From NCBI RefSeq assembly GCF_000143415.4, contig NW_003314278.1, forward strand, positions 1,024,682-1,088,681: a stretch of 64,000 nt of DNA. The letters are read 5' to 3'. This document shows, piece after piece, positions 1 through 64,000 of the stretch. The notes below the pieces were generated by a model. It ran no database searches. It was given only the letters and a program-made list of their open reading frames with translations, and was not told where the DNA came from. This DNA is from Selaginella moellendorffii. Its lineage: Eukaryota > Plantae > Lycopodiophyta. Every line of letters starts with the position of its first letter. The stretch's first letter is position 1. The position numbers and the translations under genes were made by a program.

Positions 1-1419
1 CTGGTGAGCTTCCCGCGCCTCTAGATTCCTTAGCAACACTTCTTGTGCTAGAGCATCGTTCTCATATGCTGTCCGCACATCGTCCCAGAAGGTTGCTGTT
101 GCGCTAGATATCACCAACCTTAAGCTCGCTTTTCGACTTAGCACATCTGCCACGATGTTGCTCTTCCTAGGCTTGTACAGAATCTCGCAATCAAACTCGG
201 CCAAGGCATTGGCCCACCGACCTTGTTTCCCTCTCAGGTCGGGCTGTGACAAGAAGTGTTTCGTTGCCACATTGTCCGTGTAAACCTTGAAGTGTCTCCC
301 AAGGTAGTGTCGCCACTCCTTGAGCGCCTTGACCACTGCAAATAATTCCTTCTCGTGGGCAGGCCACTTCCGTTGAGCCTTGTCCAACTTCTTCGAGAAG
401 AACGCTACTGGATGGTTGTCTTGCTTCAAAACTGCGCCCAACGCAAAGTCTGAAGCATCCGTGTCTACCTCAAAGTCCTTACCAAAATCTGGTAATGCCA
501 ACACCGGAGCCTTCCTCAACTTCCCTTTGAGGTGGACGAATGCCGCCTCGCATTCTGCTGTCCATACCATCTTCCTTTTTCCTGTTTGGTCCGTTAAGGG
601 CAAGGCTACTCTCGAATAGTATCTGATAAACTTTTGATAGTAGTTGCATAGCCCCAAGAACGCCCTCAACTCATGTACATTTGATGGTCGCTCCCATTCC
701 TGGATCGCTTGGACCTTCTCCGGGTCCACCTTGAGCCCGTCCTGGCCCACCACATGCCCGAGAAACTTTACCTCTTGTTGAGCAAAGTCACATTTGCTCT
801 CTTTAGCATACAGTTTGTGTTCCCTTAGTTTCTCAAACACCTTCGCCAAGTGTTCGGCATGCTCCTCTAGCGTCTCGCTATAGATCAGGATGTCGTCGAT
901 ATAGACGACCACGAAGTGATTCAGATAGGGTACAAAGATGTGGTTCATTAGCGCCGAAAATGTGGCCGGCGCATTGCATAGCCCAAAGGGCATCACCAGA
1001 AACTCAAAACTCCCATACCTCGTTCGACAGGTTGTCTTCTCGACATCTTCCTCGGCTACCCTGATCTGGTAGTATCCTGACCTTAGGTCAATCCTCGAGA
1101 AGTATTTTGCCTTTCCCAACCTATCGAACAGGTCCTCAATTCTTGGCAAAGGGTACTTGTTCTTCTTTGTATACTTGTTGAGCAACTGGTAGTCTATGCA
1201 CATGCGCATAGAACCATCTTTCTTTTTCACAAATAACACCAGCGCCCCATACGGCGACTTGCTCAACCTAACATACCCTTTGTCCACCAACTCCTCTAGT
1301 TGGCTCTTGAGCTCCTTGAGTTCTTTTTCGTTCAAACGATAGGGGGGACGAACCACTGCCTCAGCACCCTCCACCAACTCAATCTTATGTTCTATCGGTC
1401 GTGCGGGGGGCGTACCCAT
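1..1419 (-). CDS. Ty3/Gypsy reverse transcriptase-RNase H ORF, open to window edge, no gag/protease upstream
   Basis: Manual translation from ATG at 1419: [18 protein letters not shown]...PPYRL...[11 protein letters not shown]...[12 protein letters not shown]...VYIDDILI...[12 protein letters not shown]...HEKELFAVV...ADVLSR. No stop in 473 codons; absent from the ORF track because it runs off the window. Confidence 0.92.
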
Positions 1420-1803
1420 GAGGCTTGTGGTGGTCCCACGGTGTTCCGAAATGTTGTCCCAAAGTCCCTTCGGGTCGAGCCCAGCTATCGTTTGAACGAA
1501 CCACCGCCTCAGCACCCTCGACCAGCTCAATCTTATGTTCTATCGGTCGTGCGGGGGGCGTACCCATGAGGCTTGCGGTGGTCCCACGGTGTTCCCACGG
1601 TGTTCCGAAATGTTGTCCCAAAGTCCCTTCGGGTCGAGCCCAGCTATCGTTTGAACGAACCACCGCCTCAGCACCCTCGACCAGCTCAATCTTATGTTCT
1701 ATCGGTCGTGCGGGGGGCGTACCCATGAGGCTTGCGGTGGTCCCACGGTGTTCCCACGGTGTTCCGAAATGTTGTCCCAAAGTCCCTTCAGGTCGAGCCC
1801 AGC
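1347..1803. repeat. Three tandem copies of a ~159-bp unit (leader plus RT start); innermost copy 10 bp shorter
   Basis: Anchor CCCAGC recurs ending at 1485, 1644 and 1803; ORF 1385..1780 repeats a 53-aa unit. Confidence 0.95.
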
Positions 1804-1884
1804 GGGAGCAAACTGGACCAGCCAGATGTCAATCAACATGTGGTGTAATTCCCTTAACCAACCAACAGAGTCAGACCCGAGACC

Positions 1885-1896
1885 GCTCCGATACCA
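1885..1896 (-). promoter_or_regulatory. Primer-binding site (tRNA-Met-i type)
   Basis: Minus strand reads ...CTTACA TT TGGTATCGGAGC directly after an LTR end. Confidence 0.88.
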
Positions 1897-1898
1897 AA

Positions 1899-2090
1899 TG
1901 TAAGCTCTTGAGTTTGGACTTCCCGGGAGGTCACCCAACCCAGTACTATTCACACTCAAGGACGCTTAACCCTAAATATCCCAAGACCCTTAACCGATTG
2001 GAAAAGGGGGTGCACTCTTATTCATGGGCCCTTTCCCTCTATATTTGAACCCCAACGGATCGTCTCTCAAGTCGTTCCCTTTAGTTGCTT
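1899..2090 (-). repeat. 5' LTR of the left-edge element (far boundary uncertain, ~2069-2090)
   Basis: Ends in CA 2 bp before the PBS; abuts the chromodomain of the next element. Confidence 0.65.
1916..1970 (-). ncRNA. 5S rRNA-derived segment (box A-IE-box C region) inside the LTR; not a full 5S gene
   Basis: GTTAAGCGTCCTTGAGTGTGAATAGTACTGGGTTGGGTGACCTCCCGGGAAGTCC vs remembered plant 5S GTTAAGCGTGCTTGGGCGAGAGTAGTACTAGGATGGGTGACCTCCTGGGAAGTCC: about 47/55 identical, no gaps. Confidence 0.88.
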
Positions 2091-2094
2091 AAAA

Positions 2095-5000
2095 AGGCCA
2101 GGAGAATGAATCAGGTTGTCCGTAGGTTCCCAAGTGTGTTCCTTAGGTCCGTAACCCTTTCAGTCTACCAGATAGTAGAGTTTAGACTGTGAGACCTTGG
2201 AATCAAGGATGTCTTGAACCTCATACTCAGACCCATCTTTGAGCTGCACTGGTGGAGGTGGAGGAATGACTCGATTTGGAATAGGACTGGGAATATAAGG
2301 CTCAAGGAGAGAGGAGTGAAAAACGAGGTGAATTTGATATGAGGAAGAAGATGATAAGTGATAGGATTAATGATGGCAATGATAGGGAAAGGACTGAGGC
2401 ATTTGAAATCATGTTTGGGACAGGCCTAGTGGTGGAGATATTTCGCCTGAGGAGCCAGACTTTATCCCCGATATTGTAAGGGGGACAATCCTGACGATGG
2501 ACATTGGCAAATGTTTTATGAGATTCCTGAGCACGATGGAGGTGGAAGGAAATGGAGTTGTGGATTTCCTGGAGGTTGGAGACAAATGCCTCAGAGCAGG
2601 GATTTGACCGAGAAGATTTGGATGGAGAAGGAAGTGAGAGATTGAATTGGGGATTTTGGCCAGAGTTTGCAAAGCAGGAGGAAACTTGAAGGGAGGAGTG
2701 AACAGAGTTGTTATAGGAGAACTCAGCAAGGGGAAGGATATCGAACCAGTCATCTTGATGATAGTTGATGAAGCACCTTAGGAATTGTTCCAATGTCTGA
2801 ATCGTTCACTCGGATTGTCCATCAGTTTGAGGATGATATGCCGCCTATGAAGTCGGAAAATTTCCGTGAATACCAGTTTTGCCATGTTCTCGCACGAAAA
2901 CTCCTTGGTACACGGCAGGAAGTGCGCCATCTTTGTGAAGCGATCCACCACGACTAAAATGCTATTGAAGCCTCCAGAACTCGAAAGATCACTCAAGAAA
3001 TCCATGGAGATGGATTCCCAAGGACCTAAAGGGACCGGAAGGGAACGAAGCAAACCTGAAGGAAGGTGGCAAGGTACCTTATTCCAAGTGCAAGTGTCAC
3101 AGCAGGTAACAAAAGCTTTGATGTAGTCGTCCATGTGAGGCCACTAAGAGTCCCATGCAACCAACTCATAGGTTTTCGCAATGCCAAAGTGACCAGCAGT
3201 TTGGCTATCGTGGCACGCCATCAGGACCAACCTTTGAGCATCACCTTTAGGAATGTAAAGCTGCTCCCCACAGTACAACAAGCCATCTAAGAACTCGAAC
3301 TCATCAAATCGCCGGCAGTTGGGAGTCACTAGGTGTTCAGCCTGAAGATGGGGGAAAATTTCGCTAGCAAGGTCGTCAGATTGAAGATCATTTCTTATTG
3401 CATCCATCAAGGAGGAATTCTGAGGGGCTAGGGAAATTGCCATAACTTGAAGCCAATCAGGACTGAGGATAACCTGATCCTGTTGATCGAAGGTAGGATT
3501 ACCAGGCTTGAGACTGAGATAGGAGCGCCTTGAAAGAGCATCAGGAAGGCCTTGAAGCTTTCTAGGTCTGTATTTGATAACAAAGTCAAACCGACTCATA
3601 AATTGTGCCCACCTTGCTTGACGACAGCTCAAAACTCGAAAAGTGGCAAAGTACTTGAGATTTTTGTGATCCATTCAGACCGTTGTTTGATGGCTTGCCC
3701 CCTCCAAGAAATGACGCCACTCTCCAAAGGAATCCACAATGGCAAGCAGCTCCTTGTCGTGGATTTCATAATTGATCTCCGCAGGCTGGAATTTCCGAGA
3801 ATGGAAAGCGACCGGATGAAATTCCTGATCCGCTCCGAGTTGAGACAACACAACACCGATGGCAAAGTCGGAGGCGTCTGCCTTGATGAAGAAAGGTTGT
3901 GAGGGATCAGAATGGATCAAGACGGGAGCAAAACTAAAGGCTACCTTGAGTGTGTTGAAGGCTTGCTGGGCAGCAGTAGACCAAGAGAAGGGAACATCCT
4001 TGCGAGTGAAATGCATGAGAGGAAGGACAATGTCAAAGTAGTGTTCAATGAATTTGCGGTAGAAGTTGGTGAAGCCAAGGAAAACCTGAACGTTCGACAT
4101 TGATTGTGGAGGCTCCCATTCGAGAATAGTCTTGACTTTGGCAGAATCCATCATGATACCCTCAGGAGTGACAATGTATCCAAGGAACTCCACAGACTCC
4201 TGATCAAAGGAACATTTCTCAAACTTCATGTATAGGCCATCTTCCTGCAGCTTCGCCAGCACCTTGCGCACATGCTCATTGTGCTCCTCTTGAGTTGTTG
4301 AGTAGATGAGGATGTCATCGAGGTAAATGATCACCATCTGATCAAGAAACTCCCGAAAGACGTCGTTCGCCATGTGTTAGAAAACTGCTAGAGCATTTGT
4401 CAAGCCAAATGGCATGATAGTGTACTCGAAGTGGCCATAGCGGGTTCGGAACATAGTCTTTCATTCATCGCCAGGCCAAATCCGGATCAGGTTGTATGCT
4501 CCATGGAGTTCGATCTTGGTGAAGAAGCGGGCACCGCCGAGGTGTTCCAACATGTCCAAAATCAGGGGCAGTGGATAACGGTTCTGAATAGTCACCTTGT
4601 TCAAACCCTAGTAGTTGATGACTAGCCGCAAACTCCCATCCTTCTTCTTGGCAAAGAAGATAGGTGCTCTAGCTGGGGACTGCGAATGCTAATTGTACCC
4701 TGAGGCAAGGTTCTCATCCACGTACTCTTTGAGGGCCTTAAGCTCGGACGAGGATAACCCATAGATAGGCCCCCACAGAGGTGACGCTCCTTCTTGTAAA
4801 TCAATGGGATAGTTGTAAGGTTAATGAATAGGCAGTACACTAACTTTTTTTTTGTCAAACACATCCCCAAAATCATAATACTTCTCAGGAAGACTGACAG
4901 GAGAAACATGCAAAGAAAAAAGGAAAATAGATTCTTTATGAAGGAGTTCTTTCATAGTGATTGTGGAGATAGGAGAAGGTGTATGACTAAATGGAACGAT

Positions 5001-5600
5001 GAGATGAGGATACTATCCAATGTAAGATGGAAGAGAGGGAAAAGAAGAGGGTGAAAACTTCTTAGAGTCAGGAACAGAACCCCGATTTGAGTTTAGGGAA
5101 CTTTTCCTGATTTAGACTCGATGAACAGCAGGGGAATCCATGGGAGATAGTGACATGGAAAAGATGAGCTGGAATTCCTTTTCAATAGATCTGAGGCTGG
5201 TGTAGTTGGAACCAAGGAAAGTCGAGCACCACAGAGGAGGACTTGTTGTTGATGATGTTGAAGGCGATATCGGTGACGGTGGACCCGATGTGTACTCAAA
5301 TGGGCAACATTTCCCTAAGTCCAGAAGATGGAGACACAAAATGCCCGCCGATGCCTTCAACCCTCAGATCCTGTATGGTAGGAGAAAGAGGAACATGATG
5401 TTGGGTAGCAAAGTCCGTGTCCATGAAGCAGGAAGTTGCACCCGAGTCCAGTAGCACCAAAGCCTTGAGTTTTGATTGTCCAGTGAAGGAAAGGAGAGAT
5501 GGGATGCAGAAATTGCGGGAATTGGTGGTGGCTTTAATGAAAGATGGTGAGGAGCTTGATAAAGAAGAAAAATGATTTTTATTTGGGGAGTCATAACAGA
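2095..5600 (-). mobile_element. Degenerate chromovirus (Gypsy) pol: PR-RT-RH-INT-chromodomain
   Basis: VLLDSGA (~5450), YLDDILI, ADASDFAIG, GHFGIAKT, WESISMDF..VVVDRFTKMAHF, chromodomain EYEVQDILDS..YLVD*KGY..HTWEP (~2095-2237); many stops and frameshifts. Confidence 0.9.
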
Positions 5601-5619
5601 CAGCTCCTACTCTGTTTGG

Positions 5620-8600
5620 ACAGGGTCGTTTCCCGATTGCAACAGAGGTGGACCTTGAGGTAGAGTGAACTCAAGCTCACATCCTTCAGCATCAGCTAGC
5701 ACGTATGCTCTGCCTCCGATGTGTTGTTGGACAAAGTAGTGGCCGGTCCAGTGAGGGGAGAACTTCAAAGGTGGTGTCAACTACTTAAGTAGAACAAGGT
5801 CACCAGCCACAAATGGTTTGGTAGATTGTTGGTGATTGATGACTGACTTGATCTTCTGCTTGCCTCGGAGATGTTTAGTTGTGGATTGTCATTGTTCTTC
5901 CAAGGCAAGAACGTCCAAGTCACAAGCATGAAGCTTGTCCTCATTGCTAAGTTACATCGCTGAATCCAGGTACACTACAATGTCCTGTAATGCTGCTAGG
6001 ACCACAAAGGAAGTAGTGTTAGCAACCAAGAACTTGCTCGGATCCATCACACGCTTCTGCCGCATATGAAAAGTTGGCTGGAACTCTTGGATGGTCATAA
6101 TCCAAGATAAAGTACTTGGACTGTGAACCGGTCACTATAAAAGAAAGGTCAGCACATTAAAGTAGATGTGGAAATGGATATAGGCTCCAGCGAGAAAGTG
6201 ACGAAATCACTCCAAGGTGTAAACAACAACCACTACTTCTTTTTCCGCATCCACGTACTTCTTCTCAGTTTCCTTGAACAAATGTGAGGCATAGTATGTT
6301 GCATGTGGTAGCTTGCCAAGCTGTGAACATTGGCAAAGGCATACTCCAAAAGCCTCTGTACCCATTGTGATATAAATGTCAAAAGGAAGTTGTTGTTCTA
6401 GTGGTTGGAGTACCGGGACCGTGCAGAGTGACTGCTTCAGTGACACAAAGGCTTGTTGCTGGGACTCACCCCAGAGAATGGAACATTGTGTTGTAGCAGA
6501 GCTATTAGGGGCCATGAACGTGCATCATAATTGTGGAGGAAACAGCGAAAGAAACCCGTTTGCCTGAGGAAGCTGCAAAGTTGCTTCACGTTGGTTGGTG
6601 GGTTCCGATCCAGAATCTCCTAAGCCTTGCCTACCTGGGGCTTGATCCCATCTTGTGAGACATCAAAGCTCAGCAACCAGTCTTCAGTCACCCCGAATTT
6701 ACACTTTGCCGGGTTCAATGAAAACCTATGTTGTCGGCAGTGAGTGAAGATCTACTCCAAGTGCACAAGGTGGTGCTCAAAGGAGTTAGAGATCATGCAC
6801 AGATCATCCATAGGCACCCTCAAGGTGCCTCCAATCAAGTCATGAAAGGCGTGGGTCATAAAGCGCTAAAAAGTAGCTCCGGCATTACACAAGCCAAACA
6901 GGAAGACGTTGAAAGTGAAGACACCCCAAGGTGTCCAGAAGGCTGTAAGATCTCAATGATCGGGATGAATGAAAATCTGGTTGTACCCTGAAAAGCTGTC
7001 CATGAAAGAGTAGTAATGGTGTCCAGCCATCTCATTCACAATCGCATCGATAAATGGAGTCGGAAAGTGATCTTTCGCAGTTGCCTTATTCAAGTCTCGA
7101 AAGTCAATGCAGAGGCGGAGTTTTCCATTTGCCTTGTGTGCAGGGACGAGATTGGCCACCCACTATGAGCTCTCCAAAAGGTAAATAAAGCGGGCTGCCA
7201 GAAGTTGCTCAATCTCCAACTTCATCTCTAAGTGAGCTATCGGGCTGAAACGTCGCATCTTTTGACGGACTGGTTTGGCTGACTCTGAAAGCACAATACT
7301 ATGCATGATTGTGGCCATGGGAACTCCTTGAAGCTGGTTGTAGTCCCAAGCAAACACATCCTTGAAACAATAGAGGAGTTGCAAGAGCTTTGCTGTGTTT
7401 GTTGAAGTAAGTGATGTGGCAATAAAGACTAGGTCCTTGTCATCACCTAGGAAAATAGCATGAACCCTGGAGTCTAGAGAAACCTTGGGCTCATGGGGCT
7501 CATCTATCTTAGATTCCTCCCTAACTTTGGGAACTAAAGTGCAGGGAGTGCCTTTTGCCTCTCGCATCATGGTGATTGCTTGATATGATAACCTGTCTGC
7601 CCAAAAGTTTTCTTCACGAGGGACACTTTGAAAAATCACCTGAGAGAACTTATCTTTTAGGTTGACCATCCGCTGCCATAGCTCTTTCAAGTTCTCTTTG
7701 CGGACTTGGTATTCTCCAATAAGTTGGCATATGATGAGTTGTGCATCTCCAACGAAAGTGACTTGCCTAAATTTGAGATCTGTGGCCAACTTCATGGCAC
7801 TGATAGCTGCCAAGTACTTTGCTTCATTAGCTAATGTTGCTGGCAAAGTGATAGAGAGGTCGGCTACTTTGTTCTCTACAGAATCAATCATCCAAACTCC
7901 AATGCCGGCAACCTGGTTTTGGGGTAGAAAGCACCGTCAAAATAAGCTGTAATCATAGGAGTGTCCTCTTCTTCAAATAAAGATGTTGGGGACACCACAT
8001 CTGGCAAAACCGTCTTTAGCAAGTCTAGCAAGAACATTGTTGTTGGATCTAGAGTCTTCATCTGTTGTTCTCTTTGCTTCTGATGCTCTGAGAGCTCAAT
8101 GTCCAATGCAAGGACTATAGCCAAGTACTCTGCAAGTGAAGGAAGATCCTCCACCGAAGTCAAGTCCAAGTTTTGTGCTAAAGTTTCAGTGTAATACACT
8201 TGGGCCTACCGGGAGCTCCACAGTAGGAAATTTTGAACTCAAAGAGCTATAACTTGCATGCAGCACGTTTGACTGGCTTGATTCTTTCTGCCAATTGTGT
8301 GTCTGGATGTCATCTTCTATCTCCAAGAAACAGCATGACAAAATATGCTCGGAGTCATCAGCTACCGCAATTTTAGTAGGAAAATGCTTGCTGTGTGACA
8401 CCTCAGATAGTTGCTAAGGAGGATTGAGCTCGGCTGTGTCCTGTGAAAGATGGGTCTGGTCTAGAGTGACTATGTCCTTAAGCTCCATAAGAGAGAGTTA
8501 GTCCCATGCAATCGAGAAGCCCTTCCTCTATCAAGAAACACTCCAAAAAGCTAGATATGGGAGCCCATACTCTATAAGCCCTGCCATCAAATAAAGAGGG

Positions 8601-10200
8601 CATGGCTAGAAGCTCGGCTTTACTCTCAAATAAAGAGAGTGAAGCTAAGAGATGTCTCAAGTTATCTGACTCACCTCCAACCATGTCAATCGCATTGTAT
8701 GAGAAAGCATCTATCATATAGATGGTCGACTCCACCGCCAACTCAGGAAAAACCTCTATGAGCTCAAAAGGGAAGTGTGGTGTGGAGGCCATCTTAGTCT
8801 GAGCCTATTAGACTTGCTGAGAAAGAGCTCTGCCGTGGTTGTTGAGAAAGGTGGTGCTATGGGTTCCATTGCTAATTTCCATCTTGCCTTGTGGACTGTC
8901 AATGGTGCAATGGGCTGTGACTTGCCATGAGCGGCCAAGGATGATAGAGTCCTTCAAAGGGGATGTTCCAAGACGTTGGTAGTCAACCATGAGGAAATCT
9001 ATCTCAGAAATAACACCCTGCACTGAGACCTTGACACCACAGCAAATGCCTGCGGAGGAACGGTGTGGTTGGTGAAGGTTTTGAGCACGATGGAGGAGCT
9101 TTCAATGATCTGTAGCTGTGTTGAAAGGGCAGCTTTGAGAGAGATAATGTTGTTTCCAGAACCGGAGTCAACCAAAGCATCCATTCTACAAGAGGAAGTA
9201 CCGATCTGCATCGGGATGAAGAATGGACCAGGATGTCGACAATGTGCACCTCTTGAGGAGTCCTCTTGAGAGTGCTCTCTAGTGTTCCTGACCATGCAAA
9301 CTCCTCTAAACGCTGGCCGAATCCTGGGACAAGACACAACATGTCTCGGAGCGAAAAGGTGACGGGAGTGTCAACTAGCTGTTGAAGAACCAGCTCCAGA
9401 ACAGAAATAGTTGTTGGTGAGATCTCAAGAGGAGAAGAGAATAGTGACTTGAAGGGGAGCTTACAAGCCACCATCTTTGTCAGTGGATCTGGTGCCAATA
9501 GAGATTCACTCTCAACCGACGCTGGGGGATCCATGGGAGGTTGAGTGGTTGCCTTCTTCTTTGCTTGGGCTCGAGTGGCTGCGGTTTGCTGCTATTGCTT
9601 ATAGAGTTCCTCAGCTACCAAAATCATGTTGACGGATGAGGCGGGTGCCTTGCCTTTGCTTGACGAAGGGGCTACCTCAATTGCTTGTCGCTCCAACTAC
9701 TCCTAATATGTCTCTAGACCTTGAGACGATGTGGAATTATCAGTGAAGGGATGTTGGACACATTGAGAAGATGGAGGCCGAAGCTTTGGGTGAAGCTTGA
9801 AGCAGTGCTGCGTGTTGTGTGTATTCGTCTCGCAGTGAGTGCACCGACGGGACTTAAATCTACGTTCCCAAGTTGTAGCGGCCACTTTCCTGGACTCCAC
9901 CAGCTCCTGGAGCAGTTTGTCATGGTGTGATTGTTGATGAAGAATGATCTCCTTCAGCTGCCACATCTCATTAGCAAAGTTCTCAATATCTGGAGGTGTA
10001 TGCTCAATAGCGACAAGCTTTGGTGTGGACAAGTGAACAATTGCACAAGGTGACTCTGACGGGGTGATGGCTTGGTCGAAATCAACTCTAGCAATCCTCA
10101 GGTTGACAAGAAGCTCTCTTTCCAACTTTGTAGCAGATAAAAAGGCCTCATGGCAAGACTTGAATGTCTTTTTAAGAAGTTTCCGCTGCAAGTTCCCCAC
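5620..10200 (-). mobile_element. Degenerate Tat-lineage (TatI-like) Gypsy: gag-PR-aRH-RT-RH, integrase core deleted
   Basis: CCHC knuckle CTHCETNTHNTQHC, protease LVDSGSG, extra RNase H (YFDGA..NEAKY..GDAQLI..VPREENFWADRLS) upstream of RT (CIDFRDLNKA..DSFSGYNQI); only the INT C-terminus remains near 5700-5900. Confidence 0.8.
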
Positions 10201-11728
10201 ACATTCACAACCACTCTCACCTCAAATGCTTCATCTGGTGAGGTGTTCCACTTCTCTTCTTTTTCTTTTTCTTTTTCTTCTTTTCTTTCACTTTACTTTC
10301 ATGGCTTTTTTTTTTCTTACTTTCAGGGGGTGTTGCTCCATTGGACCATGGCCCATGCCTTGAATTTCATGCTCAAGCTGCATTGCCGTTTGTATGGAGG
10401 TTTCTCGCTTGCCTCAATCTATGTTCTAGGTTCTTTGGCCCTTCCCTTACCATTACTACACCCCACACATTCCCCCCCCACCCATTCCATATCATCTACG
10501 TTCACAGTTCCATCACCAATCACTTCTACCAGTGTTGCCCACACTTATCTCTAGATGCCCGTCTTGCATCTTTCATTCTTTCACCATCATTCACATCTCT
10601 ATTTGAGGTCACATTTACACCATACCACAGACACACATACATGCACCAGTAGCAAAAGACACTACGTCATTTGGTCTTGCCATTTCCGAGATATCCTTAC
10701 GACCATTTGTTGACGAGGCACTAGCTTTTCTGGAGCAACTTTCTCCCAACCGGGTGAACCTATTCACTCAAGGCACCTAGGTGAATCTTTAGGCAAGGCC
10801 ACAAAAGCTGAAGCCACTTTCTTTTGCTCCAGCACTTAGTGACCACATGCCACCTTCTTTTACTGGCAACCTAGTGACCACGCTGTCCTTTTCAACTACT
10901 GCCTTCTTTAGTTACTCTTATTTCAAAGATGGCCACCTTCTCAGAGTGCCACCACCATCTCAGCACTCCACCATATCGGTGCTAGAGCAGGCACAGGAGT
11001 AGGAGCGAGAGTAAGTGGTTACCGGTTACAAGTCCCTAGTTACTGGTTATTAGTTACTAGTTACTGGTTACTGACTACTCCGAGAGGTCAGCGCTTACTC
11101 TACAGGCCAACAGTTATAAATGGCCACCTTTTTAGAGTGCTACCACCATCTCGGCACTCCAACATACCACTTCATCTTTCATCATTTCCAAACTTACCAC
11201 CCTTGGGCAACGCATCCCCTGTTCTACCTCTCTTTCTTTCTCGATTTTGGCCAATCCTTGGAGTATACCGAAAGTCTTCTAGAGGCTGCATTTTCATATT
11301 ACACTTTCCTGAGCTAAAATCTAGGTACGGGTTAAGTTCTTTGGGTACTCACTCTTTTTCCTCTATTTTCCTCCTCTTTTCAGACTTTTTTTGCACTTTT
11401 TCTTGAACTTCAGGGTCCAGTTTGACTACAAGGTTTCCCACCGGGTTTTCCTCCCTATCTCCAAACTTCACATCTACCTCTTTTCTTTCTTTTCCACTTT
11501 GTTTTCTAGAGTTTCTACTATTTCACGCAGCTACCAGCACTTGGCATCAGTAGTAGAGGTGCACTCTACACTCTTCGGAGGGTTCTCGCGCATCTAGAGC
11601 CAGCATGATCCATTGTGGTCGCATGTTAGGGCATGGCCACCGAGAGAGTGAGAGAGACAAAAGGAATATTCTAGTCCTTAGAATATTCTTCATCTTCCTT
11701 GTATAAAAATCCTTGCCCCACAAAGGGA

Positions 11729-11755
11729 GGGGGGGGGGGGGGGGGGGGGGGGGGG
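11729..11755 (+). repeat. Poly-G tract (27 G)
   Basis: Direct read. Confidence 0.9.
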
Positions 11756-13139
11756 CATTTTGCAGTGAGCATTGAAGCATTTCTCGTGTTTGAGCAAGCG
11801 TTGAGGGAGGCGCCCCTCCTTCCCCCAACAGGGGTTGGACCCCAATGGAGCTAATTTGGCCAGGAAAGATTAGTTTGGCTCAGGAAGGTTATACCCAGCT
11901 GTTGGGTGATGAAATAACCACTAGGAAGTCCAAAGTTAGAGTGAATACAGATCGATAAGCAGAGTAACTTAGTGAAGTGTTTAAGAGCCTACTCTAGTTC
12001 CTCTAAGAGATCAAATGGTCGATGCTCCCAGTCCAAGTGTGGGTGGCACTACCTACTTGGATACCTGGTGTGGCTCAATGGAACCTCGCTCTAAGCCCAT
12101 GGCTAAAGCACCCAAAGGTAGAAGGTGGGGAGAGTACCTATGAGGCTCACGTATGGCCATAGTGTTCCGAAATGTTGTCCCAAAGTCCCGGACTGTGGAA
12201 AGGAAGAGGAGTAGTCCTTTGGTGTGGCAACCAAGGATACGGTCACGCGGTGAGGAAGTCCTAGAAAATAGTGGGACTTGGTGGTCAGGCTTGTGGGCTT
12301 TGATCCAATGGCAATACTGGCGAACACAGCCATGAACAGAAAGGGACTTGGTGGGGACCAAAAAAGGGATATTGGGGAAAGTTGTTCCCCATGTCTGTAG
12401 GCATCCTAAGGATGCTAAAGAGTGGATATAGAATGATCACTCATGGACAGACAAACTAGTCTTTAAGAGATGGGACTGTGATGTAGGTGGTGTTGGACCA
12501 CTGGTGTGACCAAGGTGAGTGGGCATGGCCTTAGCATAACAGGCTGATATGTCAGTGGTACCTTGGGGTGTCAGTCATGGGATTGGACATGTGGAGCACT
12601 TGGACCAAGTGCAAAGGTTGAGTGGCATGGATGCCATTCTCGAGGTTAGCAAGCCTAAGGTCCTGAATAGGATTAACACAATCTTATGTATTGGTATTTG
12701 TATTGCTATGTTGTACTCAGCTAAGTAAATTTGACCAGTCTTTAACAAGGTCATTGCTCGCCAACTTTAGGATTGAACATGAGTGCATACTATGGCTACT
12801 CTTTTTACGAGTCCTTACTGTGTTAAATTGTTGTAAAGTAATTGTGGCCTACCTCTAATTATGTTGTATAAAGTTGTGTGCATCCTCACTATGAACGTCT
12901 GCGTTCTCTAGTCGATGGTGATGTTCAAAAAGTCTGAGCTGAGTAGTGGTTGTATTCTAAGTGTTGTCCTCAAGGTTATTGTTGATACAGGTTTCTAGAT
13001 TCTTGATTCTTGTATTTTTTATCTTTGATCACTGTCCATGCTTTGATTAACTATTGTTTTTATTCCCCATTGTCCCCAAAAGACCTCCACTTATTAAATC
13101 CTTAGTATTTGATTTCTATTTGCTTGGTTGCTTCTTAAT

Positions 13140-13815
13140 AGTTTATCTAATAAATGTATATTTTCATTTTCAATAATGTGAAGAAGAAATGCAAGTGCTC
13201 ATTAGTATGGTAGATGGTATACTATTACCAAAAAGAGTTTGGGATAGTTTCCATTGAACTAGACTACCTATTTCCAACTTACTTGAAACATCAACAAAAG
13301 AAGAGATTGAGATTCTAATATAATCCCACCCTAAAGTTATGTTGTGTAGAGCATCTTGAGGGTCTACAACAATAACTAGTTCCTCAGCCACAACTGCATG
13401 TATAGCATCCACTATCTTCACAAGAGCTTTATACCATATACTGCAAGCATTTATATCTATAAAAGAACAACTAGAATTAGGGATATTCTTGCCTTTGGAA
13501 ATATTTTTACTCTATCTTCTATGGAATAACATCTTCACCATTATTCCTCTATGTTCCAATTATATTTCCCTAAAAGATTTTGCTAGGACATATCTCTATT
13601 GGAAACATCAGTTGATTCTACTTCTATATAGAAAACCCACTAACATCCAGAGTAATTCGAGTTAAACATCTTAATAATGCAAAGTAAAACACATCTAACT
13701 CTTAAAGAAGCACAGTGACAAATGGAAGTAGCATCTAAAGATTCTATTCTTCCCTTTGCAATTTATTCTCCATTATCCCAAACAATCTCTATTACATCTC
13801 CTTTAACAACTTGAG
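13140..13815 (-). pseudogene. Degenerate paralog of the N-terminal region of the transposase at 28605
   Basis: IAKGRIESLDATSICHC and VVAEELVIVVDPQDALHNITLGWDYIRISI..GSLVQWKL..K*KYTFIR align with VAKGTLVSMDRNFVVHC and VVAEGLATVVDPRDAVANQELGWDDIGVAI..RSIVRWKL..KRKYTFLK. Confidence 0.75.
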
Positions 13816-14971
13816 AAAAACAAAGAAAATTACAAATATCAAAACACAAATAGAAGGAAAAAAGTACAAAAAAAATACAAGCAAATAGGAAATTAAAAAA
13901 CAAAGCTCCTTTTGTGAATATGAGAAAACAAAACGTGAAAATATGTAGCAAAAATAATTAAAAATGCATAAAATAAGCACACACATGCACTTGCACACTA
14001 AAGACCCAATTTAATGTATTGATGAAAGAATATGAGCTCACAATAAACCAAAGTCAAATTAAGAGAGAAACAGATTGGTAAGTGCAAGTTTGTAAAATGA
14101 CCAGAGAAATGGGGATTACTTAACTCTAAACAAGCATGGTCTCACACTCATTCTTCAAAAATGTAAGGATTTCTAACACTCTCTCTCTCATGGTCTCTTG
14201 TTTTTTTAAGCTAGTGTGTGGGCTCATGCCTAGCCAAACTCAAATTTGAGTTTCTCCAAAGAAGCTTGAGATTTCTTGGCATGCACTTGTACACCTATAG
14301 ACTAGTTTTGGATGACTCTTTTGAAAATCTTTGTTCTTTTGTTTTGAGATTTCTAGGCATGCGCTCTCATGCCTATACACAAGTATGGGATGACTCTCTT
14401 GTAAATACACTACACTATCATATAGTCTCACGCCAGGCAATACTAAAATATGAATGTATATTCTTTATAATAATGGAAACCATATGTTTTGAGGAAAGAA
14501 GAACATACCATGGCCATAAACAAACCAAAACAGTGTGGGAGAGATATGTGCTTAGGATGTGCTAGAGAGGAAGGAAAAATGCCTCCTAAGATGAACCAGT
14601 AGTGGCGAACCCTAGAGAACCCAAATAATAAAACCTAAGAAAAAACCATAAGGCTAAGAGGGGAAAAATTTGAAATGCAAGCTTGACAAAGAATTTGAAA
14701 TGCAAGGGTAGTGTTATGATACTAATAGCTTGTATCATTATTAAATAATGTAGTACAGATATTTAATGTTGTCATATAGTTCAAGAAGAGACTCCATAAA
14801 AAGTTTTTTCAAAAAATGAGATAACTAGAATTGTTTTAGTATTTATCAAAATTTTGTTTACAAGATTATATAATGGGCTTGGCATTTTCATTAAAGAGTA
14901 TATGTTGCATATGTTGTAGTTTATTGCTCTATTTTATTCTATTTATATTCTATGTTATATTTTACTGTTTT

Positions 14972-15570
14972 CATTGGTGGGATTCCAATCACAACCGGTT
15001 GCGGCCTTTCTGGAGTTGACTGTGGTCTCTCTGCAGACATGGAAATAAGAGCGCTGTTCTCCTCCACGCGCGAGATGAGCTTGTTTGCCGTGGGAGGAGC
15101 CAACAAACTCTGGTGCTTGTGCCTCGGCTCCTTCTTCAACCCTATCTAAACTTGTTGCTGTCGCCAAGCTTTGCCTGCATCATATACCAACCATCAATCA
15201 GCTAGCGTTCTTTCCAAAGCTTCTACAAACCTCCTTTGAAGGTGTTTTTATGAAGCCCATCGCTCTTTGCACGAAAGAAGTAAAGATGCCTCTGTTTGGC
15301 GTTCCTTTCGCTGGACTAACGATCTGATGAAAGAATACAAGTCTTAATCAAAGGTACACAAGAGCAAGTCGAGTTACCTATCCAGGCCTAAAGTCAGGCT
15401 CAGAAATGCTTCTCGCTGGCATGTTGGATCTTCTCATATTATCACTTATGGGGTTCTATTGATGCCGATGAGGCAAGTGCTACATTGCTTCTGCTAGAAG
15501 CTGTTGCGGGACGGTTATTAATATCAGCATTATCAGAAGCTTTCGGGGGCGAAGGGCCTATCATCTTGTG
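14972..15570 (-). pseudogene. SEC16: Intron-containing duplicated fragment of SEC16 (copy of ~49680-50302)
   Basis: Near-identical nucleotide match including introns, with small indels. Confidence 0.88.
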
Positions 15571-15693
15571 AAATACACTTTGAATGCCTGAATACACTTA
15601 CTTTAAGCCAACTTTTCACTATAACACTTTACTTTAGAGCTACATTGCTCAAAGAGCTCTCACTTAAGAAGGAAGAAATTTTAATCCTATCTA

Positions 15694-16478
15694 TGGCCAT
15701 TGTAATTGAGCTAGGAGATTGTGATAATAAAGTTCTTACAATCGATATAAAGATTGGTAAGACCCAAGCTAGATGCAAAACAAGGAGCAACACAGCCCAA
15801 TGGGAGCCAAACTAATGTCTTAGGTGGTCGGATATGCATTTTAACCACTATCCCTACTATACATTTGGAACCCCCCACAGCTGCTCCCCCCCCCCCTGAG
15901 GAACACATGCTTTGGGCTTTCACCCCACGCCTCCATTAGTACTAGGAGTTAGTCTCTGGGACAAGCTTGAAACTTACTAAATATGGAATGGTGCTAGATT
16001 GCGAATTTGGACACGAGATGAACACCATTGTGTTCAGGCTGATCTCTACATTCCGTAGATATGCCAAACGAGCTAATCTAGACACTTACCATAAATAGCA
16101 TTTGGGACAAAAATGAGACCAACACAAAAGGTGTGATAGCGAGGGTGTTTGGCAGACACAGTAAGCTATCATTTAGTGAATATTGAAGGACTAGTCTCAA
16201 TATCACGGGGGTTCCCAATACTAGCAAGTGCAAGTCAGCATCATGAGTTTCTTATCACTGTGTCAAGTATGCTTGACTTAATGACAACATAGGATTTCCT
16301 TCCTTAGTGCCCTTCCGGTCTAAGTGCACATGTGCTGATCAGTTTCTCAACTAACTTGGGTGGAGACCATAATGAGAACCAGCAATACTGATCTGTTGCT
16401 ATCGTGGCAATGAGGAGAGAGTGTCCGTAAGGACTAGCTGACAAGTATCTTTTGATACCCGAAGTCACATTCGTGACA
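15694..16478 (-). repeat. 3' LTR
   Basis: Homologous to 34917-35674; on the minus strand it is preceded by the purine tract AAGGGGGTAAGAG. Confidence 0.9.
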
Positions 16479-17088
16479 CTCTTACCCCCTTGGGGAATAT
16501 CGACGTCCTCGTTGATACATACCCGAGTCTAGCAAACCGTCAAGGAAACAACTCCAAAAGTTAACGGAAAGCACATTATGTGGGAAACACACCGACTTAA
16601 ATGAGTTATGGAACAACCTCTCATTTACATCCAAAGACGCTAAAACTCAGACACCCTCCGGCCGTCACTGACAAGGAAATGACTAACGGAGTTAGCCACC
16701 CTTGCTGCTCCGAGTACCACTCGGCTTACAAAGGAATGATACATCCCTGCCCATAGGGACATAGGGAGAAAGTCAGAGGCCCAACTTCCCCTGAGCAAGA
16801 AATCAACCCCATCGGGAAGATTTAGACAACTATTACAAACTGGCAGATTAAGTTGTTTATACAACCACGCCCCTTTGCAAAAGTGAGTCATCAAGAGAGA
16901 GGCGGGGACTTGTGATCAGTCTATAATAGTTATCCCCATGGTTATGGATTGGACCCATGAACTGAAGTGCCGAAGTCAGCCTACCAAAACTGACCCAAGT
17001 ACTAATGAACGAGAGATACGACACTGTGATTTATAGAAATATATTACTTTATTGATTTGCAAGATTTATTACAAGATTTTTACAAAAG

Positions 17089-17505
17089 CTAGTCTTTATT
17101 ACTATTCTCATACTCCGTGACAAGCTCACGAGCATGTGTAAGATTCCTAAGAGGTTCCCAAGTTGATTCACAAGATGGGTAACCTTTCCACTTAATTAGA
17201 TATTCCTTCACACGACCACCACATGCCTTACGAGATAAAAGGATAGCCTCAACCTCATACTCTGGTTCACTATCAATAACATCTGGAGCTGGATGAACAT
17301 CCCTAGAGCAGCCAGGATCCTCATGATATGGGGCCAGTAAACTAACATGAAACACATCATGAAGGCTAGACATCTCTTGTGGAATATCCAACTGATAGGA
17401 TACATCACCAAGTCGTTTCAACACCCGATAGGGTTCAACATACCTCGGTAACAGCTTCCGAGACAAAGATTCCTTAATATTCAAGTTCCGGGAAGATAGC
17501 CACAC
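17089..17505 (-). pseudogene. Integrase C-terminus with chromodomain
   Basis: HDVFHVSLL..EYEVEAILLSR..EYLIKWKGYPSCESTWEPLRNL. Confidence 0.9.
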
Positions 17506-20014
17506 CTAATCTCCCACTTGATAAGATACATCCCAGCGATGCTAATCCTTATCACGTCGATACCTATCCTGAGCTTTGCCCATCACCTCAGTAGCTCTAG
17601 ACCAACCTTGGCGTAGCTGCTCCGTATAAGTCTTAATGGCTGGGACCAACACTTCGGTCAATGGTTTCTGTACAACGATCTGTTGAGGAACCCCACGAGC
17701 ATTCCTTTGCAGCATCTTCCATGGAGAACAGCCTATAGTGCTGTGAAATGTGTTGTTATAACAGATTTTTGTTGTGTCTAAATGCTCAACCCAGTCGCAT
17801 TGGTCCGCCGCGACATAGTACCATAGATAATTCTCAACATGAGCATTCACACGTTCGGTCTACCCATTAGTTTGAGGATGTTAAGCCATACTAAACTCAA
17901 AACAGTAGGAACAGTGTGCCCCAAAACTTTCCGGTAAACCTTGAATCTCTATCCGAGATCATCTCTTCGGGAAGACCACAAACCCACACTACTTCATGGA
18001 AAAAGAGCTTTGCTGCTTGCTTCACATTCACTGTTTCCATAGTTGGAATGAAGTGTGCAATCTTCGACAACCAATTCACAACCACCATCAAAGTATCATA
18101 ACCCTTAGACTTCGGCAAACAAGTGACGAAATCAAGTGTCACACTCTGAAATGGCCATGCCAGTGCTGGAATGCACTGCAACTTTCCAGCCTACTTCTCA
18201 ATTTTGCGCTTACATTGCTAGCATATAGGGCAGGAACGGACATAGTCCATTACATCACCTTCCATACAAGACCAGAAAAATCCCTTTTTCAATGAAGCCA
18301 GAGTCTTTTGCTTTCCACCATGTCCTGCTGCCGGAACATCATGATGTTCCTGCAGAAACAACTGCTACAAATCCTTAGAGACAAGATACAATCTTTCTTG
18401 CTTATAGAATATAAGCCCATCCCAAACTGAGAAGTGAAGCTTCTCATTAGTGTGACTAGCAACTTTTGCTGCTTCACTACCAGGGCTCTGCTTCAACAAC
18501 CCCGCACGGCATATGATTGCCTTTGCCAATGGATCACTTCCATATGAAGCCCGAACGTCTTCTAACCAGTCCAAACTAATTGCCGATATCACCCGGAACT
18601 GAGCCTTATGACTTAATGCATCCGGAACAATATTGTCTTTACCAGGTTTATATATGATTTCAATATCATATTTAGCAAGCTTCTCTTGCCAACGAGCCTG
18701 CTTCGGCGTAAGCTTAGGCTGCATAGCAAAGTAGCTCAATGTGTTACTATCTATATAAAACTTGGTATGTCCAACCAGGTAGTGTGTCCAGTGTTCCAGG
18801 ACTGACACTATAGCAAACATCTCTTTCTCATGCTTTGGCCATCTTTGTTGAGTTTCATCCAATTTCTTGGAATAGAATGCAATGGGACAACCATGTTGCC
18901 TTAGCATAACACCAACTGCTTTGTCACAATTTTGCTGCAACACGGCACTAATAGCATAGCCAAACGTATCACAATGCATTTTGAAGGGTTTATCAAGATC
19001 TGGGATCCTAAGAACAGGAACCGTAGTCAAGATCTCCTTCAACTGTACAAAGGCACGCTGACAAGCTGGTGTCCAGTGAAATGGAATATTACTCTTTGTC
19101 AACTCAGTCAACGGAAGAGCAATTCTTGCAAAATTGCGAACAAACTTGCGATAGTATCCCGCCAAACCAAGAAAGAAATGAACATATGATACAGTGGTCG
19201 GGACTTCCCAGGACTTCACCACTTCCACCTTCTTTGGATTGACCTCAATCACGCTATCACCAACTATATATCTGAGAAAGTTTACGCGCAATTGTCCAAA
19301 AGTACATTTACTTTCTTTAGCATATAGTTTGTGTTCATGCAACTTTTGAAACACCAGCTCCAAGTGTTTCAAATGATCCTCCAACTTTTCACTAAAGACT
19401 AGAACATCATCGATATACAGGACAACAAATGCATCCAAATAATCTCCGAATATTCTATCCATCATAGTGTTGAACGTTGTTGGAGCATTGCATAACCCGA
19501 ATGGCATGACAAGGAACTCATAAGATCCATACCGAGTCTTAAAAGCTGTCTTCTACACATCCTGATCTGCCACCCTTATCTGATGATACTTGAACCAAGC
19601 TCTATTTCGTTAAAGTGGGAATTGTCATTATCCCATTTGTAAAATAAGGTTTCCAAACCTTTATATAGTATATAAATATAACAAAATTCAACTGCATTGA
19701 GGCACATGCCATTTTATTTTAAACAAGGAAATGTCTACTCAATCACTTCTCACTGCTTCACCTCTCTCTTCTCCTTGTCATCGTCGTTCAATTTCTTTCC
19801 ATCCTTTTAATATTGGCTCAATTGCTCCGAGTCTAGGTGGAGCCCAAGTCCCCATTCAATCTTTACTTTCCCCTTATTAATAAAACAACTTCGTAGACTT
19901 CCAATAACATGCTGTAAATGCAAATCCTCTCAAAGAATTGTCTTTTAATATTAATACAATGGCATGGAACCCCATGCCATAATAAGTTACATTTTTAAAT
20001 AAATACATGCCATC

Positions 20015-23000
20015 TCAGACTGTTATTTTTTGCCTCCAACGCCTATACAATAATCTTGGAATTTCATCACTCTCCACACTATCAGGATTTAAACCCAATA
20101 GTAATGCCATCTCTTCTCTAATACGTCCACGCTCATGTTCAATGGTCGAAGAACCCATCCGGTTGAGCAGATTATGGAGATGCGGATAGTGCTTGGCTAG
20201 ACAATATACATGCCATAAATGATGACTGGTGTCTGTCCGATCAAATGGCTTCTGATATACCGTTCCATCTGCCATTTGGTTGATTTCTGCAGCCACCTCC
20301 TGGACTGGCCGGTTCTCTATCACCATCGCTTCAAGCCGTTTTGCAAGGTCCCCCAGAACATACGGTTTCTTCTCCCTAGTTTCCATACTGCAAGAGATGG
20401 GGTGCACTGCATATGTGTGCGTGTTCACTGCAGTTTTAATTGGTGAGTCATCGATAATGAGGATTTCACTTGACCTAGCAGTCCGGTTCATCACTACAGC
20501 CTCTGCCTTAACGAAGATGGGCTTGCTACCCCTCACATGGACCATAGTCAAGCAATCCTCCTACGTTAGGAGAAAGTCAAATGGTAATATTACTCGCGTC
20601 TGATCGTGCATCATCTGTAGCAACGTTAATGCATTGTGGCGCATCATGGATGTCCAAACTCCCAATTGCAAATTGAACCCGGCCCTCTGTTTTAAGTGTC
20701 GCATGGTCATTATTAGATCCCGCAGTTTCTCCCGTGTGATTAATGTGAATCTGTCTCTTTTGACCAACTTGCGACCGCAGGCTTTGGAGGGTGCAGTGAC
20801 ATTCGAGGACGAGCCACGCTCATGGGAGAAAAGGACACCGTTCAGATAAAAAACGATACAGTACTTTCGCCGTGACTCTGAAATGAAATGCGTCAGCATA
20901 AAAAATGGTACAAGTCAATTTTACCATCTACAATATTAGCGAATGGTGCTCCCAATGGTCGTTCAGAGGGTTTTGGTCGAGGAAACGTGAAGGGCGGAAA
21001 TACTCTCCTCTGCAATGTGGGGTCAATTGCATCCGATGGCGTGTGGGCACATGCCATTTCAGCTGTAGACTCTGGTACAACTGGCTCAACAGTGGCATGG
21101 GGTGGTTCCGATGGCGTGTGATCACACGCCATTTCAGCTGGTGCCTCCGTTGGCAAAGTGGACATGACCGAACAGGCAGCAGGGGCGGTGTAGGGAGGTT
21201 CCAACGGCGCGTAGTCAGACGATTGGGCACACGTTGGAAATGAGGATACGACCGGCTCGGCGGCTGGGGCGGCCTCATGCGGGTCCAATGGCGCCTGGTC
21301 ACCGTCAGTTGGATACGTGGACAAGATTGACTCAGTGGTATGGGCAGCATCAAGTGGAGCGTGGTCAGCTTGCTTGGCGTTGATATGGATAGTAGCCTCC
21401 ACCAGCTTTGATGACTCTTGCAGGCAAGTAGAGTCCACTGGCGGATCCATATGCATGTCCAAATATCTCCCTTCGATTGAGATGGTATCCTCCCGTGCTA
21501 CTAAAAACAAACTCATTAGCACATTGAATCGACTATACTGTATTTACCATCAACTGCTATTGAGGAACTAGGACCGATATCACTTGGGCGCACTGCTGAT
21601 TCTGAAGGATTGGACATACGTTTCGACCCTTGCTTGGCACTATCCTTCCTCGACACTAAAGGCTAGAGTTTGTATCTTAATTCAACTGAATAATCTCTAC
21701 TTACCATTTCTTCTGCGACCTACATGGACAATGTTAGAAATGGTAAAAGGTTAGGAATGGATGTACTATTATTTACCTGATGGTTTGTCTTGTATGACCT
21801 TCCTCCGCTGCTCTTTGGCCACCTCAGGCTGGCCATCGTCGTCATCATCGTCATCGTCGTTATTGTGATCGTCACCATTGTGAGGACCATCCAAGTCCTC
21901 TTCGTCCTCCTCTTCTTTATCCTCCTCTTCTTCGTCCTCCTCTTCTTTGTCCTCCTCTTCGTCCTTCTGCTCTTCCTGCTCATTATCTTTCTCTGGCTCC
22001 TCATCCCCCTCTTGCATTTCTTCCATAGGCTGCTCAGGCTGGATTGCTTGTTTTTCCAGGACCATCTTGGAAAAATCATCTGGCCGAGTCTCCATCTCAA
22101 AATACAAGACATCCATAGCCTGTTTTAGTGCGTGACCTAGGACCGTATCCTCACCCGACTGTCTTAACATGGTTTCTGCACGTTCTTGCACCCTTCGAAG
22201 ACGACGAGATGAGAAAAACGTGGCCCTGACTTGAAAAGCATCCCTCATCCATTGTACCTCTCCATTGAGATTGGGGAAGGGGAGTCCGCCATAGGAATTT
22301 GAGTCAGAAGGTGGTGACTGGCTCCTTTCACTCAGCCCTTGATCTGCAATGAATGGCATGAGCACACACGCCATAACCGCGAGGCATTACCTATCATCTT
22401 TTCGTTGCCCTTCTTCCTTTTCGAATCAAACGCCTCTGATCCCGACGACTGTCCAACGTGCTTTCGCTTTTTATGACCACTGTCAGTTTGAGCTTGGCTG
22501 GTGCTTGCCTGTTTTGCCTTTGAAGAAGTGTCTCCTGCAAGGAATGGCATGAGACCACACGCCATTGCAAATATAATTTGTACCTCCTTTTTTCCTATTG
22601 CTTGTCTGTTTGTCCTTCTTCGACGCGCCACCAGTGCGCTTTTCAGTCCTCGTGTCTGAATATTCACAACGATCTATAATCAAAATGGCGTGAGGCCTCA
22701 CGTGACCTTACCTTGTGCAGGTTGTGACCTCGGCCTAACATCAGTAGCTGTTAACGCCGTTTCAGCATCTGGGGGTGGCCACGCTCCTGCATACAGAGCT
22801 TGTGAGATAACATTGAAACTTAAAGTGCGTACTCACCAGGTTCGTAGAGAAGATACTGTTTTTCTTTGGCAACTGTAATTATATGCTCCATTGAAGTCAC
22901 CTCTTCAATGGAGTTTGTCACCGCAACACACGGGACACCCTTGAGTAGTGCGGCTCGAAAGAATAGTCCGCCGCAGTTGTACTCGACAACGCATTTGCCC

Positions 23001-25620
23001 TTGGAGTCACCCGCTATTGCGTTGAAGACCCAGCTGAGCATTTCCCATGCTGCACCTGGAGCTTTCTTTGGATTCGAAAGCTCCATAGCCGTCTTCAGTT
23101 CCTCAGGCACGGGTAAATTGACCTCCCTCAGATCAATTCGATCGGCTTTGTTGAACGAAGCTGGGAAGTCACTCCAGTCCCACTCTGCTGCAGGACCAAT
23201 AACAAGGGCGACTGTGAAGATGCGGACATTCGTCGGTATCTTCTTCTTAGCCATTATCCCATGGATCTCCCGCATCTCCTTGCCTTTCAACCGAGCTTTC
23301 ACCTCGTTCAAGGCCTTCCAGAACTTGTGATAGGATTCGGAGTCGTAGATCATATAGTGGACTGAAGATTCCACCTCCGCAAGTCCCACCATTAAGTCAA
23401 TGATGGAGCTGACTTTGTCTGCACGAGTGATCTCCTCGTTTGTGAAGTCCATCACACAAAAGATGTTCTTGACCTGCTCATCTCCGCGGGAAACGATGCT
23501 CCTCCACCTTTGATCCTCATCCGAATTCACGTATACCCGGTAAGGTTCTCGATAGGCCTCTGCTGCGGGGTCGAGCTGTTTCTGAAGCCGGCGGTCGACA
23601 TCCCTCTTAATGAAATTTGGATACTGATCCAACTTCTCAGCTTTACTTTTCGTGGCATCCCGCAGCAGATCGATGTACTTGGGGGCCCCCTTCACGTACT
23701 CGTCGATCTCTTCATTTGACAAGTCCAGCTCTTCCATCATCTCTTGCGTGGTGTCGATGCTCACCCTCGCCACGGCCACTTGCTTGAAGATCCAATCCTT
23801 CAATAGCGCACGAGCTCTCAGAGTCGTGCACAAGTCCTCGTATGTCACAATATGGCCGGGAGTCATTTTGGTCTTGTTGAAGACTACCTCACCACGTAGA
23901 AGAGCATTAGCCACTGTCAGAAGGTCGTCGTCGTCTAGAGACCGCGAGAAACGCAAGGCGTTGAGCTTCAAATCATTGGGCTTCCGGCCGTCCTCCACAC
24001 CCATTGAGTTTAGCAACTCCCCGTCATGGTACCTCCTTAGCACATCTACCCATTTGTCAAAAACAACTTTTGTCGCAAGTAGAATGTTATGGATGCTGAG
24101 TGTGTCATTGACCCCCAGTGTTTTCGAGAGAAGACTCGAGAATTCCTGCAATGGAAATGGCGTGAGGCCACATGCTATGCCACATGCAACGAGGCTTACC
24201 TGCCAGGCGCTAGTTGCTAGTGCACGTCCTTGTCCTGGTTTTTGTAGCTTCTTCAGTTGAACCCAGAGCTTCCGTGTTCGTGCCAATATCTCGTGCAGAC
24301 CCGATTTGTAGCACGTTTCTTGCTTGACATTCTGCGCGTGGGAGATGTATATGATAGATCGGAGGGGCGAGTTGCCTTTTATCAGGCGGACAACTCTTGT
24401 CTTGAAGACTTTCTTCACCTCCTCGCCCACCATAATATCCACAACTATCTGTTGCATCGCCAAGCTAGAATGCTGCCCGGAGACGGCATAGAACCGGATG
24501 TTCTGATCGTCCAACACCTTCCTATTGATCAAGTCTGGAAACCTCGTCTCGCCCTTCATTGTTCGGTAGTAGGGGATCACGTCTGCGATGTCGGGTGTTA
24601 CTGGACTTGCCAGCATCTTCTGCTTCAGTTTCTCCACCCACTCATCAGATACTAGCCTGTGGTTGTATTTGCTTTGGATCTCGATACGGCTCACGTCGAT
24701 TGTATATACTTTGTTGGAATAGTAACAAGTACTATTATCTGCGACAATTTTTGCTGCCTCTTCTTGCTCTTTCTGCTCTTTGCGGCTCTTCTTTTTGGTG
24801 GGTGTAGTGTTCGAACCTGAGGCAATGGCATCACCGAGTAGCTTCTTTTTTGGAGCAGCAGAGTCGGACGTCGGCTTGAGCTTGACCACCCTTTTCTGCT
24901 TCGGGGTAGTTTCCAGATCGACCCCCTTCCCCTTCGCTTCGCAAACTGGAGGCACTCTCAACGGCTCAATGTTGGAATATAGTTTTTGAACATCGCCGTA
25001 GGTGAGGTCCGTGGATTCCATGTGATCTTCATAGACCCGCAGCGTCTTTGAAATTGTGGGCCTCCTGGACAACCTCTCCCTAGCTCCCTCTAGGAATTCC
25101 TCATAGCCGCTGCCCCCCTCCGGGAAGCCGCTAGGATGTGCAAGGTGGATCTTGAAGGCGGACGCTGTCTCTACCACAAGTGCCAGTCCATATTCTTGCA
25201 TGGAACTGCATGGAGTGTCTGTCACTTGGATGAGGATCCCCATGCATTCTTTTCTCCCACCATTTGTGTTGTACAGCATCAGATCCTCGCCTTCCATCCC
25301 GAAAGTCCAACTGGTGAGCTCCTCCCCCTTCTCTGCATCCACATTGACAGTGGCTGGAAGAAGAACGCAATTCCTCGCCTGTTCAGAAATGCACAACAAT
25401 TAGAGCTGACAGATGAAAAGCTAGCAGCTGGAAATAACGTGAGGCCACACGCCATTCACCACTGCATCAGATGTCTTGAGGCTGCATCCTAAGATGGCGT
25501 GAGGCTACACGCCATCTGTAACCGGACTGCACTCGAGAGCCCAATCGGTGCATGCCAATGTTGCTACTGAATGGCATGTGGCCTCATGCCATTTTCTACT
25601 TGGTTTAAAAGACTTACCAT
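20015..25620 (-). pseudogene. Large multi-exon cargo gene: ParB-like region, degenerate DNA amino-MTase-like region, acidic/low-complexity linker, C-terminal FCP1/NIF-like HAD domain
   Basis: ORFs 22820..25399, 21769..22374, 20893..21522, 20561..20899 and 20015..20551 can be joined by ~40-56-bp GT-AG introns. Motifs: FYAVSGQHSSLA; KCVVEYNCGG..AALLKGVPCVAV; IVFYLNGVL..GVWTS..KPIFVK..LIIDDSPIK. In-frame TAG at 20561-20563. Start position uncertain. Confidence 0.65.
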
Positions 25621-27217
25621 TTGAAGCCGAATGGAGGCCGTGACAATCGAGGCCGGACTCGCTGGCGAATGTGCACTGTGTGTGCAGCGGATCGTAGCAG
25701 CAAGGCTACTCTGCCACTTACAGTTGGAGAGTGGTGCTGAAATCTCCCGGGACGCCAAGTGGGCTGCGTGTGGGTGGTGGAGTGGGCGGCGGAGTTGGCG
25801 GCGAAGTTACAAACTGGGTGTGTCTTGAAGTGGACGCCGATGCACACGAGCGCGATGCGAGCGCGAGTGTGATGCAAGCGCGAGTGGATGCCGATGCACA
25901 CGAGAAACCTGTAGAGAAGTGAGCGTGATCGCGAGTGGGAGCGCGATGCGAGCGGGAGCGCGAGTGTGATGCGAGCGCGAGCGCGAGTGTGCGAGCGCGA
26001 GTATAAAGCAAAATGCAAAACCTAACCTCACACGCGCGAAATGTCACAACGGTTGGTAATCCCGCCACGTCATCATTCCTCGGACTTGGGCGCCACCATT
26101 AATTTCTGGATTGCCGCGCGCATGCAAGCACGCAAAATCCAAAAGAAATCCGCAACGTCATCATTCCTCGGACTGCATGCACGCGAAATCCAAAAGAAAG
26201 ATCATGATTGGGATATCATTTAATACCCTCGCTATATTTATACCATGCATGATTGGATATTCCAAAGCATCTTGTATTTCCAAAAATGGCAGATGTTCAG
26301 CTAAATAAAGAAATTCTATCTGTTTCTATTTTTCTCTCAAATCAATATTATAGCGTGTGGGCTCATGCAATTTTGAACCAAAGAAACCCAAAAAACGTTG
26401 GACCCAAAATATTTTGAAAAAACCCAAAAAACCCTAAACATTTTAAACCCAAAAATCCAGGCGTCCTGTGGCGTTATTCCTTCAATGGCGTGTGGGCGCA
26501 TGCCATTTTCAGGGCCAAATGCTGAATGGAGAAAAATTCCCTTTCAGTGCAAATGCTGCAAGAGGCAGATGCCGAGCACAAAGGACTGTAACTACCTCAC
26601 ATGACACAGATAAACTTTTCTCTATTTGGCAAAGATAAACTTTATAGCGTGTGGGCTCCTGCAATTTTGAACCCAAAAAATGCACCAAAAAATTCTCGGC
26701 GTCATCTGGCATTATCTCTTGAATGGCATGGGGCCGCATGCCATTTTCAGGGGCACATAGGAGTATATTCCTAGGATATTCTGACACACGCGAGATTTTT
26801 TTGAGTTTTCTGGAGATCCAACCGTTAGATCGCAACTAAATTTTACAGAATGGTATACAATGTCTTTCTTGATGACCCTGCAAAGAAGCATCTCGATCGG
26901 ACACCACATGAGACCACACGAGCCTTACAATGTTTCAGGGGCATTTGCCATAGATCCGACCGTTATTTTGCTCCAAGATTTTACAGTTTGGTGTGCATTG
27001 ACCTTTCCATCGAAAATGCAAAGGGACATCACAATCAGATGCGGGATCACAAGAAACTAACTTCACTAACTCTGGTTTCACCAAGATCTACGTAAGGAGT
27101 TATGAAATGAAAGGACCCTCTCTATTGAAATGTGTTTATGGTCCTAGGGGCATTGTGACATATCAAAGGATTTTGCATCAAGTTCTGTATTTGCATGTTT
27201 ATCAAGCTACTGAATTG

Positions 27218-27244
27218 CTAAACCCTAAACCCTAAACCCTAAAC
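27218..27244 (+). repeat. Interstitial plant telomere-type repeat (CCCTAAA)x3
   Basis: CTAAACCCTAAACCCTAAACCCTAAAC. Confidence 0.85.
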
Positions 27245-28140
27245 ATGTGGCAAATGCTGCGTGAAGAAAGATGCCCTTTCTGGGCAAATGCTGTAAGAGG
27301 CAGATGCCGAGCAGATGTATCTCAGGCTAGCGAAGGGGACAAACGAAAGCTAGCTATAAACATGACGGGATGCAAATAGATTACTAGGCTGGTCCTACGA
27401 AAATCAAAAACCATAATTGAAAACATTGAAAATGCAAAAAGAAAGGTTTATAATATTTTTGAATTTTAGGCAACCAAAGGAATGTAAGTAGGGCATGTGT
27501 TTGTAAGTTTAAAAATGCCTCAACCACTTAAATTCCCAAGTAAATAAAGCTGTTTCTATTTTTGGTACAGGTAAACTTTATAGCGTGTGGGCTCATGCAA
27601 TTTTGAACCCAAAAATGCACCAAAAAATGCTCGACTAGCATTATTCTTTGAATGGCGTGTGGCCTTATGTCGAGCATTATTCTTTGAATGGCATGTGGCC
27701 TTATATTGCCATAAATGGACGTACACACACAGCATAATTATTCCTTTACACGGCGAATAATCTTGGCGCGAATCGCTGACATGGCATGGCAAAGTTCGAA
27801 TCACTGACATGGCACAGCTGGATCGAGGCAAGGACATGATGTGACAAAGTTCAACCTCCGACAGCAAAGTCTAGAAGCTACTCAGTTTGAAATTTGTCAG
27901 AGGAATCATAAGATCTGGTTTGTCAGAGGATTTGATGTGACGTTCAAGCGTGTGTTATTTTTGAATTCTCGAACTCATTCCTAGGTCTATCATTTTTGTG
28001 TGCCGTGTTCTTGGTTCCGCTGAGCGCAGTGAGCGCTGCTTGTGTAAGCGGCGTTGTGGGCTGTGGTTTATGCGTCTACGAGCGGTTGCGGCATTGCGAG
28101 CGCCATTGCGAGCGGCAGTTTATGCGAGTGGCAGTTTGTG

Positions 28141-28238
28141 CGAGCGGCGCTACGAGCAGTTGCGGTGTTGCGAGCGGCGCTACGAGCAGTTGCGGTGTTG
28201 CGAGCGGCGCTACGAGTAGTTGCGGTGTTGCGAGCGGC
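28141..28238. repeat. 30-bp GC-rich tandem repeat, ~3.3 copies
   Basis: CGAGCGGCGCTACGAGCAGTTGCGGTGTTG repeated. Confidence 0.9.
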
Positions 28239-28604
28239 ACTGTCTTTGGTGTGGCTACCGCTTCCTCTTGATATTCGGCACTTGTGCTTCCTGGTATGTT
28301 CACCATGGAATGGCTTAGGACCACATTTAGAAATGGCATGAGGCCACATGCCATCTTGGGCCCTTGCAATTTCATGGCTAGCGTATTGTCATGTATGTTT
28401 TTACTTGCCTGCAGCTGTGTGTATATCAAGATGGCATGAGGCCTCATGCCAATTTTGTGAATGCGAAATTTCACGTGGGTGTCAATAGCATGTTTGAATA
28501 ATGGCATGTGGCCTCATGCTATTGAGGTTGTTTGGTATGTTATGATTTAGGCCATTCTCCAATCATTTTTTGTATGGTCTTAACTTCTTTTCTGCACTTT
28601 CAGA

Positions 28605-31600
28605 ATGGCCTTCAGGGTTGGGGAAAAGGTTTACATTTTGAATGGTGGGAAGAGAGTTGCAAAAGGGACCCTTGTGTCTATGGATCGGAACTTTGTTGTA
28701 CACTGTCAAAGGCTTGGGGAAGGCAATGCTGCTGTATCAGTAGAGACTGTCTTCGATGGGAATGTGGTCGCTATTGAACGAGGAGAGATGGTCGTCGGGG
28801 TAAATGTTGTTGTTGCCTTGAAAAATCTTCAGAAGAAAGCAGATGTTGGGGACAGCGCAAGTGCGACGCATGTTCCCTCCGTGGATCTTAAGAACCGTGC
28901 TACATGGATTCAGGAAAAAGTGTTTCTAAACAACCCCGAGGGGGAGGTGGTAGCTGAGGGCTTAGCCACAGTTGTCGATCCAAGAGATGCGGTTGCTAAT
29001 CAAGAATTGGGCTGGGATGATATTGGAGTTGCGATTTTAGAGGTTGTTGACACAGAAGAAAACAGTCTGACTATTAGAAGCATTGTGCGGTGGAAATTGA
29101 GGCACTTAGTGTTTGAGAATGTGAAGGATTCACAATCAAACACCACTACAACTGATGACAGAACATCTCTTCATGGGAAAAGAAAGTACACCTTCCTAAA
29201 GCGCAGCTAAAGGGATCTGAGCAACGAACCGAAAAGGCAGAAAATGGCGATGGAGGTTCGAATGGTCTCGACAGTTGCTTGTTGCAAGAGGAGGTGCTGT
29301 CAACATGCTGATTGGGATGCTATTGAAGAGGAGAGAGCAAGATACAAGACATTGTCCTGGAAGGCAGCTCGCAATTTTGTGTATGAGGCATTACGGTCAT
29401 CTGTTGATGCTTCAGAACATCAGGTGGGGGGCATGGTCTTCCAGAGGGGTTTGGTCTGCATGAAGGCATGGAGAATCATTTATGGAGTCCCTCGAACCAC
29501 ATTCTACAGAATCAAAACTGAGTTCGAGGAACAAAGGGTTCAACAGGCAGTCCATGGGAACGACGGTACGCACAAAACCAGGGGTCATGTTGTATATGGA
29601 GAGGCAATCTTCAAGAGGTTTGTCGAGACATGTAGCGAGCAGCAACCACATAAAACCCGCCTCTTGGAAGATGGAACACGAGACACCCAACGAGTTCTCC
29701 CTTCCATGTATACCAAGGGGGCCATATTGGAAGATGTGAATCGGGAACTCCAGAGTAATGGCTACAGGAAGCTGAGCCAATCTAGATTTAGTAGATTGTG
29801 GAGCAACAGGTTCAGGGATGTGAGTATAGGAAAGTACTCCAGCTTTTCAAAGTGTGACGAGTGCACTGCTATCAAAATGGCTTTGTCGAAGAATTCTTGC
29901 AGCGCTCAAGAGCGAGAGACGTTGGTTAGAAGGCGGCTCGACCACAACATCGAGCAGAGAAGCTGCAGGACTGCATATTATCATAACAGGATTCTCTCCA
30001 TGGAGAGACCTGACTCTTACCTCTGCATCATCCACGACAAAATGGACCAGAAAAAGACGTGCTTACCTCGACTCAATCCTGGCCCCAAGGCAATCTCTTC
30101 ATCCATGCAGCTGCCTGTGTCTCTGTTTGGCATAATCGCTCATGGGCATGGTGCCCAGAACTATGGGAACTTCTTTGTACCTCTATGGGGTGGCGGGGGT
30201 GCAAACATGATGATTGCGTCCCTAGCAAAACACTTAAGGTCTCTGCAAAGTGCGCAGACTGAGCTGAACGGCCAACCCTTGCATAAGGCCCTTGTCGATC
30301 GAACCCCATACAGGGTTCAGCTGGAGGAGGAGCAAAGGCTTGCAGTATCGCGTGGGGCCCCATGCCATCCCAGTGAATATGTTGGCCGTCAGATTGTAGG
30401 GTTATCACGTGAGGCCTCATGCCATTCCGACGAGGCTGGTCGCCCGGTGAATGCACAGCCTCATCCAAACGAAGCAGAATCTCAAGGAAGTTCTTGCGGC
30501 CGATGTGGCCTTCCACCCCATCTTCTGCTCCAAATAGACAATGCTGGCAGTGAGAACAAAAACATGTACGTCTTCGCGTACTTGGCAATGCTTGTTGCCA
30601 AAGGCATATTTGAAACGGTTACACTTGGCTTTCTCATGGTTGGGCACACTCATGAAGACGTCGATGCCATGTTCAGTCACCTGGCAGAGTCCCTCCGGCG
30701 ATCCAATGTCCTCACCCTCCCACAACTCTACGATGAATTCCAAAATTGCATCAAAGGTACTGTTGAAGCTGCACTTCTGACAGAGGTTCCAGACTTTAAG
30801 GGGTTTGTAAGAGGCTACATCAGGGACGGATCCGAAACGCTGATTGGCCACTCCAAGCCTCTTCAGTTTCATTTCAGCATGTGTGACGGTGCTCCAGTGA
30901 TGAGGTACAAGATGAGAGAATGGGACACAGTGTGGCTGCCAGTGGATGGCATTGAACTCTTCAAGAGAGATCCCATAACTGGGGAACCTATGATTCCTCA
31001 GGGTTCCCCACGGCCGATGCACCCGGATGGACTCAAAGACCAAGAAAGTATAGTGGCCGGGATTAGACAGCATATTGCCTTCTGGAAGAGGGGGTTGGTG
31101 TTTGGTGGAGAATCCTATTTTCAGAGGTGCAAGCCTTTGCTCGAATACTGGGAGAAGATTATATCTGCTATCCAAAATGGGCCGGTTGTATATGAAGAAT
31201 TGGAAGAGTCCTTTTGGCCAGAACCCAGAGCACCAGATAGTAGCGGAACAATGTCCTCTGGAAATGCAGTGACAGATAACGATGTTGAGGATCACTATTG
31301 TGGGCCGAGGAACAAGAAGCCGGATTCAGCATTCAATCCAGTACAGGTCTGCAAAGGAACAGTCTGCTTGTCAGACCCAGTAATAAAAAACAAATGATAT
31401 GGGTGGGGCGCTGCATCACTGATGCAGAGGAGGACGCGAAAACTAACTCCTTCAATGTAACTGTGGAGTGGTTCAAGCCAAGTTCCGGATATACGAACAA
31501 TTGCCTAGAAAAGAGATGGGTGCTGAATCCAAGGGATCCCAGCATGAGCATATCGGTGGATAATGTTGTGCATGGTTGGATGCGGAAGCAGAGTGCCACC

Positions 31601-31745
31601 ATCACCTTGCCAGACCATGCAAGAGATGCAGCAAGAGCATTCATAACCCGGGTTCAAGGTGAGATTCATTAATATTCCTTTACTAAGTTTCTAATGTATT
31701 TTATTTCAAGGTGAACAATCCGAATCTGAATCAGAGGAGGCGTGA
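28605..31745 (+). pseudogene. DDE/D-type transposase (GHTHEDVD family; DUF7869/Sola-like, superfamily uncertain) with one premature stop and one frameshift
   Basis: ORFs 28605..29210 and 29244..31397 share a frame (TAA at 29208). Motifs CCKRRCC, FSKCDEC, IIHDKMDQ, LQIDNAGSENKN, FLMVGHTHEDVDAMFS. Frameshift ~31345 into ORF 31298..31672; short last intron ~31659-31710. Confidence 0.82.
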
Positions 31746-34700
31746 TGGCATGTGGCCTTACGCCATTCCTAGGTGAGATGATACAAATAACAAGTATAAA
31801 TTCTTAGTTGTTCTAGCAAATCTTACTTAAATGTCAAGGTGAACAACCGGAATATGAATTCATCGGATTGTTATAACAAATTGCGAGGTGATGGCATGAG
31901 GCGATACGCCATTTGAGAGTGGTAGACTTACCTATATGAGGTGAGTGAAGTATTTATTAGAAATACCTCATTCAATTGTGCACTTCTAAGTCTTTGCCCA
32001 CTTAGTACTGTTTGCATGTTTTTATTTTAATTCTTTCTCTAAAATGTTATTTAGCATGTGGCTTCATGCCATTGCTCTCCACAATCATGCATTGAATTTC
32101 TATCCTTGCATAATACTTCTCCATATATATAGCATGTGCGCACATGTGATATGGTTCATTAGGCCTGATATAGTTCGTGAGGTAAAAACTTGACAATGAG
32201 ATTTATTATACAACTAGATGGACTCAGTCTGGACATAAGGTCACCGCGCTAGTCACCATGCCCCAGATATGTCTAGCCCCTGGACAAAAAACATATAATT
32301 TCACGTCATTTTCAAATACTTGAAAATTTGTACCTAGTCCCATTTTACTGAATAAATCCCACTTTAACGAAATAGAGCATAACTGCAAATCAAGTCACGA
32401 AAAATACTTAGCCTTTAAGAGTTGGTCAAACAAGTCATCAACACGAGGCAAAGGATAACTATTCTTGACTGTGATCTTGTTGAGTGCCCGATAGTCGATA
32501 CACATCCTCATGGTTCCATCCTTTTTTATAACAAAAATGACGGATGCTCCATAAGGTGATTTGTTTAGTCGGATATGACCTTTGTCAAGAAGCTCCGTGA
32601 GTTGCTTTTTGAGTTCAGCCATCTTCTTGATGTTCAACCAATATGGAGCTTTCGTAGGTGGTTTAGAACCCGGAATAACCTCAATCCGATAATCAACCTC
32701 ACGGCTAGGAGGTAGCCCTGGTGGCAAATCCTTCAGGAAGATATCCTGATTCCTCGCCAACAACTCCAATATCTTTTTTGGTATAGGATCAACCTCATCA
32801 TTGATTCGAATTGAGTCACCAACACCCTCAGCTTCTATCACTTAAACCCAAAAGGTCCGACATCCCCTCTTAGCTGTTTTTTGAGCGGCCCTCACAGTCA
32901 GGAATTTTGCATCCCAATCCTTTGAGGAACGCTTTTGCAACTAGAAGGACACATCAGGACATCCTTCGGACTTCAACGTGATACGACTTTGTCCAACACC
33001 ATAAATCCCTTTTATATATTTGTTAAAGAAGTCCATACCAAACACCATCTGAAAATCTAGAATCTTCAACACTACCAAGTCCACTCTTTCTTTCCACTTG
33101 GATATTTTTATTGGAACATCACTCACAAACTTTCTAGCTACTTGCCCACCTTCCGCAAACTAAAAGTGCATAGGTGACATTTGCTCAGCATTCAATCCTA
33201 ATAACTTAACTAAGTCTTCGAATATCATGCTATGCATAGCTCCCGTGTCAATCATCACTTAGATTCAGTGTCCACGGACAAAGCCTACCAAATACATCAA
33301 CGGATCAGTGTTTGCATTGATTGCAAGAAAAGCTTGAGGAAAGCAATGAAAGTTACTCACCTCCTCTTCCTCATAGTCTGCATTGACCAACTCGTCAACC
33401 CCTTTAGCTTCACCACCACCGTCTTCCCTCATGACATTAACCCGAGACCTTGTTTTATGCTTGTTGGGACATTCCGAGGACCTATGTCCCGACTCTCCAC
33501 AATGGAAGCAATGACCCACACTACCCGTTCCGCTAGGAGCATATTTTGCAGATTGCTGCTGCTTGTACCCACTAGGAGGAGGAACAGAGGGCCTAGGACC
33601 AGAAGAAGTTGTTGATGGTCTCCAACTACCACCACCTTTGTTAACCATTTCTTATGAGCCTCCAGAGCAGAACCTGCTTTCCACCCTCTGTTTCCGATCA
33701 CCTTGTTTATTCCCAGAATTTTTATTCTTATCCAAGTTACCAGTATACGATTACTGATATTGTTCCATGAGTGAGTGACTAAAGGCAACTTGCTACACTG
33801 CCTCCTTACACTCCAAGTACGTCTTCAGCTTAAACTTCAAAATCTCATTACAAGAAAGTGAACTTAAACCCTTCAGGAAATAACTCCGAACATCTTCGTC
33901 ACTCATATTTGCAATCATAATGCACTTCTGAGCAAGCATTAATGTAATGTATGAGATCCCCTCGCTGCTTTAACCGCTGCAGCTCCGCGCGAAGTCTTAG
34001 ACCAAGATCATCCAGCAAGTATTCCTTACGGATACAAAACCACATCTTAGTCCAACTTCTAGTCTGCCCTTTTTCAGCACACACTTGGTGCCACCAAGTT
34101 TTGGCATGATTGGTGAGAAAGGATTGCGCGCACACAACTTTGTACAATCATCTACGTCTGCCGCTATGAAATATTTTTCCATATCGTAGACCCAGTCTTC
34201 CAAAACTTGATAGTGCCGCATGCTTTTGAAGATGGGTGGTTTCAGAGGCTTGAACTTTGAAACTCATACAACCGGGGGCGACTGCAAAACTTTATCATCC
34301 TTAGAACTTGAGGAGGAGTTCGGTTGCTTAGGCTTAACTGATTTAGCTGTCTCAGCTTCTTTCTTCCTCTTCTTGTTCTCCTTCTTCAATTTGTGAATTT
34401 CCCTTCGCAAATTCTTGATGTCGACTTCCTGAGCCGTACGCTGCAATGCCACAGCATTTAGCTCTTCCTCTTCTGACTTGGCCTCAACCTCTTCCACAGC
34501 ATCTCTAGTAGGAGTTTCTTCCTCTTGATTCGCCCGTCTAGAGGTTTCAGCATCATCAGCACAGTTCCTCTTCACCATCCTACTAGCTGCACGCATGCCT
34601 CTATTAGTAACTGAACATGCATACAACGTTCTTACCAAATGGTGCAATCCAATTAATCCTACACAGGTCGCTTCAGATCTACTAGAAAAGTCTGCATATG

Positions 34701-34916
34701 CAACTTGAGTCAGAAAATCCGACAGAAGTTGAATAGGAATCGCTGAGACAATTCCTCTAATACCAAATGTAGTGCACTTGAATTTGGAGCCGAACTCCAA
34801 GCCTGTTGCACTACGAATGAGGGTCCGGTACAATCCCACAAGCACCAGCTCCCCGTATCTAGCACCTACACGCAAAATGGTGTCAGATAGAGTCTGCCAC
34901 AATTTTGGTATACCAA

Positions 34917-35674
34917 TGGCCTAACGCGAGGAGGAGGGTACTCCACTGACTAGAGCAGCGTAGAGCTTGGGCTTAGACCCAAGCCGGACGCAGAACAAGG
35001 AGCGACACAGCCCAGTAGGAGCCAAACTAATATCTCAGGTGGTCGGACATGCATTCCAACCACTATCCTTACTATACATTTGGAACCCCCCCCCCTTCCC
35101 CTTGAGGAACACACACTTTGGACTTTCACCCCAAGCCTCCCTTAGTACTAGGAGTTAGTCTCTGGGACAAACTTGAAACTTACTAAATATGGAATTGCAA
35201 ATTTGGACACGGGACGAACACCATTGTGTTTAGGCTGATCTCTACATTCCGTAGATATGCCAAATGAGCTAATCTAGACACTTTCCATAAATAGCATTTG
35301 GGACCGAAATGAGACCAACACAAAAGGCGTGATAGCGAGGGTGTTTAGCAGACACGGTAAGCTATCATTTAGTGAATATTGAAGAACTAGTCTCAATATC
35401 ACAGGGGTTCCCAACACTAGCAAGTGCAAGTCAGCATCATGAGTTTCTCGTCACTATGTCAAGTATGCTTGACTTGATGACAACATAGGATTTCCTTCTT
35501 TACTGCCCTTCCGGTCTAAGTGCACTTGTGCTAACCAGTTTCTCAACTAGCTTGGGTGGAGACCATAATGGGAACTAGCAATATCAACCTCCTGCCGTCG
35601 TGGCAGTAAGAAGAGAGTGTCCATAAGGACTAGTCGACAAGTATATTTCAATACCCGAAGTCACATTCGCGACA
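34917..35674 (-). repeat. 5' LTR
   Basis: TG..CA, homologous to 15694-16478; followed on the minus strand by PBS-like TGGTATACCAAAAT. Confidence 0.9.
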
Positions 35675-35679
35675 ATCTA

Positions 35680-36290
35680 GTACACCAAATCCCTTATTTG
35701 AGATTGGTTTGTAATTTGAGGCTCCTTAAATGACTAGTTTTCTTGTTTATAAAAAGTTGTCTTTTTGTCTGACTTCATCATATCTACCATGTCATATTAT
35801 TTTATAAGATCTTAGTAGGCAATCATGACTTTTTTCAAATCATCAAAATCTGCATAAACTCTATTTATCTTATGTTCATAATAAATTTTCTTGAGGCTTT
35901 ATATGTATATGCATAGACGCATTTTGTCTAACACTAATACTTATAATGCTTGTTAAATCAAGTTGTATATTCCTTGATTGTCTCAAATTTTCCTTAATGA
36001 AGTTTTTGCAACTCATCATAGTTTTCTCCTGGGTTTGTTTCCATGGAAAAAGCTTTTAGGAAAAACTTTGTTTGCTCATTAAATGTGCCAAGATTTTTAA
36101 CATCATTATCATAGTACTAGTCTTTGACTTTTTTTTAAATGTATAGAAGAAAAAATTCTTTTTTTTCTTATTTGCTTGATTTAACTTAATTGCTTCTATG
36201 TATTGCTTAATATGTAGTTGTGGGTCATCTCCTTTAATTTCAGAAAAGAATGGATATGTAATGATGCTGCCTATTGTTGTTCCTACAATT
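35680..36290 (-). pseudogene. Highly decayed gag-like remnant
   Basis: YPFFSEIKGDDPQLHIKQYIEAIKLN resembles a retrotransposon gag N-terminus; AT-rich with many stops. Confidence 0.35.
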
Positions 36291-39117
36291 GCTATTTATA
36301 GCGCATGTGGTTTTTACCCTTTATCCTATAGAGATTTACCATAGGATAACACCACGAAGCACAAGAAAAGTCATCTATGATCGATATATTCCAACTCAAA
36401 TCCAACAAGCATTCAAACATTCTAATATCAATCACTAACTCCTCCGCTTGTAGAGTTAGCATGGTTCACGACTAAATCACTTTTCAAGGAAAAGTTCAAA
36501 GCTCAACCTTTACTAAATCATCTTGTCTAGAACATAACTAACTCAAACTTGCCACTCAGTTCGTTTGAATGTCGACACAACTGTTAACTAGCAAATGCAC
36601 AAATTCCAATAACACAAAGCCATAGCCAAATCATCAACACTATCTTCATTGAGACTAATGAAACTCGATATCAATCTTTTGAAGAGACATTTCATTTCAC
36701 TCAAATCTCAACATCAACAATGTCAACGACAAGGCATCATTTCAATGCCATCAACACCACAACAAAGCTAGAAGAAAACACGAGTGAATCACCACCCAAA
36801 ACTCTCTAGCAACTAAGTTAACCAAAGTCAAAGATACTATACTAAATATTCGAGACCAATCGTTTAGCAAAACTCAATTATAGATAACACTTCCTCAAGG
36901 AGTGAATCATCACATCCAAGACTCCATAAAATCCAACACTACAAACTATATGTATCCAAATGATATCGATAGAGATAGAGTTGACATGCCAACATGGAAA
37001 ACCCATGTAAATTTAATGACATGATCCTCTACAACACCATCCGGTAAAGCAAGTCTATCACTGCTAAATCATCATTGAGTGAAGCAAGTGTTATAGTCCT
37101 TGATGGAGTCTACAAGCAAACACTAATCGCAAAGCAACTAACAATCATTCTTCAACTTGTCTTCACAAGACCTAACACTAAACTCATATCATCGAGTCAT
37201 ACACTTGTTCAACATGAATGTAATACCCCAGGTCATGATAAAGGTTCATGGACAAGCACGAACTAAATGACCACTCGAATCCAACTCAACTGTGATATGC
37301 TCACCAACACATTTAGTCAATAACTCTAAACATGCCTTGAAGAGGCTAGCTATGCATGATCAACACTCAGTCGAAACTAAAGTGATCATAAGATGGACTC
37401 ATATCAGTACACAACCTCCTCATAGACAAAGCTATAATACAGGTATTAATATCTCAAACTCAAACAACTAAATTGGACATCACTATCCTCAGCTAAAGGC
37501 GCATGGCTACCAAAACTAAGTCAAGATCAATGAAAGCTCATTACTCTCATAGAGTCTACCAAAATGCAAGGTGCAACTTGCCACCAAGCACAATGCTATA
37601 AAAGAAAAGCACAAATGTCACCCTTCTTAGAAAAGTGCAATGGCCACTTTTCTACACCAACTCCAGACTTTACCCAACTCAATTGCCTTAGTTAGCATCC
37701 CTTTCGGGTCGCATCATACAAATTACCTATTGAGGTCTAAGCCAACCTAAGTTAACTCTAACCTCTTCACTAGTTTGTATTGGCTTGCGAAAACAGAATG
37801 GTTTTTGAACAAAGTGATTAACAGATCAGCTATTGGAAAAGTTTAAGAAAATTTATGGAAAATTTCCATCCTAAAGAAAGAATGACTCTCAGTCTAGGAA
37901 TACAAACTTTCAAGACTCAACCAACTTCCTCCTACTAACAACTTCACATAGATTCACTTCAACACCAATTCTCATAACCCATAGTATGTTTAAGCATCGA
38001 ACATCTTTTGCCCATACTTCTGATATCCAACACTGACATCTGCAAAGTGCAAAATGAATATCCAAAGCTTGATCACGAAAACCACATCTTTGGATATCCA
38101 CATTGCACTAACACTCTTCTTCAATCACCTTCAAGATCCAATGTGAAGCCAAAACACTAATAAGAAAAATGACATGGAAAATCAAGCTCTAAGGAAAATT
38201 CCTCATCACTCAAACAATAACATTCAGTCCAATCCAAGAAAAGTTTATGAGAGAGCATGGCAATGAATACTTGAATCAATAGATTCATCCCTATAATCTT
38301 GATTGATCCACTTGTAATCATGCCTAAGAAGGATCCACTAGTGTCATGCTAAACAGCTATCGACCAGTTTATTTGCCACTCATAGCAAACCTAGGGAAGG
38401 TTTACTTTCACCCACGGTACATGAAACAACTCATGGAACCACCGATAGGCTAACATTAATCCTGCCAACTCAAAGTGTAACCTTGAGTTGCTAATGTGCC
38501 TCACTCACGAGCCAAAGTGCAAACTCATGCAAACGGAATAACTCACTCCCTCTTATGAGCCCAAGAGCAAGCTCACATTATTACGGTACAAAAAGGTAAC
38601 CGAATCCATACCCAAGGAACGATTGCGAAGTCTTTGCACCCAAACGTGTACTCACTCGGATCATTGTTTTTATCTCTACGTATGCAACTTTGCCCAATCT
38701 CATTGGATAATACTCACTGAGACGTATTCTCTAATACCAAATGTAGCACACGTGGCTTTTACCCTTTATCCTATAGTGATTTACCATAGGATAACACTAC
38801 GAAGTGGAACCTAAACCCTCTTTATGCCACGTGACACATGTCACGTGTCATATGCCATGTGTCCAAAGACAGTGGTGCGGAACCCGAGGTTCAGGGCTTT
38901 GGGCCACTGAACAAAGGAACAGTGCTAAACTCCCAAACGTAAAGCCAAGAAGCATTAGCACTAGAGCACAGGACGACTTCTGAGCATATAGCCCAAGGAG
39001 CGAAAGGACAAGAGACCGGAGTGACTTAGAACAGTCCTAGAGTAACTAGCATCCCAATGCCAAGACCAACATGCAAAACAGAGCCAAATGGAGTTTGGCG
39101 CTATTTCGGCATACCAG

Positions 39118-39762
39118 TGGCCTAACACAAGGACATGGGTACTCCACCAGCTAGCATGGAATGGAACTTGGGCTTAAACCCAAGCTGGATGCAGAACAAG
39201 GACAGACAACTAGACTATGCCTCAGGTTGGTCAGCCATGCCTAACTTACCCACTATCCCTACTATACATTTGGAACCCCCCACAGCCCCCCCCCCCTGAC
39301 CTTGAAGAACACATGCATTGGGCTTTCACCCCACACCTCCATTAGTATCAGGAGTTAGTCTCTGGGGCAAACTTGAAATTTACTAAATATAGAATGGTGT
39401 TAGATTGCGAATTTGGACATAGGATGAACACTATTGTGTTCAGGCCAATCTCTACATTCTGTAGCAATATTGAAGGACTAGTCTCAATATGTGAGGGTTT
39501 TTGTCAAGCCAGTGCAAGACAGAGCAAAAGAAAACTAAAAAGTCAGGCCAAGTATGCTTGGTTGAATAGACACTTAGGAATTCCATCCTTATGCTCATCT
39601 AGCTAAGTACAGATGCAAAGTCTAGTTTACTAACACTTGAACAAGAGGGGCTAATAAAGGGTCTAGCAATACCGACTTTCTGCAATTGTGGTAGTAAGGA
39701 AAGAGTGTTTGTAAGGACTGGCCGACAGGTAACTTTCGATACCCGAAGTCATATTCGCAATA
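39118..39762 (-). repeat. Third, more diverged LTR of the same family with adjacent PBS-like site and leader (truncated element)
   Basis: Starts TGGCCTAAC, ends GAAGTCATATTCGCAATA; internal deletion of roughly 120 bp; PBS-like TGGTATGCCGAAAT next to 39117. Confidence 0.85.
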
Positions 39763-42249
39763 TATTGTGCTGAATGCAATTTAATAGGAAATGCTCTATT
39801 TTGTAAATAGTATAGACAAAATAAGTGTTTGGTTTGTAAGGGAACTTAGATCATTGTCAAAGGGTAAGAGTTGTAAATTTAGCGTTTCTTTCTCTTGTAG
39901 GGAATCATTTTAGTTGTTTTGTGTTCCACTACTCTCAATTGAAGTAAAGACATTTTCTATGTACCGATGTTGCCAAAGAGGAGTAGTGTATGAATTCATA
40001 TATTCTAGATAACCATCAAAGTTGTATTTAGATTTTTAATCTCCTCTTCGTTAAGGTGTACTTAATATGCTTTTAGTTCACTCTCTTTCAAGTTTTTCTC
40101 TAGCTTGATTGAGCAATGATTTAAATTTTTCTGAAGGGAAGTTAATATCACAAATATCACAAGTAAATGCCTTGTAATTTCATTCTCAATTTTGTAAATA
40201 CTTCTTTTCAAACTACCTTTTGTTCATTTGATTGTGAGAGAAATATTATATATCTATTACTCTGTTTGGTATAGATAATGACAATTTTATACATAGAGAT
40301 TATGCCATTTAAAGCTTTATAGGTATGATCAATTATTGGTTTATGCCTATATATTTTGAAACCTGTTGGTGTTGCTATTATGACAATTTTAGTTATTATG
40401 CCTCGTTTGTGAAGTGAGTGGTACGAGGCTTTGGTATGCAATATATCCCTTTTGTAAATTGGCCTATTAGTCACTCTTAGGAGTAAGTATTTAGCTTTCC
40501 AATGAATTTTGAAATAGGATAGCTTTCCTTTAGAGGGCAAATGTCTAGAACATTTTTTATATAAAAGTTCCAAAAATTTCTTAAGTAACAAATATTATTT
40601 TTCAAAGTATATCTATCTTGCTCCAATGTAATCCACCTTAAAAGATTTTTACTCCACAAAATTTTATTGCCTACCAATTCAAATTTAGAATTGATCTAAC
40701 ATCTATTAACCCAATTCACCAAGTGTATTTCTGCTTATGGGTATCCAAGCTTTATTATGAACCATTAAAGTTCCCACAATATTTTTTTACTTAAAAATTA
40801 CATAAAATATAGCAATTGTCTAGTAGGTAGAATTTTATAAATCCTTTGCAAGTTATAATATTCAGGATTTGCATCTAACTCAAATAGGCAAACTATCTCT
40901 CTATTTAGGAAGAATTCTAGTCCTATTTTCTTTTTGTATAGGTAACTCCACAAATATAAGTCTCATTTATTCTGTGTACCTATAAAGTATTATCACAATT
41001 TATTTGAGAATAGTAAAGATACAAGGACTCAAACTTTTGTATACCTTGAGTAGAATATTGTTAAGTATTTTTCTCGGTAATTCGTCGAGCTATTTAAGCA
41101 ATTTTGTTAAATCTATCATTCACTGGCCTAATTAGGCATATAAGATAGTTTAGTTTTTGCTTTCTTATACTTTTACAGTGGGGATCAACCAACTTTTGTC
41201 AGAGTCTATAAGAAAAATGTATCTTCTGATAGATATGATGGATTGCTAATAAATATTTTTATTTTGTCTACCCTAATTCCTTTATTCAACTTCTATCATG
41301 AATATGGAGGGTTGTCAATCCTTAATTTCTCCACTTAAGTATGCAAGAGGATCTTCCCTTTCTACCCATGCTTAGTATAGTTAAGATTAATTTAATGCAA
41401 AGGCTCTAGCGTGTGATAGTTAATTCTAGAGTAGCTTGTCTACTTTACAATGGGTCTTACCCTTTAGCTTATAGCCAACCTTGCCTTTATAATTGTGGAA
41501 TTAAAAAGAGTGGTTTATTGCTCTTGGTAAATTTTAGGTAAACTAGATCAACACTAAAGACTAATTTGAATAGGGCGTGGAGACCATTCTGTGAAATTGC
41601 TCTGAATCAACACAAAAGTCAACTTGTCTAGCACATGATAGCTTATTATAGATCAATTTTCTTATGGAATGACATTAAGTAGCTTTTCAAACATATGATA
41701 ACTAATTTGTGGAAGACTTTACTTATGATCTAGACAAAAATTGCTTTTCAAAGCAAATTGATTAGAAAAGGATCAAGTATGTGCTGTTTGCCTTGTTCGA
41801 CTGATGATTGACGCATCGCGGGGAGATCCATTAATCTGCTTCTTTGGTTTGTACTTTGATTTGTACAACCTCAGGCACTCATCTTCTATTTAGAATAGAA
41901 ACCACAAGAGGATATATATATTTCATGGATACACTTTTTAGGTATGAGAAACACAGCTTTGGGTTGGAAATCCTTGGCCTGATCAATAACAGTCTCTTTG
42001 CATCACTCCTAACAGATTGGGCCTAGAGAACAACAAAAAAAAAATCAAAAGCTAGCCCTCTACACTTTGAGCTCGTGGAAAGTACCCTTGCATGGAGGTG
42101 GCAGCTGGTTAAACTTGAGAAGTTAGCTTGTCTTGAGGACCTCCTGTTGCTCTTGCTTCCTTGCCACAAAATCACACTTGCAAACACAAGATTAGTCTAA
42201 ATAAATATCAACAATTAGATTATAGAATATTCAAGAATACCTAGGTATA

Positions 42250-45200
42250 TCCTATGTTGGTTTGCTTAGAGACTCTATGTGACCATCACTGCCATTTTCT
42301 GTGCAGTGACGGTGATAAAATGCTGTACATGTAACCATCATCCACATCAGATTATTCTAGAATATTCCAAAATCAAGTTACCATTGAGTCAGTGCTGATT
42401 TGTCATTGATTAATGCTACATCATTAGAGTTCATGTGGGATGAATAAGGCAACAGTTATGGTTTCTATGGTTGTTGTGGCTACTACTACAATTGATCAGT
42501 TGGTTGTTGCTTATAGAAGATCTAGAAGGTGTCTTAGAGAAGATCTTGAGGATGAGAGGCTTGAAGCTACTCTTTAACAACAATTAGTGCTAGTGTATCA
42601 TCACATGTGTTTGGCAGTAGTTGGGAGTTGGTTGCAATTGAACTTCTTTCAGAAGGGAGATTTCTATATCAGACCAAGGTCTCTTCATTGGTTTCGTCAT
42701 TAGGTGGATAAGGTTGAAATGCAAGATCCAACAAGGTGGAGAGAGTTCTTCAGAGTTTCTGAGGAGTAGTTCATGACAATCTATGAACTTGTTGCTTTGT
42801 CAATGCAAACAACACTGCCTTTAAATTTGAAAAACATTCTATCTAGATATGTTCTTATTGGTAAGCAAGTTGCCATTGTTTTATGGAGATTAGCTTTAGG
42901 TGATTCTTTTGCTAGTTTGACAGAGCATTTCTGTGTTTCTAAAGCAATTGTCCGGAAGTATTGTTAGAAGTTCTCTGACTCAACATTCCAACATCTAGGA
43001 CAATTTCTTGTGTGGCCAGTAGATTTATCAGTAGTAAAAATAGGTTTTGAGAGTTTTGTGGCTTCTTGAATTGCTATGGTGCAATTGACTACACACATTT
43101 TGAAGTTGAACTTCCTGGAAACACTTTTGCAAGTAATTATTACAACAAGGACAAGGATAACTCAATTGTCATGCAAGCAATCATTGATAGTGAAGCAAGG
43201 TTCTTGAATATTTGAGTTGGAGATCTTGGGAGTTGCAATGACATAACTATTTTGAGGAAGAGTTCATTCTATAGAAGAGCTCAATCAGGTGAGATTTTTA
43301 ACGGACCAATAGTCTCAAGAGGCCAATACCAGTTTCGGGAGTATATCATTGGAGACTCAGGATACTACAAGCTTCCGTGGTTGGACCATTTCCAAGTGCA
43401 AATGGAACTAAATTGAGGGAAGCATTCAACTTTTACTTGTTGTCTTTGAAGATAGTATGTGAGAGAAGTTTCAGATTACTTAAATGTTGGAGGATGTTTA
43501 GGAAGTTGGTTATAGTTGAGACCATCACTCAGCTAACAGTTGCCATAAAAACAGCTTGCATTCTGTATAACTTCATTATTGGTATAGGTGACATAGGGGA
43601 AATAGACATTGAGCTTGAGCCAGTGATTAATCAACCACAAGGCTGGCGACCAAAGCCTCATGTCACTGTTATGGAGCTTAGAAACATTCTCATTACTTAT
43701 GTAGTAGACTTAAATAAATCCACTTGAAGCTCACTAATTTATTTATTTTAGCGTGCTCACAAACTCAAGTTTTGTTTTATTTTTCAAGGTTTTAATTTGG
43801 AGATTTCAGTACAGGGCTTGAACGCGGGCGCAGCAGGGAACCTGGCTGAGAGCAGAGAGAGGGGGGCTATGATGAGTTTAGACTCACAGCTGCTGCCAAT
43901 GTTGGTCTGATTCTAACATTCAGGTTCGTTTCCGTTCTTCTCATAGGGAAGGTTTTAAAATGATTAAATGATTGTGTGTTGAGTCGTCTGGCGGCAAGAG
44001 GAAGAGGGAAGAAAATGATTTTGAATGGCACTGCAAAAGACGCTTGGAAATGCAGCTTGAGGCTTGTGATGCAAGGGAATGCAGCTTGAGGCCATTAAAG
44101 CTGTTCTATCACTAGAAGTTGGGATCCTACTTGGTTTCCCAACGAATTCTTCGAAATTCCCAATGAATTCGGTGGTAGGGTGGGTGGTAGAAGGCCTGGA
44201 TGTTGTCTGGAAGATTGCAAGTACCAGGGTGGTCAAAGATAACACAAGCAATCTTTACTTCTAGTATGTATTTTCTTCTCTTCGTTCCTTGGGAAAAATT
44301 TCATCGTGAATCCCCACAGCATTGCCAAGCTTATAGGCGATACCCAAGCAGTGGTCACTGAGAGGGGATTCAATCAACCATACACAAATATTGTCATTTC
44401 GTAGTGTGGCATTCTTGGTACTTACTCTTGCAAAGTTCTTTCTTTCCTTTCAATCTAACTCTGATCCATTTGTGTTTCTATTGCCAGACAACTGATACAA
44501 ACAGCTCTATGTGAACGCTCATGTTCTTCCAACAAGAATGCTCTATCTAAATTGATGGATTGATCCAAGGATATTGGTAGTGGCAATGCAAGGTGGGAAT
44601 GCTTGGCCTAGAATTGTTGATCAGGTAAATCATCACATCTTCATTAGTTCATCATCTCTCTCGTCGCTTTAGAGATAGTAATCAATGACACTATAAACTA
44701 CAAAAGTGAAGTTCGTGAATAAGAAAATGACTTGACTTACCAAAGAATCAGCAATTGCAAACAAGGGTTGAGCTACTTGATCCACACTCTTCACTATCTG
44801 GCTATCCACAGCTAAAGTACACTCCATGAATTCTTCCTTTTTCAGATTATGACAAGAAATTTCCTTCTAGCTATTTTCCATTGTATCAATGAGGTTCACA
44901 TTGTTGTCACACAACACTCTTGCAAGTTGTTCTGCAAGTTGTGTGCAGGACTTCTTCCTCAGCCAGCTTGAACTATGCTTTTCAGGATTGTTATTGTTTC
45001 CTGTCATTGCCAAAAGTGATTATGAACAAAAACTACAAAACATACCTTTAAGCTCTGATTCTCCACATAGAGGTAATAATGATTATTGTTGTGAAGCTCT
45101 TGGTGTCGATAATGATGATTGTTGGGATGTAGGTGGTGAAGACATTAATTCCTAAGTCTACCTCTGTGAATTTACAGTTTAACAATCCTAAAGCTATTCA

Positions 45201-46005
45201 TCCATCATTGCATAGAGTTGATTATTGAACTTTGGTGGTAAATCAGCTTCATGACGTTGCTCTATTGTCATGTTTCAGTATTGCTTTTGCCAATAGGAAC
45301 ATGATATTCATATGACTTGATTTTGTTGAACTCTTTATAGATATACTCCCAACAAGATTGGCATTGCCCAGGCAAATGGTTGACACCATGTGTCAAACAA
45401 TAGCTGAAAACTTAGTGAATGACTGGAAGTCTAAAAAATCCAAAACTTACTCGGAAACTTGCTGCTAATGAACACTTGTAGTCTTGTGCCTCTTGAATAC
45501 TACCTCGCTGCTGTAAGAAGAAATCATGCTTCTTTGCTTCATTCAAAGCTAACAATTCATTTAAAGACCAATGCCCCTGATTTCTAGTTGGTTTCAGAGG
45601 CTTTGGTGGAGTGGGAGCAGTAAAATTCCCTCTGCTGAATTGAAAACCATCATACAGAAACTCTTGCTAACGTTGAGTGGAGAACACAATCTCCAAATCG
45701 TTCAATTGTTGCTCTCCCATTCTACTCAAGACCCTAAAACCATGAATTGACATGTCAGCAATAGTGGTGGGAGGAAATAACTACCACATCAGCATTTTAA
45801 CTTGCTATTGTGATTTCATGATGGTCAACCAGTTGCGCTAGTTTTGAAAAACATTCAAATTGATTTCATTGTCACAATGCCACTGTAAAAAAAATGATAG
45901 TGATGGTGACATGTACTAAGGCAATGTTACTTCAAATTGCTGATATGGCCATCACAATTTGACTGTGATAATCACATGTGCAATGTCTATTAAGCAAACC
46001 AAAAA
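42250..46005 (+). mobile_element. Decayed PIF/Harbinger transposon (nuclease on +, Myb/SANT-like gene on -)
   Basis: 42430-43727: QVAIVLWRLALG, GAIDYTH, GSCNDITIL, YIIGDSGY, CERSF..ACILYNF. Minus-strand WSLNELLAL..CQSCWEYI near 45330-45580. Imperfect inverted ends (ATGTGACCATCACT ~42277 / AGTGATGGTGACAT ~45899). Boundaries approximate. Confidence 0.75.
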
Positions 46006-47439
46006 TATGAGTATTTCTTCAATGTAGGCACTAAAACTGAAGCTATAAAAGATAGGTATTGTGGAAAAATAAAGAATATAAAAATATGATATATGTGCCT
46101 TGTGAAAGAATCATTTGGAAACCATAATCTAATGTGACCATCATCTTCTATTTATGCAATCAGCTGTTTGGTGTTCTTTTGCAAATAGCCTGCAAAAAAA
46201 AAATCTATTAAAATAAATATTTGAATTGTAAAGAATACTTGGGGAATGCATAAAAAATATGATCTTATATAACACTTTTTCTCCATCTAGCATGTCATAG
46301 AGGACAAAGTAGCAATCTATTTAAATTATAACTCAATGTAGATTGAAATAACAACTAATTATCCTTGTCTCAAAAGGCTAGTGCAATATTCTAAATCTGA
46401 ATACCAATCCTAGATTTGGAATGATGCTAGACTGAAAGATTAAAGGGAACTGAAGAGTTGAGTCTAGTATTCCTAAGAGTTTAAGAATGATTAAGATTGT
46501 ACACCAACATGATAGTTTTGAAAATTTTCTTATACTTATGCTCCATGATATTGGAAGAGAAGGGAATAGTTGGTCACAAAACATTTTACAAAGTGCTAGT
46601 TGCCATTGAAGAAGCAATATTCTCTTATACTTGCTTTATAATTAATTGTGACAACAACATTATATGTAAAACTCCACCCTGCAGAATAGAAAGAAAGTTT
46701 TCGAAGGGAATGGATGAGTAGGAAATGGCACTTGTAATCTTTCTTATTTCCGAATGGGAGCTAGAACATAGATTTGGATGCCTTGAGAGGCGCACTCTGC
46801 TTGCACCATGTCAAACTTCTCATCATCAAATTACTTAACTATCCTTCATTATGCATCCCTATATATCCCTATACTAATTCCTAAAGCTCTCCAAGGATTT
46901 GGTTCTTGACAGGTATGGCATTGACTTTGCGGAAGATTTGATAAATTTCCTTGTAAAATCGCCTTGCATACATGCTTTGCAAAGAGCAATCCATTGCCTT
47001 TGTAAATATCAAGAATGGGCTGAGGCCCAGCGGAGAGAATAACATATGGAACTCAGAGAGGAGAACATATGAAGCATGTCGGGAGGCAACGAGGGAGATA
47101 GGATACAAGGAAGGCAATGGGAACGAGGTATCAATGAGCCCATCTCCACCCGCGCCTCAAACGCAAGCATTTCACACCACTACTTCAGGAGCTCATGATA
47201 GACTCTCACCGGCATGGTCTTGAGAATCTGGATTGCCACGCCTAGCATGGCTTAACACTCCAGATAGATTTCTGAAGACTCTCCTATGCCCAATCTCTGT
47301 GCGTCCCGCTCTCCATCCATGGGGGATGGGGCGGCTCACGGAATGGCTGGATATCAACGATCAATGTTTGGGTCAACACATCAAAACAGTGAAGAATCAA
47401 GTCTGAACTGCTCTGAAGATGTTCTCCAGCATCACATAA

Positions 47440-48762
47440 GGCAATGCATCACTCACAAGGCTGGACTGGCACGTAAATTCCGCAGCATGCATCCCTCGAT
47501 TCATCTCCCCGTGGTTTTTGCACGCGTTAAGAAACGTTGCCCATGCAACTCAATCTGCTGGCAAAGGCATATTCTCCAGGACATCCTCGGCCTCTTTCAA
47601 TCGCCCTAGTCGTCCGAGAGCATCAACAATGAAGGTGTAGTGGTCTTGTGAAGGATCCAATCCATTGTCAAAGCTCATTGTCGTGAAGTAGCTTACTGCT
47701 TTCTTGACGAGCCCCAGATGGCTACACGCCGTCAAAACGATGGCAAACGCTGCCTTGTCGGGGTTAAAGCCGTGAAGAAACATCGCCCAAAAGAGCTGGA
47801 TCGCAGAATACGCATGCCGGGTCTGGGCATATGCTGCAAGAATCGTTGTTCCCGGAGACCAAGTTCCAAGTTGGCATCGAACGCTTTCTTAGCATGACGA
47901 ATATTTGCATCTAGAGCATATACCACTAGAATTGTGTTCCATGAATAGGAATCCCAGCAGCAAACCAAAGAAAACGCCCGGAAACGACCTCTCTGGCCAT
48001 AAACAGCGATTATCGCGTTCCATGAAACAAGATCTCTGTGTGGCATTTCTTCAAACAATTGTTTTCCTTGATCAGAATCACCGTTTTGCGCGTATGACTT
48101 GATCATAATCGTCCACGAAAGTACGCTGTGCTGAGGCATCCTATCAAACAAACTCTTGACTTGAATCAAATCCCCATTTTGGGCATAGCAGCAGTGCATC
48201 GCCCCCTAGAGGATCGCGTTTCGGTGGACAATCTCCTGGAAGACATCCTCCGCCTCCTCCACGAATCCATTCTCCGCAAACATGACGAGCATCACCGCGC
48301 GAGTGATGCTGTTCTTCTCGGGCATGGGATCAAACGCGGCCTTCGCATCGCCCACTCGCCCGCGCTGCGCGAAACCCTGCACGAGGATCGTCCACGCTAC
48401 CACGTTCGTCTCGGGCATCCGATCCAGCACTTCTCTCGCTCGCCCAATCTCTCCGCCGCGAGCAAATCCCCGCAGCAGCGTCGCCCACGTCTTGCAGTTC
48501 CTCTCGGGCATCGCATCAAACACCGCCTTGCTCGATCCAATCCGCCCGCAATCGCCCAGCGCCTTGACCATCGCAGTGGAGGAAACTACGTCCCACACCG
48601 CCATTCGATCGAACGCTGCCTTGGCCTTCCCCGGATGCCCACTCTCGGCATACGCGGTCGCGAGCGCCGTCCACGACGCGATGTTCTTGGCCGGCAATGC
48701 ATCAAAGATCCTTCTTGATTCCTCCAAATGCCCACACCGCGCGTAGACAACCAGCGTTTCAT
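47440..48762 (-). pseudogene. PLS-class PPR pseudogene, inverted duplicate of 60603-61932
   Basis: FDAMPERNCKTW/FDRMP repeats, VLTACSHLGLV, VDALGRLGRL; split across three frames. Confidence 0.9.
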
Positions 48763-49021
48763 CCCACCAAGACGATGCCTTGTGAGCTACGCGCGCCATA
48801 TGGGAGGTTATTCGAGGTATATTCATCACAAGGCCTTTGCTTTTATTTGTTACACTGTAAAGAGTTTCCTTTCTCTAGCAACTTTAAGGAGCTTCGTCGC
48901 TTCGCTCGTGGCTCCAAAGAATCACCCAGCCAAAAAAAAATTCCTCCTTCCACGACTACTACTTCGCTACACTGCTCTACCAAAATCCACCCAGCAACAC
49001 TACTTACTTGTGGAGTGTGAT

Positions 49022-51545
49022 TTACAATTCCACCTCTTGCAAGTCGTCTCCAAACACTCCGGAGGAACTGGCAGCTTCGAATCCCACTGTGCCGGACTGT
49101 TGATGGTGGTGCCGATGAATCGAACTTTCCTGGTGTTGGTTTTGCTGCTGCTGCTCGACCATCACTGGCGGAGTGACTTCCAGAGCTGGAGGTGGCAGCA
49201 ACGAGATGGTCGACGGTGCTGCTGGATAGTGATTCGAATAGAACATTGCTGGCGAAGAGCCGCTCGAGAGATGATCAGGCGTTGGCCCCAGATCGTTTCT
49301 CATATCCTGTACAACCGGCTGAGCGAATGCCGCCGCTGCAAACGGTCCATTCCCGTTTGAGAATGCCGTGTCGGGGACAAAGGCCGGTGCCGAGGAAGGA
49401 TCCACCGAATGGTTGCTGTTGATATCTGGAGCAGCGGCAGCAGCGGCCGCAGGCACGAAAAATCTCGCTGGAGCCAAAGGCTTTGCGCTTGCCTTTGGCA
49501 CCACGCCAAACAGTGGAGGAGAGTCCGATGATGTCTTGGATGGTGTTACGCTACCTTTGTTGAATGTATCGACATATCTGCAAAAACCTCGTGAGATTGG
49601 AGTGCTGGGAATGCCCAAAACGGTACCTTGATCTAACGTTTTGACGTGCACGAGCTGCGTACTGGTTACTGCTCGGAGGCATTGGTGGGATTCCACTCAC
49701 AACCGGTTGCGGCCTTTCCGGAGTTGGCTGTGGTCTCTCCGGAGACATGGAAATAGGAGCGCCGTTCTCCTCCACGCGCGAGACGAGCTTGTTTGCCGTG
49801 GGAGGAGGAGCCAACGGAAGGTCTGGCGCTTGTGCCTCGGCTCCTTCTTCAACCCAGCGCTTCAGTGTCTCGTCGTATCTAAACTTGTTGCTGTCGCCAA
49901 GCTTTGCCTGCATCACGTACCAACCATCAATCAGCTAGCGCTCTTTCCAAAGCTTATACAAACCTCCTTCGAAGGTGTTTTTATGAAGCCCATCGCTCTT
50001 TGCACGAAAGAAGTAAAGACGCCTCTGTTTGGCGTTCCTTTCGCTGGACTAACGACCTGATGAAAGAATACAAGTCTTAATCGAAGGTACACAAGAGCAA
50101 GTCGAGTTACCTGTGCAGGCCTAAAGTCAGGCTCAGAAATGCTTCTCGCTGGCATGTTGGATCTTCTCGTAATATCATTTATGGGTTCCATTGATGCCGA
50201 CGAGGCAAGTGATACATTGCTTCTGCTAGAAGCTGTTGCGGGACGGTTATTAATACCAGCATTATCAGAAGCTTTCAGGGGCGAAGGGCCTATCATCTTA
50301 TGTAGACCAATATTGCCAAAAAACCGTTGCACAATTGACGTTGAGCCTCCCTGGATAACAGGAAAGTGAGTATAAAAGCCGAGTGTCCACTTAGAAACCT
50401 GAGAGTGGATATGAAGACGCTCTTCCAAGGCTACAGCCGCTTCTTTGCACACATCAGCTGCATGGCTCGCTGTTTTCAATGTTTTCAACACCGCTAGGCA
50501 ATACCTTCGAAGAGAAACCTTAAGGATACAGTTAAAAATCACTACCAACCTTAAAGCTTCGTTTATCTTTCCAGCTTCAGCAAGCATCAATGCATAAATA
50601 AGCTTGTATGGCTGAAAAGGAAGTAAAATAAACTGGGAATTGCCGGTCACTCTTGCAAATTCGTACACTTCCATTCGCTGATGAAGAAAAGGTTAACAAT
50701 TGTTATTGAGGACAAACACGGCTTACCTGGATAGCTTCTGGACTAGCGTACGTGCGTGGATACTTACAATGGTCGGCACCTATAAGACAAAGTCTGGCAG
50801 AAGGGGAGAAAGGCTCAAAACTAGCATTTGCAACAAGATAGCAAATATGGGCTCCACATATCTGCAAGTTAAAACTATGAGAAACATCAACGTGTGACCA
50901 TGTATATACCTCATCTCGATGTCTCCAGAGACAATCACCAAGATGCATAATCACTCTCTCGTCCCCATTAGTTCGGTTAGCTGCCATTATAGCCAGGTTT
51001 TCCTGCCATTCTTCAAGCATTCCTTCTACTGCGTCCTGCAAGTCAACATGCACTCCTTAAAGCAAGAGAGTAGCTTGATAAAAGTATTTCACCTGTGTTG
51101 CACCATCTACAGCGGACGCTGGAACCGGTTGAGGTTGAAGCGCTGTTACGTTCGACAAATTAGTGTTCCCTACGAACACTCCGGCATGTTGACCAGCATA
51201 AAGAAGAGTTAGAGTCCGGAGGGGAAACCCTGGTTGAAACTGACGTTGAGCCATCTCCGCTATAGTGTCGGTGTAGAACTATTAAAAACCACAAGACCAT
51301 CACTAACGGTCTATACATCAAAGCTACAAGACAAGGTACCTTCTCTCCCAGCTGCCGGGCCATAAGAAGAGCACATCCCCAAAGTTGCCCGTCTTGAGCA
51401 GCCTTCTGCTTTCCGGCAATCAGTAGCCTTTTCACCTCAAATGCAGTTGCCTGTCGCCAGAAAGTCTTCGTTTGTATCAACTCAAGAGAAAAAGACTGCC
51501 CAACCTGCATTTGCTGTTCGGTTGGAGTTGTCTGTAGACAGCGAG
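49022..51545 (-). pseudogene. SEC16: SEC16-like COPII scaffold, 3' part only, multi-exon
   Basis: EQQMQ/ATAFEV..QLWGCALL, EWQENLAIMAANRT, EVYEFARVTGNSQFILLPFQPYKLIYA, YDETLKRWVEEG, RSR/YVDTFNK, C-terminal QEVEL. Confidence 0.85.
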
Positions 51546-51549
51546 AGCC

Positions 51550-52151
51550 AAGACATCGCGCTCCTCCTTTATGTTCTCAAACAAAGCCTCAGCTTCTTCC
51601 AAATGCCCTTTCCTGGCAAATTCTGTGACGAGGACAGTCTGCGCAACGATCGTCTTCACGGGCATCCGATCAAACAAATCCTTGACAGAAGCTATCTTTC
51701 CACTGCGGATGCAAACCGTGATCATCACATTCCAAGAGATCTCGTTCTTCTCTGGAGCCAATTCGAAAATCTCTCGCGATTTATCAAGATGCCCGTTGTC
51801 GGCATATGCCGTGACGATCGAGTTCCACGTTGAGGCATCTCGCCGGAGCATCCCATCGAACGTTCTGCGCGCTCGATTTAGATCTTTCGCCTGTGCGTAG
51901 GCATGGATCATGATGTTGGAGGAGAAGAGCTTAGGATTCTCTATGGATTCCAAGATTGCACGGGCGTCATCGACGCTGCCGCATTTGCCATACATCTGGA
52001 CGAGCAGATTCGCGAGGTATTTGTTGCGGCGGTGCTCGCTCTGCGCAATGCGGGCGTGGATTTGCCTCCCCTGTGACAGATCCCGGCAGTTCTTGAGCAG
52101 TGCTCCCCAGGAGAGCAAGGAAATCACGAAATTGGGGAAGAGCAATGCCAT
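51550..52151 (-). pseudogene. PLS-class PPR N-terminal fragment
   Basis: GRQIHARI..NLLVQMYGKCGSVDDAR..FDRMP. Confidence 0.85.
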
Positions 52152-52384
52152 AAACTTTGCTGGATCTCACACACATTCGCGATTCGCGAGGTATTCCTTG
52201 CGAGAATCCGAGAATCCTGGACGGAGAAAGAACATTCCAATCTAGCTTAAGAAGAAGAAGATAATCCATCTTGCCTTGCAAGAACAAGGACACCCTGGAA
52301 GAAGCAAAGATTTTACTCTCTGGTGACAATTCCTCTACTCCACTGGGCTTATAAGATTGGCTCTCTCCTCCATTCTCTATAGCA

Positions 52385-53400
52385 ATGAATTTCCATCTCT
52401 CTTTCTTGCTCCTCGAGATACTAGTGTTCTTGAGAGCTGTCGCCCTAAATTCGCCCCCACCGCTCCGCCCAATTCCCTCATGGCGCCAGCTCCAGTTCAA
52501 CTCGCGCCGCCTCTCGATGTTCTTCCACTTCGGCGTCAACACATTCACGGACTCGGAGCGTGGATCCGGCCACGAATCGCCCTCCATCTTCAACCCGGAG
52601 CGATCTAATGCGTCGCAGTGGATGGACGCGGCTCAATCCGCGGGCGCGCAGCTCGTGATCCTCACGGTCAATCACCACGACGGGTTCTGCCTGTGGCCCT
52701 CGGCCTACACCAATTTCTCCGTGGCTGGCAGCTCTTGGCGAGGAGGGAAGGGGGATGTGGTGGCCGAGTTCGTGGCCGCCGCCAGGGAGCGTGGATTGGA
52801 CGTGGATGTGGCTTTTACCTCTCGCCATGGGATTTGCACGAGAGCTGCTATGGCGACACTCTTCTCTACAACGAGTTCTACTTGGCTCAGCTCCGAGAGC
52901 TTCTTACTGGGTGAGTGAGACATTATTTGCTTCTTCTTCACGCATTTTTCTTGGTGGCATGATCACTGTGTGATATGTTTGCATTTCCTCCAGCCCATCA
53001 AACGGTTTTAGCATTAGGAGCTCGCGAGCTTGTGGGCCTTTGTAGTTTTCATCTCTGGCAGCAGATGCCTTGATGCGGCATTTTGTTTTGGCGTGCAGAT
53101 ATGGGCCGATCTCCGAGGTGTGGCTGGATGGTGCGAAATCACCCACTGCAGTGAACATGAGCTACGATTTTGAGCTCTGGTTTGACACGATTCATCCCTG
53201 GTGCCAACATCTTTTCCGACGCTGGCCCGACATCCGATGGGTTGGGAACGAGTATGGCGAGGCCGGACAACCATGCTGGGCGATGGCGAACAGATCTTCC
53301 TTTACGATCGGCAGGAGCGATGGCCAGTACGTAAAATCCATCCTTCCATGAAAGCACAGCGTGCCGGGAGCTCCAACTGCTTTGAGAACCAGAGATGGCG
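52385..53400 (+). pseudogene. FUC1: Alpha-L-fucosidase (GH29), frameshifted and 3'-truncated
   Basis: MFFHFGVNTFTDSE, LTVNHHDGFCLWPS, YLSPWD, YGPISEVWLDGAK, PDIRWVGNEYG. Confidence 0.88.
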
Positions 53401-53599
53401 GTGAGTTTACATTTCTTAGGTTGCATGCATGCATGAGTGATTGAGAGCTCCCGGCAGGGTCATGAAGAAGAGGGAGATGACAGCGTCCCCGATCTGGAAC
53501 AAGACCCGGATGCTCACATGGAGGAGCTCGACCACGAGGCTGTCTAGTTTGTGCATACCTCGGGTTTTGCTGCACCTGCTGCTGCGAAGAGAACCGGGA

Positions 53600-54900
53600 A
53601 AGAACTGGAACCATGCTGAGACCATGCTCCTGATTGATCTCGTTCGTTTAAATGCACATTGCGGATGACAAGAGCCCCGGTCTCCAAGTGCTGCCTGAGA
53701 AGAAGACCGTGAACTTGAGGTTCATCGGGCTGTGATTGGGAGGAGGTTTTGCATCGGCCTGTGGAAGTTTTCTTTGGAGTATTAGGTGGAAGAGGAAACT
53801 TCAGATGGAGAAGAGGACCTTCTTCACCATTTGTGGCATGCTGGAGAGCGAGATCCGGAAGCAAGATACCGGTTGGAGGAGTGTGGTGCTGGTGGATGTT
53901 CGACTGGGGGTGACTTTGTACAAGCTTTTCAAGAACACAAATTACTTGGATCTGGTGGACAAGTTCGGCATTGGGGAGTCCACAGCTCATGAGATTGTCA
54001 TGGACACTACTGCGGCGATTGTCAAGTGTCTCAGGTACAAGATTCATTTTCCTTCAACTGCCAAGGAGGTTCGAGCTGTTGCTGCTGGCTTTCGACAAGT
54101 GACAGGTACATTTTCTTATGTTTTTTGGATTGTTATAAGTTTTGATGACCAATAGGAACCCGACTTCCTAATGTTGCTCGAGCGATCGACTGTACTCCGA
54201 GATCATCCGACCTACTAGACTGGACGGCAAGAGCTACTACGATCGGAAGCAGCGTTACTCGGTCATCTTGCAAGGGGTTTGTGATGCCCAGAAGAGGTTC
54301 CTCAGTGTCTACGCTGGGTGGCCAGGTATGTTTCTTTGTGTGTTGTGGATGGTTCTAAAATGTTCTTTTTGCTTTCAGGACGCGTCCATGACATGAGGGT
54401 TTTTCGTAATTCAACCCTTAGGAACAAGATTGTAGCAAGGGAGCTGCTGACATCACCCGCGGTGTTAGCATATGACGATAGGATCAAGCCATACCTAGTG
54501 GGGGACAAAGGGTACCAACTCCAGCAGCATCTGATTATTCCACACACAAGTAAGTCTTCTTCATTCTACTTTCTTTTGTTCACTTGTTTTGGTTGTTGCT
54601 CAGCTCCAAACCCGACACCATCCAAGGCAGCTTTAAACCTTCATCACCACCTTGCTCGGATTGTTATTGACTTCTTAAAATGAAGTTCAGATGCTTGGAT
54701 CAAAAACAAAGGATCCAGCCAAAGTACCTTCCCAACATCATCAAGAGTTGTTCTTGATTGATGTTGGGGAGACTGATCTTTGGGCGGAGATCCAAGCTTG
54801 GAGGAAAGAGGTGAAAAGGCTCAAGGACCAGGACCTCTTTGTTGATTATGGTGATCCCGAGCAAGCGGAAGGGGAGCCTCGTGAGATCTTCATCAGCCTT
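53600..54900 (+). pseudogene. Harbinger nuclease (DDE_Tnp_4/HARBI1-like) fragment with short Myb-like piece
   Basis: KFGIGESTAHEIV, AIDCT, GRVHDMRVFRNS, YLVGDKGY; WNHAETMLLIDL upstream. Confidence 0.78.
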
Positions 54901-54959
54901 GCTGAGAGCGATGTGGTAAGCTCTCTCTCTCTCTTGGTTTCAAGTTCTTAGTCTGTGCT

Positions 54960-55720
54960 CCAGGTTGCTTGTGTCATGTCTCTGAAGTGTCTTACGATTT
55001 TATTCAAGACTTGTCAACATTTTACAAAATCGGCCAATGGGTTCAAGTAAAAATTCTAAAGGTGACAACGAAAGCTTTAGTAAAACCACAGGGTTATGAT
55101 TTCCCTCTACAGGTTGATGCGGAAACCAAACGTATATCTCTTGGAATGAAAGCGTCATATCTGACCCCTGAGGATGGCATCAAGCCGATGGAGGAAGAAG
55201 CTATAAATGAAGAGCCTTCGAGCACAAATGTGATCATGGATAATGATGAGAGGGAGGAGGAGGACTACTTGGATCTGGCATCAAAACGATTCCCACAGCT
55301 GTGCATGTCGATCCACTCTCAACAAAGACGTTGAGGATACAGTGCCAATTGACCTGAAAGAGCAGAGTTACTTCTTGTTTATATTTACTCTTCTCATGTC
55401 CTGCTTCTCAACAGGGAGGCTGCAGCAAAAGAGAAGTTATTACAGAAGGACCAAGGACGACTTTGAAAGGCTTGTAGCAGCGTCACCAAATAGTAGCTAC
55501 ATGTGAATCAAATGCATGGCTTATTGGTTGTGTCTTGCAGACCTGAACAAGGTGCGAGCAGTGGCTGAAAGGTAACACTCTACTCGCATTTGATTCTATT
55601 TTTCTTTAGGTGTTACAATCCAAGCTTTTTTTTTATAGGGCATTGGAAAAGATAATTTATCGAGAAGAAATGGAAAAGATGAACATATGGATGGCTTATC
55701 TCAACCTAGAGAATTCTCTT
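54960..55720 (+). pseudogene. RRP5: RRP5 rRNA-biogenesis protein fragment (last S1 domain and start of HAT repeats)
   Basis: CHVSEVS..VKILK/VDAETKRISLGMKASY; DDFERLVAASPNSSYM*; EKMNIWMAYLNLEN. Confidence 0.85.
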
Positions 55721-55853
55721 CTAGCATTTGAAGAGCAAATGGCAATTACTTTAGGTGGTTATAATGATCATGGAAACTACTATAGTAAGCATGCTTGTGT
55801 TTGGGGATGGAGATCAAGGGTATGGTAGAAGACCTCAATGTTTTGAGTGCTAA

Positions 55854-58800
55854 TGTTGGGGATAAATTACAACAAAGTGTGGCAGCTTTGACCACGTGGT
55901 CAAGGTCGGTCAAAGGGAGCCTCAAGGGTTTATGAAGGTAAGGAATTTAAGACTGATGGTGCAGAGCAGCTTTTGAGGTAGTTTCACAGTGGTTGGGTAG
56001 TTATGAACCTCAAGAGGAGCATAGTCTAGTCTAGGAAAGCTAGATTGTTGATTTTTTGTGCTAAGTTATAACATTGGTATTAAAAGTGTTAATTGTGATG
56101 GCCAATTAAGCTGAATGCTGGAATCTTATTGTCAATAGTGGTGCTGATGATGGTGCTAATAGAGTTGTGGAGGTTTAGACCATGGAAGATGTGGTTCATA
56201 AGTTGCAAGCCTTTAATAAAAATCAACAAGAGATGCAAAACAAGATATATGGCATGATGGGTACCTTGTGTGAGTATGTTAAGGCACTTAAGGTTGGTCG
56301 TGGTGGCACTCCAAGTAAACCTTCCTTGGTGGATCGACTCAAGATTCTAACCTTTTTCGGTGATGGTGGTGTGGATGAGTGTCTAGCTTGGTTAGTTAAT
56401 ATGGAGAAGTTTTTGGCTACTAAAGGAATTCCGGATGCAAAGGCTTTAGTGGTTATTTCAATGGTTTTGTGTGATGCAGGTCTTCAGTGGTGGAATTAGC
56501 TTGAGGAGTCTTGTGTTACAGATAAGAAACCACTAGTGTCTACAATGGATGAGTTTGAGGCTGTTTTCCATTTATATTTTGCTCACACTGAACTTTAACA
56601 TTTTCAACAAGGGAAAATGAAGCTTGGGGACTATATTAAGAAGCTAACTCGCTTGATTAGCCATGTTCTAATGAAGGATTCAAATCAAAACAAGTCCTAC
56701 TTCATTGATGGCCTTTATAGTGAGAGCATGCAGCAACACTTGCGTCATTCTCAGCCTACAAAGAGTTGGGAGGAGCTCTTTGATGCTGCTTGTCAATTTG
56801 ACAATGACAAGTATAAGTCTCACAAGCGTTCGAGGAGTCCTTATGTTGAGAATTGTCGTGATGATCATTGTGGACACAAGGATGGGAATAAACATCACAA
56901 GCTGAAGTCTATGGTGGCTACTTCGGGTACATAGGGGTCAAAGAAGCAGAAATTCTTTGTGAAGAATTATAGACAAGGTTATCATCATTGCGGCAAGCTG
57001 GGATATTACAAGGCTGATTGTCCGCAGTGAAAAGCAAATAACATGGCAACAAGAATGGCCAATCTTCTATTAACGGTAAGTCAGATATTAAGAAGTTGTA
57101 AACTTTGTAGCGTAAAGATGACAGGGACGACCATTCCGGTTGGAGGATAAAGCTTTCGATTGTTGCTCGTCAACTTAACTATGTGTGGAACAAGATGAAG
57201 GTCGAAGACACTCATGCATCAGCTTTAATGCTGGAGGGCGTGTTCTGTGGCAGTCTAGTGTAGATTTTACTGGACAGTGGGAGTGATGACAACTTTGTTT
57301 CCATAAAGTTTGTTGAGAAACATGGCCTAGTGACACGAGAAGTTCTTCCATATATGGTAGAAAGTGCAGCTACCTTTACTCGGCATTTGGATACTTGTGT
57401 AGAAAGGCTGAAAGTGTTGGTTGGCAAAACCATACTTGTGGAGACTTTTTATCTCATGGATCTTTATTGTGTGAATCTCATTCTTGGGATGTCATAGTTG
57501 GTGAAGGTGGATCCGGAGATAAAGTGGAGTATTAAGTGTGTCTCATTGGAGTACAGTAGCATTAAAGATGTGTGGTTTGAAGAGGGAGTTTAACCTCTAA
57601 TTGTTATGCTCTCTATTACATCTTTGAAACGGGCTTATCGTAATGGAAAAACACTTTTGAGTTATTTGCTGTTTGTTCATGACTTAGGGGACCAAGCCAC
57701 ATGTGGAGGAGAGGCAATAGTGCGGACTATACTTGAAGAGTTCTCTGATGTTTTTCCCTCTAAACTTCCTTATGGATTGCCTTCATTACGAGGTGTGGAG
57801 CATAGGATTACGTTGGAGCTAGGGACACAGCCAATTTACCAGCGTCCATTTCAGCAAGAATATGGAAGAGCATAAAGCGCATTTGTGCAAGGTTCTTTTG
57901 TTACTCCATAACAACAAACTTTATGTGAAGAAGAACAAATATGAATTTGCAAAGTCGGAGGTGGAATATTTAGGCTATATTATGACATCCAAGGGTGTTA
58001 AGACGGATCCAAAGAAGGTGGCTGTGGTGGAAAACTAACTTACACCAACTTCAGTGGCTGAGTTATGCAATTTCCTTAGTATAGCTAGTTACTACCAACA
58101 TCTTCAACATAAGTTTGCAGAGGTGGCTATTCCTTTAACACAATTGTTGCACAAGAACATGCTATTCGAGTGGAACCACATGAGGATAGTTTTGTGGCAT
58201 TGAAACGGTTATTGAGCGAGCCTCCAGTGCTTCACATTGCTAATCTATCAAAACCTTATGAAATGATATATAATGTGAGTGGTTATGCACTGGGAGGAGT
58301 TCTTATGCAAAAGGGACAGCATATTGCATATGAGAGTCGAATTTTGAATCCCGTGGAGCAACGCTATTCCACATATGAGCAAGAGTTACTCTTCATTGTT
58401 CATACTTTACAGACGTGGCAACACTATCTTTATGGTGCAGTATTCACAGTGTTGACGGATCACAAACCCTTTGTATATCTTTTCACACAGAAGGAATAAA
58501 ACACTAGGCAAGCTCGTTGGATGGTCAAACTTATAGAATTTGGGGAGTTTATTATTGAGCATCGTTTGGGAAAATCAAATGTGGTGGCAAATGCTTTATC
58601 TCATGTTTGCCATGTGATGGCATTATAAACATAGTTTTGTCATCATTTGAGTAAGGTGGTTAGTGAGTTTGGGCAGTTGGTTGAGCATGCTCAGACTCAG
58701 AATGCTAAGGTGGTTTTGTTGCAAGCTCAGATGGAAGCACCTTTCTCATTAGTGGATGGGATTCTTTACTACAATGGCCATGTGTATTTGCCATGGGTGG

Positions 58801-60207
58801 ATACATTAATTACTTAGGTTTTATTCTACTATCATGATCATCCAAAGGTTAGTCATTTTGGGGGCAAGAAGACATATGAGTTGATTAAGCACAATTTCTA
58901 TTGGAGGAATATGAAAGTTGATATCCTTGAGTACTATAAGTCATGTGAGCTTTGTCAGCAGATAAAGGTGCTACAGGAGAAGTTGGGGGGACTTTTGCAA
59001 CCTTTACCTATTTCTCAGAGCCGTTGGTGTAGTATTTCTATAGACTTCATCACTTATTTGCCACGAACACAGAGGCAAAAGGAGCAAATATGGGTCATAG
59101 TGGATCGTTTGACGAAATATGTGTGGTTGTTGGTTCTTCGGAAGAGTGTCACTGCCTTAGACTTGGTTGTAGTCTACTTAGAAAAGGTTTTTCCTGATTT
59201 TAGTTTATTGGAGGATATCGTTAACAATCAAGATTCAAAGTTCACTAGTAGATTTTGAAAAAGCTTTGCAAAGGCTATACAAGTGACTTTGAAACTCTCA
59301 AGTGGAGATCATCTTTAGACAGATGGGCAAATCAAGCATGTGAATCAGGTGGTGGAGGATATATTACGCTATAGCATTAGTTAAAGGCAAGGACAATGGG
59401 ATCTATATCTTTCATTAGTGCAATTTGCCTATAACAATAGCCAACATAGTGGAACCAAGTTAAGTCCTTACTTTACCATGTTTGGAAGGCATCCTCAAAC
59501 AGCGGTGGAGTTGGAATTAGAATGTTCAAGGAAAACATGATTCAAAGGTGATTGATTTGGCCATAGAACTTGATGAGATTCTGGTGGCGTGCAAATGGAA
59601 TTTGCAAGCAACCCAAGATAAAACGGAGAAGTTTGTTAATGAGTATTGCCAATTCCAGAAATATAAAGTGAGTGATCTCGTCTTTGTATGAGTGATTTTT
59701 CCGTCAAGTGAGTAATGGAACACTTTAATGCCTTTGCGGAATGGGAAAAGTGATAAACTTTCTCATCAGTATGCTGGTCTATATGAAATGTTGGAGTGCA
59801 TCAGTAAGGTGGCTTATCGAGTGCGACTGCCAATTGGGGTGAAAATTCATTTGGTATTTTATGTTAGCCAGTTGAAAGGTATACTATTTCAGAGTGATGG
59901 GGCCTCCTTGATATATACAGCTGTGGAAGATGGATCAAGAGCTTGAGCAACATTCCCCAAAAAAGGTGATCATTGGTACAACTCATCCTTAGGACAGAGG
60001 AAGAATTGTTAGGCACTAGCTTTGACCACGTGGTCAACATTAGTCCAAGGAAGGCTCAAGGGTTTATGAAGGCATGTTAGGGTAAAGAACTTTGCAGAGG
60101 ACCTTTTGAGGTAGTTTAGGGGTGGTTAGGCGGTGAGGAACTTCAAAAGTAGGCGTAATCTAGTTTAGGAAGACTAGATTGTTGACTTTTCGTGCCGAGT
60201 CATAACA
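55854..60207 (+). mobile_element. Old degenerate Gypsy element with ~200-bp LTRs; RT core deleted
   Basis: LTR-like repeats ~55854-56073 and 60007-60207 (GCTTTGACCACGTGGTCAA..TAACA); decayed PBS at 56075; PPT before 60007; gag, LDSG protease, RH and INT remnants; no TSD recognised. Confidence 0.82.
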
Positions 60208-60599
60208 CAATTCTTGTTCATGATGTGAGGAATGTCATGGATGGGGACATAACACTGGAACTTGTGCCAAATGTCAAAAATATGCTAACAAATATTCTTA
60301 TGCTCTTTTGACATTTATGGATAATAGGAGTTCTATTTCTTGTGCTTCTTCTCTATCACCAACAAATAACAAAAGTCCTCATATTCTCTCTCTTTCATAA
60401 CATGCAATATAGAATTAGTGGAGGATGAGTAGTTTATGTTTGTTTTTGCTGGAGTCGTAAATAGTATAAATGTGATGATCTTGGTGGACTTTGGCTTAGC
60501 AATTTCCTCTGTTCAGTGTTTAATTGTTTGAAGTTTCATTATAGCAAATCTCTTGTACTTGTGTTTACTAATCATAAGTCATCAGCATAGATATTATGT

Positions 60600-61985
60600 A
60601 TGGAAACGCTGGTTGTCTACGCACGGTGTGGGCATTTGGAGGAATTGAGAAGGATCTTTGATGCATTGCCGGCCAAGACGTCGTGGATGGAGCTCACGAC
60701 CACGTATGCCGAGAGTGGGCATCCGGGCGAGGCCAAGGCAGCGTTCAATCGAATGGCGGTGCGGGACGTAGTTTCCTCCACTGCGATGGTCAAGGCGCTG
60801 GGCGATTGCGGGCGGATTGGATCGAGCAAGGCGGTGTTTGATGCGATGCCCAAGAGGAACTGCAAGACGTGGGTGACGCTGCTGCGGGGATTTGCTCGCG
60901 GTGGAGAGATTGGGCGAGTGAGAGAGGTGCTGGATCGGATGCCCAAGACAAATGTGGTAGCGTGGACGATCCTCGTGCAGGGTTTTGCGCAGCGCGGGTT
61001 TGTGGGCGATGCGAAGGCCGCGTTTGATTCCATGCCCGAGAAGAACAGCATCACTTGCGCGGTGATGCTCGTCATGTTTGCGGAGAATGGATTCGTGGAG
61101 GAGGCGGAGGATGTCTTCCAGGAGATTGTCCACCGAAATGCGATCCTCTGGGGGGCGATGCACTGCTGCTATGCCCAAAATGGGGATTTGATTCAAGCCA
61201 AGAGTTTGTTTGATAGGATGCCTCTGCACAGCATACTTTCGTGGACGATTATGATCAAGTCATACGCGCAAAAAGGTGATGCTGATCAAGGAAAACAATT
61301 GTTTGAAGCAATGCCACACAGAGATCTTGTTTCATGGAACTCGATAATCACTGTTTATGCCCAGAGAGGTCGTTTCAAAGATGCTATACGAGCGTTTTCT
61401 TTGTGTTGCTTCTGGGATTCCTATTCATGGAACACAATTCTCGTGGTATACGCTTTAGATGCAAATATTTGTGAGGCAAAGAAGACGTTTGATAGAATAC
61501 CAACTTGGAATTTGGTCTCCTGGAACACGATGCTAGCAGCATATGCCCAGACCGGCCATGCGTATTCTGCGATCCAGCTCTTTTGGGCGATGTTTCTTCA
61601 CGGCTTTGATCCCGACAAGGCAGCGTTTGCCATCGTTTTGACGGCGTGTAGCCATCTGGGGCTCGTCAAGGAAGCAGTAAGCTACTTCACAGCAATGAGC
61701 TTTGACAATGGATTGGACCCTTCGCAAGACCACTACACCTGCATTGTTGATGCTCTAGGACGGCTAGGGCGATTGGAAGAGGCCGATGATGTCCTGGAGA
61801 ATATGCCTTTGCCAGCTGATGGAGTTGCATGGGCAATGTTTCTTACCGCATGTAAAAACCACGGGGAGACGAATCAAGGGATGCATGCTGCGGAATTTAC
61901 GTGCCAGTCCAGCCTTGTGAGTGATGCATTGCTGACACGAACCACGGGAATATTCCAAGAATATTCCATGGCCTGTGGGATTTAA
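60600..61985 (+). CDS. PLS-class PPR protein (461-aa ORF), probably 5'-truncated, C-terminus supplied by an LTR
   Basis: Multiple P/L/S-like repeats and an E-domain start (DGVAWAMFLTACKNHG). Confidence 0.75.
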   Translation: METLVVYARCGHLEELRRIFDALPAKTSWMELTTTYAESGHPGEAKAAFNRMAVRDVVSSTAMVKALGDCGRIGSSKAVFDAMPKRNCKTWVTLLRGFARGGEIGRVREVLDRMPKTNVVAWTILVQGFAQRGFVGDAKAAFDSMPEKNSITCAVMLVMFAENGFVEEAEDVFQEIVHRNAILWGAMHCCYAQNGDLIQAKSLFDRMPLHSILSWTIMIKSYAQKGDADQGKQLFEAMPHRDLVSWNSIITVYAQRGRFKDAIRAFSLCCFWDSYSWNTILVVYALDANICEAKKTFDRIPTWNLVSWNTMLAAYAQTGHAYSAIQLFWAMFLHGFDPDKAAFAIVLTACSHLGLVKEAVSYFTAMSFDNGLDPSQDHYTCIVDALGRLGRLEEADDVLENMPLPADGVAWAMFLTACKNHGETNQGMHAAEFTCQSSLVSDALLTRTTGIFQEYSMACGI

Positions 61986-62044
61986 GGCCGTAACGCCTTA
62001 AGGGTTGGGAGGTTGGCCTAGGGTTCGCTCTCTTGTTCGTTTCA
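61933..62044 (+). repeat. Very short (112-bp) 5' LTR
   Basis: TGACAC..TTTCA begins exactly where similarity to the PPR paralog stops; followed by T then TGGTATCGGAGC. Confidence 0.78.
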
Positions 62045-62045
62045 T

Positions 62046-62057
62046 TGGTATCGGAGC
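62046..62057 (+). promoter_or_regulatory. Primer-binding site (tRNA-Met-i type)
   Basis: TGGTATCGGAGC. Confidence 0.88.
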
Positions 62058-62074
62058 AGCATGTTCTTTTGGGG

Positions 62075-64000
62075 ATGGCGGGAGAGCAAGATATTGATCC
62101 TGATGAGGAGTATGGCATTAGTGATGATAGCCATGACGATGCGGAAGAGACTCTTGATGATGTTGTTCTGTGGCAAGGACGCCAGATTTCTGCGGTTCAG
62201 AACGACATAAAGGAGGTTAAGGATTCTGTCAATTTAATTAAGGATTTCTTGCTTCGCATGGACCCTCAAGGATTGAATCGATCTCATGTCCGTGATTACC
62301 ATTGGTACGTCAAGCATGCCAAGGATTATGGTATTATGGAATGGAAATCATCACCAGATGTTTGTGATAGTCAAGAGGTTGATTCTTGGTTGGAATTGTG
62401 GGAAAGTTGTTGGTCTCACAAACCTTATGAGGATAAGGTGAAGATAGATTTCTTTGTGACGAAGCTTACGGGCCATGCTTCTTTGTGGTGGAAGAACTAC
62501 ATCAAAGCTAATCCAAAGCCGACTTCTTGGACTGATTTGACAAAGGTTTTCCGCGCTTCGTTTGTCAAGAAGTTTGAAGAGGTTGATCTCGTGAATCAAT
62601 TGTTAGAGATCCGTCAGGGGACTTTGTCTTTGGATGTGTATGCTCGCAAGTTCCGTGATCTTTGCCTTAGTCTCACGGGCACTTACAATGAGCTACTAAA
62701 GGTGCAATGTTTTATCAAAGGATTGAGCTCGGTGGATGTGCAACAGAAGGTCAAGAAGGATTTTCCAGCAACATTGACTGATGCTATCACTAAGGCTCCA
62801 ATCTTTTCGCCCAAACCGTCGGTCAACTCGGTCAACGCTGGTCAAAAGGATGGTCTCCGGGGTGGTCAACGTGATGACCAACCCACCAATACTTCATTTT
62901 CAGGGAAGAAACGGCCATTGCTTCGTCGTAGCTCGAAGAGTGGAGATGGCAATGAGGCAAAAAGACATCGGTTAGACCAACGAGAGAAGGACAAGGTGGA
63001 GGGCAATTGTTTTCGTTGTCACAAGGCTGGACATCATGGCAAGGATTGTCCTCTTGTGAAGGGATCAAAGAATGCTAAGGTGAATGTGGTGGAATCCATT
63101 GTGGATACAGCTCAGGCATCTACTGTGGTGGCTCTTCCACACCCTGTGGCAAAAGTTCAAGAATCTAAGTCTCGAGTTCATATCAACTCTATAGAGATTA
63201 ATGGTTCTATGCGCAATCAACTTGTGAAGGCCAAGGGGGACATTCAAGGACATGCTGTTAGTATTCTTTTCGATCCAGGTGCTACACACAACTTTTTGAG
63301 CTCTAAGGTGGTGAAGAAACTTGGTTTGCCTGTGGAAAAAAGTTCAGTAATCTATGAGGTGGTTATGGCAAATGGACATAGCACTCGTGTTTACGGTGAA
63401 TGGGCTCCGAGTGTTCCTTTGACGGTTCAAGGGATTCTCGACCATCCTTTGTTTCAGGTTATGGATCTTGGTCGCACAGACGTTATTCTTGGGAAGGAAT
63501 GGTTTTATGACAGGAAGCCAGGGATTGATTGGGAGCGTAATGTTCTGCGTATCGAAGTTGGTGTCACTATAAAAGAGATTGTCGGGACAGACAATAGTGA
63601 TACTCCATTGATTAACGCTTTGGAGTTGGTGACATGCATGCATGAGATAGCTAATTCTTTTGTGGTGTACCCGTTTTTTTCTAATATGATCATGTCTAAT
63701 TTGGAGTACGTTCGTGGGCATGAGGCACAGGTGGATTCCATTCAGGAGGAGTTCCGTGACGTATTTCCGGATGAGTTACTTGATGGTTTGCCTCTAGAAC
63801 GTGGAATTCAGCATGAGATTGATTTGGTTCCTGGAGCTACTCCTTTTCAGCGACAACCGACTCGTACTAGTTCTGCTGAAGATGAAAAGATTAATAGGCA
63901 GCTTGCTGAAATACCTTCGGAAAGGGTGGTTACGGATTAGCAAGTCTCCTTGGGCTGCTCTAGTGGTGATGGTCAAAAAGAAAGATGGTACATGGCGTCT
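62075..64000 (+). CDS. Gypsy gag-protease-RT polyprotein, runs off window; 1-bp frameshift at ~63910
   Basis: LTGHASLWW, CFRCHKAGHHGKDC, LFDPGATHNF, DVILGKEW, then KGWLRISKSPWAA..KKKDGTWR in a shifted frame. Confidence 0.9.

Follow-up and report, generated by a model that had tools for sequence, protein, structure and literature searches.

[quoted passage not shown] The 5S segment in each LTR would act as the type-1 internal Pol III promoter of a non-autonomous TRIM, whose replication would rely on the proteins of an autonomous element. This autonomous partner of Cassandra is still unknown (PMC10886601, PMC7215508), and a coding Cassandra would have been important for that reason. In the searchable literature, Cassandra is recorded from ferns and seed plants. 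In a 48-genome TRIM survey that included S. moellendorffii, 5S sequences were reported for no TRIM family except Cassandra, and Selaginella is absent from the species listed there with complete Cassandra elements.

The fern elements used here for comparison, those of Sphaeropteris cooperi, Didymochlaena truncatula and Nephrolepis exaltata (Kalendar 2008/2020; PMC10853983 suppl. table 2), are 565-606 bp in total, with LTRs of 187-208 bp, an internal domain of ~190 bp and the PBS TGGTATCAGAGC (PMC10853983 suppl. table 2), which lies 8 nt from the 5S sequence (PMC7215508). The published definition of Cassandra combines box A RGTTAAGYRHGY, 15-25 nt, box C RRRATRGGTRACY, 5-200 nt and the PBS TGGTATCAGAGC (Kalendar 2020, PMC7215508). 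Flowering-plant Cassandra elements have LTRs of up to ~400 bp, both of which contain a ~70-bp 5S core (box A, intermediate element, box C) at 25-75% of their length and never at their ends, together with a Met PBS and no ORF (Maiwald 2024, PMC10853983). In S. moellendorffii itself, two other TRIM systems bear on the present locus. The 104-bp LTRs of SmoRetroS4 are common to a Ty3/gypsy element, SmoLTRA4, which is complete (4,373 bp, with a 1,218-aa ORF between two LTRs) and for which 5S is unreported (Gao 2016, PMC4717578). [quoted passage not shown]

The DNA analysed here is a 64-kb stretch of the S. moellendorffii genome (the window; Table 1). According to the original prediction, it contains a 5S promoter segment within the LTR of a Gypsy element that encodes RT, and this element would be either a coding relative or ancestor of Cassandra or a case of independent capture of a Pol III promoter. 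The 5S segment, its place in the LTR and the Met PBS behind it were all confirmed, as was the Cassandra-like character of this part of the locus. The link to the coding part was not.

Table 1. Features of the composite locus, its host element and the related copies. Coordinates without a locus prefix are those of the window.
Feature	Location	Strand	Remarks
5'-truncated Ty3/gypsy pol 'B'	1-1419	-	Pfam RVT_1, RT_RNaseH_2, RT_RNaseH
Filler from dispersed non-coding repeat 'F'	1403-1468	-	65-75 bp; duplicate copies at 1551-1627 and 1710-1786
Tandem array, 159 bp x 2.4	1429-1803	.	TRF, 99% matches; each unit spans both junctions
TRIM internal-domain remnant	1784-1884	-	colinear with L011:4193-4293
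tRNA-iMet PBS TGGTATCGGAGC	1885-1896	-	2 nt (TT) past the LTR; 1 mismatch to the iMet PBS
5' LTR (195 bp) of Cassandra-type TRIM	1899-2093	-	starts TTTAAGC (TG mutated to TT), ends GCTTACA
5S-rRNA-derived segment	1902-1989	-	cmscan RF00001, 29.2 bits, E=6e-4
Pol III type-1 internal control region	1929-1971	-	box A 1971-1960, 18-nt spacer with intermediate element, box C 1941-1929
Sole T4 run of the LTR	2002-2005	-	immediately ahead of the 5S-like body; present in all four LTRs compared
Older decayed Ty3/gypsy chromovirus 'A', host of the insertion	2094-4916	-	tblastn 4916-2853 and 3134-2103 (with chromodomain)
Repeat F copy	11830-12672	-	same family as the filler source; uninterrupted counterpart of the L011 TRIM insertion point
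Complete TRIM	L011:3985-4577 (GL377573.1)		593 bp, non-coding, two 194-bp LTRs ~98% alike
Solo LTR	L009:6915-7108 (GL377713.1)		84.5% identical to window 2091-1887; 5S segment 35.5 bits

The 5S segment was examined by cmscan with permissive filters on 601 bases (1700-2300). The alignment covers RF00001 model positions 1-120, with 8 nt in place of 40 model positions, and is strongest in the internal control region. Because its score is lower than the RF00001 gathering score of 38, the segment is absent from a default Rfam scan, which gave no match at the gathering score in the whole window. An ungapped 55-mer (1916-1970, minus strand) is identical at 46 of 55 positions (84%) to a genuine plant-type 5S gene (L002) and at 42 of 55 to a second such gene (L001). 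The segment is in sense orientation within the LTR; 17 bp lie between the end of its strongest stretch and that of the LTR, the terminal GCTTACA ending at 1899, 17 bp past GGGAAGTCC.

Measured against the published pattern (PMC7215508), the two boxes of the window copy are exactly 18 nt apart, and box A, box C and the PBS each contain one mismatch. When two mismatches in total were allowed, the box A-18 nt-box C pattern matched the window at this single place, and none of 100 shuffles matched. The box C of the family reads GGG[C/T]TGGGTGACC, each box being one base off the published consensus; because of these one-base departures in both boxes, the published Cassandra search string would miss the Selaginella family. 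A pairing resembling 5S helix I (alignment columns 4-9/79-84; window 1986-1981 with 1911-1906) is kept in the more diverged LTR of L009 through two compensatory double changes (C-G to U-A and G-C to A-U). This compensation, found among three distinct sequences, was equalled by 50 of 500 shuffles and is a hint below significance. RNAalifold, applied to the four 5S-like segments, detected no covariation within its own structure.

The reference 5S genes belong to four JGI metagenome contigs (L001-L004), which are tandem arrays of genuine plant-type 5S rRNA genes with the terminator TTTTTTGGTATC. They were the four matches obtained when metagenomes were scanned for box C followed by the PBS, and all four were rejected as Cassandra candidates on this ground. 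Arrays of 5S rDNA ending in TTTTTTGGTATC mimic 'box C plus Met PBS' and are a trap for pattern-based Cassandra searches. Among bacterial and archaeal genomes and viral contigs, the Cassandra pattern and an invariant 21-mer of the LTR found nothing but one chance phage match.

Outside the window, ~113 kb of S. moellendorffii DNA at five loci was sampled. The two more repeat-rich loci contained one complete TRIM copy and one solo LTR, while the three gene-rich loci contained no TRIM copies. In the complete copy (L011), the first LTR is followed by TT, the exact PBS TGGTATCAGAGC and a 205-bp internal domain that ends in a purine tract before the second LTR, and the element is bordered on each side by the 5-bp TSD CCCGT. 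In both of its LTRs the 5S segment (33.7 bits) lacks the same internal part as in the window. Each LTR has exactly one T4 run, located ~15 nt ahead of the 5S body; the internal domain is free of such runs. The point at which this TRIM was inserted is uninterrupted in the window's copy of repeat F (~12538-12543), which constitutes an empty paralogous site: L011 3851-3985 and 4578-5290 align to window 12672-12538 and 12543-11830, respectively.

The second sibling, in L009, begins with TGTAAGC, ends with GCTAACA, shows the same internal deletion of the 5S segment and is flanked on both sides by the TSD TATTA. A degenerate PBS behind this LTR was considered and rejected, the element being a solo LTR with its TSD. 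The 5S segment is thus integral to the TRIM family, being present in both LTRs of the complete copy and in the solo LTR (three sibling LTRs at two loci), and the TSDs in L011 and L009 show that the family transposed as an LTR element. Directly past the solo LTR (L009:7109-7643) there are two tandem units of ~275 bp (~86% alike), a further unit of which occurs at L011:5883-6058. The part of L009 between 5673 and 7631 (~1.96 kb) was inserted into a Gypsy integrase region, the window counterpart of which is continuous at 58699/58710.

The window copy is a truncated member of the same family. Its LTR is 93-94% identical to both L011 LTRs, and the sibling LTRs have the terminal inverted repeat TGTAAGC..GCTTACA, of which the first dinucleotide is altered here. 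Window positions 2091-1784, which take in the LTR, the PBS and ~100 bp at the start of the internal domain, are 93.8% identical to L011:3987-4293; homology then ends, and the last ~90 bp of the internal domain, the polypurine tract and the 3' LTR are missing. Neither a second LTR nor a further 5S copy was found within the 64-kb window. By sequence, the LTR, PBS and leader of the window can be assigned to the fern-type Cassandra family of Selaginella. The copy sits within the chromodomain-coding end of an older chromovirus, A, in which stops and frameshifts are visible. The integrase-chromodomain frame of A is cut at the TRIM, its homology extending to 2103, ~13 residues short of the C-terminus of a relative.

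In its dimensions (593 bp, LTRs of 194-195 bp, internal domain of 205 bp) the Selaginella TRIM resembles fern Cassandra, with which it also shares the sense 5S segment, the 18-nt distance between boxes A and C, the same PBS and the absence of coding capacity. As in the ferns, the 5S sequence lies almost at the end of the LTR, and the PBS follows 5 nt past the 5S match (8 nt in ferns). The differences are the lycophyte host and, for the window copy, its truncation and fusion to coding DNA. By every structural criterion examined, the Selaginella family is therefore of the fern Cassandra type, a likeness based on dimensions and the 5S core. The core with its boxes and intermediate element in both LTRs, the Met PBS and the lack of an ORF are common to flowering-plant Cassandra as well; unlike there, the Selaginella core occupies ~63-92% of the 194-bp LTR. 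Helenus-1_SMo, from the same species, is likewise a TRIM whose LTR contains a Pol III promoter and whose TSD is 5 bp long, but its promoter type and dimensions differ as given above.

The coding part of the locus, B, consists of an open RT-RNase H ORF of 463 codons, which extends from 1389 to beyond the window's left end. The original prediction had it follow the PBS. The ORF is indeed open, but it does not follow directly: 475 bp intervene, made up of the TRIM leader, filler derived from F and tandem copies, and tblastn of relatives found neither gag nor protease between the PBS and the RT, nothing upstream of 1410 resembling either. Homology to the relatives of B begins at window 1410, corresponding to their residues 76, 185 and 408, downstream of the protease. 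The nearest relatives are chromodomain-bearing elements with 61% amino acid identity, and the contigs of the nearest retrievable ones (chromoviruses) contain ordinary LTRs without 5S. Three protein searches for siblings of B (463 aa; representatives library; 160-aa piece) gave at best 61-62% identity over the full length and 74% over the short piece. None of the remaining RT fragments of the window exceeds 50% identity to B, and no sibling of B is among them.

Two breakpoints separate the TRIM from the pol sequence. At the first, TRIM homology stops at 1784 (..GACCTGAAGGG), where the canonical element continues differently and the microhomology GGG is present at 1786-1784. From 1786 onward the sequence is 86% identical to L011:4932-4996 and 82% identical to L009:6460-6520 and to window 12189-12127, all of which belong to repeat F; in L011, the F stretch that matches the filler is ~355 bp away from the TRIM insertion point. 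The interpretation of the stretch before the RT as a Gypsy linker was rejected in view of this match. At the second breakpoint, F homology ends after CCCCGC at ~1403-1408, exactly at the start of the RT homology. The breakpoints at 1784 and ~1403-1410 and the absence of gag and protease are direct observations. Repeat F is a dispersed, non-coding repeat of at least 840 bp with ~80-86% identity between copies (L011:3851-5320, L009:6104-6859 and window 11830-12672); it served as the target of the complete TRIM in L011, adjoins the solo LTR of L009 and may itself be the LTR of a larger element. An inverted, weak piece of 5S-like sequence within F (window ~11924-11956, L009 ~6690-6740) was rejected as a relic LTR, its scores of 20-22 being borderline relative to shuffle maxima of 19-22.

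Both junctions are contained in a tandem array, each 159-bp unit of which joins the end of the TRIM remnant to the F piece and this in turn to the initial ~55 nt of the RT. Since every unit contains both joints, the triple junction must predate the duplication. Units 1 and 2 carry a frame-breaking 11-bp duplication (CGGTGTTCCCA x 2.8). The joints between units hold the 12-mer TTCAAACGATAG, the reverse complement of 1331-1342, located 14 nt further into the RT, which suggests fold-back template switching or slippage at the time the duplication formed. The filler also supplies an in-frame ATG (1419-1417), five codons ahead of the RT homology. The locus encodes a potential pol-only ORF starting at this ATG, without gag or protease.

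Taken together, these data make it probable that the locus arose by secondary fusion of a truncated Cassandra TRIM to a Gypsy pol, and that it is not a coding Cassandra. The 94% match to a non-coding TRIM, the two breakpoints, the lack of gag and protease and the 5S-free LTRs of the relatives all argue against a coding relative or ancestor of Cassandra, and the alternative offered by the original prediction, independent capture of a Pol III promoter by a Gypsy element, found no support. In the sequence of events that we infer, the TRIM would have inserted into the chromodomain end of A and later lost its 3' half; the remnant would then have been joined, through the F filler, to the RT start of the 5'-truncated, chromovirus-like B. 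The fusion would be a rearrangement at the DNA level, by deletion or by end-joining that took up filler DNA, within a densely nested set of retroelements, and the junction block was subsequently duplicated in tandem, perhaps by replication slippage. Several observations count against this reading: the composite runs past the left edge of the window before its 3' end is reached; the intact ORF of 463 codons with its in-frame ATG shows more order than a random old rearrangement needs; and the complete 5' end of the LTR on a cleanly cut target resembles an integration, although it is silent on what was integrated.

Some of the same observations could be explained by copy-choice, in which the RT switched from B RNA to an F-containing RNA and on to Cassandra RNA within one particle, and the chimeric cDNA integrated into A. 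Short microhomologies are present at both joints (GGG at 1786-1784, CCCCGC at ~1408-1403), all pieces have the same orientation, the intact 5' end of the LTR meets a cleanly interrupted target and the pol ORF is open with an in-frame ATG. Moreover, work cited in PMC10853983 documents plant LTR elements that became chimeric by this route. We nevertheless regard this course of events as unlikely. End-joining repair just as typically leaves microhomology joints with filler, neither junction was found a second time in the window or in the five S. moellendorffii loci, and the composite's 3' end, where an LTR and a TSD would be expected, is outside the window on its left. Rearrangement of the locus continued, as the subsequent tandem duplication and the TG-to-TT change indicate, and with gag and protease missing and Pol III terminators in the ORF there is no obvious route to a genomic RNA from the 5S promoter. 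In its patchwork of families joined at short microhomologies the locus resembles the plant chimeric LTR elements and illegitimate-recombination remnants cited in PMC10853983; unlike the chimeric elements, it gives no sign of having multiplied. If copy-choice did take place, Cassandra RNA would have been packaged with a B-type RNA, pointing to the lineage of B as the helper. This would be the first physical hint of the lineage that mobilises Cassandra, and the composite would be a Cassandra derivative carrying pol.

Less probable still is a true Gypsy family with 5S-bearing LTRs, of which the present element lost gag and protease by internal deletion and the 593-bp TRIM is a deletion derivative. 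The pair SmoRetroS4/SmoLTRA4 provides a precedent in the same genus for a TRIM and a Gypsy element sharing their LTRs (Gao 2016, PMC4717578), and such an origin would be consistent with the PBS, the orientation and the open state of the pol ORF. Unlike in SmoLTRA4, however, the coding part of the window is reached only across breakpoints. The sequence leading from the leader to the RT is a fragment of repeat F rather than a Gypsy leader or a gag remnant, and nothing near the RT corresponds to the rest of the TRIM internal domain (L011:4294-4383). No coding sibling was recovered by the protein searches, and neither the window nor the ~113 kb of sampled S. moellendorffii DNA contains one with a 5S-bearing LTR, while the LTRs of the closest relatives are devoid of 5S. 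The Pol III terminators inside pol also speak against such a family, in line with the general argument of Kojima (PMC10886601) against long Pol III-driven partners. Finally, hardly any weight can be given to a chance similarity, a one-off 5S pseudogene fragment or an assembly mis-join: the cmscan score is under the Rfam threshold and the locus is repeat-rich with near-identical tandem units, but the same truncated 5S segment recurs in three more LTRs at two other loci (33.7-35.5 bits), the box pattern was absent from all 100 shuffles, and the joints share 3-6 bp, too little to mislead an assembler, and are both repeated in each tandem unit.

Under the secondary fusion favoured here, the 5S promoter would belong to the TRIM part of the locus. 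On the sense strand, T4 runs downstream of the LTR occur at 1009, 960, 487 and 431, and since they lie within pol, the promoter cannot serve the coding part: a Pol III transcript from the window copy could extend at most ~1 kb, to the T4 run at 1009, and would not yield a full-length coding genomic RNA. In 5S genes, Pol III starts ~50 nt upstream of box A. From a start at this distance, the T4 run of the LTR would fall ~20 nt downstream and define a short R region. This agrees with the short, 18-bp terminal redundancy of Cassandra RNA, as summarised in PMC10886601. From the conserved boxes and the single conserved T4 run per LTR, we infer that Pol III would be used and that the T4 run is a likely candidate for both the terminator and the R-region boundary.

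A complete copy, a solo LTR and their TSDs show that Selaginella, a lycophyte, has a canonical Cassandra family of the fern type. The searchable literature yielded no earlier description of a Cassandra-type TRIM from lycophytes, a provisional statement, as the 2008 original paper and Repbase lie outside it. If the family is truly unreported, the minimum age of Cassandra would move to the base of vascular plants, which would support the view of a single origin. The chimera could still link Cassandra to a chromovirus helper.

Several other features of the window were recorded. An ORF of 717 aa with a DUF7869 domain is located at 29244-31397 on the plus strand, and positions 30126-32187 are 98% identical to a stretch of GL377713.1 (L009:16973-19035), which is probably a young DNA-transposon-like repeat. 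An 859-aa ORF with a TTG start (22820-25399, minus strand) matched no Pfam family at E<=0.001. Several families of direct repeats of 120-300 nt, with 88-96% identity and 19-35 kb apart, were detected at 14972-16297, 35092-35493, 39292-39464 and 49680-50302; these are presumably LTRs or fragments of other nested retroelements.

At the right end, the window from 54.6 to 61.9 kb is colinear with L009 at ~86% identity, other repeats common to both being 93-98% identical. Starting ~60 bp past the stop of a PPR ORF in this region, the Met PBS TGGTATCGGAGC, with the same A-to-G variant as at 1885-1896, opens a further Gypsy element, D. The possibility that D shares the TRIM LTR, which the common PBS variant might suggest, was rejected, the two having no significant similarity. 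There is little room for a 5' LTR in D, which may be very short, as in SmoLTRA4, or truncated. D contains an open gag-protease ORF of 634 aa (62036-63937, plus strand), which continues into the RT at the window edge. The PPR ORF itself is intact (461 aa; 60600-61982, plus strand) and 90% identical to an S. moellendorffii protein, the similarity being lost in its C-terminal part.
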